From Takakia lepidozioides (lineage: Eukaryota; Plantae; Bryophyta): a DNA stretch of 64,000 nt. Below the pieces are notes generated by a model that was given only the letters and a program-made list of their open reading frames with translations, ran no database searches and was not told where the DNA came from. Shown here in pieces: positions 1 to 64,000 of this stretch. The position numbers were made by a program, and so were the translations under genes. Where the stretch lies: positions 29,512,001-29,576,000 of the forward strand of contig CM060734.1 in NCBI GenBank assembly GCA_030704615.1, written 5' to 3'. The first letter of the stretch is position 1. Each line of letters begins with the position of its first letter.

Positions 1-390
1 GGCATACTTATTTGACTTGGTTTGACGATTTACAGGCTGGTAATCTCCGCACATACGTCTCTCCGTCCAATTGCCATAGACATCCTTCTTGGCTAGCATC
101 ACTGTGGTTGAAGCATATTCTCCATCAGAGAACTCCACCAAACCAGCCTCCCAGAGATCTTGAGTCCTTATCTGAATCAAAGACCTCTCCATGTCACTGT
201 ATCTATAGGGTCTCCGAAAGATTGGCGTGTCAGTGGCCAACTCAATACAAATCTCTTGACCCTTCAGTGCTCCCAAGTCCTTCAAACTAAAGGCAAAGCA
301 ATTCCTGTAAGCCCTCAGGAACCGCCGTATACGTCGTCTCTCTTCTCCGGTGACAATGGGTCCAATGTCAGGCTCCCAATTGTCCTCCAT
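1..390 (-). CDS. Reverse transcriptase N-terminus (Ty3/gypsy type), partial, runs off the window
   Basis: Hand translation from 390: MEDNWEPDIG...CFAFSLKDLG...IELATDTPIFRRPYRYSDMERSLI...LWEAGLVEFSDGEYASTTVMLAKKDVYGNWTERRMCGDYQPVNRQTKSNKYA. Same frame as MTase motifs VI-X. Confidence 0.9.
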   Translation of the reverse strand, partial: MEDNWEPDIGPIVTGEERRRIRRFLRAYRNCFAFSLKDLGALKGQEICIELATDTPIFRRPYRYSDMERSLIQIRTQDLWEAGLVEFSDGEYASTTVMLAKKDVYGNWTERRMCGDYQPVNRQTKSNKYA

Positions 391-729
391 AACTGCAACC
401 TTAAGTCCAGTGGGCTTAGAGGTAGAGGACGCGTCCAGTGGTTGCTATGTTGCAACCTCTTGAGCAGTACTCCCTACCTGCTCAGTCAATGACAAGGCCT
501 TATTCTGCCCCATCATCTCATCCTCGAGGACTTCTTCAACCCGAGAAAAATCCCCAACCTCATCCATCACTGCCACCTTGGCTGCCAACTCCCTCTAAAC
601 CTCGAGCACCTCCCACGTGTGTCATAGATGTCTGCACCCCGTGGTCCTCACATGCTCGCCCCCACTCACTGCCTGTACCATCTCGGTAGGCAGAGAGACC
701 ATCGAGGGAAGTGTACTTCGTACTCTGCA

Positions 730-1700
730 TTGCTCAGCCATAGCCAAGCTGATAATCCAGGTCAAGCAATTGAGATCCATTGCTTGTCCCAACACCTGAT
801 GACGTGAAAGAGACGACACCGCCGTGGTACCAGTGGTAAAACCCATCGCCCGCTCACGCTCGTCAGCATTAGGCTCCATTAACTGCTACAACTAAGCATC
901 CCACAAGAGGCCAGGTCCACTATCCCGGAAAACATGCGATCCTGGGAAGCAGAGTAGTGTAGATAATGTTGTTCGTGGTTGATCCACCTTGTTGACCACT
1001 GCCAAAGGCGAACGGTCATCGTGTCTCACACGCTGAGACTGCCTCCCTGTGTCCAAAATGCTATCCACTGTGAGGTGTGCTGGCCGTTGCACCCCATCAA
1101 ATGCACGCTTGAGCAGTGCGGATGGCATCAAGATAGTCCACCATAGTCGTGGACGATGAGCCCGTGACCCCACTGCAGCTGTATCCAACAACACTGCTGA
1201 TCCAAGCCACGACCGGACTTGATGCACACTGGCCATCACCCTAGCCCGAGAATCGCCCATCAGTGGCACATTCTCCAAAATGTATGTCGGAGATACAGCT
1301 TGATGAAGCTGTAAATGGCGCAAAACCCGCACCATCTCCCAAAACAGACCCGACCTCGAAAAATCCATTGCCGTGCCCGGCTGATGAATGCCCTTGGCAA
1401 GGCCAACCTGCCACTACCAAGTGGATGGGGCCAACCCGCTCCAAATCTTGAGCCCCCAGCAAATAAATGTCTAGTGGTAATGTCTGCTGGTATCCACAAA
1501 CTGCAGACACCGGCAACAACTCAGGGTACTGCTGCACCAACTGAGCAACATGGCGTAGGAAGACGCGTCATGCAGTCTTATCCCTCTCCACATACAAGTA
1601 ACGCCAAACTCGTACACCTGCCTGTAGCACTGCAGCCAATCCGGTGCTGATCCCGCCAAACAAGTCCAGAAGTCAAATGTCTTCATCCGGATACTGCCAC
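730..1700 (-). pseudogene. C5 cytosine DNA methyltransferase domain (DNMT3/DRM-like catalytic motifs, canonical order) within pol
   Basis: Hand translation: motif I LLDLFGGISTG (1672-1640), II YLYVERD, IV LVVAGWPCQGHS (PC at 1402-1397), SGLFWEMVRVL, VI YILENV (1275-1267), VIII DTAAVGSRAHRPRLWWT, IX EPNADERERAMGF, X RHQVLGQAMD. Frameshifts near 1712 and 1365; stops at 1673, 1568, 892 and 886. Confidence 0.92.
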
Positions 1701-2027
1701 ACAATAGGTGGGGTCCAATGGAGACAACTGAGGTGGTCCTGGTGCAATCCCCGCACTCTCTTCATCTCCTGATGGTACAAAAGCCTCTACCCAGGCTTGT
1801 TGCACCCGTCGATCAGCCACCCGCTGCAAATCCTTGCTCGTGCCCCACAATGGAGTCTGAGCAACCATGGCAGGCAACTCCGCCATACCATACATGTCAT
1901 CCTGTTCTCCTAGAGGTGTGTCATCCTCTGAATGAGTGTTGCCCTCTAGTAACTCTCCAGGCCAAGTCACTGCAGCTGTGAAGGTTGTCAGTGTCGGCAT
2001 CTTGCCTCGTCGGGCAACCGCAACTCC

Positions 2028-2723
2028 TCATATGAACGTCACAGAGAGTTGCACACGCCGGCCCTCCCCTGACTGCCATCCAGGCCTATAGGAAGTTGAC
2101 TCCTCCCAAAAATCCAGGGTGAAGCCCATGGGGTACAACACTGCCCCACCAACCAGGACATCGTACGAGACCGCGTCTATCACAATGGCCTTGGCTCGCA
2201 TCACTGAGCCATCTGTAGGGTGATCCGGCCGTAGTCTGATAGCCAACTCACGCCGTATCAAGCCCCGAGCCTGCTCCAATCCTCCCAGATATGTCTGTAT
2301 GTGGAAAGGACAAGGCTCCATATCCGCCTCCTTGAGGCCCAAGCCTGCAATAGCAGCTTTGCCTAGCATCAATGGCTGAGCTCCCGAGTCCAACAAGACT
2401 CGCAGTGGCCGGTATCTCTTGCCTGCCGGTCCACTCAAATAGAAAATGTCATCCTGGTTGTCTAACATGACAACCCCAGGTGTCACCATGGCGCGCTCAA
2501 TGGCTGGCCTAGCTGGCAGCTCCATCAACCTAGCAGCTGCAGCTTGCCATGGCGCCGCCGTGGCAATCTTCACCCTCAAATTCGAGGATCCCTTCGGCAC
2601 TATACCTCCCACTATCTCCGCAGAAAATGAAGTAACCTCCCCACTCTCACAGAGTATAGCTGCCAGCCTGAACACCTCAGTTGGTCTTACCCCCGGTGTC
2701 GCAATCATGGTAGCCGAGAACAA
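2028..2723 (-). pseudogene. Retroviral-type aspartic protease region of the polyprotein
   Basis: RVLLDSGAQ catalytic motif and C-terminal YDVLVG. Same frame as the knuckle ORF (2730-3470) and the linker ORF (1683-2000), separated only by single TAG/TGA codons. Confidence 0.85.
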
Positions 2724-2729
2724 TGGAGC

Positions 2730-4162
2730 CTAGCACACAGATTTGGCCGCCCCCAGTAGCACACTAGCTGCCGTAGCCTTGGCAACACTAGATAGTGGTG
2801 CTGCCCGTGTGGCTCTCCCCAATGGCATAGTAACCTCCGCCTCCGTAACAATCGGGCGAGAACTAGGTGCCATGGATGGCGTCGACACTGTCTCCACCAA
2901 TGTGAATGACTGAGGAAGCCTAGCCTGACGGCTTGCCTCCCCACGCTGTGGATCCAACTCCACCTCTGCACCTCGTGGCTCAGGAACTTGTCCTGCTCCT
3001 CGGGTCATTGCCGCCGCCGACTCCACTTGCACTAGTGGTAGTGCTACCCTGCACATGAATCCCATGCCTCCCATATCTCCTCCCTCAAGAGCAACAGGTG
3101 GACCATCCGGCCTTGGAGCCGGTACCACCTGAGCTGTAGCCATGGCAGCGAGCCTATGCTCTAGCTGTTGAAGCCGGTAGGCCATGCCTTGGTCAACACC
3201 TTGACCTCCGCGTCCTTGGCCATGTTGAGCTTGCCCTTGGCCTGCACCTCCTCCTCTCTGGGCTGTTCCACCTCGCCCCCGGCCACCATTGTTCCCTTGG
3301 AACTGGCCTGGGCGTAACTCACGATGCAAACCATAACACTGGGCCTCTCCATGCCCATGCTTGCCACAATGCCCACACTGCAACTGTGCAGGCTGTGCAT
3401 GTGCCTCGCTTTTGCCCCCCTCTGGGCAATCCTTCTTGACATGGGGTCCTTCACATGTCCAACACACCACCTCCGCCCCTTGTTGGCCTGCAAATGAAGG
3501 AATAGACCTCTACATCTGAGGTCCTCTCTGTCCTTCCCTGAGCTTCACCTGAGCCCCCTTGTTGCCTTGAGCACGTTGAGGTAGTGGTTGGCTAGGAGCA
3601 CCACTACCCCGTGGTGTCTCCTTAGCAAATCCAACCATAACCACTCATTCCTCCACCATGTTGAGCTCTATCCAGTACCACCAGTCCCACTAGTCCCACT
3701 GCTGCTTGTTGAAGCTGCCGGTGCAGCGGCAGGTGTAGCCACTGCCCTCGTGGCTCTAGTGCCCCTAGTGATGGAGACATAGTCAGGTGACCAGTACATC
3801 CTCCACTCCTCGATCTCAACCTCATGCCCCCGCCTGAACTCATGGTAATCATCCATAGGCGGCCCCTCAAGGTGCTGAAACAGCCCCTTCCATGCCATGA
3901 AAGGCGTAAATAGTTGTGGATTGCGCATTTGCTGCAAATCACACCAACTATCAAATTCTTGGATAAAATCATCCAAGTCGATGGTGCCCACCGCCCCAGA
4001 GTACCTTCGTGGCCCCTTGGTAGCTCCATACATCTCCTCCATTGTGTCCCACAACAATGGCAAGGAAACAACTTGCACCGCCGGTGTGAGTCCTCCTGAT
4101 TCACAATCCGAATCAGAACCTTCCGTAGAAGACACACGAGGTGAAGGTGGCCTAAACCGCAC
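2730..4162 (-). pseudogene. gag (N-terminal part, probable internal deletion plus frameshift near 3660, two Zn knuckles, G/R/Q-rich linker)
   Basis: YSGAVGTIDLDDFIQEFDSWC gag-like N-terminus; knuckles CWTCEGPHVKKDC and CGHCGKHGHGEAQC; in-frame TAG stops. Confidence 0.75.
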
Positions 4163-4919
4163 ACCTCGTCTCGAGTATCGCTAGTGCTCGAACCGGCACT
4201 CTCCCCAGCAACTAGTAGCACCTCCGTGTTGACAAACTGTCACTCAACCGGTCATGAACATGTCCCTAACCCCCTCTCCACAAAGTAACCGGATAGAGAA
4301 CCTGTTGCGGCTTATGGTTTGGAATACTAGGTTCGTAACATAACCTACACCTGCACCTGTATCCACCGCAAGCACTCCTATGGTTGGCTGGTCATCACCT
4401 CCAACCTCACCACAGAAGAAACGATGATGGTCTGGCTGGTCATCACCCCAGCCTTACTATCGACAGCATGCTCTAGGACTGGCCGGTGATCAAATCCGGA
4501 CCAATCACCTATAAAAACAAGCGCCCACACAAAACTAGCATGGCGCACAGTCAAGCATGCAGGTATGGAGGGGATCCAAACACAAGAAATCAGAATGACA
4601 ACTCCCCCACACCAAAAATAACTCCACGGTGTTGCTCCTACAATGACAACCCAGCCCAAACCCGGACTGACTCTTGCCTCCACCTACGGAAAGGTCTTGG
4701 CCTAATGAGAGGGTGGAAAACTACGAGGAAGAGAAGCTAAAGCAATGCCTAACCCCAGCATGCCCTCATCCCAACACTCTTCCTCTCCTCTCTTCCCTCA
4801 CTTGCATGACCATGGGAATATCATGAAGATACTCCTCAAACTGCCCTCCACGAGCTTCGAGATTTGGCCTTCAAGACCACATGCTAGTCCTCAAGCAGTC
4901 CACCAATGCCTCCACAAGT

Positions 4920-5560
4920 CAGCACAGGTTGTCCACAGGTCAACACGGGCCACCACAGACCAGCACAGGCCCACACAGATCACAGGTCACAGCCGTCACA
5001 GCCCCACACAGGCCACAACCCCACAGCCCCACAGGCCACATGTCACAGCCTGTCACAGCCCGTCACAGCCCCAAAGGCCACAGGGCACAGCCAGTCACAG
5101 TCCATCACAACCCATCACAGCCCGTCACAACCCCAAAGGCCACAGGGCACAGCCTGTCACAGCCCTACACAAGTCACAGGGTCACAGCCCCACAGGCCAC
5201 AGCCTGTCACAGCCCGCCACAGCCTATCACAGTCCGTCACAGCTCCACAGGCCACAGGTTACAGCCTGTCACAGCCCCAAAGGCCACATGGCACAGCCCG
5301 TCACAGCTCGTCACAGCCTGTCACATCCTGTCACAGTCCGTCACAGCCCCACAGCCCACAGGTCACAGCCTGTCACAGCCCCAAAGGCCACATGACACTG
5401 GCTATGAACCCATCACAACCTGTCACAGTCCGTCACAGCCCCACAGCCCACAGGTCACACCCCATCACAGCCTGTCACAGTCCGTCACAGCCCCACAGGC
5501 CACAGGTCACAGGGTCACAGCCCCACAGGCCACAACCCGTCACAGCCCCATCCATGGCCG
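4920..5560. repeat. Minisatellite of CACAG-core units (gtcacagcc / cccacaggc variants) in the LTR/leader of the DNMT element
   Basis: Dozens of short CACAG-containing units; they generate the low-complexity ORFs at 4745-5777. Confidence 0.9.
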
Positions 5561-5959
5561 TTCATGGCAGTTTAGCCATTTCTCCAAAGGGTTTAGCCAC
5601 GCCAAGCTAGGGTTTGTGTCTCTTGGACTCGAGGCTTCTTTGCACCGAGCTATGGCGGCTGTGAGGAAATCAGCAAAGTATTCTTGCTCTTTATGGCTCC
5701 CACACACCACCAATAGTAGCTCTAATTCCAACGGAAGATGTTTGCAACCAAAATTAACTGCACAAGCTTCCTTTTAACTCACAAAACAACACCATTGATC
5801 CCTATGGTGACTAACCAAACATGGCTGACTTCCAGCCTTTGTAGGCACTCATTCACACGTTTTTCTTGACCATAGCACGCCCCTTCGTACATAATCCAGC
5901 CCCTGCACCTACTACTTCAAGAGTTGTGCTCCCTTCAAGCTTGAAGTTGAAACCCCAAC

Positions 5960-6420
5960 TCACATATGCCTTACAAGTGCTTTTCTTCCACCCCAAGTGG
6001 AAACCAGCCCTTGCCCTTCCATTCTAGCTCTTTAAAGCTTGAAAGCCTCAATGGGTTGAAGGCATGCTCCACACATGCCCCACTCTCACCATAAGAGAAT
6101 CAGTTCCTTTGCTTCCTTTCTTGCACCCACAAACCTAAAAATATAAGCTTCAGCGGGCTGAAAGCATGCTCCACACATGCCCTACAAGGAAACCAGCCCC
6201 TTCATTCTTTTCTTGCACTCCCAAACCTGAAAGTACAAGCCTTCAACAAGCTGAAAGCATGCTCCACACATGCATTGCCCTCACATAAGGGAAATCAGCC
6301 ATTCCCTCTTCCTTGCTTGCCCTCCAAGCTTGAAGATGGAAGCTTCAATGGGCTGCATGCATGCTCCACACATGCAACCCCTTCACAAGAGGTATCAGCC
6401 CCCTATCTTGGCTCCTTGGC
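5960..6420. repeat. Degenerate ~100-bp tandem repeats
   Basis: gcatgctccacacatgc recurs at 6062, 6164, 6257 and 6359. Confidence 0.75.
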
Positions 6421-8064
6421 TCCTTGGCTCCTTGATGCTCTCTAAGACAAGACTAAGCACTCCACAGCCTTTGTCAAGCTCCTGAAACCCTAAGGCTTAC
6501 ATTTCCAGCCACAAGACACTCCTCTTGTGGTGCAAGAGTTCTTCTTCCAAGCTCTGAAACCCTAGGTGCACATTCCATGGCCTTGCCGCACCTCTTAGCT
6601 CATGTTCCAGCCCAGTTTTTGTCATGGCAAGAGCCCTCATACCGCTGGAGTTTCAGATTGAAACCCCCAACTCAACATAGCCACAAATGCATTGGCTTGT
6701 ATACAAGAGAAATCAGCCATCTCTCTTCACTCATACCTCCTTATGAGCTTGAAGTTGGAGCTCCCGATAACTGTGACTTGCATCTAATACCCTTGCAGCT
6801 CCACACTCACCACACTTGGCTGCCATAGCATTGAGCTATGCAACACTGTTCTTCAACACAGGCTGTCCGCCTCTATATCCATTGCAAACCTGAAACCTGT
6901 TCGCCATCGCACCCTATCCGCTTTGGATAGGCTCATGCACTGATCCCTGGACTCTAAGCTGAGTTGCTTCTCATCTGAAAACACACAAGTGCTAACAACT
7001 AACTTGTATCTAGCACTCACAGATACGAACTGATCTTTTCTCGAGTGATAAAGAAGAAGAATACAAGCACAAGCTCATGCAAGCTCACAAAGCTGAAGCA
7101 TAAACTCATGCATATATAAACTCATCACTCAAATACAAGTCAAGCCAAGTGCACCCCACGCCATGGGGAATCCACACTACGGCGCGGTGAGGCTCAACTC
7201 GAGAAAGATGAGCCTCCCGCGCTCGCCATGAAGATAATCACTCCAGGGCCTAAAACTGCCTTGACCCTTAGATTGACACTTGGGCCAATCCCAAATGTCA
7301 ATATGTAAAAGCTAGCTATTTCCTAGCTAGTTTCACACTAGTGGTGAAATAACTTGACAACCAATTAAAAAATTTACGAACAATGAATATGGTTAAAACT
7401 TAAACTGTATATAAGTTAGGGACACTTTTGTAATGTGCGGATCACAAAATCTCTTTTTTTTTGTGATAAGTTAAAGGTAGCAATGTAGAAAATGCATATT
7501 TTTTCAACCACTAGGTTTTAGTAGGGAGATGATCTGCAGCCATGCCAACAAAGTATTGATGCTACAATAAAATTTTTATCAATAGTATCACTTTTAAAAT
7601 ATCCCAATCTGGTTGTGACTCATCATAATGATGTTGGTGGAGGCTAGGAAGTAAGATGCGATCCATAATCCCTAGGAAAATGAACATGATGTCAGATCCA
7701 AGCTTAGAAATCGGCATTTTTGTAGCATTACAAATCAAATTACTTGGTCCTGCAGTATAGGTCTTATTCCATAGACGTTTTCCTCAAGGGAACGAAACAT
7801 ACACCCATTCCAATCCGTCGCAAATATCTTGTGCGGTCTGTTATTAATGTAAAATGCATCGAAGGTTAGGATTGTTTAGGCTGACGTGGCGCGAACACAT
7901 TGATATTATTACATTGTAACGTGCGTCACGTCAAAGTCCAAAGATGACATTATCTCATGTAATTTATTTTTTATTTTTTATTTTAATTGACAAGAGGACA
8001 ACTTAGATGGACTGCACACCTGAATTGTTTTATCATTTTTCTCCAATATATTTAATGATTTATA

Positions 8065-8662
8065 AATAAATACACGATTACAGTGATCACTGCAGCGGTC
8101 GCCCAATTATAATATAAAAGTATAAATATTTGGGTACCGCTAATCTGGGATAGTCTTGAATTTTACGATTTCATTATTACTATATTTTGGTGGTTTGACC
8201 GCCGTGACGGTCGCTTAAATAAAATATAATCGAAACGACCCTTTTAGCATACGACCAGCAGTCGACCAAATATAATGTTTTTATTTCTTTTATTTCTTTA
8301 TTTCTTTTTCTTTGCTAGGTGCAATTGGTATCCGCCTGTAGTGATCGTCCGAATAAAATGGTTTTATTTTTACTTTTTTTTTTTGAACGATAGCTATAGC
8401 AATTATTAAAATAAGATAACGTTTTTTTTTTAAATGACTGCTGTAGTGATCGCCTAACAATCGTGAGAGTAAAACATTTGTAAATTTTTCTTGACGAGCA
8501 CTTCAACAATCATTTGAAGAAATTACAATCCAAGCAGCCGGTACAGTGGTCGTCTAAATAAACTTTAAAGTTTAAACTGAAAGATCACTGCAACAATTGT
8601 CCGAAAAAACTAAAATCCTACGACCGCTGTGTACTGCGGTGTAGGTCGCTTGTGTATTTATT
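8065..8662. repeat. MITE-like element with short inverted ends and internal cagcggtcg / tgtagtgatcg motifs
   Basis: aataaatacac at the left versus gtgtatttatt at the right; repeated internal motifs in both orientations. Confidence 0.4.
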
Positions 8663-8829
8663 CTCTTTTTTTTCTGTAAAGAGTGTTTGCTTATTTATTT
8701 GAATGATAAGGATAATTAAATGTTTTTTATTATCCTTAGTTATTTACATAATTATGATATAATTTTGACATTACGCAGGTTTCGTCAGCGTCAAGTTGGA
8801 CCTGACCACTGTTTGATGAATGTAGATGA

Positions 8830-9420
8830 ATTCGGATATCAAAACCGAATATCCATCTGGATACCAATGGATCTGGATCCGGATCTAGTGATATCTGGGT
8901 TTTATTTATGTTCGACGGATATGTGAAATATGAGATCCGGATTGGATCATACCCGCCGAATATACAAAGGGTCAATATCCGGAATATATCCCGGATATGT
9001 CAGTCAATCACCGAATCTCAACAGACTTAAGGGAACAAAAACTTAGATTAACATAAAATTATAAAATAAATTATAAAACAAAAAATATGATACACAAGGA
9101 TCTATTTTTCATTTTTAAAATAAAATAAAAATCATATTGATTTATTCATTGATCTGAATTAAATTTTTATCTCAATTTAGTATATTTAGATTATTTAATC
9201 TGATTAAAAAACTAAAATAAAAAATATTATATTACATGTACTCAAATTTAATATCAGAATTAATCTATAACCACAAGATATTATAATATGAATATCCGGA
9301 TTTTATTTATATCCCATAGACTTTGAAAAACAATTATATGCATAATCGGCATATATTAGAAATTCAGATTATCTTAACATCCGGATCCGTTGGATCCCTC
9401 TCTAATGTCCGGACCCGGGT
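8830..9420. repeat. Non-autonomous element with clustered atccgga / tccggat motifs around an AT-rich core
   Basis: Motif clusters at 8830-9000 and 9290-9420. Confidence 0.4.
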
Positions 9421-10429
9421 GATTCTAAACAAAACTAAAAACCACCCAACACTGGATATTATTTTATGTCGCCAATGTATATGACGGTGCCGAACACAAA
9501 TTATCGCATTAGGCGATAGAAGACCACGTTCGGAAAAGAGGCCCCGTGTAGTTGATATGATACATGAGTTGCATTTTTTCTCACCTCGAAGGAACGATGG
9601 TTAAAGGCCAAAAGGGTGTGAGGACATTGCCATGAAAAGATAAGGATGTACAATTTTACAGGGAAGGATCTAGAGTTTTGGTACAAAGAGCCAAATGGCT
9701 CCAATTGCCGAATGTGCAAGTTAATCCAATGGAGAATCATTGAAAGATGTTTTTTCCAGGATTTGAAACTTTTCCCATGTTCTGGACTTTATGGACTCAT
9801 CGTGTGTTCCATTTTTGTCCACCACATGCTACAACTACCCATAAAAATAACTAGGTTTTAACTAAATCTGGACCAAAACATAAAATCTGGACTTTTCATA
9901 AATATCAGAAAATGATTAAAAAATAATTAAAAATGTATTAAAATCAATTTTAATACAATAAAGTTCAACTTTTGGGAATTATTATTGAAAAAATAACATT
10001 CGATAATCCTAAGGCAATTGAGTAAGTGAGATCTCCCGTGCACTTTGTGCATGAAACGAGTAAAATCCACGAAACCAGATCATATATTAGCAATCAATGC
10101 AAGTGCTACACCTTCAAGAAATTGGCTAAAGATATTCAGCTCTGATTTTGAAATATAATTGAGATAGGAGTAGAAAAAATTAATATCATGTTCACAAATC
10201 ACATTGTGGTCATTGATGAACAGGAGACCTCCCGTGCACTACGTAATATGGAACCGCTGGGATGCAGGGGATTCCGGCGCCCTAGAAGGCTCCCCGATGT
10301 ATGGCCGATGTCCGGAGGCTGAGATGACCTTCGGGGGAAGTCCGACAGGCGGGAATCCCAGCGGCCCACTAGTTCCACTGTGTACTCAATTTCAGCCGCA
10401 TGATGAAGCAGTTAACACATTATCAACTT

Positions 10430-12061
10430 AATATCGTCGGTTTGGTCCATCTTGCCCTTCAACAGTAAAGGGCTTGAGAGCTCTTTCACACCTCAATTTT
10501 CCCCTCATCAGGATTTCAAAAAAGGAGTTTTGCATCGGTGAATCGAAAAAATTTCCTGTTTCACGGCAAGGTGCTTTCTCAAGTTATCGAAGACAACGAG
10601 CCAACGAGCCGATCGTAAAGTTGGGATCATTCGACCAGAATTCGTTGGAGAACTGAGCATAGGCACCATCACCATGTCCGTGGGTCACCATGCCTGTCAG
10701 TGATATCGGCAGCTGCCCTAGACCAGATATCATCTTGCTTGTTACTTGTAACCTTGGCAACGCAGTCTTTGAATGGTCCATCTTATCGTGAATAATACAG
10801 AGAAATTCCGACCGCATCATCGTTGACTCATTCCTCCAGCTGTAATAAAGCCTTCGACACGACTCTTGATACTTCAGGTGTCTCTCCAGTTTTTTCTTAT
10901 GTTTTTTCTGCTCCTCAGTTCGGTTGACTGATTTGTGGATTAAGTCTTTAAAGATCTCGCAATCCGCGCACTTCGCAAACTTACCACTTGCCTTCCGAAT
11001 CTCCACGTTCGCAAAGATCTTTGTTTTAATCCGGCTAATGGCGGACTTCGACGACGACTTAAGACCTAGAAGTCTGTTCGCCTGAAACAACAGCAAACTG
11101 GACATAAATAAAAAGTAAACGTGTCCATTACAAGACATGATGCCATGAATGAGGACGGGAGGTCTCCCATCCTCTTTGGTATGACTTAAGACTTAGAAGT
11201 CTGTTCACCTGAAACAACAACAAACTGGACATAAATCAAAAGAAAACGTGTCCATTAAAAGACATGATGCCATGAATGAGGACGGGAGGTCTCCCATCCT
11301 CTTTGGTACGACTTAAGACTTAAAAGTCTGTTCGCTTGAAACAACAGCAAACTGGACAAAGAAAACGTGTCCATTAAAAGACATGATGTCATGAATGAGG
11401 ACGGGAGGTCTCCCGTCCTCTTTGGTTCTACAATGGAGGTGTAGACCCAGACTTTTGTCACCATACATCTAGCACAACGAAATATCAAACAACAATGTAA
11501 CATCAAAAATTAATGTACCTCATTCGATTGTTTTTTCACTTCCTTCCAATTCATATCAACGGTTAGGACCTTCAAAACATCTTGTCCTCCTCCTCCAATA
11601 CCTTTCATCTTATGAGGCATAAGGTCGCTATTCTTTGAGACGATCGATAGTACATTTGCCTCTGCCTGTACAGTTTGTGGTCTTGGCTTCTTTATTCCTC
11701 TGTTTCCATGCATGGAGGAGATGTACCCCTCTTTGCTCTTTCTTTTGTATCCCAAATATGTCGATATACCGATGCCGTGAATTGTCCACCAGGCCTTCTC
11801 ACAAACGTCCACACCTTCAATTGTGATGTAGGCCTTGCGCCCAGAACCATCAACACTATGTAACCTTCTCGGGATGTCATATCCCAACTCTCTCTTCGAG
11901 TCAAAGGGTGATGCCCAGAACTGACTGCGGATCAACTTTGTTTTTTCCCAACTGAAATGTTGGCAACAGTTCATCGAAAAACAACTCACAGAGCTTATAG
12001 ACTGAATTGATTCCAAACTCAAGAGACGGTCAATCTTTCTCTTTTTTCTGTCAGCCTCCAT
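10430..12061 (-). mobile_element. Truncated spliced DNA-transposon transposase, Sola-like (exons 12061-11519 and 11081-~10430)
   Basis: FAKCADC, IIHDKMDHSKTALP and LTGMVTHGHG motifs. A phase-0 GT-AG intron (11518-11082) joins KKQSNE to ANRLLG in frame. Stop at 10584; the C-terminal catalytic part is absent. Superfamily assigned from motif recall only. Confidence 0.6.
11056..11426. repeat. Three tandem copies of a ~127-bp unit spanning the transposase 3' splice site
   Basis: Units start gacttaag at 11056, 11183 and 11310. Confidence 0.9.
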
Positions 12062-14059
12062 TGCCTTTCAAACTCTTTTCAAACACCTATACGGTCCCTT
12101 CTTGACACCTTCCAAATGCTCATCCTCCAGGTCACATCTCTAATTTGCCAAGCCACGAATACCTAATGATTGTGGTACGGATGTCGTCAAACAAATCATC
12201 CATGTGATATACGTCACTTTGATGGGCATGAGAATGACACTAATTACGTTTGTTCTATTTCGACGTGGCTTATGTGTCCATTATAATACATAGTGTTGGG
12301 ATACTACTTCCGTGCCAAAATCTTGCTTAATTTCATCTCTACGAATTTCATGTCTTACCAATGCAAATTACTACAACATGAAGTAAGTGACAGTGCAACA
12401 CATTTTCACATGGAAGTGATGGCTTCGAACATATTCACACCATCTCCATACATGCTTGATTGATCTCATTCCAAGCACGAATATGGTGCTTAAGTATCAC
12501 TATTCAAGTCCATTCACTCATTTGTAGCTCTCACAACAACATTGATATCCTTGCAGGATTTTCATTTGATGTGAAGCTTATAAATTTTCTCAATTCAACT
12601 ATCGGCCATTAACGAATCGAAGGTCAATTGCACCTTGAAAAGTATGAAATCAATGTAGCTCATGTCTCAACTTCACATTTATTTTTTGAACGTCCCAAGC
12701 TGATCAACATGGACTCCTATTGCAATTAATGTCAAGTTTGAAAAGAATGTCAGCTTAATGCAAAAAATCTCAAGAAAATAAATTATCTCTTGTGCATCTT
12801 GCATATCCATCATTCCATAAAATCCCCTCCTTGAAAATAGCTGCTGAGATGGAGAAGCAATATTGGACTTCATAAAGAACCTTTCATATACCTGCCCAAG
12901 GGACGACTACTTCGTTGTCTCTTGGGCCTCGAGCTATACTTCTTCACAAAATGCTACACTCCCTTTCACCCTTTCCAGCCTGGTGCTTTCTCTTACGTGG
13001 TGACAGTCCCACTCTGAACATGTCACAGGCAATGCCCCTCACAGTCTCTAATGGAACTCGAGAAGGTGTGTCATGGTCCTCCATGTAGTCCTCATCCATT
13101 TGCTGTGACTATGTGGCAAAAGAGGAGAGAACGTGTTGCCATTCAGATTGCGCTCATAGCCATCTCAACTGAAGACTTTTTTAACACCCTCAGAAATGTT
13201 GTGTTGCCAAATCTGATGCTACCCAGCCATTGCAATATAAAGAATGCCATTTTTCGGGTGGAGTCTGCATCTCTAATTTGCCATGCCACGGATACCCAAC
13301 AAATATGACACTTTTTCTGGAGTTTCATGGGTTCGTGCTACATCCAAACTATATTTGTGTCATAGTGTTATGCATTATAACCACACGATCGTGATATCAT
13401 CATGATTTTAACAAATATTACACCAAAAGAATGCGATTGGCGTGTATACTATGATTGTGTCCATCACGCACAATTTCCTATTGACACATTCGTGCAATCT
13501 GGGTTTGCATATTCACACGACAACATCATTGAAAATGTGTTCCCCACGTGTTCTAAATTGGTATTATAGTTGTGGACAACGGAATACGTAATAATTTCGT
13601 GTGGGACTTGGCTAGCATTATATTGGTGTGCCCTCTGCACTTCAACTGGAGTATTATTGTAATAGCTTTATGTGTAGATTGTTGATAAATTTGAATTGAT
13701 AAATAATCCATATGATTTATTTAGACATTTTTTGATTAAACAAATTGGAATAAAAGATAAATTCAAAGATGTTGACATTCATATGTAAAGGCACGCAGCT
13801 GAGTAACAAAGTAAGCCAAACTCAATCCCTGAAAAGAGTTCTCCCCTTGAGCTCTCATTTTTGGAATATTTTTTCTGAATGTTGCTATAAGCTCAAATTA
13901 GAGATGTGAAGCATACCGAAAAGAAGAAAATGGGTCGGTCAAGAACCGTGAAGAGACTGCTTATGTTCACCAGCCTTCTTAACAGGGTGAGCTAGTCTAG
14001 CTGAAAAAACTTCATAATAACTAACCTCACCTAATCTCTAGCCCTGGCCACTACTATGC

Positions 14060-14668
14060 TTATGGTACGACTGAAGTCTCGCATTGAATCAGCAGAGAAT
14101 TGGAAGCGCGCCACTTTTGCTCCCCAGGGCCACTTGGGAGCGTTGGAGCGAGTTCAAAACCTTCGCTATTTGCTGGAGCAGAAAATAGTGTGGCGAGGGC
14201 TACTAAAGGATCCTTGTAGAACAAAAAAATTGGGTAAGGGTCCCCTGGCTTTTCTCGCACTCTGTACTCAAACCATCCGTCCTCTTTACGATATAAACTA
14301 GACTCGTAGTTCTCGACATCTGTAGCCGACTTCACTGCAACCTCCTCTAAATTAAAGGACTTATGGAACAAAACACCACGTAGAAGGGAGTTTATGTCGC
14401 GCTCGGATAAACCCATTCCATTCTTGCAGTGGCGAATCCACTGCACAAGAGCAAATGTGGAATCAAAGGGTTTTGCCACATCCTCAACTTCGTCAGTAGG
14501 CACATTTCTAGTAGTATTCTCTATTGTTCTCGAACATTCACCATAGGAGGATTGGTTTTGTGGTAATATCGGAATTTCTACAATAGGTGGACTCTCTCTG
14601 GAGCATGAAGCCCTTGACTTCTTCTTGGCTTGGGTTATGCAATGCGAGCTTCGTTCCACACCTACCAC
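14060..14668 (-). mobile_element. Transposase N-terminal fragment, Plavaka/CMC-like
   Basis: FYKDPLVALATLFSAP resembles the Plavaka YRDP..L..LF..P segment; a shifted frame gives GAKVARFQFSAD, resembling the first catalytic-Asp region. Confidence 0.4.
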
Positions 14669-14915
14669 AGTTGAAGGACTTGGATCTAGATCTACAAATC
14701 AAGAGTAGCTAAAGCAAACCATATCCCTGCATGCAACACAAGAGGGCACAGCTGCTTGAGTGGCCCTTGAGCATATCCAATCGCTCTATGTTGTCCACAT
14801 CAAATCTGAAAATCCCCCCAAGATCCACAATATCAGGCACGTATAGTAACTTGCTGATCTACAAGCAGCTGAACACAATAGGCTCAAAAAGATTGAAAAG
14901 AGGGCATGAACTTAC

Positions 14916-15085
14916 CCTGTGTGCCAGTGGTACAGTTTGTCGGTGAGTTTTTTCCCAGTAATCTTGACCTATTTCTTTTGCATTCAATACAATGAAAATG
15001 TCACCATCATCACGATAGGGAGCATATGTCGGTTCATTGCCCTGCAACACTATTGATAGCCGTGATGCCAGCCTCCCCAACACTT
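14916..15085 (-). pseudogene. Isolated frameshifted exon fragment of mitochondrial-type ribosomal protein uL13
   Basis: VLGRLASRLSIVLQG-NEPTYAPYRDDGDIFIVLNAKEI, then in a shifted frame VKITGKKLTDKLYHWHTG followed by a GTAAG donor at 14915. Confidence 0.85.
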
Positions 15086-15843
15086 TCTCACCAACTCAGC
15101 TTTCAAAATGTGCAAACCAGGGGCCATTGGCAAGAACTCAAGTGACAGCTACCCTGCTGCTTGCTCCTGCCCTCCAAATGGCACAGATCTTCTCTCTTTC
15201 TGTCTGCGTTCTAACCTCATGTTTTCTAATAATGTCGATGTCAATGCACGAAGCTGGATTCGGCGGTAACTCCGTGAAGAAGAACAGAAACCTTGCCCGG
15301 CAAAAGAAGACTGGACTTTCTCCAAATTCGTCTTCACAAGCAGTACACGTGATATCATGAATCCGTCACCGAGCCCTGCAAAGAAGAGAAAAGTTGCTCA
15401 GAAGCAGAAGACTGGAGCTGCTGAGCATCTGTCACAAACTATGTCTGGAACAGCAGAAGCGCAAGACGTCACAGGATATAACTGCCTCTCAGATCTGTCA
15501 CTTGCTTGTTTCTCAAGTCCTATCCCCTGCTGCTACCTTCAGGCTAGCGCAAGTAGTGAAAAACAAGTAGTACAGTTTTTGCTGAGCTGCCTACCTCTCA
15601 AAACAGTAAAGATAATTCATTCATTGGCATGTTCGCTTCTCAATGTCCTTCAAACCTAAAATCAGACATTAGTGACGCCATCAAACAGTCAGAAAGATTG
15701 CAAAGACGAAGAGTGGAGTGTCATCAGCAAGAGGCAAGGTCTACCAAGTTTAATCACTCGCTGGCCTGTTTGCTTCTCAGTCATCTTCAACCACACAAGC
15801 AGACACCAGTGACGTTGTAACTCAGTCACAAAGCCATGCAAAG

Positions 15844-16421
15844 ATGAAGAATGATTTTTCTGGTGCAGGTCTGGAGGTCTTCGATCTGTGAAAGGTTTAG
15901 TTAATTCATCAAGGGCCTGGAGAAGGAGAAGACAACGAGAGAGAAGGGAGTCGATTAGGGCACGCTGGAACGCTGGACCATGTATAATATGGATGTAGAA
16001 AATTAAATTTGGATGAGAATATGAATCATGCCTTTACGTTCACTGTCCGATCCTGCTGGCGAAAGCACCAAAAATCCCCGTACCAGATTTAGTATGTCCC
16101 AACAATGATGCCCGGTACGTTAGGTAACAGACATGAAGAATGACTTTTCTGCTGTAGGTCTGGAGGTCTTTGATTTGTGAAAGGTTTTCGATCTGTGAAA
16201 GGTTTAGTTAATTCATCAAGGGCTTGGAGAAGGAGAAGACGACGAGAGAGAAGGGAGTCGATTAGGGCACGCTGGAACGCTGGACCATGTATAATATGGA
16301 TGTAGAAAATTAAATTTGGATGAGAATATGAATCATGCCTTCACGTTCACTGTCCGATCCTGCTGGAGCACCAAAATCCCCGTACTAGATTGCGTATGTC
16401 CCAACAATGATGCCCGGTACG
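15844..16421. repeat. ~289-bp tandem duplication; second copy interrupted by the chromovirus
   Basis: Copies start atgaagaatga at 15844 and 16133. Copy 2 resumes as gtacgttaggtaa at 22589. Confidence 0.9.
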
Positions 16422-17132
16422 TGTAAAGGATCTGACTCTCTTTTCTTTGTCCAACTATGACAAAATTTCAGGCGCTTTGCTTGGTTTGCTGTTCACAGGG
16501 AATTTACCAAAACTCCAAGGAAAACTGATTGCTCGGGATTTTGTTTCAACCGGACTCTCATCTATATCTGAAATCCAGCCAAGGCCCTATTCTTATTCCA
16601 CTTCCCTCATTTACAAATTCACAGATCGATCAAGTGATCGTCACTCCTACTCTGGCCTGATTCCTTGTTCAAAAGATCTCCCTGTCAACCTATGTACTCA
16701 TCTCATGCCATTCTATCTATGCACAGTACTGGACTACGATGTCCAGTCCGCCCCTCCACCACACTGTGCATCAACTCATTCTATCACCATAGACCAGTGC
16801 AGATCGATCATTTTTCTTCTTCTCACGACCTCTTTTTCTGCTCACCAAAAAGCACAGCACCGGCTACGTCCGGTCCACCCAGCCACCACGCCATGCTACG
16901 CTAGTTTCCTGTCAATACAGATCTGCTCTAGATGCCTGTACACCATCATTCTTTTCTCTTCTCCACACTTGCCATCTCCAAGCCCACTTTCTTAAATCCC
17001 TAATCGTGGATCTGTTCGTGAACGCGAGCCTGCTCCATTCGACCTGCAACTGTCAGTTTGGCGGTCTTCTAGCAGTCACTTGCTTCGCCAAACTGGTCGA
17101 CAGGTCTTGATCTTTGTTCAAGGCACCTAACA
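16422..17132 (-). repeat. 3' LTR of chromovirus (711 bp)
   Basis: tgtaaagga...cctaaca, near-identical to 21846-22588. Confidence 0.97.
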
Positions 17133-20100
17133 AACTCCCCCTCCCAAAGACAGGTCATTGTCCTCAATGACAGGAAATGAGGGGTAACTCAATGTCAATT
17201 CATTTTCCTTCTCCCAAGTAGCTTCTGTCTCTGGGTAATGCAACCACTTAATCAAATGTTCTTTCCAAGAACGGTTGCACAGGTGCTTTACTCGCATTTC
17301 TAGAATCTTTTCGGGTTCAGCCATCAGCTAACCATCATTCATGGCTTGAGGCAACGTCGGCAAGATGTGTGATGAGTCCGACATATACCTTCGAAGAAGA
17401 CTGATATGGAAAGTTTTATGGATCTTCCATGTTGGAGGCAGGTCCAACTCATAGGCCACTGTGCCATGGCGTTCCAGGATTTTAAACGGACCACAAAATC
17501 TTGGTGACAACTTATAACACTTGCCTAGTCTTAGATTGCTTCTTTTAGGTGTAACTTTCAAAAACACCATATCACCAATGGCAAATTCACGAAAAGTCCT
17601 ACACTTATCAGCAAAGAACTTGGCCCGTTCTTGTGCAGCCTGCATACTACGCTTCACCAGATCTAGGACAGAGTGGATCTCTTTGATTCTGTCATTCACG
17701 CTTTGCACATTTGATGGTGGTGTGATAAGCGAAGCAGGAGCTAAGCAATCTCGTCCATATAAAGCTTCAAATGGGCTCATGCCAATGGCACTGTGGAAAT
17801 GCTTGTTATAAGCAAATTCCACCATATACAGATATTGTTCCCAAGAGGACTGTCTTTCACCAACGTACATTCTCAACATATCTTCAATTGTACGGTTGGT
17901 CCTTTCTGTTTGGGCATCTGTTTCTGGGTGAAAGGCCGTACTCAATTTCACCTTGGTTCCCAATTTCTTAAACAAGTCAATCCAAAAATGACTTGTGAAC
18001 TTTGAGTCCCTGTCACAAATAATCTCCCGAGGCAGACCATGGATCTTGAATATCTCTTTCATGTACAAGGATGCAACATCAGATGCCGTAGCACTCATCC
18101 TTGTAGGTATCAAGTGGGCTATCTTAGACAGCCTATCTACAACCACCATGATACTGTCATGGCCACTTCTGGTCCTGGGCAATGCCACAATGAAATCCAT
18201 ACTAATGGACTCCCAATTCCATCCAGGAACAGATAATGGTTGTAATAATCCAGGAGGTCTGACTCTCTCTGACTTCGAAACCTGACATGGGAAACATTTC
18301 TGCACATATTCTTTAATTTCTCTCTTCATACCCGGCCAAAAATAGTGCTTCCGTATTGACCAATAGGTTCTCTGAAAGCCCGGGTGTCCAGAGATTGGAA
18401 TATTGTGACTGTCATGAATAATGCGCAATCTCAAGTCTGGAATCAGGGGAACACAAAGCCGACCATTATAAAATAACACCCCATCTCTCAAGAGGTATGG
18501 CCGGTACTTCTCTTTCTCAATAGAAGTTCTCTGATCACAAGACAAACTCTTTAATGGCTCTTTGAAGAATTCATCGACCTCATACTGACCTTTAATGTCT
18601 TGAAATATAGTGCTACTGACGCATGAGACAACATTAACGTGTAATGGTCTCCTAGAAAGTGCATCAGCAATCACATTTTCTCTCCCTTTGACATACTTTA
18701 GGTCATAATGGAACTGCTGAAGCAGTTCTGACCACCTGATCTGCCTCTGACTCAAATGAGGTTGCGTGGTCAAATATTTTAAACTCTGATGGTCAGTCTC
18801 TATCACAAAATCAACTGGAAGCAGGTAATGCCTCCATATCTTCAGAGCATGAACTATTGCCAATAGTTCCTTTTCATGAGTGGGATAATTCTTTTCTGCT
18901 AGACTGATCTTTCGAGATTCATAGGCAATCACTTGCCCATCTTGCATCAGCACAGCTCCAATAGCAAGATCACTTGCATCAGTACACAGTACTATTGCTC
19001 CCTTCGTAGGATCGAGCAATTTCAGTACAGGAGCATGTGTTAAGGCATACTTCAACATCTCGAAACTGTTATCACAATCTCTTGTCCAAACATCCTTCAA
19101 GCTTACAGGACTCGAGTCCTTAAGCAGGTCAGTCAATGGGGTTGCAATCTGTGAAAAAGATTTAACAAACTTTCGTAGGAAGCTAGCAAACCCAATAAAG
19201 CTCCTGACCTCAGTCTTATCACTTGGTTTAGGCCATTCAACCACTGTCTAGACTTTCTTAGGATCAATTGAAATTCCATCTTTGGAAATACAAAATCCCA
19301 AGTAATCCATGTGGTCTACAAAGAACTCACACTTGCTTCTCTTAGCAAACAGGTGGTTCTCTCTTAGTATGTCTAAAACCAAGCGTAAATGCAGTTCATG
19401 TTCTTCCTCAGACTTCGAGTATATTAGTATATCATCCATGTAGACTAAAACCATCTTCCCCAAATATTTCTGGAACAGAGAGTTCATCAGATAAGTAAAT
19501 GTTGCTGGAGCATTTGTGAGCCCAAATGGCATTACCAAGAATTCATAATGATCAAAACGAGATCGAAATCCTGTCTTTGGTATATCAGAATTCTTGATCC
19601 GTATCTGATGATATCCAGACCGAAGATCAAGTTTTGAAAAAACTTGACTCCCATATAGATAGTCAAACAAATCGTCCACACGAGGTAAAGGGAACTTATT
19701 CTTGATGGTGACCTTATTCAACCATCTATAGTCCACACACAGTCTCAAAGTTCCGTCTTTCTTCTTCTTAAACATTACAGGGGCACCCCAAGGGGATTTA
19801 CTTGGACGTATATACCCCTTTTCCAACAAGTCATTCAACTGCCTTTCTAATTCTTCATTTTCTGCAATTGAATGCCTGTACGGTGCCCTTGCAACCGGTA
19901 CAGCATCTGACATCAACTCGATTGCATGATCAACCTCCCGTTAGGGGGCATCCCAGGGAGCTCATCAGGAAACATATCTTTATATTCATTCAGGACCAGG
20001 CTAAGTCTGGGATGTGACTTCCCTTCTCCCTGATTTGTTTCCAAGATCTCATGCAAGCTAACAGCAAAAAGCTGAGCATTTCCCTTCCGGATACATCTCT

Positions 20101-21740
20101 TCATTTGAATAGCTGACAAAACAGGTATATTGGGAAGAGCTCTAATACCTTTGATATTGAATCCCTTCCCGTTGGGCAAGGTACCACTAACCAGTCCGGA
20201 TTTGCAAGCCACCACAGCATCAACCGGATCCAGCCACCACATGCCAAGGATGCAGTCGTACCGAGCTCCCTCCCAGACCTCGAAGTCAGCCATAGTCCAT
20301 ACTCCTTGCATGTCCATTGGTACCTTTGGGATGTGTTTGTGCGTAGAATCCACGCCACCATCTGGTAACAAGATTTGACAGGGTTGCATGTCTTCTTGAA
20401 CTAGTCCCAATTTGTCAACAAAATCCTTTGACAACAGGTTGTGAGTGCTGCCAGTATCAATCAGCACTTGAGTGGGAATTCCAGCCACTCTCCCATGAAC
20501 CCGTATCACACTGGGGTCATGCTCTATTTGGTCTCCAATGATAGCTGCAGAAACCCGCACATTAGGACCTTTCCCATTTTCTTGTCCTGATTTCTCTCTA
20601 GTTTCAACAACCACATAAGGTTCTGTAGGTCCTTCAACTGTTAAGGCGGCTGTCTGTCGAGCCTGACGAGAATTTGGGTACTTCATACACTCAGCAGTTC
20701 TGTGTCCAGGTTCATGGCACAAGAAACACAAACCCTTACGCTTGTGTTCTTCCTGTTCTTTGAAACTGAGCCTTGGGGGAGCCCTCATTGGCGGTCTCCG
20801 TATAGTTTGATCCCCCGCCTTCTTAAACGGTTTAAATCTCTTCCAATTCCCTCTCTTCGCTGGTGACTGCCAAGGACCAGATGATCTAGGCTTGAACTCG
20901 GCCGTGCCACGGGCAAAGTTCGAAGAACGTTGTGCCCTTACTTCATTCTCAAAATTGCAGGCCAAACGATATGCTTCTGCCTCTGTACGAGGGTTGTGGG
21001 CTTTGACCTTAAATTTGAGAGAATCACTGAGGCCATCGACAAAAAAAATCAACTCTGTCCTCTTCACTCAACGAGGGGAAATAACTGGCATGGGTTTCAA
21101 ATCTCGTCTTAAACTCTCCCACGCTCATAGTCTCTTGTCTCAGTCTGAACAATTCAACTTTCATCTTGTGTGCATAGTCGCCAGGTAGGTAATGGGCTAA
21201 GAACAGTGTCTTAAACATAGCCCAACTACCCACATATGGTTTCTTGTGTTCACGGCGTTCCTGCTTCTGACGCGACCACCATAGCTTGGCGGCATCACGG
21301 AGCTATAGAGCAGCTGTCTGTATCTTGGCTTCCTCTGAATAATCGTCCTCAAAGAACTCTTCTAAGGTATCCAAGAAAGACAATATTTCTTCAGGCTTGA
21401 CAGATGGCTTACCATAGAATTCTGGCCCAATCTTCTGATCTCCCTGGTGACATCCTTGCTTCTTTTCATCTTGGCCTCATGGGAGTCAGCCTTAGATTCG
21501 TCCTCATTCAGTGGCTCACTCACAGGCAGCTCCCTAGATCGCTTGTCAGTTTGAGTTTGTGTAGGGGCCAACTTCTGTATCTCAGATCGAATCAAAGTAC
21601 CTAAGGCCTCCATTTACTGCTGGGAAAATAACTGACTTCCATGTTCGCGATCTGAAGCTCGGTGCAGACTGGCCGCATCTGAGCGCTCACGATCTCCAGC
21701 CATTTCACTATCTTGATCGTCGTCACCAGGTTGCATGCTC
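17127..21740 (-). pseudogene. gag-pol polyprotein of the chromovirus (stops and frameshifts)
   Basis: Knuckle CFLCHEPGHRTAEC; PR LIDTGSTH; RT YMDD (19248-19916); RNase H TDASD; integrase HHCC, CDRDSKF and GPF (17328-19244); chromodomain EPEKIL...HLIKW...EATWE (17127-17324). TAG stops at 21362, 19248 and 17328; frameshifts near 21070 and 19940. Confidence 0.95.
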
Positions 21741-21845
21741 ACAGAGCCGAACGAGATCTGGCTCATTCACACGATTACCCTACTTCTGGAAATTGCGAAA
21801 TCCACAATCTGTTCTGCCCGATCGCAAACCAGCTCTGATACCACT

Positions 21846-22588
21846 TGTAAAGGATCTGACTCTCTTTTCTTTGTCCAACTATGAGATCTGACTCTCTTTT
21901 CTTTGTCCAACTATGACAAAATTTCAGGCGTTTTGCTTGGTTTGCTGTTCACAGGGAATTTACCAAAACTCTAGGGAAAACTGATTGCTCGGGATTTTGT
22001 TTCAACCGGACTCTCATCTATATCTGAAATCCAGCCAAGGCCCTATTCTTATTCCACTTCCCTCATTTACAAATTCACAGATCGATCAAGTGATCGTCAC
22101 TCCTACTCTGGCCTGATTCCTTGTTCAAAAGATCTTCCTGTCAACCTATGTACTCATCTCATGCCATTCTATCTATGCACAGTACTGGACTACGATGTCC
22201 AGTCCGCCCCTCCACCACACCGTGCATCAACTCATTCTATCACCATAGACCAGTGCAGACCGATCATTTTTCTTCTTCTCACGACCTCTTTTTCTGCTCA
22301 CCAAAAAGCACAGCACCGGCTACGTCCGGTCCACCCAGCCACCACGCCATGCTATGCTAGTTTCCTGTCAATACAGATCTGCTCTAGATGCCTGTACACC
22401 ATCATTCTTTTCTCTTCTCCACACTTGCCATCTCCAAGCCCACTTTCTTAAATCCCTAATCGTGGATCTGTTCGTGAACGCGAGCCTGCTCCATTCGACC
22501 TGCAACTGTCAGTTCGGCGGTCTTCTAGCAGTCACTTGCTTCGCCAAACTGGTCGACAGGTCTCGATCTTTGTTCAAGGCACCTAACA
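21846..22588 (-). repeat. 5' LTR of chromovirus (743 bp, contains a 32-bp tandem duplication)
   Basis: tgtaaagga...cctaaca; gatctgactctcttttctttgtccaactatga is doubled at 21853-21916. Confidence 0.97.
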
Positions 22589-22625
22589 GTACGTTAGGTA
22601 AGTCAATGGATGGGTTTATGTTTAG

Positions 22626-23510
22626 GGTGGTCTCATTCATTGCATGCAACCCACTCACCTAATAGTCTTTCCTTTTGATATTGTGATCTCTTCTGGAAAA
22701 CAGAATTCTAGACAAATCTGAAAGCGTTCACAGGTGTAGCTGATGCAGGAGATCTAGGAGGGGTTTGATAAGTTTCCATTGGCATCTGTGCTTCTTAGGA
22801 TTGCTCTGCTGTGACGATGAGAAACCTTAAGCTGATGAGGGCTTGGCCAGAAGTGGCCAGAAGTGTGGGGTTTCTGAAGCTGCGTGCCCATTTATCAAGC
22901 TAAGTTCCATGTTGTATAAGCTTTTATTCTCGTCTCATTCATTGCATGCAACCCACTCGTTGAGTAGTCTTCCCTTCTGATATTGTGATGTCTTCTGCAA
23001 GATAGAATGCTTATCATGTGGGATTGTTTGGGGCTGTTGGGTAGCAGATGTACTGGAGCAGCTGTGTGGAACATAAGCGTTGTGGTAAAAGTAGAACACA
23101 CTGCATATTATTTTCCTTACTTGCTTTGCAGCAACAGGTTAGTCTATGTGTTGGGCTTTGCAACTTACATGCAGGGTTGTGGGTGCCAAGAAAGCTGGGG
23201 TAGCAGGCCTTTAACATTGGCATGTTCTAGTTTTTTAGAGGTGGTGGTCTCATTCATTGCATGCAACCCACTCACTGAGTAGTCTTTCCTTTTGATATTG
23301 TGATGTCTTCTGTAAGACATAATGCTAGATCACAAATCTGAAAGCATTCTGAACAGGTGTAGCTGATGTGGGAGATCTAGGAGGGGTTTCATAAGTTTCC
23401 AATGGCATGTGTGCTTCTTAGGATTGACAGCAGTAATCTGCTGTGACGATGAGAAACCGAGGGCTTGGCCAGAAGTGGGGTTTCTGAAGCTGCATGCCCA
23501 TTTAACAAGC
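22626..23510. repeat. Locally duplicated segments (three copies of a gtctcattcattgcatgcaacccactc-headed unit)
   Basis: Unit heads near 22629, 22933 and 23246; copies 1 and 3 share about 250 bp downstream. Confidence 0.75.
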
Positions 23511-26500
23511 TTGTTGATTTATGCATGGTGTGTGAGGAAATTCTGGAATCTTGTTCTGTCAAGGTGAGAAGTGTCTCCTTTATGTTGATTTGGTTGTACT
23601 TTATTTTCACTAGCAGGCTGCACAAGAGCTTCTGCATGAGTAGGTGGGCATTATATATGTATGTCCTTTCAGCTTTCAACCCCATATCAAGGATCTCAAC
23701 AATGCTTGGGAAATTACGAATGTATTACAGATTAAGGGTTGATTCTGAGTGTCTTGTCGTGGATTGTCTACTAGTGAAGGTGAACTTGAGTCTGGAGCAT
23801 GACTCGGAAGAATTGGCTTTGTCACATCGTTGTAAAGTAGGCCGGGCCCTATCCTACTTCCCTTAGTGTTTCCTTTTGCTAGTACGCAGAATTAGAGACT
23901 TTTCAGTCCTCACCATGGATGGATGAAAGGAAATACGAATGGATGAACAATGAGATCGTCACAACTCGAACTATGGTGGGATCGTGGGCTGGCGGGATAC
24001 TGGAAAAGCTCGTAGAAGTATAGAGTCATCAGCGTTGAAGTCCTCATTTGGATTTATGTGTACTCTTTTTTAGTTAGCATTGCGTGTTTGAATAGAGTGA
24101 CATGTTGTTTCGAAATCTTACTGCGGAGAGGTTGAGTGGAGGCGCTGTTGGTAGGAATGTGAAAAGAAGATTGATCATTGAAAATGATGTGCCAGAGACT
24201 TTAGCTCAGGCTGAAGTCTCACCAGAATCTGCAAGCGAAGAGCAATTGCAAGGCACAAATGAGATTCCATCTGGTAGGTAACTAGCAGCTCCACTTTGTC
24301 GATCAAAATTAAGTCAAAATTGTTGGCATCAAAGAATCCAATCTTTGCTATTCTATTTAATCTGTTTTAATCCTTAGAATTGGTTGTGAAAATCTTGCAG
24401 CAGATCGCACCAATCAGCTCGCTGCTGGTGACCGCATCCTACTTCAGTCGTTGAAGAGAGTCACCCAAGAGCAACGGAAACAAATATCAGATTTGAGCGA
24501 GAGCGTCCGCATGGCCTTAGAGATTACAAGGGTTCTCCCCGAGTACCTTGATTGGGAATACATCAAGGTACATCTCTGTAGCTCTTTTTTCACTGTGCAT
24601 GTACAGATCTTGATCTTTGTTACAACATTACCTTCACGTTGTTGCTTGAGCACTTGTGTAGAAAAAAATGGCTGTCGTGGCCCGGGAGCTGATCCTTGGA
24701 TTCAGAGACGATGGCACTATCTACCCAACCTATATCCCTATCAGAGATGCTATTTTTGACTTTGTTTGGCGTTGACGCGTCTGACCGCGTTGGCCAGCAA
24801 CGTCTATTCTTGAAGCATTGGGGTTCTCAAACAGATTAGAAGGGAGGTTTACAAAAGCCGATTCTACGCTACATGAGAGATTACAGAGGGAAACTAACAA
24901 GTTTATTGCGTGAGGAATTGTACTATAAGATTAAGCTTCCAAAACAAAACAAAAAAACTAATGAGGAGCAGGGGTTGACTTGGAAAATGGGACTGGATGC
25001 TTTATTGGAGAGTGATGCTTGGCGCATTAGAGGGAGTGATCCTTTTGGTTGAGATGTTGTTCACTCTGCAGTTGCTGTGGTTATGAAAGGCCCACACCAC
25101 GATGATCAACCCGTTGAAGTCACACTTGAACAGGCGGGATTTTTTTTCCATGTGGTAAGTTGAGATAAGTATGTTGTGAATATAGATTCTGTTTGCATAA
25201 TCAATCATGGAAATTCTGACGCATATAATAAGTGTGAATGTATGCTCTTATGTCATCAACTAGTATTGATACAATGTTTATGTCTTCCTGCTGATGGAGC
25301 TTGTTATGCAAGGCAAGACGTTGGATGCTGGAAATCATCTTTGGGATTACCAGCATATGAAGAAAGCATAAGCCTTTCTTGCTCGATCCAGTGGAAATAT
25401 GAGAAGAGTCCTGATCGTTGACAAGGATGGAGAAGACAAACATTTGGCCATGGAGGAATAGCACCTGCTGCATATAATTCCTTTGTAGCTTGTAACATTT
25501 CTTGGATGGAAAATAGATGTAAAGTAGAAACTAAACATTCTTGAAAAGATTCCTTTGTTGCATTGCAAGGTGAGAACATGTGAACTTCGATGGTTGAACA
25601 ACTGAACTCATCGAATTGAACTGATTTCTTTTCTTTTTTCAGGGCTTCTTGTTTCATCTATTCAGTACGTTACTTGGGAGAGAGGATCATTTGATTGCCT
25701 AATTGAGGAGCTATTGCATGCATGCACCCCGATCCTGGGATTCTTAAGAGTGGTTGAGAGATTTGGTTCGCAGGTTGCCGCCTACGATCAGCTCCAGAGT
25801 TGGCCCACCTACGCCTCCTTCACACCGAATGACTGGTTATTTTGTTGGACGAGGTCTCTCTCTTATGGATTACCTGCTGTTTAGTTCTAGGAATACTACT
25901 GCTATCTTATGGAGGAAAGACTTGCAGTTTCCCTCTGGGAACATGTCTCCTTTCTAAGTCAACCCTGTTATTGCTTCCAATACAGTGTATCTATTTTTCA
26001 GTAAATCACGCTCCTTATCGCACATCCCCAGCTTAATCATGTAGGTATCGTCCTGGTTCTTGAAGGGAAGGCAGGTAAGTCTGCTTGAGCTGTGATAAAG
26101 GCAGTTAATGGGGATGAGCTCATATATTGAACAGGAGCAAGCTGAGGATGATGCTGTGCTGCTGGGTGCCAAGTTCTGTTCCGACACCTTTGCAAGCATC
26201 CAACTCAAGTCTGTTGAGAATGGCCTCGATTACTGCAGCTTCTATGCTAGGATCTCTTCTTCATCCCTATGAGTAGGTTCGAACTTGAAGTGTGTGGAGT
26301 GCTTGTGTCACTTCCATGGGATTTCAAGCTATCCTGTCTCTGGTCATCTTAGGATTGTACAGACTACAGTGCCTCGGTTTTGAGCTCTGGATTGATGGAG
26401 TATGAAGAAGATGGGGTTGCTTGAGTATTTGGATGTGAGTTGTGTGCTACATATATGCTCGGCAGAGAATAAGAGAGGTGAACATGGGCAGGTTGGATAA

Positions 26501-27233
26501 GAAAGGGGAGGTGGAGATGCAAGGGCAGCAGAACCATGTGAAGCAGCAACTCATGTGACTGTGATGATGCTGGCGACTCCCTACCGCTAGTGCTTTGGGA
26601 TGATGAGATTGTTGTCTCCAATCTCTTGAGATATGCCACTGTTCAAGGAAGTTAGCAAACAATCACTCATTTTGGCCTCAAATTCAAAATTGGAGGACCT
26701 TGTAGCCATTTCAAGGACATGGCCTTCTTCCTTTTCAGTAGCTAAACACTTTTGGTGAAAGAACTATGTTCAAATTTTGAGGTTTAGTAGTACCAAAGTT
26801 TGGTGCCCCTAAGTTATGTATACCGCATAGTAGAAAATTCCTATGATAATGGGTTTTTCTGGTTTTGCAGGTCTACTGTCCTTTTTGCATTCTTCCATAC
26901 CTTACATAAGCACAAGAAAATCCCTGATAAGACCTTCACATGTTATGGGTGTGAAAATGAGTCCATTTTGGGACATTTGAACCTTGTGCTATTCAAGACT
27001 CCTTTAGGACCCCTTAAACTTGTCAAATCACAAAAAAATTTATATGGGCATGACAAGAACTTCAAGGGCTTTCCAATGATATAATGTGTATGTGGTTTCA
27101 TACTGAACTCGATATCCTAAATTTGGATCGATTGTGCCATATGTGCTGGAAAACAATTTGTGACGTCTTTTTTGGGTCCTATTAGTGTGCTTTGACCCTT
27201 TGAACTTCTTGTCTGTGAACAACGTATAGCTTA

Positions 27234-27503
27234 TCAGGGAAAAGAGCTGAGAAGAGAGATGTGAAGCGCATAATAAGTAACGAGCAGCTTAGATAGTCGA
27301 CGGCCATCGATAAGAGTGGTATGAGTGAGAGTCCACTTCCTTATTGACATTAGCATTCCATCCACACATCCAGCAACTGCAGTCACTATCACACCAACAT
27401 GATCCTCTCCAAGACTCTCACCGAGAATAGTCTCCTCAGGATAGCATGCCTCAATCATGCCCTGGCCAATAACGTCATTCTCATCATTAAGAAGCCTGCA
27501 CAT
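27234..27503 (-). mobile_element. CACTA TnpA-like (Tnp1/En/Spm-type) domain fragment
   Basis: CRLL...VIGQGMI...P...LGESLGEDHVGVIV pattern. Confidence 0.4.
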
Positions 27504-27544
27504 GCGTTGACACCAAGCATCTCGTCCGAGTATTTCTTATTATT

Positions 27545-28500
27545 TACTAGCAAAATCCAAACAAAAAAAAAACCTATGATAACACACACACACACATATA
27601 TATATATAATTAAATATGATTATCAATATATGAGGCAAGGTAGTTTGTTTTGTTTTGTTTTGTAGCGTTGAGATGTCCCAAACTGCGGGGCCTAACCCTG
27701 GTGCTTGGTACCGTTGGAAAGCCCTCGATGAGGAGGGGTGCACCGACTTGGTCTCATAATTTTTGGTCTTGGACTCAGATGACACTGGATACTTGAGCCA
27801 ACTACACAGGCTACCCTAGTTTCATATTAAATTCAAACCCATTTGATTTTTTACCAGCAAAATCCAAAAATTACATAAAGTAAACATGGTAACATATATA
27901 CATAAATATAATTAAATATAATTATCAATATATGAAGCAAGGTAGTTTGTTTTGTTGTGTTTTGTTTCGTTTTGTAGCATTGAGATGTCACAAACCGCAA
28001 GGCCCCAGCCTTGGTGCTTGGTATCGTTGGAAAGCCCTCGATGAGGAGGGGTGCACCGGCTTGGTCTCATGATTTCTGGACTTGCGGTGTGGGAGATATG
28101 GAATTTCAAGTACTTTTGGTTGCTGGAAATTCGCGAAAAATAGCAAAGCAGTCTTTCCTGCAACAATGATTGGCCCTTCAATTGTCTTTTGTGCCCGTGG
28201 ACATAAATATAACTCGGGTTTTTTTAAAACACTGACGTTCACAATATTGTTTGTAGTGTCATTGAGATCTCCCAAACCACATGACCTTTGGCCACGATTT
28301 TGATAACGTTGGAAAGCCCTCGATGATTAAGGGTGCCGACTTGGCATATAAGATTGCACTTGGGCTTAGATGGGCCTCAATATAGGAAATATACTTGGAT
28401 ACATAGGAAATTGCACTTGGTCTTAGATATGGAATTTCAAATACTTTTGGTTGCTGGAAATTCGTGGAAAATAGCAAAGTGGGCTTTCCTGGAACAATGA
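27545..28500. repeat. Three diverged ~300-bp repeats containing cgttggaaagccctcgatga
   Basis: Core recurs near 27712, 28025 and 28307; blocks 28095-28170 and 28425-28500 are also duplicated. Confidence 0.8.
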
Positions 28501-28931
28501 TTGGATATATTACTACTCAATAAATTCACTCCATGTAACATGCAAATTTTCTTGGACTGGTGTGTGTAAGACCAAGTCGACAAAGACCTGGCAAATGCCA
28601 ATGCAGGGGTCACATGCGATGAAGAGGATTTGGTCTCGTATTTAAGTGTTAAGACTATGACGGTGAATGACAAATTTGAGACATTTAGATGCAAAGACTC
28701 AACTGCTCTTGCTCTTGACCTAGCGGGCATGGTCGGTATCGTGGTGTGAGCAATGCTTGCGTGAGTGAACACAGACTACCTCGTGAGCTCGTCATGGGTG
28801 TAGGGTTATGAACCATGTTTCGACATAGGAGCCACAAGGCAGTTACAGGGTACTTCAGCATAAATAGGAGAATGTCAGGGGCTATGTTGGAATCAATAAT
28901 TCCATTGTTGCTTCCTGCAACCACTTGTTTG

Positions 28932-29533
28932 AGGATCTTTTTTAATAATTGGAACGAAGGCATGAAACTACATAGCAAACTATCTATTGCATTGTTTTTA
29001 AGAAGTAAAAAGTTGGGAATCCCCATAAAATTTTCCTTACAATTATTGGAGGAAAACATTAAACTTAAACCCTCAAAGTGGCAGACAACTACAATTAAGT
29101 CACTGTACATGCTTATGTCTGCTTTATTTAATTGTACGTTGTCTGCCACTTTGAGGGTTTAAGTTTAACGTTTTTCTCCAATAATTGTAAAGAAAAATTT
29201 ATGGGGATTCCCAACTTTTTACTTCTTAAAAACAACGCAAATGCATTGTTGATAGATAGTTTGCTATGTAGTTTCATGCCTTCGTTTTTTTTTTTTTTTT
29301 TAAAAGGGAAACACCTGGGAGCGACAGCTCACAAATCAGGCCCTTTAATAGTGAGAGGAGAAAATAACCTCTTTCGCAGTAACCCGCCATGAGGCGTAGG
29401 AATGGGGCACCACCCAGGAACCATACCACACCTGTCAGTAGCAAGATTTGATCCCAGAATCGTCTGGGTGGCTCTCAATGCACTTAACCAACTGAGCTAG
29501 TGACTGTTGGTTCCAATTATAAAAAAAGATCCT
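28932..29533. repeat. Long inverted repeat (foldback/MITE-like) with a SINE inserted in the right arm
   Basis: Left arm 28932-29098, loop 29099-29127, right arm 29128-~29286 plus 29510-29533. Confidence 0.9.
29285..29509 (-). mobile_element. tRNA-derived SINE with poly(A) tail
   Basis: Minus strand: A-box TAGCTCAGTTGG (29499-29488), B-box-like GGGATCAAATC (29455-29445), A17 tail (T run 29285-29301). It interrupts the inverted-repeat arm. Confidence 0.8.
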
Positions 29534-30179
29534 TTACAGTGAATTAATAATTGAAGTATCTAGTCCAATATGTACCCCAATCGTTCCAAAAAGAAAAATA
29601 AAGCAAAAAAAACTCTGTGATATATACCGGAAATGAACAAAACAAACAAAAAACCCTGCAATGGCCAGTAGACATCGAACCGGGTGTTTGGAAGTCGAGG
29701 AGGAGGGAATACTCTCTTAGCAAAACCTAGTACCATGCCCCTATCTAATTCACTTGGGTGCCCCATCACAATGCTTTATCGAGTTGAGCTACCAACTGAT
29801 AATATCAAACAATGGTCAAGAGTCAAGTGATTTTAAGTGGGAAGCGTTTAGAGTACAAATAGAAGGCCTCATTGTGGTGTGGTGAGTAGGACCCATTTGT
29901 GGTGCACACATGCAGTACCACAATGGTGACCCTTTGGATGCACATGATAGGCCACAAAGAATGAACCATCTTATCCTTGCTTTACATTCAAATTATCCCA
30001 GGTCGATGAACTCCACTGAAAATTGTTCCATCTACAAAATGATGCCAGGGCATATAACTAAGAGCTTTCCAATGATATGTTAATTTTAAAAAATGGTCAC
30101 TATTGAAGCTTTCCAAAGAGAAATATCACTACAGTAGTACACCATGACGAGCACTTATCTTACACTCAAATTTCTCTAG

Positions 30180-30560
30180 GTAGATGAACTTTATTGAAAG
30201 TTATTCCAACTACAAGAAGATGGGGCACGGCACATCAAGAGCTTTCCAATGGCATCTTCTAAAATGGTTACATTCCCAAGTACCAAGACACATGTTCATC
30301 CATTGAGAATTGTTCCAACTACAAAAAGATGGGGATCAAGAGCTTTCCAATGGCATCTTCTAAAATGGTTACATTCCCAAATACCAAGACACATGTTCAT
30401 CCATTGAGAATTGTTCCAACTACAAAAAGATGGGGATCAAGAGCTTTCCAATGGTATCTTCTCAAATGGTTACATTCCCAAGTACCAAGATACAAGTTCA
30501 TCCATAGAATTGTTTCAACTACAAAAAGATGGGGACACCGAGAGCTTTCCAATGGTGTCA
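30180..30560. repeat. 101-bp tandem repeat (3+ copies)
   Basis: gctttccaatgg at 30241, 30342, 30443 and 30544; degenerate copy near 30064. Confidence 0.9.
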
Positions 30561-31176
30561 TTCCGAAGTACAAGCAACATGGATGAACCTAGTCATGTTC
30601 AAGATAGCGTAAGGTGGGCCAAATGCAAGCCACATGCAAATACGAACCTTTCTTGCCACACCTCCATTTTATCATAAAAATTGACAATGGAACAGCCAAC
30701 TAGACAAATTTAGCCTATTTAAAAGAAGAACAATAACAATAATGTAAAAAGGTAATGCACACATGTGATCTGCTGAGACTCTCTTCGGATTGGCAGCGTC
30801 CTCTCCTTCTTCTCCTATAGGGCCCATATCAAATCTTCCCCACCATGGTTTCACTATTAAAAATGTGTGGAAGCAAGCATAAACTATGGTGTCTTTTGAC
30901 CCCCCCAAGAGTTACTACTCTACGGTGGAAGGTGGACACCATACACCTTTATGACATCCAACATGTGGTTTGAACCCACAACCACTACTAAAGCTATGTA
31001 TGACCTTACCACTATTAAATACTTTAAATGCGGGAGGTTGCTAAGCAGTGGTGAGTAGCACCCGCCTAGCTTTATAGAAAGACCCAAGTGGGGTGACAAG
31101 ACAAAAGGGTAAAACTGTCCCCAAGAGGAGAAACAAAATGTTATAGGGCTAGATAGATTCACAAAAAGAAATCAAA

Positions 31177-31530
31177 CTATTCTAGTATCATGTACTGTCG
31201 GAAGAAGGTCAGACAATAGAAAAGAGGATGGGTCAGACAGTGCCGGGAGCCAACCTTTGTCCGATGTAAAATAGAGAGAGCTTGAGCCTTTTGTAAAGCA
31301 ACATAAACTCGTTGTGTAAAGAAAGCTATAAGAACAGAGACGTTTGGGTTTCCAATGCTATTGTTTTCCGCTGCTTGATGGGTACATCTGCGAAGGAAGT
31401 CATTGAACTGATGATGCAAATAACCGAAGATCTCGATTGCCAAAGAGAGGAATGTGTTGGTGGGATGACGTTACCAATAGTTGCGCTCCTTCTGTGCAGC
31501 TAGTGAAGCAGCAACTTCATGTGATGAGGC
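31177..31530 (-). mobile_element. 3' fragment of a CRE-like non-LTR retrotransposon (restriction-like endonuclease C-terminus)
   Basis: AAQKERNY...FLSLAIEIFGYLHHQFNDFL...FFTQRVYVALQKAQALSIL pattern. Confidence 0.65.
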
Positions 31531-33726
31531 TGTGCGTGGGGGAGATCTGATCTGATAGTACTAGGTGGTGAGTACTCTACTCGTATAGCAATGGCAATGG
31601 AGGTGTAATTTGATTTTTGGATAGTGTAATCCCTTATTGCATCACCCTGACTCTTCTCTTTTGGGTTGTGTCACCCTCTCTGTATGGTGAAACTCCACTT
31701 AATATATTTTACACAGTCAAATTTAGACAGTCAAATTTTGAGACTAACTACCTAGTGGGTGTTACACCAAATAGAGTTGCACTCACCACAATGTTGCCAT
31801 TTTATTGGAGCTACACTCCCTTCAGTTCCACGTCACTTTTGAGAGGGGATGGGGAAGATTTGACATGCGGGGGCCACCATCCAGTCACATATCGCACGCG
31901 TGCCGCCTTAAGTTCTTAGTTCTTACATTATTCCTGGTGCGGCTGCTTAGTAGCCGGAATTTACGCCATGTAGAACTGCACTGGCATGGGTAATTTCTAG
32001 TTTCTACCCGAGGGTGGAAAGTACACATTCCGTGCTGCGGTAATACTAACTGCAGTCTCGGACGAGGCCGCTCATTCATTCCACGTTCAGATTGCATGCT
32101 GCCGTGCCGTCACCCGGCCACGCCGCGTGCCAGCTCTGCACGCTGCCGGATGAATGCATCGTATCCATCCCCATCGCGTGTGCTTTTCCTTACTCAGCTC
32201 CTTGCGTGTGCCCTCCCATACTCCCACTTTTACTGCGACTCACCGGGGAACGAGTCAACCACTACCAGACGAATAACCCACTTTACTGCTTCAAATTTAC
32301 TCACCACAGATGAATATATGCACATTCCCCATGCACACGCGGATGAATAATCTCCACATCCGCATCCGCATGTAATATCCAAGAATCCAATAAAAGAGGC
32401 TGGCTAAAAATAACTAGAGCCCGCCAATGATATCAAAGGTTCAGGCCGCCGGGGTCAGGGATGCAGGTCAAAGAATCGGGATCTTTGACCCGGTTCACGC
32501 GGTCATATTGCGCACGGGTCTGCGCGTTGCAGGCGCCCCGCGCGGGGCCCCTGCATGGCGGGGCCGGGCGGCGAGACCGGGCCCGGTCTGCCAGCTTGTT
32601 TGTTAGGCTGTTTTTAACCGTGGTTAAGTTGTGGATGGCCTGAAAAGAAAAAGAGAAAGAGGGGATACGGGGGGCGCAAGGAGGGCGGCGATTGGGTGCG
32701 AAGCGTCGGACAGTCGCCGGGAAGCGACGGCGGCTAGCGGGGAACGGAAATGTGCGATCTGAAAAGGCACAGTAAGCTTCCGTTCAACTACCTGCCACGT
32801 GTCGCAGAACAGCGCTAAACGGATCCTTGACTAACCTGGGTTGTGCGTCGCTCGCTTTGCTTTGTTGGGCTCGCTGGCTGTGTGTTGGCACAGATTGTCC
32901 CTGCGTCCCCTTCTTCCTCCCCCACCCCGGGGCATCAGTCCCGAAATCTGCAGCACTTGTGTGCAGGAGGAGAGGATTTTTAGGTTTTTCTTTTCTTTTC
33001 CAGTTTTGTTTTGTGCGGATCCTTGTGGATCTCGGTTTCTTCTGTCCCCGCATTGCAATCTTTCCCCGAGTTCTTCAAATTGGTGCTCTTCTCACCTTGT
33101 CTGCCTTTGTCTTCCTCTTACTAGTGGATCTTTCTCTCCAAATTCCTCCACGGGTTAGTTGTGTCTCGGAAACGAGCAGGTTTTACCCATGTGCTTTTGG
33201 AGTTGCTGGCCATTCCCGCCTCGATTGCTGGTCACGTGCTTGTCTGGCTACCACATTCCGGTTAGGTTATTCCTGTTCACCGTCTCTCTCGTGTTTTGTA
33301 TGAGAGAATGCAGTGGTCGTGGAAACTCTGTAATTATGTGCAGCTGGGGTACGAGGCAGGGGTTTGGGTATCTAGGACGAATTGTCGATCAGCCAATTTT
33401 AACATCGTCATGTTTTTCCTGCGGTAATTTGTATGTTTCATTGGCTCATTTTGACAACTCAGTGTAATTCTTTCTCTATTTTCCTTTGCCCTTTGCCCTG
33501 GCCTGCCGCAGCCTTCCTTGGTTCTCCTCTCCTAACCGGGGATTCAGTAGATTTTTGCAAAGTCTCCAAAGCTTTTCCTTTTGGAAGACAAATACTGAAT
33601 AATTGCTCTTTCACTGAGGGTGTACGAGGATAGGTCTGTCCGTCTGCATCGCTGATATGTTTGCACTATTGCAAGGTTCTGTAGCAGTTAGGGGCCTCGA
33701 AGGGGAAGGGAAGAGGACGACACTGG

Positions 33727-36700
33727 ATGGGGAAGAAGAGCGGGTATATGCCGGAGACACCTGTCTTCCTGGGGACTACGAATGTCAATCAGGCACGCAG
33801 GCAGCGACGTTGGCGTCTCGCCATTTTCATTTCGCTTTGTAGCATTGACCTTGTGCTTGCTGTGGTAAGAGTTACTCGAGGATGTTCTAATGTTTGAAGG
33901 GAAATAAAAATTTCCGATGCTCTGTATCCCCTTATATCAATGGCCCCAACCATATAGATGATCAATGAAGGACGGTGTTGTTGGGCTGGCTAACCTATTT
34001 CGGCATTCTATATCAAATCAATGAATTCTTTTGTCTATTTGCCCTTTGCTTGTCTCTCCAGGTGCTAAATGTTCAAGGACTTGTAGCTCTGGTTTTATAT
34101 TGACTTAATAAATGTGGTACCAGCTGTGGCGGCGGTCCTTTCCATTCAATCAATTGTTTTTCGATTATTAAATGGTGCTTGTCTTTGTCACTTGGGCAGC
34201 ATTTTCTGTTTGAATCTACGTCATTTCGAATTTGAGTTGATGTTTCATTCATGCACTGCTACAGCACTAAGACAGTAGCTAGAGGGTGTCACCCCTTCCA
34301 CCCCTCTTCATTGCAGACCAGTAATTCTGAATGGGAACTCTGAGTTGAAAAGAGGGCTGGATGCCTGTCTCTTGCAGCTCTTGTTCTTGACCGTGCATCT
34401 TTGGAGCGCCAAGAATGATTTCTCATTGAAAGGGTTATGGAATTCGATCACAAATTTTACTACGGATACCTTGGATCTAGTTCTACTCAGTCTTTTGCGG
34501 TTGGCGAGCCTTTCGGGCCTTGCCTACTTAGGGAGCGTGCTGTCATGGAGAGAAGCTGTCATGAAAGAGAGTGGGAAGAGCAGCAAACAGGTCCCGAACA
34601 CAGATGGGAATATTAATGTTAAGCCTCAGACTAATGGGAGACAACGAAATGGAGACATTAGGGAGCCCCTATTGATCAAGAGGGAGGTCAAGAATGTCAA
34701 TGCTCCTACTACCACATTTGAAGAATGGTTTTCAGGCTCATCCAAGAAAGACATTGTCCTCTTTGTTGTGTTTTTACTCTGTACTTGTTTTCAGGTACAC
34801 CCTTCTAGGTGGCTATCTTCATTTTGTGCTCTCCTTTTGTTTCCCTCATTGTCTTGATCTGTGTATCTTGTCACAGTCCTTGACCCTGGCTAGTGAGTAA
34901 TTTGCTAACAGAGATTTCACGGAAGCAAATGCAGGGGATGATGTTCTCACAAAGCTAGTTAACCCCCACTCTCCTTTGTTGGATACACCTGCGTCCTCTC
35001 TTTTCCCACCCTCCTTGGCCCTTTCATATGCCCTCTTAAGAGTCTTGTGTCTTTGGAATCCATTCTCCGTGCTATGTTTTGATGTTTATGTGGGTGTTCT
35101 TGTGTGAGTGCAGGCATATGTGGGGGCGAAATGCGTGGGTTTCATTTTCGATAACATGCATAGGCTGTTGAATGTGCGTGTCGAAATATGGCAAAGTGTT
35201 TTGATGGGCTCTACTGTCATCTGGATCAATTTGGAGAGCTGCGTATTGACACGTGTTGTCGATTCCAATCGTGTTCTGGGTCGTGCCCTCTTTCTGGATG
35301 CCAACCGTGCTGCCCAGAACCTGGAGGACCCTCGGGTCTTGCCTCGCACCAATATGTATGGGTACATTTGCTGTTGCTGCTTGATGTGCACAGAAGATGT
35401 GGGAAAATAGGAAGGAGGTGTTGAAGAGGTGGGAGAGAACCATAGTAGGTATCCCCAACAGCCGGGCTTGCACGTAGCTTCTGAATTTGGAAACTAATCC
35501 TGTGTACATCTTATGAATGAGGTTGTACTGATCATGAGGTATTATGAGGCACATCCTTTGTTCCCTCTGGCTCCAGCACTGTCTCCATGATCGAGAGCTG
35601 ACACTCACGCAATTAGATACCGGCAAATTGCTTTCCTTCATGGTTGAGACAATAGTGAAAATCAAGCCTTCTATGCAGTATTGCAGAGGAAAGGATGGGG
35701 AGGGAGAGGAGAGAGTGGACAAGTGAGACCACGTGATATCTGCTGCTCATTAGAGAATGGGACCTGGATATATATGCCATGAAAGATTTGGCGTCTCTGA
35801 CGTTGTCTATGTTCTGAGCTTGTATGGCAAGATGTAGCTGGTCTTCAATGACCTTTTTCGGGTTGGAGGGACTAAAATCCGGCTCACATCAGGTTAAGCA
35901 ATAAACTTACGGTTGGATGGGGTTGATGGCTGGCAGCAACTTCAGCCCTGCCCAAACGCAGGAGTTAAGTGATGAAGGGACCTTGAGAGGGGACAAGGGA
36001 GTGAAAGATGAAACTGAGGTGGACCAGAATAGCTATTTGTTCCGTGCCATTTCACTGGCGAAGGGGGAATGTCTTCTCCTTTCATGTGCTTTCCTCTGCC
36101 TTGGGGTTTCATCTGTCTCCAGCTTGATATTGCCCAATTACCAGGTCAGTCTACTCTCAGCTTGTCTACCCTTCTTTTTAACTTGGTGACTTTGAAGCTG
36201 TTTTTCTGTTGCAGGGGGGGAAACGGGGTATAACTCAAGCTTCAAATTAACATTTATGATAATGCCAAAGGGCCCCTACATCTGGCTGCTGCACCATTTT
36301 CCTTGAAATTAAGACAGAGCCTTCAGCAAGCGACTGACCTGGAAGCGAGAGCCAGCTGTGAACCATGCCAAGTATATGGAGAATTTAGGAGTACCTATCT
36401 ATCAAAACGGTCATGTCAAAGAATCTTAAGAAAGGCCTATACTTGTCTTTTTGCAAAATAGCCTGTAATCGCCTCCTCATCAAAGAAGGAAGATGTGCCA
36501 AGGAGTCAGCCATGATCTCTTCAAGTCAAAATGCTGTCCTTGAGTGGCCCTCTGACAATTTTCACTTTTTATGTGTGCAAACCTATACTTATCGTTCCCA
36601 TGTTTCACATTTGGTGCAGGGGCGGATATTGGATCATGTCATTCAAAGGGCAGAAGATTTGTTTAGGAGGGATGTACTGTTGTTGATAGCCTTCAGCTTG

Positions 36701-39700
36701 GTAACGGGTTTGTTTGAGGCAGGTCGAAACCTCTGCTTTGCTGTGGTGGCCAAGCGTGTGTTGAAGACTCTGCAGGACAAGCTTTTTACTGGCATCGTCA
36801 TTCAAGATATCGCATATTTTGATGGGACAACATCTGGTGAGGTGAGCATATTACTTCAACGACCGACAGGAATTTCTGTTATTTTTAAGGCTTAGGGCAA
36901 ATAGTAAGTGAAGAATTTTGTTTCCCATTGATCATGAGATGGCTGCGTCTTTGTAGCAGTTTCCCTCTCCAGATCGCCTTCTGCCTGCCATGAAACCGGA
37001 AAGAAGTTGGTTGAAGCATTGTTCAGTGTTGATCAATTTTTTTGAAGGGTACATTCCTATGAAGTGGATCCCTTGAGAGGGACCAACATGGGGTAGAATT
37101 GAGTAGATGTATTGTTGTAGTGGTCCATAAATTGGCAAAGAGATGCTAGGGTATTAGAAGCTTCCATCTCATTCTTGCCTCCTAAGGCGCGTATCGTTGG
37201 TGGTCTGTGAAAACAGCTGACCTCAAGGCTTACCAATGATGTGTCTTCAATGGCTGAGCCAGTGAATTGGATGCTCTCAGCACTGTTGCGGAACTGTCTC
37301 GCTCTCATGGGTGGGTTTGTGATGTGCTTCATCATAAGCTGGAAGCTTAGCATGCTGGCCTTCACCACTATGGCCCCTATTATGCACATCACGGCTGTCT
37401 ACTCGCGCTGGTCAAGGGAGCTCAACCGCAAGCGTTATGCTTTGTTGGCAGAGGCCAATTCAGCTGCCTCTGAAGCTCTAGGTAACATTCGAACGGTGCG
37501 GGCTTTCTCCACAGAGGAAGTGGAGATTGATCGTTTCAAGTCAAAAACTCTTGCTGCTATGCAAAAGGGTGTGAGAGATGCGTTTGCATATGCGGGAGCT
37601 GTTGCTGTTAACGATTGGCTGGATTTGGGTGCATCGGTACTCATCCTCTGGTACAACCTCTTCCCACCCCAACCCCCCCTCATGGAAATGAAACCCTTCC
37701 TTCTGTGTTTCATGACCTCACTGATACGCAAGAAAGGGGCTATTTGAGGCGACTGGAAACTAGGGCTGTGAGTCGACTCAAGAGGAGAATGTGAAAAGAA
37801 GTTGCACTAGAGCAGGTAGCCCAGTGGTTGGGTGTTTGTGCCTTGCCCGTGCATAACCTAGGTGATCTAGGGTTCAAAGTGTCCACCTTCCAACGGAAGG
37901 CAGTAGTCCTTTGGGATGAAGAGACACTATAATTCATGCTTCCTCCGGGAGGAGTCCTCTTTCAAAAGAAGTTAACCAACCTTGGGCTTCTTAAGCCAAC
38001 TCTAATGGTTGTGGTAGTGCTGAAGGTATGGAGGAGTCTTGGTGATGAATAATCGGCTGTCAGCAGGCAAGCTCATCACATTTCAGCTATACTGGAATCA
38101 AATACAGAGTGCATACCAAAGTATCATGTCGGTGTTGATGTCACTCACACGTGCAGCAGGTGCAGCGCAGCGCGTGCTGTCTTTGGTGGACGCCCTCCCT
38201 GATATCGACCCGAATGCTGGCACCATGGTAGCTTCCCTAAGTCACTGCACTCTTTTCTCTTACCTAGCTTTTGAAGTTAGTAGAATCCTCACCCCAATTT
38301 TGGGGTGTGCAAATCTATGAGGTTGCAAGATTCCCATTTGCCATTGTCCAGAGGGGACTAGTGTATGCTTGTACATCTCTCTTTCCTGCCTCTGTAATGA
38401 TTCCAACAGTGGCAAACAGAATGGACGCTAAGCTTCCTTAGGTTGGTAAAAGTAATTCTTTTGGAAATCCAGTATGGTGCGGATGAAAAATGCTGGGTGC
38501 TCAACTCTCATTTCCTTGGGGGGTCTCAACCCTTCTCCTAGGTTTGCTTGCACGTAAAGTCTTCCATTACCCTGAGTCAGCTCAGCTGCGTATTGGGATT
38601 GGGTTCCACAGTTGTTGGTATGCAACATTGGTTCGAAGTGGGTTTCCAAAGAGATTTTCTGTCAATGTACTCGATCAAAAGGTCCTTCACTCTAATCTAA
38701 GCTCATTTTGCTCGATTGGCTGTCACAGGTTTCATCTCTGGAAGGAGATATAAAATTGGAGAATGTCCATTTCCATTATCAAATGCGGCCCCAGCATCCT
38801 GTAATCTCTGGGGTGCATTTAGAGGTCGGGAAAGGCCAAGTTTGCGCACTTGTCGGACGAAGTGGCGGTGGCAAATCCACCATTGTGCACTTGCTTATGC
38901 GGTTTTATGACCCAACGCAGGGGCGAATTCTACTTGATGGCTGGGACTTGCGAGACCTCAACCTGAAGTCTGTCCACAAGCACATGGGGTTGGTAGCACA
39001 GGACACGCAAATGTTTGCATGTTCAATTGAGGAGAACATCACCTATGGGTTGTCTCATTGCCGGTGGGAGGATTTGGAGGAAGCCGCCAGGTTGGATCTT
39101 TGTGCACTGTTGTTGAAGGTCTATGCAATCTTAGATTGAGATTCTTCGATTTGGGTTTTTGTTCTGCTAGTTGTTCTCGAATATCGAAGCTAACCTGCCT
39201 TGTAGACATCCTCCGTGATGTACACATGATACCCAGCCAGTTGTAAAAATAAAACTTTTGGAGAGATGGGTAACGTGAAATTCTACCGCTCGGACAAATA
39301 AGCAGAAAACTCAGTCACCCTGGTCCTAAATTTGTCTTTTTGTGCAGGTATGCAAATGCTCATGATTTTATCCTGAGATTTCCTGAAGGCTATGCCACAC
39401 GTGTTGGGGAGCGTGGGGTGCGCCTGTCTGGTGGTCAGCGCCAGGTAATCTCTGTTCCAACCTCTGTTGAAGCCATTATTGATGGTAGTTACCTGCAATC
39501 CCCCACCACATGCTGGAAGCTGCCTCTCTAGAAAGCTCAAGTGTTATGTAATAGCTTCCTCCTTGTTGCATCCAGATTGGTTGAGTGTGCAAGACTACAG
39601 TGTGCCAAGGCCCCCCAGCCCACATCAGTCTTCTCACCTACCCTGTTCGGGATCTACATTGACGCCTTGGAGAATTACATATCAAAAAACCATGGGGTTG

Positions 39701-42143
39701 GGGTCCCATTGGATGGGGGACCAACCCAATCAGATCTCCTCTATGCTGATGATGTTGCCCTTTTGGCACAATCCCCGGTCTTTCTGCAACGCCATCTCAA
39801 AATTTTGGAACAGTTCTGCAAAGACTATGGGATGCAGGTCAATCTTAGCAAGACCAAGATCATGGTCTTCAATGGCCAGGCTGATCGTAGATTCATCTTC
39901 AACCAGCAGGAAATTGAGATTGTGAAATCATACCGGTACCTAGGTCTGGTTATCCACTCCCCCAAGTTTCACTTTGCAGCCACTGCCTTGGACAGGTTGA
40001 CTAAAGGTAAGGCGGCCTCCGTCCGCCTTCAGCCCAAATGCAAGCAAATACATCTGCGGCATCCCCCGACCAAAAAGTGGCTGTTTGACACGGTCGTCAG
40101 CCCTGCTACCATCTATGGTTGGGAGTTCTGGGCACCTGGTGTCCCTGTCTCCTGGTGGGAAAAGAATTTGGAACCATTACAGTCATCTTTTCTCCAAGCA
40201 ATGCTTGGCGCCAGGAGCACAACTCCATCTCAGATCCTAGGTGCAGAGTTCGCATGTGTACCATTGCAATCCGAGGCCCTCTTCAGGCTTACAATCTTTC
40301 TCCATAGATTGCAGGCCCTTCCACCCAAAGGGCTAGTGGCAAGGGCCCTCACAACATCTATGAGGCTCAAAGCTGCAGGTTTCAGGAACTCCTGGTATGC
40401 TCGAGTGGACAGTTTATTTCAACGTAACGGACTTTCTACTGCTTTCCTATTACCAATGAACCCAGATGAGGTGGACATCACATCCAGACATGACCGCAAC
40501 AGACTCATTCGGAGAGAGCTTATGGAATTACATGTCAAGAGAACTTGGATGCTACCCAATCTCACGACAAAGCTCCACTTCTATCGAGAGACATTCTTGG
40601 TGCTCCGCGATGATAGAATCTTGAGACCAAATTACCTTTCAGCACCCTTATCTCCTTCCCTCTTGAGGGCATTGGGGCGGTTCAGGGTGGGTTCCCACAA
40701 CCTACGGATAGAGACTGGCAGATGGAAAAACCTGCAACGGGAGGACCGCCTATGTCCAGCTTGCATAGGGCGCAGCAAGGAAATTGAAACTGAAGAACAC
40801 TTCTTCTTCGACTGCCCTCTATACTACGAGATCCGTGGGAGATTTCACTGTTTATTCAGTGGAACCCAAACTCTCACTGATGTCTTTCACTATGAGGATC
40901 ACAAATGCGTGGCAGCCTACCTACACGAGGCCTTCACCCTTAGACAATCGCTAGAACATTAATTGTGGTTTCTGGATTTGTTCCTCTCTCATGTTTTCTT
41001 CCATTTTGTCCCATAAGCTCTACGAGCTTTCCGCGGACGTTATAAAGCACCATTTCATTTCATTTCATTTCTCTCTCCCTCTCTCTCTTTGGCCTCTCCA
41101 GATGCTTGTGTGAAGGGATTTCTAGAGGATATCTGGAAAACCCGGATTAATTCTATATATGAAGGTAAGTCTTACTACCAACGTCAGCCCCTGACAGAGG
41201 TAGGTTCTGTCCCTTTTGTTTCCACTCAAACTGGGCGCGGGGTCAATGGCCACAAGGCTACGGCAAACAACGTCTTATGAGTACAATATTTGGCCTCTCC
41301 ACTACTTTACTCTCTCTCTAAACCCTGGTGGGCACACAAAAGGCTCCGGGAGTGTTAGTTTCTGTAAGGGTATGGCAAGCCAACATTCACAGGAGTACAT
41401 TCTCTCTCCTCTCTCACAAGGCTACGGCAAACAATGTCTTATGAGTACACATTCTCTCTCTCTTCCCTCTCTCTCTCTCTCTAAATCTTTTTCATCTATT
41501 GCCCTTGCCAGCTTCATCTTTTGCTGTGGAGTCTGATGCCCTATGTTTGCATCTTGTCAGCGTATTGCGATTGCCCGAATGCTGCTGCGGCGGCCACAAG
41601 TGTTGCTGTTGGATGAGGCCACAAGCTCACTGGACACAGAGAGTGAGGCACTGGTGCAACAAGCACTGGATCGGTTGATTGGAGAGGGTGGCCGTACTAT
41701 AATCTTGGTGGCCCACCGGCTCTCTACTGTACGCAATGCTCACAACATTGCAGTACTGGATAAGGGTCTACTCGTGGAACAGGGCACTCATGAGCAGCTT
41801 TTAGAGAATAGTATGTTGATCTCTCTCCAACCAGGACCTCTTGCAGCTTGTTCTACCTTTTCCCTGTGTCTGTTTTCTTGCAAATCACATATAAAACTGC
41901 ATGAAGGAAAGCACCGTGTCCAATGTGCTTTTTAAATTGTTCGATTTCAATCTAGGCATTATTAACATTGGTACTAATGAGTGTCTGGGTTGCCTCGCAG
42001 AGAATGGCGTGTATGAAAGGCTTGTCCGGAGGCAATTGCACAAAGTGAGCAACCGCATTATACAAGACCCGGAAAACAGGGAGGAGGAAGATGCAGCTGA
42101 CATTATTAGCAGTCTTTTGGATGATGACTCATCCCGCGCTTAA
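33727..42143 (+). CDS. ABCB-subfamily half-size ABC transporter (TAP/TAPL-like), 11 exons, ~904 aa. Exons: 33727-33864, 34378-34794, 35114-35355, 35937-36144, 36620-36841, 37217-37650, 38026-38227, 38729-39090, 39348-39444, 41561-41810, 42001-42143
   Basis: All introns are GT-AG and phase-consistent; exons total 2715 nt. Motifs: [24 protein letters not shown], Walker [11 protein letters not shown]-loop VAQD, signature LSGGQRQ, Walker [13 protein letters not shown]-loop VAHRLST. The exon 3/4 junction and the start codon are least certain. Confidence 0.93.
37811..37960 (+). mobile_element. Possible degenerate tRNA-derived SINE in ABCB intron 6
   Basis: A-box-like TAGCCCAGTGG (37817) and B-box-like GGGTTCAAA (37870). 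Confidence 0.35.
39630..41070 (+). mobile_element. 5'-truncated LINE (RTE-X-like) in ABCB intron 9
   Basis: Open frame to 40962: [45 protein letters not shown] and the Zn finger [14 protein letters not shown]; (CATTT)4 tail at 41051-41070. The 5' end is approximate. Confidence 0.9.
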
Positions 42144-45100
42144 CATCCGTCTTACATAAGGTGCCTTGTAGCGCCCTGTGTATAACTCAGCTCTACATCA
42201 CCTCCCTGCTGCAGTGAGAAAGGCCATTGTAGTCTGTGGCCCCTGGACAGATGGAAATGAATGTCTGCTGTCACAGTACAGCATTCCTATGCGGTCTTGT
42301 CAGACCCTTTCTGCAGTCCAATGCCGCCCCAAGAGATTCTTCCTTGGAGAGAGTTGAAAGAGAACTCTCTTTGTCATCGCATAGACGACAACCTAAATTC
42401 CCTTTGCTAAAGGGTTCAGGTTCTTGTTGGGGGCCTTCCCAATTGCAAGCCATCCTTGTATTCGGATTGAGGTTCTGTCCTCCTCGGGCTGACAAAGAAT
42501 GTGTCAGTTGTGATTTTTGCGGCGCTTGTAGGTGCACACTCTTGGTCGTGCTGATTCACGCTCGGCCTACGTTGATGAGTGGCCACCTTCCTTCCGTCCC
42601 GCCAGGTGTGAAGATTGACTACTTGGGACCGGGAGCCCTTTCTGCTGGAATGTAGCCTTTTTCCAGAGGTGCTTTTTGTCCGCAGAAAGAGCTAGAGAGA
42701 GTTCCTTAATTATAGTCAAAAGTGTCATCGAGCAGTTGCTTGTACGATAGTGTTTTTGACTGAGGGTGTCATGTGGAGCCTGGGTAGCCTCACCCCAGGA
42801 AATTTTGGTCTGTTATCACATGGGAGGCCCATTTTGTCCTATCTCACTTCAACCCTATTACAGAATTTCAGCCAAGCATTTGTGTGATTTGCACATCACT
42901 TTCCTCCCTCCTCTTCTTTTTGACTCTTCAATGCATGTCTCCCCTGTTGATGAGCATGACTGGATGTTTGAGCTGATTTTGCTTGTCATGAGGTAAGAGC
43001 AATCATAAAAAATGGGTGAAATAGCTGCATGTACACAGGCTTGCGCCAAACAACATCGCACGTCATGTCCTGTTCGAATCTGTCTCTTGCACATGGCTCA
43101 CCTTCTCTACGGTCAGCCAGTGAGACTGAGGACCTTGGAAGGTACTGGCAGTATACTATCATACAAAGAGATCAAGCCAAGAACATTGCAGAGAAAACTT
43201 ACCAGCCTGGACCCGATTCGTTAAAAGTGAAGAGGTGAGCTATGCCAATGCAGGACTAGAAGCATTCAAGTTTCAAGACTGCGTAGTGGTCTTGATGGTG
43301 CTTGATGGAGTAGCTCTGTGTCTGCTGCGACTGTGAAGGTTATTCAACGTACCGAGATGGGCAGTGAAGTGCAGCGAGAGATCGGTCGTGAAGAGTGTGA
43401 GAGAGGCGCCGCATTGCATAAGGGCTGCTGCGAAGGGACGCAGGGAGGGGCTTACTATCGTCCACAAGGCATGGCTGCATTTATAGAGGCGCCTGGCAAA
43501 GCCCACAGAAATCGACTGCTGTCACCAATTTCACGCTTCTGCAGTCATCCTTCCCGTCATGTTATTCAGACCCAGATCCAAAGAATGCCATTGACGAGGG
43601 ATGTTGATACATCAAAAGAAAATTGGGAAATCATGACGGGGCATCAGTGACTAAAGGTCCAGATTAAGAAGCTAATGCTCAGCTGTTGAGAAGATGACCG
43701 ATTGACTCAGGCTGTTGAGAGAACATGAGGTTTGTCAAATTCTGATAAGAGCACTAAGCAAGCTTGTTAAACTTCCTTCATTGATTGCCTTGAATCTAGA
43801 CAGTAAATTAGCGTATTTGGTACTTAGACTTGGCTGGATTGCCTTGCGGAGAATGGAACATGTATCAGAGGCTTGGACGGAGGGAATTGCAACAAGTGCG
43901 CAACTGCATCGTACAGTACCAGGCCGAAAAATGGGGACGAGACAAAAGTTGCATTATGGTGCTTGATGAGTGCTAGTGCCCTCTGTACATAGAATTCTGC
44001 CTCCCTGCTGCTGTGGTCGAAAAGCCATTGTGGTATGTGCCCTGGACACACACATATACATGGAAAGCCATGTGCAGTCTACACTCTACACCTCTCCTAT
44101 GTCGCCTTCTCAGATCCAGCTTTCTGCAGTCCGGTGCTACCCCACAGACATTCTTCCCGAAACAGAACTCTCAAACAATTTGATCCAAAAACATCCATGG
44201 TTCGTGCAACAATGCAATCACAATTTTATTACATGAAGTCATCAAAACAATATATTCAATCAATTGATAGTGCCCACAACTTCAAATCTCGGAAAATCTT
44301 TCGAGAGAACTTTCGTTAAAGTTATCTTGTGCAGATCTCGACTTGACGTTTACTCTACAAAACATCCTGCAGTAGTCAGCTAGACGACGACCAAATGATA
44401 CAGATCTACATATTATCTTTTGAAAATCGCACCTCCGCCATCCATTTGATCCTCATTGCTTCGAGCAAGAAACGGACGACAGAAACTAATGACCATGAAT
44501 ATCGTTGCGAGTGAATCTGTGCCTTGAAGCCATCCAAGTGCAATATGCTCCGCAGGTGCCGTCTCAACCGAGTCAGAATTCAGAACCACCGCTAAAGAAG
44601 TTGTGAGCAACAGACGAGCTGCAAAAGAGAGGGTTCGATACACTAGAAAACAGCTCAAGCAAGATAAATATGAACAGCGTGCATCAAGCAGTCTAGGAAA
44701 TATCCTCGAGATCTTGTCTCATGTTACAGTAAATTTCTAGACTGTTGATACGTTGATACAGCATGGACTCTGTTCACATTTGTCTTACAAGTGGCCGTCC
44801 GTTTCTATGGTGACCCCGCACTTTGTTACCGATCTGAAGCTCACAATTTCTCAAGCGATGGCGCCAGATGGAAACGCAACAGCTAGAGATTTTATCCCCG
44901 CGTGATGAAGTCCTGAACCACCAGAAATACCGAGGACCATGGCTGTGACCGCGTCCTGCACTATTTATGTGGATACATCAAACAAGATTTACAGTGTGCA
45001 GAGAAAATCTTCACATGGAATCGGTTCGTGAAAAAGTGAACAGGTTGACCAGAGCTCGATACTAGTTTCCAGGACTTTATGCACATTCTTTGTTTGGCAG

Positions 45101-45816
45101 TCTTTGTCTGTACGTAGCTATGGTGCTAAATTTAATCTGTAAAGCCTCTTCTCTGCGGTGCTCACAGCACTTGAAGATTGTAATATGGAGATGGGGAAAG
45201 GGCGCAGTCAAGTGGAGTGAGAGAGGAATGGGGAAGAGAGTGAGAGAGGCGCCGCATTTTATAGGGCCTGCTGCGACTCTTCGAACCCACCTGTCTGGCC
45301 GACCTCTACTGGCTACTCTATTTAGCCAATGTGTCAGCTCATCTGGCTGAAGTATGCAAGCCGTGGCTAGGCTCTCCGAGGTTGGCCTCAAGGGCGTGGA
45401 CGCAGGGAAGGTTGGCTACCCGCGTCCACAAGGCATGGCTCCAATGCTTTAGCCCTTAGAGCGCTACAAGCTTGTGGAGAGGTGCAGCTCCATAGCTCAA
45501 TCTGAGCTGTCGTGGACTGTGAAATGGTGGATTGATTGTGATCGGACCACTGCCGTTACCGTACCGTCACAGCCAGTCGAGTGGCTTTGCCGACCTGAAA
45601 ATAAGGAGAGGTAACCTATGATCTCAGTCTCTGCTTTAGTGTAGGGCTTGTTCTCAACTCTATCAGAGCATAGCCGTCCAGAGAAGTACAGGAGTACCCC
45701 AGAGACAGCCGGTTCTCAGACTTGGATCGTCAGGATTTAGTTGTTGTTCAGCGTTGGTAGTTCATTCCATTGCTTGCTCTCTTCTGATCTGAGTGCTGTC
45801 CGAAACTGCATTACAG

Positions 45817-46145
45817 TCACCTATGTGCTCCTATCCAACATCTATGGTGCAGCTGGCCGGTGGGATGATCAAGCAAAGATTAGACAAATGATGGAGAACA
45901 TGTGTATCACTAAGCAGCCAGAGGGCAGCTGCAATGAAGTGGACAACCAGGATACATTGGGTGTGTAAGACAAGTGGCTTCCACAAGATCCATGCTGAGC
46001 TGAGGAGATTGGCTGGGCAGATGGATGAGGCAGGGTATCCGTGCTTAGTATTGCATTGATGCGGAAGTCGAGCAAGATGATATCTTTTTGGCAACAATGT
46101 GAGAAGATTGCCGTTGCTTTTTGCCTCATCATCATGGCCCTAGGG
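45817..46145 (+). pseudogene. PLS-class PPR remnant: E, E+ and start of DYW domain
   Basis: TYVLLSNIYGAAGRWDDQAKIRQMM...KQPEGSCNEVDN; shifted frames give KIHAELRRLAGQMDEAGY and CEKIAVAFCLI; stops and frameshifts. Confidence 0.85.
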
Positions 46146-46380
46146 AGGGCGCGTCATGTCACCACAGGATTTTGCCGCTTGCACCATTTTGCAGAAGGGG
46201 TATGTTCTTGTTGCGATTAGGGTCAAAGTGGCCATGACCAATCAAATAAGGGCTTTTGGGTTCAGAAAATTGATTAGATTATGGAAGGCTGGTCCATCCT
46301 GTAGCCCCATGTCTCTAAAGATCCAGAAAGCCACGTCCCGACCGACTGTGTTGTGTTTTGTGTACATATACCTATCGACA

Positions 46381-49300
46381 TGTTAGAATTGAGCAAGAAC
46401 ATGAACAAGAACTAAAGTCTTAGACTAAAGCTAAAACTAAAGCTCTCCTCCCAACCATAGAAGCCACCATCGTACTCTTACACTTAGACTAGTGGCTTCA
46501 CCCCCGAGCTTGTACAAGAACGTCTCTAGAAAGTCCTACTTGGTCACTTCCACTTCCACTATGGTGACCATCCACCTTCTAGCCATTCACCTTCCAAAGG
46601 TGAGTTAAACAAGATAGTCTCTTAGACTTCTAAACCTTTGGCCTTCAAGACTCTTAGTCTTCTAGATATGTTTAATTACTTCCAACACTCCCACTCAATT
46701 AAACCATATCATTGAGCTACTTCGTTTGTCTTTGGAGAAGAGACACCAAGTAAGGCTGAACACTTCATGTGTTTTGTTTGTGGTAGACTCTTCGTCAAAA
46801 CATCCACAACCATATCTCCTGTAGCACAATAGATCATCTTGATCTCTCCCTCGCATACAACTTCCCGTATGTAGTGATGTTGCACTTCAATGTGCTTCGT
46901 CCTTGAATGATACTTCGGATTCTGACTTAGTGCAATCGCACTTTGATTGTCACAATAGAGAGTCGTAGATAGTGATTGAAGATGATCCAAATCTCCAAGC
47001 AACTTCCGTAACCAAATAGCCTCATTTGCTGCTTGTGTAATGGACATGTACTCAGCTTCTGTTGATGACAACGCTGTTGCAACTTGTTGTTTGCTAGACC
47101 AAGATACAGCTCCACCTGCTAGGAGAAAACAATGGCCTGAAGTTGATTTTCTACTATCAACGACTCCTGCCCAGTCAGCATCAGCAAACCCCAACAAACT
47201 TGGATCTTCCACTCTCTTGTAGAGTAGACCAGAGGTTAATGTTCCTCTTAGATATCGAAATATCCTCTTCACTGCTTTCCAATGGGTTTGTCTGGGATTT
47301 GAAAGAAATTGTGAGACCACTCCCACTGAATGTGCAATGTCTGGCCTAGTACAAACTATGCAATACATCAAACTGCCGACTGCGCTTTGATAAGGAGTTT
47401 TCCTCATATCTTCTTGCTCTTCTCGAGTCTTAGGTGTCATATCTTTCGTAAGTTTTAAACCAACTTCGAGATGAATTGATGTTGGCTTACTCATCTCCAA
47501 CTTAAACCTTTGTAGAATTGTCTCAATGTATTGTCGTTGATGCATGAATACTGTATGGTTCACTCGATCTCTGCTGATTTGAATACCAAGACAGAACCGA
47601 ATCTCACCCATGTCAGTTATGACAAACTTAGCACTCAACAGTGCTTTGGTTTCTGGCAACAACCTTTGATGATCGTTGGTGACAATGATTGTGTCATCCA
47701 CATATAGAGCTATGACCACAAATTGTTCTCCCATTTTTTTCACATAGATGTTTGTGTCAGCAATGCTTCGCTCAAATCTTGCCTTTAAGAGGTAAGCATC
47801 GATCCTAACATACCAAGCTCGAGGACTTTGTTTGAGTCCATACAAACTCTTCTGCAGCTTACACACAATATCACTTCCTCCTTGTACAAACCCTTCAGGT
47901 TGTCTCATGTAGATCTCTTCTTGTAGTTCTCCATTCAGAAATGCGGTCTTAACATCCATTTGATGAACTTCGTGATTATGTTGAGCTGCAAGAGCTAACA
48001 ACACTCTGATAGAAGAAATCTTCACCACTAGTGAGAAGGTTTCATTGTAATCCACTCCTTGAATTTGTGCATAGCCTTTAGTTACAAGACGAGTTTTGTA
48101 CCGGTAAATAGATCCATCAGCTTTGTACTTCAACTTGAAGATCCACTTGCAACCAATGGCTCTTCGTCCTGCAGACAACCTAGTGAGTGTCCATGCTTTG
48201 TTTTGCATCAATGAATCCAACTCTGAGTTGATTGCTTCTTCCCATTGTAGTTTGTCTGGAGAGCGCATCGCTTCCTCATATGTAGCAGGCTCAACCACTT
48301 GTGATGCTTCTTCCATAGCTTCAATGACACTCATAGATGTAATCAGCCTACTAGGAGCTTTCTTTTCCCGCTGAGATCTCCTTAGAATTGGCACATCTTC
48401 AACTTCATCTCTAGAGTCTATATCAACAAGTGGTCCACCAACTTCGACTCATTGATCAACTCCATCAAGTTGAACACCTCCATCATTTGCTTCAGCCATC
48501 TCTTGTATTGGCTCCTCATAAAACTCCTCTTGGAAATGGTGTAATGGCTCTAAGCTCATTCCCATGTCATCTTCTCCCACTACCAAAGAGGGTATGAAGC
48601 TTTCATCAAACACTACGTCCCTACTGTGTTTGACAGCCTTAGTTGTCTTATTGAACAACTTATATCCCTTCATACCTTCTGTGTAGCCAATGAAGATGCA
48701 TCCTTCTGATTTGGAGTCAAGTTTCCTTCACTTCTGAGTAGGGATATGGACATATGCACGACATCCAAAAATCCTACAATGAGCCACACTAGGCTTCTGA
48801 CCACTCCATACCTCTTCTGGTGTTTTTCCCAACACTGATTTGGTAGGTATTCTGTTGTGAAGATATGCTGCAGTGCCAACAGCTTCTGCCCAAAAATGAT
48901 TTGAAAGATTCACTTCTTTCAACATACTTCTTGCAGATTTTTGTAGTGATCTATTCATCCGCTCAGCTACATCATTCTGCTCAGGTGTATATGGAACAGT
49001 AAACTGTCAAGCTATTCCATTCTCTTGACAAAACTGATTGAAAGCATTTGAGATGTACTCACCACCATTGTCAGATCTCAAAATCTTAAGAGGCTTTCCA
49101 GTTTGTTTTTCTGCAAGTACTTTGAACTCCTTGAATTTCTCTAACACTTGACTTTTCTGCCTTAGGAAATTCACCACAACCCTCCTTGACAAATCATCAA
49201 TGAATGTCACAAAGTACCTTGCTCCTCCAAATGATGTAGTTTGCATTGGCCCGCACACATCAGAATGTGCAATCTCCAATATACTTGTGGCTCTTCGTCC

Positions 49301-51129
49301 ACCATCCTTAGGAAATTGACCTCGATGTTGCTTCCCTTCCAAGCAACCTTTGCATAGACGCATATCGCTCATCTCCTTCAATGGTAGTCCTTCCACAAGA
49401 TGGCTTGAGAGTTGCATCTGTCTCAACTTCTTAATGCTTACATGACCTAACCTTCTATGCCACAACTCTGTTTCTGACATGACAGGTGTAGATCCCAACT
49501 GTGGTGAAAATGTGGTAAGAGCACTAGAGACATGATGTTGTAATCTATACAAGCAATTATCAAGAATAGCTCTTGCTACCACAGCTCCTGAGCTATCTGT
49601 GATAGTACAACTCTCATCTTGGAATACCACTCTGTATCCCTTTGCAACAATTTGTCTTACAGACAGCAGGTTCTTTGTTAAAGTAGGGACATGTAGGACA
49701 TTTTCCACCTCTATGGTGACTGAGCCTTCCTCACCAATGACATGCTTGCTATCATCTCCCAAAAGAACATATTGTGTAGGTGAAAGAGATCTATAGGATA
49801 AGAAATGCTCTCTTTCTGAACTCATATGTTGAGATGCTCTTGAATCAACATACCACACATGCTTCTGTCTAGTAGTGGCTCAGAGAGACACAACAAATAG
49901 AATAGCATTCCTCTGATGAGTAGCTATGTTCCCTTGACTCTCTCTGTTGCGCTCATCTGCAATGCGCTTTCTACAATCCTTGATCATGTGACCAAGTTTC
50001 TTGCAATAAAAGCACCTCACTTTGGCCTTTTTTATCTTTGAGCTAGATTGAGATTTTTAAAACCTCTGGGACTTCTGAGACATATGTGAATGGAGTCTTC
50101 TATTCAAGACTACTCCAGTCTTGCCTGTGAACAAAGCTCTGTCTACCTCTGTAGACGTACCTTGACCTTTTCTTCTTGTTTCCTCCTTGAGGAGAAGTCC
50201 TATGACAACATCAATAGTTAAGTTGGTTTGTCCTGCTAGAGACACCACAAAACCATCATAGGATTCAGGTAAGGTTGCCAATAACACCACTGCGGCATGT
50301 TCATCAGTCACATAGACTAGTTGATCTCGCAACACATAAAACAAATTCAAGTGTTGTTCAATTGAGTCTGACTCGGTCATCTTCAGACCATAGAACTTTT
50401 GCGTCGCATATACTTGCGATGTGACATCATTTGTCTCATATATGCTTGTTAGCTTGTTCCAAACATCCTTAGCATTCTTAGCACTTATAATGAGATGCAA
50501 CTGATTGTCTCTCAAGCTTGTGATGATGCTAGCTCTTGCTTTCTGATCTTTCATATCCCATATGGCTTGGCCAACAATAGTGTCAAGTCTTGGGACTGAT
50601 CCATCAACCACTCTCCATAGATCTTTGTCTAGAAGGAACATCTCCATCCTAAACTTCCAGGTTTGATAGTTAGCTCCATTGAATCGATCTTCCACTCTTA
50701 CATCTAATGCACTCGTCATAGACATAGAAGGAGGATTGCTAGAAGACGACACTCCAGCCATAATCAAGTTCTCTCAATCTCAACTACCAACTCTCACCTA
50801 GAGAAGAATGGCTCTGATACCATGTTAGAATTGAGCAAGAACATGAACAAGAACTAAAGTCTTAGACTAAAGCTAAAACTAAAGCTCTCATCCCAACCAT
50901 AGAAGCCACCATCATACTCTTACACTTAGACTAGTGGCTTCACCCCCGAGCTTGTACAAGAACGTCTCTAGAAAGTCCTACTTGATCACTTCCACTTCCA
51001 CTATGGTGACCATCCACCTTCTAGATAAACACCTTCCAAAGGTGAGTTAAACAAGATAGTCTCTTAGACTTCTAAACCTTTGGCCTTCAAGACTCTTAGT
51101 CTTCTAGATATGTTTAATTACTTCCAACA
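46381..51129 (-). mobile_element. Full-length Ty1/copia LTR retrotransposon (inactivated)
   Basis: 307-bp LTRs tgttag...ccaaca at 46381-46687 and 50823-51129; TSD CGACA (46376-46380 and 51130-51134); PBS TGGTATCAGAGC (50822-50811); PPT TGAGTGGGAG next to 46688. Confidence 0.97.
46709..50761 (-). pseudogene. copia gag-PR-INT-RT-RH polyprotein with stops and frameshifts
   Basis: gag FNGANYQTWKFRM; knuckle CFYCKKLGHMIKDC (~50015-49975); PR WYVDSRASQHM; LWHRRLGH; INT RSDNGGEY; RT QMDVKTAFLNG, LYGLKQ, YVDD; RH ADADWAG, RTKHIEV. Confidence 0.95.
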
Positions 51130-52844
51130 CGACATTCATTTGGTTCATCCAAGTTTCCTAGCTCGTGATCCGACAACAACAATAGTATTCAAAAGCATAA
51201 GCGCCATCTGCGCATTCCCCCACTACGGGATTAGCGCTAGTTTCTAGATCAGTACGGTGACTTAGTTACAATCTGCGGCACCTCCGCCACTCCCCAGCTG
51301 AACACGCTCACTAGGCGCAATGCCAGCGGTCAGGCCTACTACATACACAGTCTTTGAGATATCGTTGCACCCACTGTGAACACTGCTTCTCCACCGGACA
51401 CTGCGGCATGGGACTCCTTATCGTCATGGCCGTCGCGAAGTCCAACTGCTTAACTGATTTATATAGTTTGATCAATGTTCACTCGATCCTCTCGAACGAC
51501 ACTGAGGATGTCCTAGTAAGTTCATCAAGCGCTGACATTCCTATATCTGCACGAAAAAACGAGTGTACAATTGTGATCAGGCCAAGCTAATAGTAAGAAT
51601 ATCACTGGAGAGTTTAGAAACACCTATTAAATGGGGTGCCGAGGAGTAGGTATGTGCTCGATAGAAGGAGACCAGTAGAGTACTGTGGAAATGCTGACAC
51701 TTACCCCAGTTCTAGTTGCAAATTCCTAAGTGATGTTGCTCCACATCTCTCCCGACTCGACATAGCCACCTTCTCTTTCGTTTTTTCACAGACGCAACCT
51801 CGATCACACGCATCTCCCCTCGCATTTGGAATGAAACGCTGAGCGCCATGTAGAAACAAAAGCGAAAAAAAATACAATCATGGGTATATGGGTGGAGAGT
51901 GGGAAAGCAAAACAATACATGAACAAAAGACCGCAAAAGCTGTTGGCCTCGCAACGCTCAAGCCTTTTTGCCAAGCTTTCCACCCTTTCCTCCTTTAGGA
52001 AGTCCAGAGGCCATGCTCCCCACACAAATTGTACATAGAGCACTTCTCTCTCTTCATCGTAGTAATGCTGACCTTTCCTGTTCTTTGGCGGCCTGCATGC
52101 ACATGCTTATGGTGTAAGCTCCTGCCTTCAAGGATTAATCGCACCAAAGGCGAAAGAGAGTAGGGAAGAAGAAATGGCTACCGGCTTTCACCAGTCTCCG
52201 GCCATTTACCTGTGGCTGTTATTGGTTAAAAACATATTTCATAAAAACAAAAAAACCAATACAGATTAATATTTGATGCTCATTAATATCAAGAGCAATG
52301 TTAACTAGTGAAGGTATATATGTTATGTTTGGGTGTTTCCCGGTGAAGGTATATCAGGACCTTCTCCCATTTTGGGAGCCAGTGTCCGGGAAATATTTTG
52401 AGTTGAACCAGCCAGTGGCCGCTCATTTTCAACACCAACCGGCTAAGTGGGTTGGGGGGTCGGCTGCTGCCCCTTAGTGGTAACTTCAGGCGGTCAATTT
52501 CCTACATATTGTTTTACAACCGATAATATTCCTTCTTCTTTTTTGTGTGTTCGGCTATAAATCCGGCCATTGTACATATCAACCGGTTCATTTCCTGCAA
52601 ATGAAAATTAAATTCGGCTGCATACAAATTCAACAAATGAACAACAATAAATAATCACAACCAATTTTAAGCAATTCAAACAAGTGCAGAAAAGTATCCT
52701 TGGCAGGAGTTGAACCTGTCAATGCCCTCCACCAGTTGGAGGCCAAGGATCGAACCCTTCTAAAATGCAAGGACCTCAACCAAAAGTTGAAGGGCCTTGA
52801 ATTTTAGAAGCGTTACCTATCTAAACAAACAAACAAACATAAAT

Positions 52845-55108
52845 TCAAAACTGCAAATCATCATTCGTACCTTCTGCATATGATGGCTTATCTTTTGGTT
52901 GTCCAGCTATTGGTTGTCCAGCTAAATATAGCTCAGGATGAGAGAACAAATGTCTGAAGTTTGTGGAGTTCTTCCACAAAGATATGGCCTCAATCAAAAC
53001 AGGTTGACATGCCTGCACACTTGGCCCTTCCAAAGCAACACGAAGCACACTTTCCAAGTTCTTTGTTTTCAACTTGTTTCGAAATTTAGTTTTGATTGAG
53101 TTTTGAACTGAGAACGCCCTCTCACATGCGGCAGTGCTTACACATTGAACTCGAGCAATTTCAGAAAGCACAAGCAAGTTTTCATACTTCATCGTTAGAG
53201 AAGGGTTCCAAGTCACCATGCCCCAAAGATCATTGAAAGTTTTCTCCATCCACTCGGTACTTGCCTGTAGTTTGAAAGCAAAGAACTCTCGTTTCACCGA
53301 TGCTATGTCAACAAGGGCAGGCAATGTCCTTCCTGCAATATGTCTTTCGACACCATAGTGCACACATAATATTTCCAACTCTACTACACCCCAACTTGCT
53401 AACCCCACTTGCCTAGTTGGTAGATTATATGGACTCAATATTTTGAATGCACTTACAACTCCGTTGTCCTCAAATCTGGCATCCAAAGCATTGCAAACAG
53501 CCTCTGCATAAAGCTTTTGGAAGGTAAGTGCTGCCTCCAAATCACCCCCCATCCTCTCTTGTGTCATTTGTACACCATGAAAATTGGATCCCCTAATCTC
53601 ATAGGCTAGCCGCCTCAAATACCCACCAGGAGGACCAAATTCCGGGATGATGTGATAACCCATCTCCTCATTGAAGGTGGATTGGTTCAAATCCGTGCTA
53701 TCCTCAATGAAAAACATTCGTATTTGTGCAATCTTTGTCTTAACTATGGACCCAATGCTGGTTACATCCACAAACTTCCATTGGAACACACGTGAGAGTA
53801 GAGATAGACCGTGCAACATATTAGCCAAAAAATACAAGACATAAATCATTTTGAATGACCTAAGCTTGTTATACAAAAGAGGGGCTGATCCATCATCATT
53901 GGCAACCGGCACATCTCTAAAATACGTGACAACACTCTCAAGACTATCACAAAGCGATGTCACGGCCTGCCACCTAAATATCCAACAAATCTTGTGAAAC
54001 CTTTTGAGGCACTTCTGAGCATCATTAAGCTCGGTCTGCAAAGCTTGCAAGGTTGCCTTATGCTTAGATGATTTGCGAAAATGACCAGCAAGAGAGTTCA
54101 AAAGTGTGTCAACCTCATTTGAAATAAGATGACATGCTGATGTCTTGGCAGCTTCTAATGCTGCCAAGTTGGTCCTATGTGCTACGCAATGGACGGCCAA
54201 CATAAGGGGTTTACCTTTTGCTTAAGACGAGCAGCCACGCCGGATCGAGCCCCCACCATGGTTGCTGCCCCATCCGAACCAAACCCCAAAAACTTATTTA
54301 CATCCAAACCCCACTCTTTCAAACTAGTTAGTAAACACTCATATATCATTGCGGCATCCTTCTTGCCATCAATAATCTGAAGTAATCCCAAAAACAGAAT
54401 GACTGGCAAACCCTCTTCAACAAAAGAAGCAAAAACAACAAGATGACCGGTCACTGAAATATCAGTTGACTCATCTATCATGATTCCATAGTACTTGGAA
54501 TCCTTCACTCTATCCAACACATTTTTCTGAACAACACATGAGATACAATACAATATATCAGCACATGACTTCTCATCATGGTACAGTTTCTGGGTAATAC
54601 AAGCTTTGAGAGTAACCAAAAGTTGACACAAACCTGGAAATTTGCTAAATGGCAAGGCCTCCAAACCAATGTAGTAAGCAACTTGGAAAAGAGCCAAAAC
54701 AACATCATCACAAGCTCGATTAGCACTAGCTATGGCTTTCTCCATGGTTTTCTTACCAGATTGTAGGGCCCAAGAGAACTTACGATGCTCTTCTGACCTA
54801 GCATGGTCTTGGAATGAACTCACCTTGACATTGACAGAACCAGCATTTGCAAAGACTGTCCTCCCTCCTTTCCCTCTACAAACTTTATAAAAAACCCTAC
54901 TTAGATCATGGTTAAACTCAATCCAATCAAATTGAGTGTACCAAACATCTTTCCATGCTTTCTGGGCTGCCTCTACACTATTCGATGGCTTGTCCATACC
55001 ACTTGAAGATGAGGCAGGGGGGACAGCGGAAGGAGACTCCTCATCACAATCACCAGTGCGACCAACCCTAAATAACATATTTCTTAGATTCCTTTGGCGC
55101 TTGGCCAT
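52845..55108 (-). pseudogene. hAT transposase (ZNF862/DUF4371-like) with one frameshift near 54205
   Basis: IMIDESTD, GSDGAATMVG, HCVAHR, STAACERAFS; two ORFs (54182-55270 and 52845-54203) overlapping in different frames; likely start MAKRQR at 55108. Confidence 0.9.
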
Positions 55109-55159
55109 AGCCAAGACCTTACAAAATACAAATTTATAGCACGGAAATTGCAACAAGGA

Positions 55160-56115
55160 AGGGCCAGCGAGTGCAAGCAAGCGGGAGCGTCGGCAGCACA
55201 TCAACATACAGCCAGTGGTAAGTGTAGGCCCCGGCAGGTGAGCTTTGGACTTAGCAAAGAACGAGTGCAAGGCCTGCCAACTGCCTGAAGCAAATCAGAA
55301 AATAGAAGGGGAGGTGGGTCAGAAATGGGTGGGAGGTGAGATGCAGCCCTCCCAGCCGCCTTTGCCCGACACAAAATAGACACAGCTTGTGCCTGCTGCA
55401 AAGCAACAGAAACCGTGGTCGAAAGAACGGTAGAAGAACCGAAGGGGGAGGCCTACCAATGCCCTTGTTTTTTACTGCATGATGAGCACAAAGTATGCAG
55501 AAAGTCATGTAGTTGTAGACTTCGAAAGGCAAAAGTCATAACCTCTCACTAGGAAAAGCAAGGACATAACCAAATGAAACAAAGACTCATGCCTGGGCCT
55601 TGAAGTGTGGTAGCACGCAGCGAGTGCAAGCAAGCGGGAGCGTCGGCAGCACATCAATATACAGCCAGTGGTAAGTGCGGGCCCGGCAGGTGAACAAACC
55701 AATGTTTGAGGGTCAAATGTGGTCATTGTGAATATTCCTTTAGGGTTAGTGACGATGGGGTGGTCGCAGTTGGTCAGATTGTTGTGTCTGGGCCTTGAAG
55801 TGTGGTAGCACGCAGCGAGTGCAAGCAGGCGGGAGCGTCGGCAGCACATCAATATACAGCCAGTTGTAAGTGCGGGCCCGGCAGGTGAGCAAAGGACTTA
55901 GCAAAGAACGAGTGCAAGGCTCTTCTAGGGTTTGCCCCCAACCACCCTGGCTCCGTCCGTTGGATGTAACCAGGCCTGGGCCCTGGCATGCTGGATTTCC
56001 GCCACGTGGCAAGGCTCTTCTAGTCTCTTCTAGGGTTTGCCCCAACCACCTTTACCCCGTCCATTGGATGTAACCAGGCCTGGCCCTGGCATGCTGGATT
56101 TCCGCCACGTGGCAG
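55160..56115. repeat. Internal direct repeats in the hAT 5' region
   Basis: Three copies of cagcgagtgcaagc...ccggcaggtga (~55165, ~55617, ~55812) and two copies of ctcttctagggtttgcccc...gccacgtggca (~55920, ~56025). Confidence 0.85.
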
Positions 56116-57649
56116 CATTCAACGGCCATTTTCCGTTTTCTTATAAGATAAGAACGGCTGGAATCCGTCCAGGCGTGCCAACTAAGGCATATTTCCGGCA
56201 TTTACTGATACGGAAAGGCAAAAATCCGTCCTCTGAGTCAGGCACTCGGATGATTTCCTCTTGGGCCATTTTCTCCGTCGGTTCATTTTCCGGAGGTTTC
56301 ATGTCGTACCCGGAAATTCCAGGATGGCACTCGGCTGGCATGTAACTGGCTGTCGGTTCTTCCCGTTCATTGTTGGGAGCGATGCGTGGTCTCCTCATCC
56401 CTATCCTTTGGTAAGGGGGGATAGGGGAACGAGAACAATGGAGGGGGAGTCCAAGGATTTGAAGCATAGAAGATTGTCCAAAAGAGAAGCCACTTCAGAT
56501 TTCCCTAGAGATCCGCAACAATGAAGAGCCCGGGAGGTCTCCCTTGATTTTAACCCACGAAGGTGCCGGTATGGATCTCCCACAACCTGTGAAAAGATTT
56601 ATGAGGGAATTGAACCACCGATTTATAGAAGGGAAGTTGTTGATCTGCGCAGCAATCTTCGCATGGTCCATCTTCGTATTCCGCAACTTCAGTCATTTGT
56701 TTGAGATACAGTAGCCCTGGTGTTGCAGCTATGGGAGATTACCTCTACAGATCAATTCTTTTGCAGAATTGTTGTGTTCAAGTTGGGTTTATGCGTGCAA
56801 CCCTTCTTAATTAATGAAGAATCCTTGAGGAATCTATACCAATAACCCTGGAGGCTACCGTGACCCCATTTGAGGAGCAGCTAGTTAGCATGACTCGACG
56901 AAGATTGTAAGACCAGCAGTCAGCTACTTCATGCGATGTTATAACCAGAAACTGGTCAACAGAAATTTAACTAGTTCCAATTTCCAGAAGTGAACATAAT
57001 TTGCTGCAACAATGTACCCCACCAAGTCTGGATCCAAGAATTTCCTCGCAAGAATTTCATTGGGCGATGAAGAAGCTTGCAATTATCGTTAATTTCTGGT
57101 GCAATGGATACATGGCTGATCTATCCTCTGGAATCGCCGTTATAAGAACACTTCCATCATGTTATATTATGCTGGGATTTTTACTCTCCCATCAAATTAA
57201 TCCTACGCTGAAGATAAGATGCCCCTTTCAAAAAAATTGACTATTTACTTTTTTCAAATCCTAGAACACCCACAGATGTCCAAGGCCAAGATTTGGACCT
57301 CAGAAAACCAGCAGTTGAAATGACAAACTAATTGGAAAGAAAATATATTCCAAGAGGCTGCCTCTGCTAAGTTTGCAACATGATAAGTTCAATGTTTGAC
57401 ACTAAATTGCTGTCAAAAGAAAAGAACATAAATGAAAATTGAGAGTGTTTAATGGACAATTTGAACATGTCGTGATTGTGTATGAGAGTAACGATACCTA
57501 TACGACCGAAGAGTGAAATTTGTAAGTAACGTTTGTGTTTGAGTAGCCTGGAATGGGATTTGAATGTGACAGTGGACCTCTCCAATATCGCTGTTTAGGA
57601 TGCACAGTAATACTAGTAGAGGGATGTTCACGATTAAGTGCTCAGTAGC

Positions 57650-58437
57650 CAAACTTGAAGGTGTGGCTGGTGAATCGCAAAGAACGAGTATGGACTGTTC
57701 ATGTAGACACACTAGGGTAACATAGAAGAAAATATATCATGAAACTTCCTGAAGTAAACTTCAGTTTTGGGCTGATGTGGGTCTCGGGCCAGACTTAGGA
57801 GGCCAGATATGGGAGATAATCTCTGTAGCAATTCAATCAATTTAAATATGAGCAATCAGCAATCAAGGTTACCATGGCCGACTAACCAAATCAAGGGTAG
57901 TGTTGGTGAGAACGGTGATTTAATTATAGGAAAGGGTTTTCAGGATACTAGGTGACGAAATGTGGGCCACCTGCATCTCGGCGCTCCTCTACGGGCGATG
58001 ATACTTTCTCTGTGATCCTGTGGAAATGTAACATCATTGAAAAGAAAGGTCACGCATCTCTAGGTATGTGTGATAAAACCAGATCAGTCACATGTGGGAT
58101 AGTTTTCTCGGTTCCGCTGCAACGATCTCATGTTTTGACTACGACTTAACTAGCTGGAGTTTGCACAAGATGAGTTCACTTCTATCATGAACGGCTTCAG
58201 AAAGATTGAAACAATCCAAAGCACGGGTTTTAATTGAAATTAGTGGTTTAACATGATCAACCAGAATCATGTGGAGTCTCAACTACTGTGCCTTGCCTGA
58301 CACCGGCAGTGGGGGCAGAGCGTCCGGTCTCGGCCGGGTCCCAATCGGCCATAGCCCGAGTGATGGTAGTCTTTCCACAACCCGTTTCACACCTTGACGT
58401 CCTTCTCGTGCCGCGGAATCGTCGTCCTCATTGCCAT
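57650..58437 (-). pseudogene. Decayed Rab-like small GTPase gene, most resembling IFT22/RABL5
   Basis: MAMRTTIPRHEKDVKV, frameshift, then ETGCGKTTITRAMADWDPAETGRSAPTAGV. A GC-AG intron (58296-58018) joins in phase to R-ITEKV. Downstream exons are only weakly recognisable. Confidence 0.5.
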
Positions 58438-58931
58438 CAAATCCTGCTAAACCTTTCCAAACTTTGAATCTGACACAGAAACTGCACAAGAAGGAACACT
58501 TCTCGAGAGAGATAATGCCGAAGTTCAAGAATTTTCGCTAACACAATTTCCCCCGCATGAATCCCACAGCTCCAGTGCAAGTTTCTAGGCAAGTTTGAGT
58601 GCAACGGCCACTGCATTTCCTCCTTGAAGTGCGAGGAGGAGATGTCCCAGGGTGATGACACCAGAATACCGTTGGTCGTTCCGATAACTAGGTTAGGGAT
58701 CTCCATGCCAAGAAATTAGGCCTGGGTTGATTAAGCTAGGTTTGGTGTCACCGGTCCAACTTTGTAGGCCTGGATTCAGTGAGGTCTTAGGGTTGGTAAA
58801 GAAGAAATCTGTGTGCTGAGGCAGAGGGCAATTCGGAGAGCTTCCTTTCTCTCTCTGTCGCTTGCCGCCATCGTCGTGCTCGAAGCTCTGTTGCTGGGCA
58901 GCAGGCCAGTCACCCTCGACAACAGTCAAAG

Positions 58932-60748
<1,817 letters not shown>

Positions 60749-62379
60749 GCTGTCCGCTTCTGGATGAGCCACAGAAATTGCAGTGGGTGGCAGAGGAGTT
60801 GGGGTGCAAGCAAATGACCTTAATGTCTTTTGAATAAAAGGCGAGGTGAACTTTTAAGCATTAAGATACGCATGAACACTGTGAGCTTTGGTGTTCCATA
60901 TGATAGGTGAATGCCTGTAAGTGCAATTCAACATATACATGGGTACCCCTAACTTCCCCTTTGGAGACTTCTGTCACTGCACCAAAATAGCCCACTTAAC
61001 TAACAGGTGTCATGTGCCAATAATGCCCTGCCATGAACTTGGACATTAATGTGCCTGATGCATGTATAATTGTAAAAGAAAAAATCTGCACAGAGTTCCA
61101 TTCGAATGACATTCATACAAGCACCTCCACCAGCTAAGAAAGGGCTCAAATTTGCACACCCGTCACCCTTCGTGGAGCAAGAGACTTGGACCCCATTACC
61201 ACCAATCACTGCGTCAAGACACGAGGAACCATCGCCTTCAACCAATTCAACGATTGCAGATGGTACCTCTGAACATTGTAGTATGGCTTAAGACAGTTAT
61301 AGAAAGAGTCATGCTATGTGGACACGACACTACAGATGACTTGGACCTAGTCTAATATCCTAAATCGGAACATGGTTGGCGCTTAAGAATTGCAAATTAT
61401 AATATACTTGGTGGGCAATGTGCTATATACAATGAGACATTGCTGAAAGTCAGATGGGATATCACCTTCGATGCAGCACTATTAGAAACAATGCATCTTG
61501 TACCAATTGACCAAAATCCAACTCCTTCGCACTCTTTCAAGCACGTTCGGCCATAATTTGGAAGATCTGCACCTCGGAGACACTCGTTTCATGGATGTAT
61601 TGGGGACAAGCTACGCAGTGAGCAACTCACATGAGTGCTCATGCTTTGCCCACAAAGCGTGAGCAGATTTAGAGTAAGCGTGAGCAAAATCAAGAAACAG
61701 AGCCTATATCCGTGGGCAGGAGGGGGCCTATTACTGCGGATGGAAAGCGTTCAGAAATGGAGATTGTGGAAACCATATAGGGGACAAAATGGAAACAGAT
61801 TGGAAACGGAAACAACAGACTCCTTAGGCATCGATGACATACAATGATAAAGGCAGACCTCCTGCGGAGGAAATAAACGAAGACTGTATTTGCCTCAACA
61901 CAAGCATAATCTGTGACTCCCACGAATACACAACTCACAAGACGCGATGTGCTTCTTACACCAGAGCAAAATAATCAACATTATGAATAAAGTGTGGTTC
62001 TGTTTAATGAAGCACAATCCACCTCTATTTGATAGAACTAAGCAGGAACAAAAGGTGGCTCGTAGATGGGCTGAATTCTTCTACAATGATATATCTCTAT
62101 GTCAAGAGGGCCAAAATGAAGAAAAAATAAATTAGGCAAAGACTACAAAGTAACCAAGATGATTCAAAATTCAATTCAAATCTGTAACATCATTGCTTAC
62201 AATGAAGACAAGAGCAATCACGTGAAGTACTTTGTCAATGCTGCGAACATTATGAGCATTTCATATTGTATGTGAGCCATCTCTCTACATTTAAAGTCTA
62301 TGGACATCATTGTAACCTAGAGCACTTCCAATTCATATAATGAGTAAGAGTAATGACTCTACCAATAATTATTGAGTTG

Positions 62380-62505
62380 TGCAGTCAAAGTCATTAAAAT
62401 GACTCTTTCTGAGTGATTAAAATGATTCTTCCTGAGTGATTAAAATGACCCTGAGTAATTAGAATGACTCTGACTGAGTGATTAAAATGACTCAAGTGAT
62501 TCATT
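62380..62505. repeat. Short degenerate tandem repeat (gagtgattaaaatgac)
   Basis: About five copies of a ~20-bp unit. Confidence 0.7.
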
Positions 62506-62814
62506 CTGATAGTAGTGAAGTTACTTAGTACTACTGATAAAGTCGATGGAGCACTACATAGAGTAATACTAATCACTATAATACTCACAATCATTTACAG
62601 TACAATTAGACATAGACAAGGCAACTCAATTCTTTACTAAGAAATTTTTTGCAACATGTATAATCTCAAAAGAATGTTGTCAAAATATATACATCATCCC
62701 ATCTTGTACTTATCCACAGAGTCTGAGTCCCAAAATTGTAACAAATACCGTATGAATGATAAACTAAATAAAAAGTCTAAATAGTCCAAGTCATTCGGTG
62801 GCTGTGGCACAGGT

Positions 62815-63060
62815 GTACACCTCTTCAAGCACTTCTTAGGCCATACTGTAAAAGTATCCTTGACATGTTTCAGTAAGGTTTGAGGAGGATCATCGTTGTC
62901 ATTAGGAACAGGCAAGGGTACACTATTCTCGTCATATTAACCTTCAAGAACCCCTCATCTATGTCTTTGCCATGGAACTTATCATTGCCAGAAAATTCCA
63001 AATCTAGGTCACTGCTGTTTGTCTCCTTTATCTGCAGGGTTCATGAGATGCACCATTTTG
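62815..63060 (-). mobile_element. CACTA TnpA-like (Tnp1/En/Spm-type) domain remnant
   Basis: KFHGKDIDEGFLKVNMTRIVYP, frameshift, LPVPNDNDDPPQTLLKHVKDTFTVWP. Confidence 0.55.
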
Positions 63061-63327
63061 AACTTTTTGCACACCCAAACCTCAAACCCAGTCATTATTG
63101 GAAGCTAAAGTAAAGTGTAGAAAGAAATAAAGAACTTAGGTGTAGATGTGTACCTTATATCTTAGGCTCTAACGGGAGGACGGTGGGGGCTGCCTGCACA
63201 TGAGTGATAGGCCTTGATGCAGCCATCCTCTTGGAAAAAGAGACCTCTTTAGACTTAGTATGTGGACTGCATAGCATGTGGACTGTAGGTGACCTCCAAG
63301 TCAGCCTTAGTCTTTACTTAAGTAAAC

Positions 63328-64000
63328 CAGTTGTCGTGCACCTAAGCATCCTGCCACAACATACATCGCTGTCCACCATACATTCTAAGCACACAATCCT
63401 AGAAAGCTATGCCACAATAGATAATGAAAGTGAACACAATAGAAACACTTCACTCTTGAATCCACTCAATCACATAAACTAAGTCAAGCCAAGGGCACCC
63501 TTGCTAAGGGAATCCACCCTACAAAGCCCTCAACACACCCCTTCTCAATACCTAGAGCTATGGAGGTGAGAGATGCTCATGGAGGCTCAACTACAAGAAG
63601 ATGAGCCCTCCTCAACACTCACAAGGGGAAAACCCATCCCCATGTGCCAAGTGAGGTTTGACACCTAACTTGGCATGTGAGACCAAATGAAGTCCCAACA
63701 CACAAAATACAAATATAAATATCCAAAATGTCCTAGTTACTAGAAGTAGGTAATTCTAGTTAACCATGACTAAAACCATGACAGCTGTCATGCACCTAAG
63801 CATCGTGCCACAACATACATCGCTATCCACCATACATTCTAAGCACACAATCCTAGAGAGCTATGCCACAATCGCCCCCCTAGCTGATGTTTAGGTCCTT
63901 CTAACACCGGATAGCTGACAAGTATCCATCTCAATAAGATTATCGCTTGGTCTTCAATCGCACATCTCCCAATTTTCTAAAGTATATGGATCAAGAGGCC
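63328..64000 (-). mobile_element. Probable 3' LTR and PPT of an LTR retrotransposon extending past the right edge
   Basis: Minus strand CTAGGGGGGCGAT followed by TGTGGCA at 63870; ~91-bp direct repeat at 63328-63418 and 63782-63872. Confidence 0.55.

Follow-up and report, generated by a model that had tools for sequence, protein, structure and literature searches.

Among retrotransposons that carry a C5 DNA methyltransferase (DNMT), KnitGypsy-Dnmt3 of Klebsormidium nitens has an intronless, unpermuted DNMT3-type domain within a gypsy polyprotein, with conserved catalytic residues, a Ka/Ks below 0.2 and repeats arranged A-coding-B-A-B (de Mendoza et al. 2018, PMC5890265). Its copy number in K. 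nitens is said to be low, and the domain gave no de novo methylation when expressed in yeast, a result that the authors considered inconclusive (PMC5890265). The current wording for elements of this kind is 'streptophytes (Gypsy-DNMT3)'. SymbioDIRS-Dnmt3 of Symbiodinium is likewise a retrotransposon with a DNMT3-type C5 DNMT, and its domain methylates CG de novo in yeast (PMC5890265), but unlike the element described below it uses a tyrosine recombinase. The EpiLTRs of Cymbomonas and Euglena (bioRxiv 10.64898/2026.05.21.726589) are C5 DNMT-bearing retrotransposons that also combine a methylase with a chromatin reader; their DNMTs, however, are sister to DNMT4, lie at the 3' end of pol and are accompanied by a DAM adenine methylase and a chromodomain. 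Green-algal gypsy elements of the order RT-RNaseH-DNMT-integrase-PHD (Scenedesmus sp. PABB004 'pol', KAF8056149.1; Monoraphidium MNEG_11595; otherwise mostly metagenome proteins) share with the present element a related DNMT3-like domain (35–40% identity), RT, integrase and a C-terminal PHD finger, but their methyltransferase (MTase) sits between RNase H and integrase and not between protease and RT.

In the current study a 64,000 nt stretch of DNA from Takakia lepidozioides (the window) was analysed. Its minus strand, from nt 1 to at least about nt 5200, is interpreted with a probability of roughly 0.8 as the 5' part of a Ty3/gypsy copy that is dead and CpG-decayed and that belongs to a bryophyte family of the Gypsy-DNMT3 kind with a very high copy number (Table 1). 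An initial annotation had described a land-plant Ty3/gypsy element at nt 1–4162, and every motif that it listed was found on the minus strand at the place given. Its class assignment is supported by the domain order of relatives and by the RT, which shows 71% identity over 130 aa to Marchantia polymorpha ORF2 and groups with Marchantia RT (100% support); a land-plant host is consistent with a position inside a clade (100% support) in which every named member is a bryophyte. The limits of the element had to be redrawn, as the leader and its tandem array continue beyond nt 4162, and gag does not start there but at the Met codon at nt 4042 (MEEMYGATKG, nt 4042–4013), by homology to the start of M. 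polymorpha ORF1. The 5' end was not located within nt 1–6000 and must be further right, and self-comparison of the window revealed no second copy or LTR partner.

Table 1. Parts of the retrotransposon copy in the window (positions in nt).
Feature	Position	Strand	Remarks
Element 5' leader	4043..6000	-	variable tandem array 4933-5512; CpG o/e 0.34
Gag N-terminal region	3674..4042	-	66% identical over 123 aa to M. polymorpha ORF1 start
Two nucleocapsid Zn knuckles	3464-3426; 3377-3336	-	CX2CX3HX4C; CX2CX4HX4C; PF00098 zf-CCHC matched in relatives
Aspartic protease region	2031..2723	-	LLDSGAQ active-site motif at 2396-2376; weak PF13650, E 0.045; relatives carry PF13650
Conserved protease-MTase linker	1707..2027	-	WPGELLEGN ... 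PLWGTSKDLQ; matches no known domain
DNMT3-like C5 cytosine MTase domain	622..1672	-	four pieces, two frames
MTase motifs I-VI	1672-1640; 1408-1391; 1281-1267	-	I LLDLFGGISTG; IV GWPCQG; VI ILENV
MTase motifs VIII-X	1161-1138; 861-838; 792-775	-	VIII AHRPRLWW; IX ERERAMGF; X LGQAMD
ORF1/ORF2 boundary, candidate type I readthrough site	439..447	-	in-frame TAG 447-445, then CAA CCA
RT N-terminal part, ORF2 start	1..438	-	first 146 aa; continues past left end of window

This copy is dead. It is depleted in CpG and is interrupted by three frameshifts (near nt 3672, where the frame of the Zn knuckles departs from that of the Gag N-terminus, near nt 1710, and at about nt 1360–1400) and by ten premature stops (nt 3647, 3512, 2732, 2030, 1675, 1570, 894, 888, 624 and 597), those at 1570, 894, 888 and 624 being within the MTase part. 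The MTase, previously called complete, is therefore broken as an open frame, and while the motifs GWPCQG, ILENV and AHRPRLWW are present, as had been claimed for its catalytic residues, only 10 of the 13 MTase residues invariant in the family are kept, the others being replaced (A184T, N200I, P257S). Some of the damage is private to this copy, namely the indel or frameshift near nt 1360 (junction depth 563, compared with about 8 × 10^5 around it) and a short deletion at nt 806/807 in the MTase part. The copy was analysed as separate pieces throughout, on which Pfam matched neither gag nor zf-CCHC, and PF00145 only weakly (E 0.013), so that the identity of the MTase domain is secure only through relatives. 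In the absence of a Pfam gag match, the Gag label follows from position and from the CCHC knuckles downstream. The protease region shares about 51% identity with M. polymorpha ORF1.

The order Gag-protease-MTase-RT is found also in M. polymorpha, M. paleacea, Calypogeia fissa, Sphagnum, Closterium and many metagenome contigs, and the window copy is colinear with the intronless ORFs of these relatives, in agreement with an earlier remark that the MTase has no introns. In less decayed relatives, ORF1 comprises Gag, two Zn knuckles, an aspartic protease, the linker and a C-terminal MTase, and ORF2, in the same frame, carries RT, RNase H, a DDE integrase and a C-terminal PHD finger. The 3' half of the element lies outside the window, and its integrase, PHD finger and repeat layout are known from relatives. 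In M. polymorpha Mp_4g09160, an ORF1 of 1278 aa is followed by a single TAG and an ORF2 of 1045 aa with RVT_1, RNaseH, rve and PHD domains (the last PF00628, E 1.2e-10), and an element from ENA (L008) has an ORF1 of 1330 aa, TAG, and an ORF2 of 1044 aa. Calypogeia has a 780 aa ORF with PF00145 (E 2.7e-10), then RT-RNaseH, and the relatives L003, L004 and L008 have protease, RT, RNase H and DDE integrase in that order. Dozens of unannotated family members, such as Mp_4g09160, are contained in public protein sets. The proteins Mp_8g17980, labelled as a cytosine-5 methyltransferase by UniRef, and MARPO_0008s0049 are also element proteins; such elements inflate the number of 'DNMT' genes counted in bryophyte annotations.

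A young M. polymorpha copy (L004) does not have two matching LTRs but repeats in the arrangement A (298 nt) ... B (113 nt)-A-B, with TG..CA ends, a GGTT target duplication and the palindrome GACAGCTGTC at the B/A joint. The A-coding-B-A-B layout occurs also in L005, across a gap, and open reading frames, near-identical repeats (99–100%) and a target-site duplication are found together in an M. polymorpha copy. Repeat searches of the Calypogeia and M. paleacea loci gave no LTR pair, these copies being old or decayed. It is the A...B-A-B layout, shared by the M. polymorpha relative and KnitGypsy-Dnmt3, that places the family in the known Gypsy-DNMT3 kind. By its published description, a comparison outside which domain order, leaky stop and PHD finger lie, KnitGypsy-Dnmt3 also agrees in its Ty3/gypsy domain set, in its intronless, unpermuted DNMT3-type domain with conserved catalytic residues, and in strong constraint (dN/dS 0.19 here). 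It differs in that the hosts here are bryophytes, and in that the family is very abundant in the present genome, as against few copies in K. nitens. No K. nitens protein was present by name among the protein-search matches, the NCBI-sourced matches being from GCA_027488445.1 and GCA_040399485.1. The kind has been known since 2018, from a green alga; no description of a DNMT-bearing gypsy element from land plants was found in the literature, in a search that missed most subscription journals.

By sequence and by predicted fold, the MTase of the family is DNMT3-like. The best sequence matches in the PDB are DNMT3A, 3C and 3B (E 3.6e-9), and HaeIII and DRM score lower (DNMT3A 39.5 bits, HaeIII 22.4, DRM 21.8), although identity to DNMT3A is only about 21%. 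An AF2 model of the domain has a pLDDT of 92.7, and the best 50 matches listed by Foldseek against the PDB are all DNMT3A/B/C (E about 1e-19). The catalytic domain resembles that of host DNMT3 (human DNMT3A/B, moss PpDNMT3b) in sequence, in fold and in its motif order, I-IV-VI-VIII-IX-X, which is unpermuted, unlike that of DRM; the PC Cys, ENV Glu and motif VIII Arg are present. Across 45 diverse members the catalytic Cys is conserved in at least 90%, and the ENV Glu-Asn and H192 and R195 of motif VIII are invariant or nearly so. In contrast to host DNMT3, the domain is fused to Gag-PR, and Pfam finds only PF00145 in the 1278 aa ORF1, without PWWP or ADD reader domains, so that it is a DNMT3-like catalytic domain rather than a full DNMT3.

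The MTase is an integral, selected domain that has co-diverged with RT. Between two M. polymorpha copies its dN/dS is 0.186 (dS 0.335), indicating that purifying selection on it matches that on RT in strength (0.185 in the same pair; gag-PR 0.233). Trees of RT (with a single distant outgroup) and of the MTase (without host DNMT families), both without Klebsormidium, are congruent: both recover one major split (99% support), with the green-algal elements on its other side, and a bryophyte clade with 100% support. In T. lepidozioides, one run gave 63,605 contig pieces that match nt 1–6000 at a likeness of at least 85%. Repeat depth is very high up to about nt 5200 and 5- to 8-fold lower beyond, and over the MTase part it is similar to that over gag, protease and RT. 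Among the joints listed, a single one removes MTase sequence, and it is rare (depth about 400, compared with about 5 × 10^5).

The MTase had been regarded as an integral domain of pol rather than a captured host gene. Shared architecture, dN/dS, congruent trees and even depth show that it is integral, but in less decayed relatives it ends ORF1, and a conserved TAG parts it from RT. This stop occurs at the same alignment position in seven loci (the window, L002, L003, L004, L005, L008 and L009), as TAG in 7/7, followed by CAR in 7/7 and by YYA in 5/7. The conserved UAG-CAR(-YYA) looks like a programmed readthrough site, UAG-CARYYA being the type I leaky context of plant viruses (PMC5382211); it is not universal, since some algal relatives (P0099) have one uninterrupted ORF. 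As predicted from the sequence, the UAG would stop most ribosomes and yield a Gag-PR-MTase product, and a minority, judging by conservation alone, may read through it and add RT-RH-INT-PHD. Lying in the Gag-PR frame before the stop, the methylase would match the capsid protein in abundance, unlike the scarce RT; the protease would free it, and it would be packaged with Gag. Type I readthrough in tobamoviruses and the gag-pol stop of gammaretroviruses also use a UAG to separate an abundant upstream product from the polymerase, but there the upstream product is only Gag or a small replicase, whereas here it would include a protease and a DNA methyltransferase. The PHD finger of the integrase, closest to those of CHD4, PHF12, DPF, PHF21A, KDM5, ATXR5 and UHRF1, might tether integration to a particular histone-tail state; chromoviruses similarly have a histone-reader module at the integrase C-terminus, but theirs is a chromodomain.

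Two other accounts of this organisation were weighed. The two frames of the MTase pieces in the window could, taken alone, suggest a foreign insert, i.e. a one-off capture of a host DNMT3 fragment or a nested insertion in a single gypsy copy. This is scarcely credible, as the frameshift near nt 1360 is private to the copy, and is refuted by the colinear homology and identical order in bryophytes, Closterium and many metagenome contigs, by the even depth, by the congruent trees and by the dN/dS of 0.19. An assembly artefact was also considered and rejected. Less far-fetched, but still improbable, is that the TAG is a nonsense mutation passed down from a dead master lineage, with ORF2 silent or expressed by other means (reinitiation, subgenomic or spliced RNA). 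Its presence in every bryophyte-clade copy examined could stem from common ancestry, a single ORF is found in algal relatives such as P0099, and the third codon departs from YYA at two of the seven sites. Against this, TAG and the Gln codon are kept in seven loci that differ by 30–60% in flanking residues, including L008, a separate lineage with other flanking sequence; the context is the known leaky one of plant viruses (PMC5382211); and the family is hugely amplified. Furthermore, ORF2 is open for 1044–1045 codons in L004 and L008, and RT has a dN/dS of 0.185, and therefore ORF2 must be translated.

As to what the integral MTase does, our tentative suggestion is that its substrate is the newly made DNA of the element itself, methylated either ahead of integration, as in the pre-methylation of cDNA inside the particle that had been proposed, or immediately afterwards. 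Somewhat less probable is that it is conserved for a different role, acting on host chromatin or rival elements in trans, methylating RNA, or helping the Gag-PR protein to bind DNA or RNA or to oligomerise. The failure of the Klebsormidium domain to methylate DNA in yeast points this way, as does RNA methylation having been raised for another TE-borne DNMT (PMC5890265). The MTase would, moreover, be part of the abundant Gag-PR product, apart from RT and integrase, and in type B relatives the P of the PC dipeptide is often replaced by E or S. On the other hand, the activity of the DIRS-borne DNMT3 domains in yeast (PMC5890265), together with a fold closest to the DNA enzymes DNMT3A/B/C, argues for DNA as the substrate. 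The near-invariance of the catalytic Cys, ENV Glu-Asn, H192 and R195 over 45 members disfavours a purely structural role, which would not require such conservation.

DNA methylation is the main means by which plants silence transposons, and a transposon family whose own de novo methylase is maintained by selection therefore presents a paradox. Until now a selected methylase borne by a transposon has been documented only in algae, where the gypsy domain failed its one activity test. The most far-reaching version of our interpretation is unlikely as a whole: a large and partly young gypsy family of bryophytes, M. polymorpha included, would carry a two-part epigenetic kit, with a DNMT3-type methylase made in Gag-like amounts ahead of a leaky stop and a PHD reader on the integrase, and the methylase would be active, mark the element's own new DNA and, where the family is this abundant, make a measurable contribution to the host's de novo methylation. 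The position of the MTase before a leaky-type stop and the PHD finger of the integrase both narrow the functional hypotheses. Elements of the same kind occur widely among liverworts and mosses, reach very high abundance in this genome and include an open-frame copy in M. polymorpha; together, these findings bring the question to a land plant that is genetically tractable and for which methylomes exist.

All motifs that the initial annotation had named in the element at the left end of the window were recovered on the minus strand by three-frame translation of nt 1-4300, and they are listed below together with the other features of the region. Pieces of the window copy, when searched separately, gave only weak Pfam matches (PF00145, E 0.013; PF13650, E 0.045), and the domain identification therefore rests on relatives. 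The 5' leader, upstream of the Gag start, carries a degenerate, CACAGCC-rich tandem array (nt 4933-5512, units of about 10, 52, 104 and 216 nt) that is length-variable among contigs of the same organism, with joints skipping 63-486 nt. An ordinary gypsy element elsewhere in the window provides an internal contrast without a methyltransferase (MTase).

Features of the window, and of the open Marchantia polymorpha relative L004
Feature	Location	Strand	Basis or remarks
Gag-like start MEEMYGATKG	4042-4013	-	translation
Two zinc knuckles	3464-3426, 3377-3336	-	translation
Protease motif LLDSGAQ	2396-2376	-	translation
MTase motif I LLDLFGGISTG	1672-1640	-	translation
MTase motif IV GWPCQG	1408-1391	-	translation
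MTase motif VI ILENV	1281-1267	-	translation
MTase motif VIII AHRPRLWW	1161-1138	-	translation
MTase motif IX ERERAMGF	861-838	-	translation
MTase motif X LGQAMD	792-775	-	translation
Gypsy-type RT, initial 146 residues, cut by window edge	438-1	-	translation
Tandem repeat, 127 nt, three copies, 91% identity	11054-11426		
Second, ordinary gypsy: RT immediately after the protease ORF, then RNase H, integrase, Tf2-type SH3 domain	17328-21067	-	
473-aa ORF with partial RVT_1 match	39541-40962	+	probably a further retroelement remnant
Ty1/copia: gag, Pol_BBD, integrase, RVT_2	46709-50767	-	
hAT-type transposase remnants: hAT dimerisation domain, DUF4371, zf-C17orf113	52845-55270	-	
L004 element, both frames open	L004:5826-16657		M. 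polymorpha AP019869.1, chromosome 4, Mp_4g09160
PHD finger	L004:15823-15957 (ORF2 residues 996-1040)		Pfam; PHD also in relatives P0090, P0111, P0140 and L008

The largest MTase piece of the window matched 75 proteins, including sequences from Calypogeia fissa, Marchantia paleacea, M. polymorpha and Sphagnum. At the Calypogeia locus, a 780-aa ORF (PF00145, E 2.7e-10) is colinear with the knuckle, protease, linker and MTase parts of the window copy and is followed by RT and RNase H, while in M. paleacea and one ENA contig the MTase precedes RT, RNase H, integrase and a weak PHD match. With the open Calypogeia domain as query, more than 12 M. polymorpha gene models were found (Mp_4g09160, Mp_8g17980, Mp_6g11220 and several MARPO_ models), as were Calypogeia and Sphagnum proteins. 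An exhaustive HMMER search returned 2,461 cluster representatives. For 222 the E-value was below 1e-30, and many of the representatives are polyproteins of 1,500-3,400 residues. In the organism itself, a single small run yielded 63,605 contig pieces on window nt 1-6000 at 85% likeness or more; the summed contig depth, which is not a copy number, was about the same over the MTase as over the gag, protease and RT parts, and the sole MTase-removing joint among those listed was rare. A 'plant metagenome' run from 2022, belonging to another study, contained 1,057 contig pieces of the family on the same interval, of which 129 were at least 99% alike, so that sample contained either this plant or a near relative.

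Selection could be gauged only between two M. polymorpha copies, as dS between species is saturated; this pair gave a dN/dS of 0.186 for the MTase (dS 0.335), 0.185 for RT and 0.233 for gag-protease. The main split is identical in the RT and MTase trees (99% support in each), and in both the window falls in a clade of 100% support, all named members of which are bryophytes: Marchantia in the two trees, with Calypogeia and Sphagnum additionally in the MTase tree. It is on this clade that the probable assignment to a land-plant host rests. Relatives, depth, dN/dS and congruent trees all argue against a one-off insertion with sister copies lacking the domain, and indicate that the MTase belongs to the element family as a whole.

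The window copy itself is, judged from its sequence, dead. Aligned with the open ORFs of the M. polymorpha relative, it shows three shifts of frame (around 3672, 1710 and 1360-1400) and ten premature stops (3647, 3512, 2732, 2030, 1675, 1570, 894, 888, 624 and 597), and substitutions (A184T, N200I, P257S) affect three of the 13 MTase residues that do not vary over a set of 45 diverse family members. Observed CpG relative to expectation amounts to 0.50 for the coding part and 0.34 for the leader, compared with 0.74-0.78 in the open-frame relatives L004 and L008. When contigs from four public runs were placed on nt 1-6000 and the family majority compared with the window, the latter had A/T against a majority G/C at 186 places and the reverse at 73. 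Stops 2732 and 624 read CAG and TGG in other copies, and at the junction near 1360, which no more than this copy has as a private feature, contig depth is 563 vs about 8e5 around it. Such decay is typical of a methylated, inactive insertion. The MTase had been described as complete; its motifs can indeed still be read, but its coding frame is broken.

By sequence, the best solved relatives of the MTase are DNMT3A, 3C and 3B (E 3.6e-9), well above HaeIII, DRM and HhaI. The M. polymorpha domain was modelled with AlphaFold (pLDDT 92.7). When the model was compared with the PDB by Foldseek, the 50 best matches listed were all DNMT3A/B/C catalytic domains (E about 1e-19, target-based TM up to 0.85). 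The motifs follow the unpermuted order, in contrast to the permuted order of DRM, and a Pfam search of ORF1 found no PWWP or ADD domain. The MTase is a bare DNMT3-like catalytic domain.

In L004, ORF1 (1,278 codons) encodes Gag, the knuckles, protease, linker and MTase and ends in a single TAG, after which ORF2 (1,045 codons) continues in the same frame with RVT_1, RNase H, the zinc and core domains of integrase, and a PHD finger (E 1.2e-10). The open ENA element L008, of another lineage, has ORFs of 1,330 and 1,044 codons. The stop occupies one alignment position in seven loci (L004, a second M. polymorpha copy, Calypogeia, two metagenome elements, L008 and the window, at nt 447-445), all with TAG followed by CAA or CAG, and in five of the seven the third codon is YYA. 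Several independent gene models terminate exactly at this TAG. The boundary resembles UAG-CARYYA, the type I readthrough context found in plant viruses such as tobamoviruses (PMC5382211). Since the context is similar and ORF2 is open and under selection, we infer programmed readthrough, by which the MTase would be the C-terminal domain of an abundant Gag-protease product and lie outside the readthrough polymerase. The initial annotation correctly placed the C-terminal half of the MTase in the RT frame, as is the whole of ORF1 in open-frame relatives. Its view of an integral rather than captured domain holds for the family, but in the less decayed relatives the MTase ends ORF1 and would not belong to the polymerase part.

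Two domain orders occur among 146 long relatives. That of the window family, PR-MTase-RT-INT(-PHD), is shared by Closterium and single-ORF metagenome elements, whereas in the commoner order, RT-RNaseH-MTase-INT-PHD, of which Scenedesmus and Monoraphidium provide examples, the MTase lies between RNase H and integrase rather than between protease and RT. In both types the integrase terminates in a PHD finger and not a chromodomain. The nearest solved relatives of this finger are those of CHD4, PHF12, DPF2/3, PHF21A, KDM5, ATXR5 and UHRF1, most of which read the unmodified H3 tail.

The window ends before the 3' end of the element, and the repeat layout is known from the M. polymorpha relatives. 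L004 lacks a two-LTR layout; instead, a repeat A (298 nt) is followed, after the internal region, by a polypurine tract and then B (113 nt), A and B. The element ends in TG..CA, is flanked by a GGTT target duplication, and has a perfect palindrome, GACAGCTGTC, at the inner B/A joint. As its A copies are 99% and its B copies 100% identical, L004 is apparently young. A second M. polymorpha locus, L005, has the same A-B-A-B layout across an assembly gap. We know of no worked-out mechanism for a split-repeat layout with a DDE integrase.

DNMT-bearing retrotransposons have been described in Symbiodinium and the charophyte Klebsormidium nitens, and in the accessible portion of that survey the embryophytes are Physcomitrella, Selaginella and angiosperms, with liverworts and Sphagnum not among them (PMC5890265). 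Later literature mentions 'streptophytes (Gypsy-DNMT3)', or retrotransposon-embedded DNMT3 as earlier reported for streptophytes. No description of the family in land plants, Marchantia included, was found in the literature searched, the coverage of which is incomplete. Judged from published features, not from K. nitens sequence, the window family shares with KnitGypsy-Dnmt3 an intronless DNMT3-type domain, conserved residues, Ka/Ks <0.2 and A-B-A-B repeats, and it is of the Gypsy-DNMT3 kind already known from the alga. What is new is that the hosts are land plants, that the family is very abundant, that the MTase is placed in ORF1 ahead of a stop of the leaky type, and that a PHD finger is present.

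A working scheme can be built on the observed architecture, conservation, selection and abundance of the family. Gag-PR-MTase would be the main product, to which readthrough of the stop would add RT-RH-INT-PHD; the MTase, released by the protease and packaged with Gag, could then methylate the new DNA of the element, and integration may be guided by the PHD finger. That the MTase methylates the element's own DNA is given a probability of roughly 40%. Another role, whether action in trans, on RNA, or structural, is somewhat unlikely. In the single published test of such a domain from a gypsy element, no methylation was seen in yeast; the authors draw no conclusion from this because human DNMT3B failed there too (PMC5890265).

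Products of ORF1 are annotated publicly as ordinary proteins, for example Mp_8g17980 (P0233), MARPO_0008s0049 (P0239) and a Sphagnum troendelagicum protein (P0246), and some bear the UniRef label 'DNA (cytosine-5-)-methyltransferase'. The presence of such element ORFs in annotations would inflate bryophyte DNMT gene counts.
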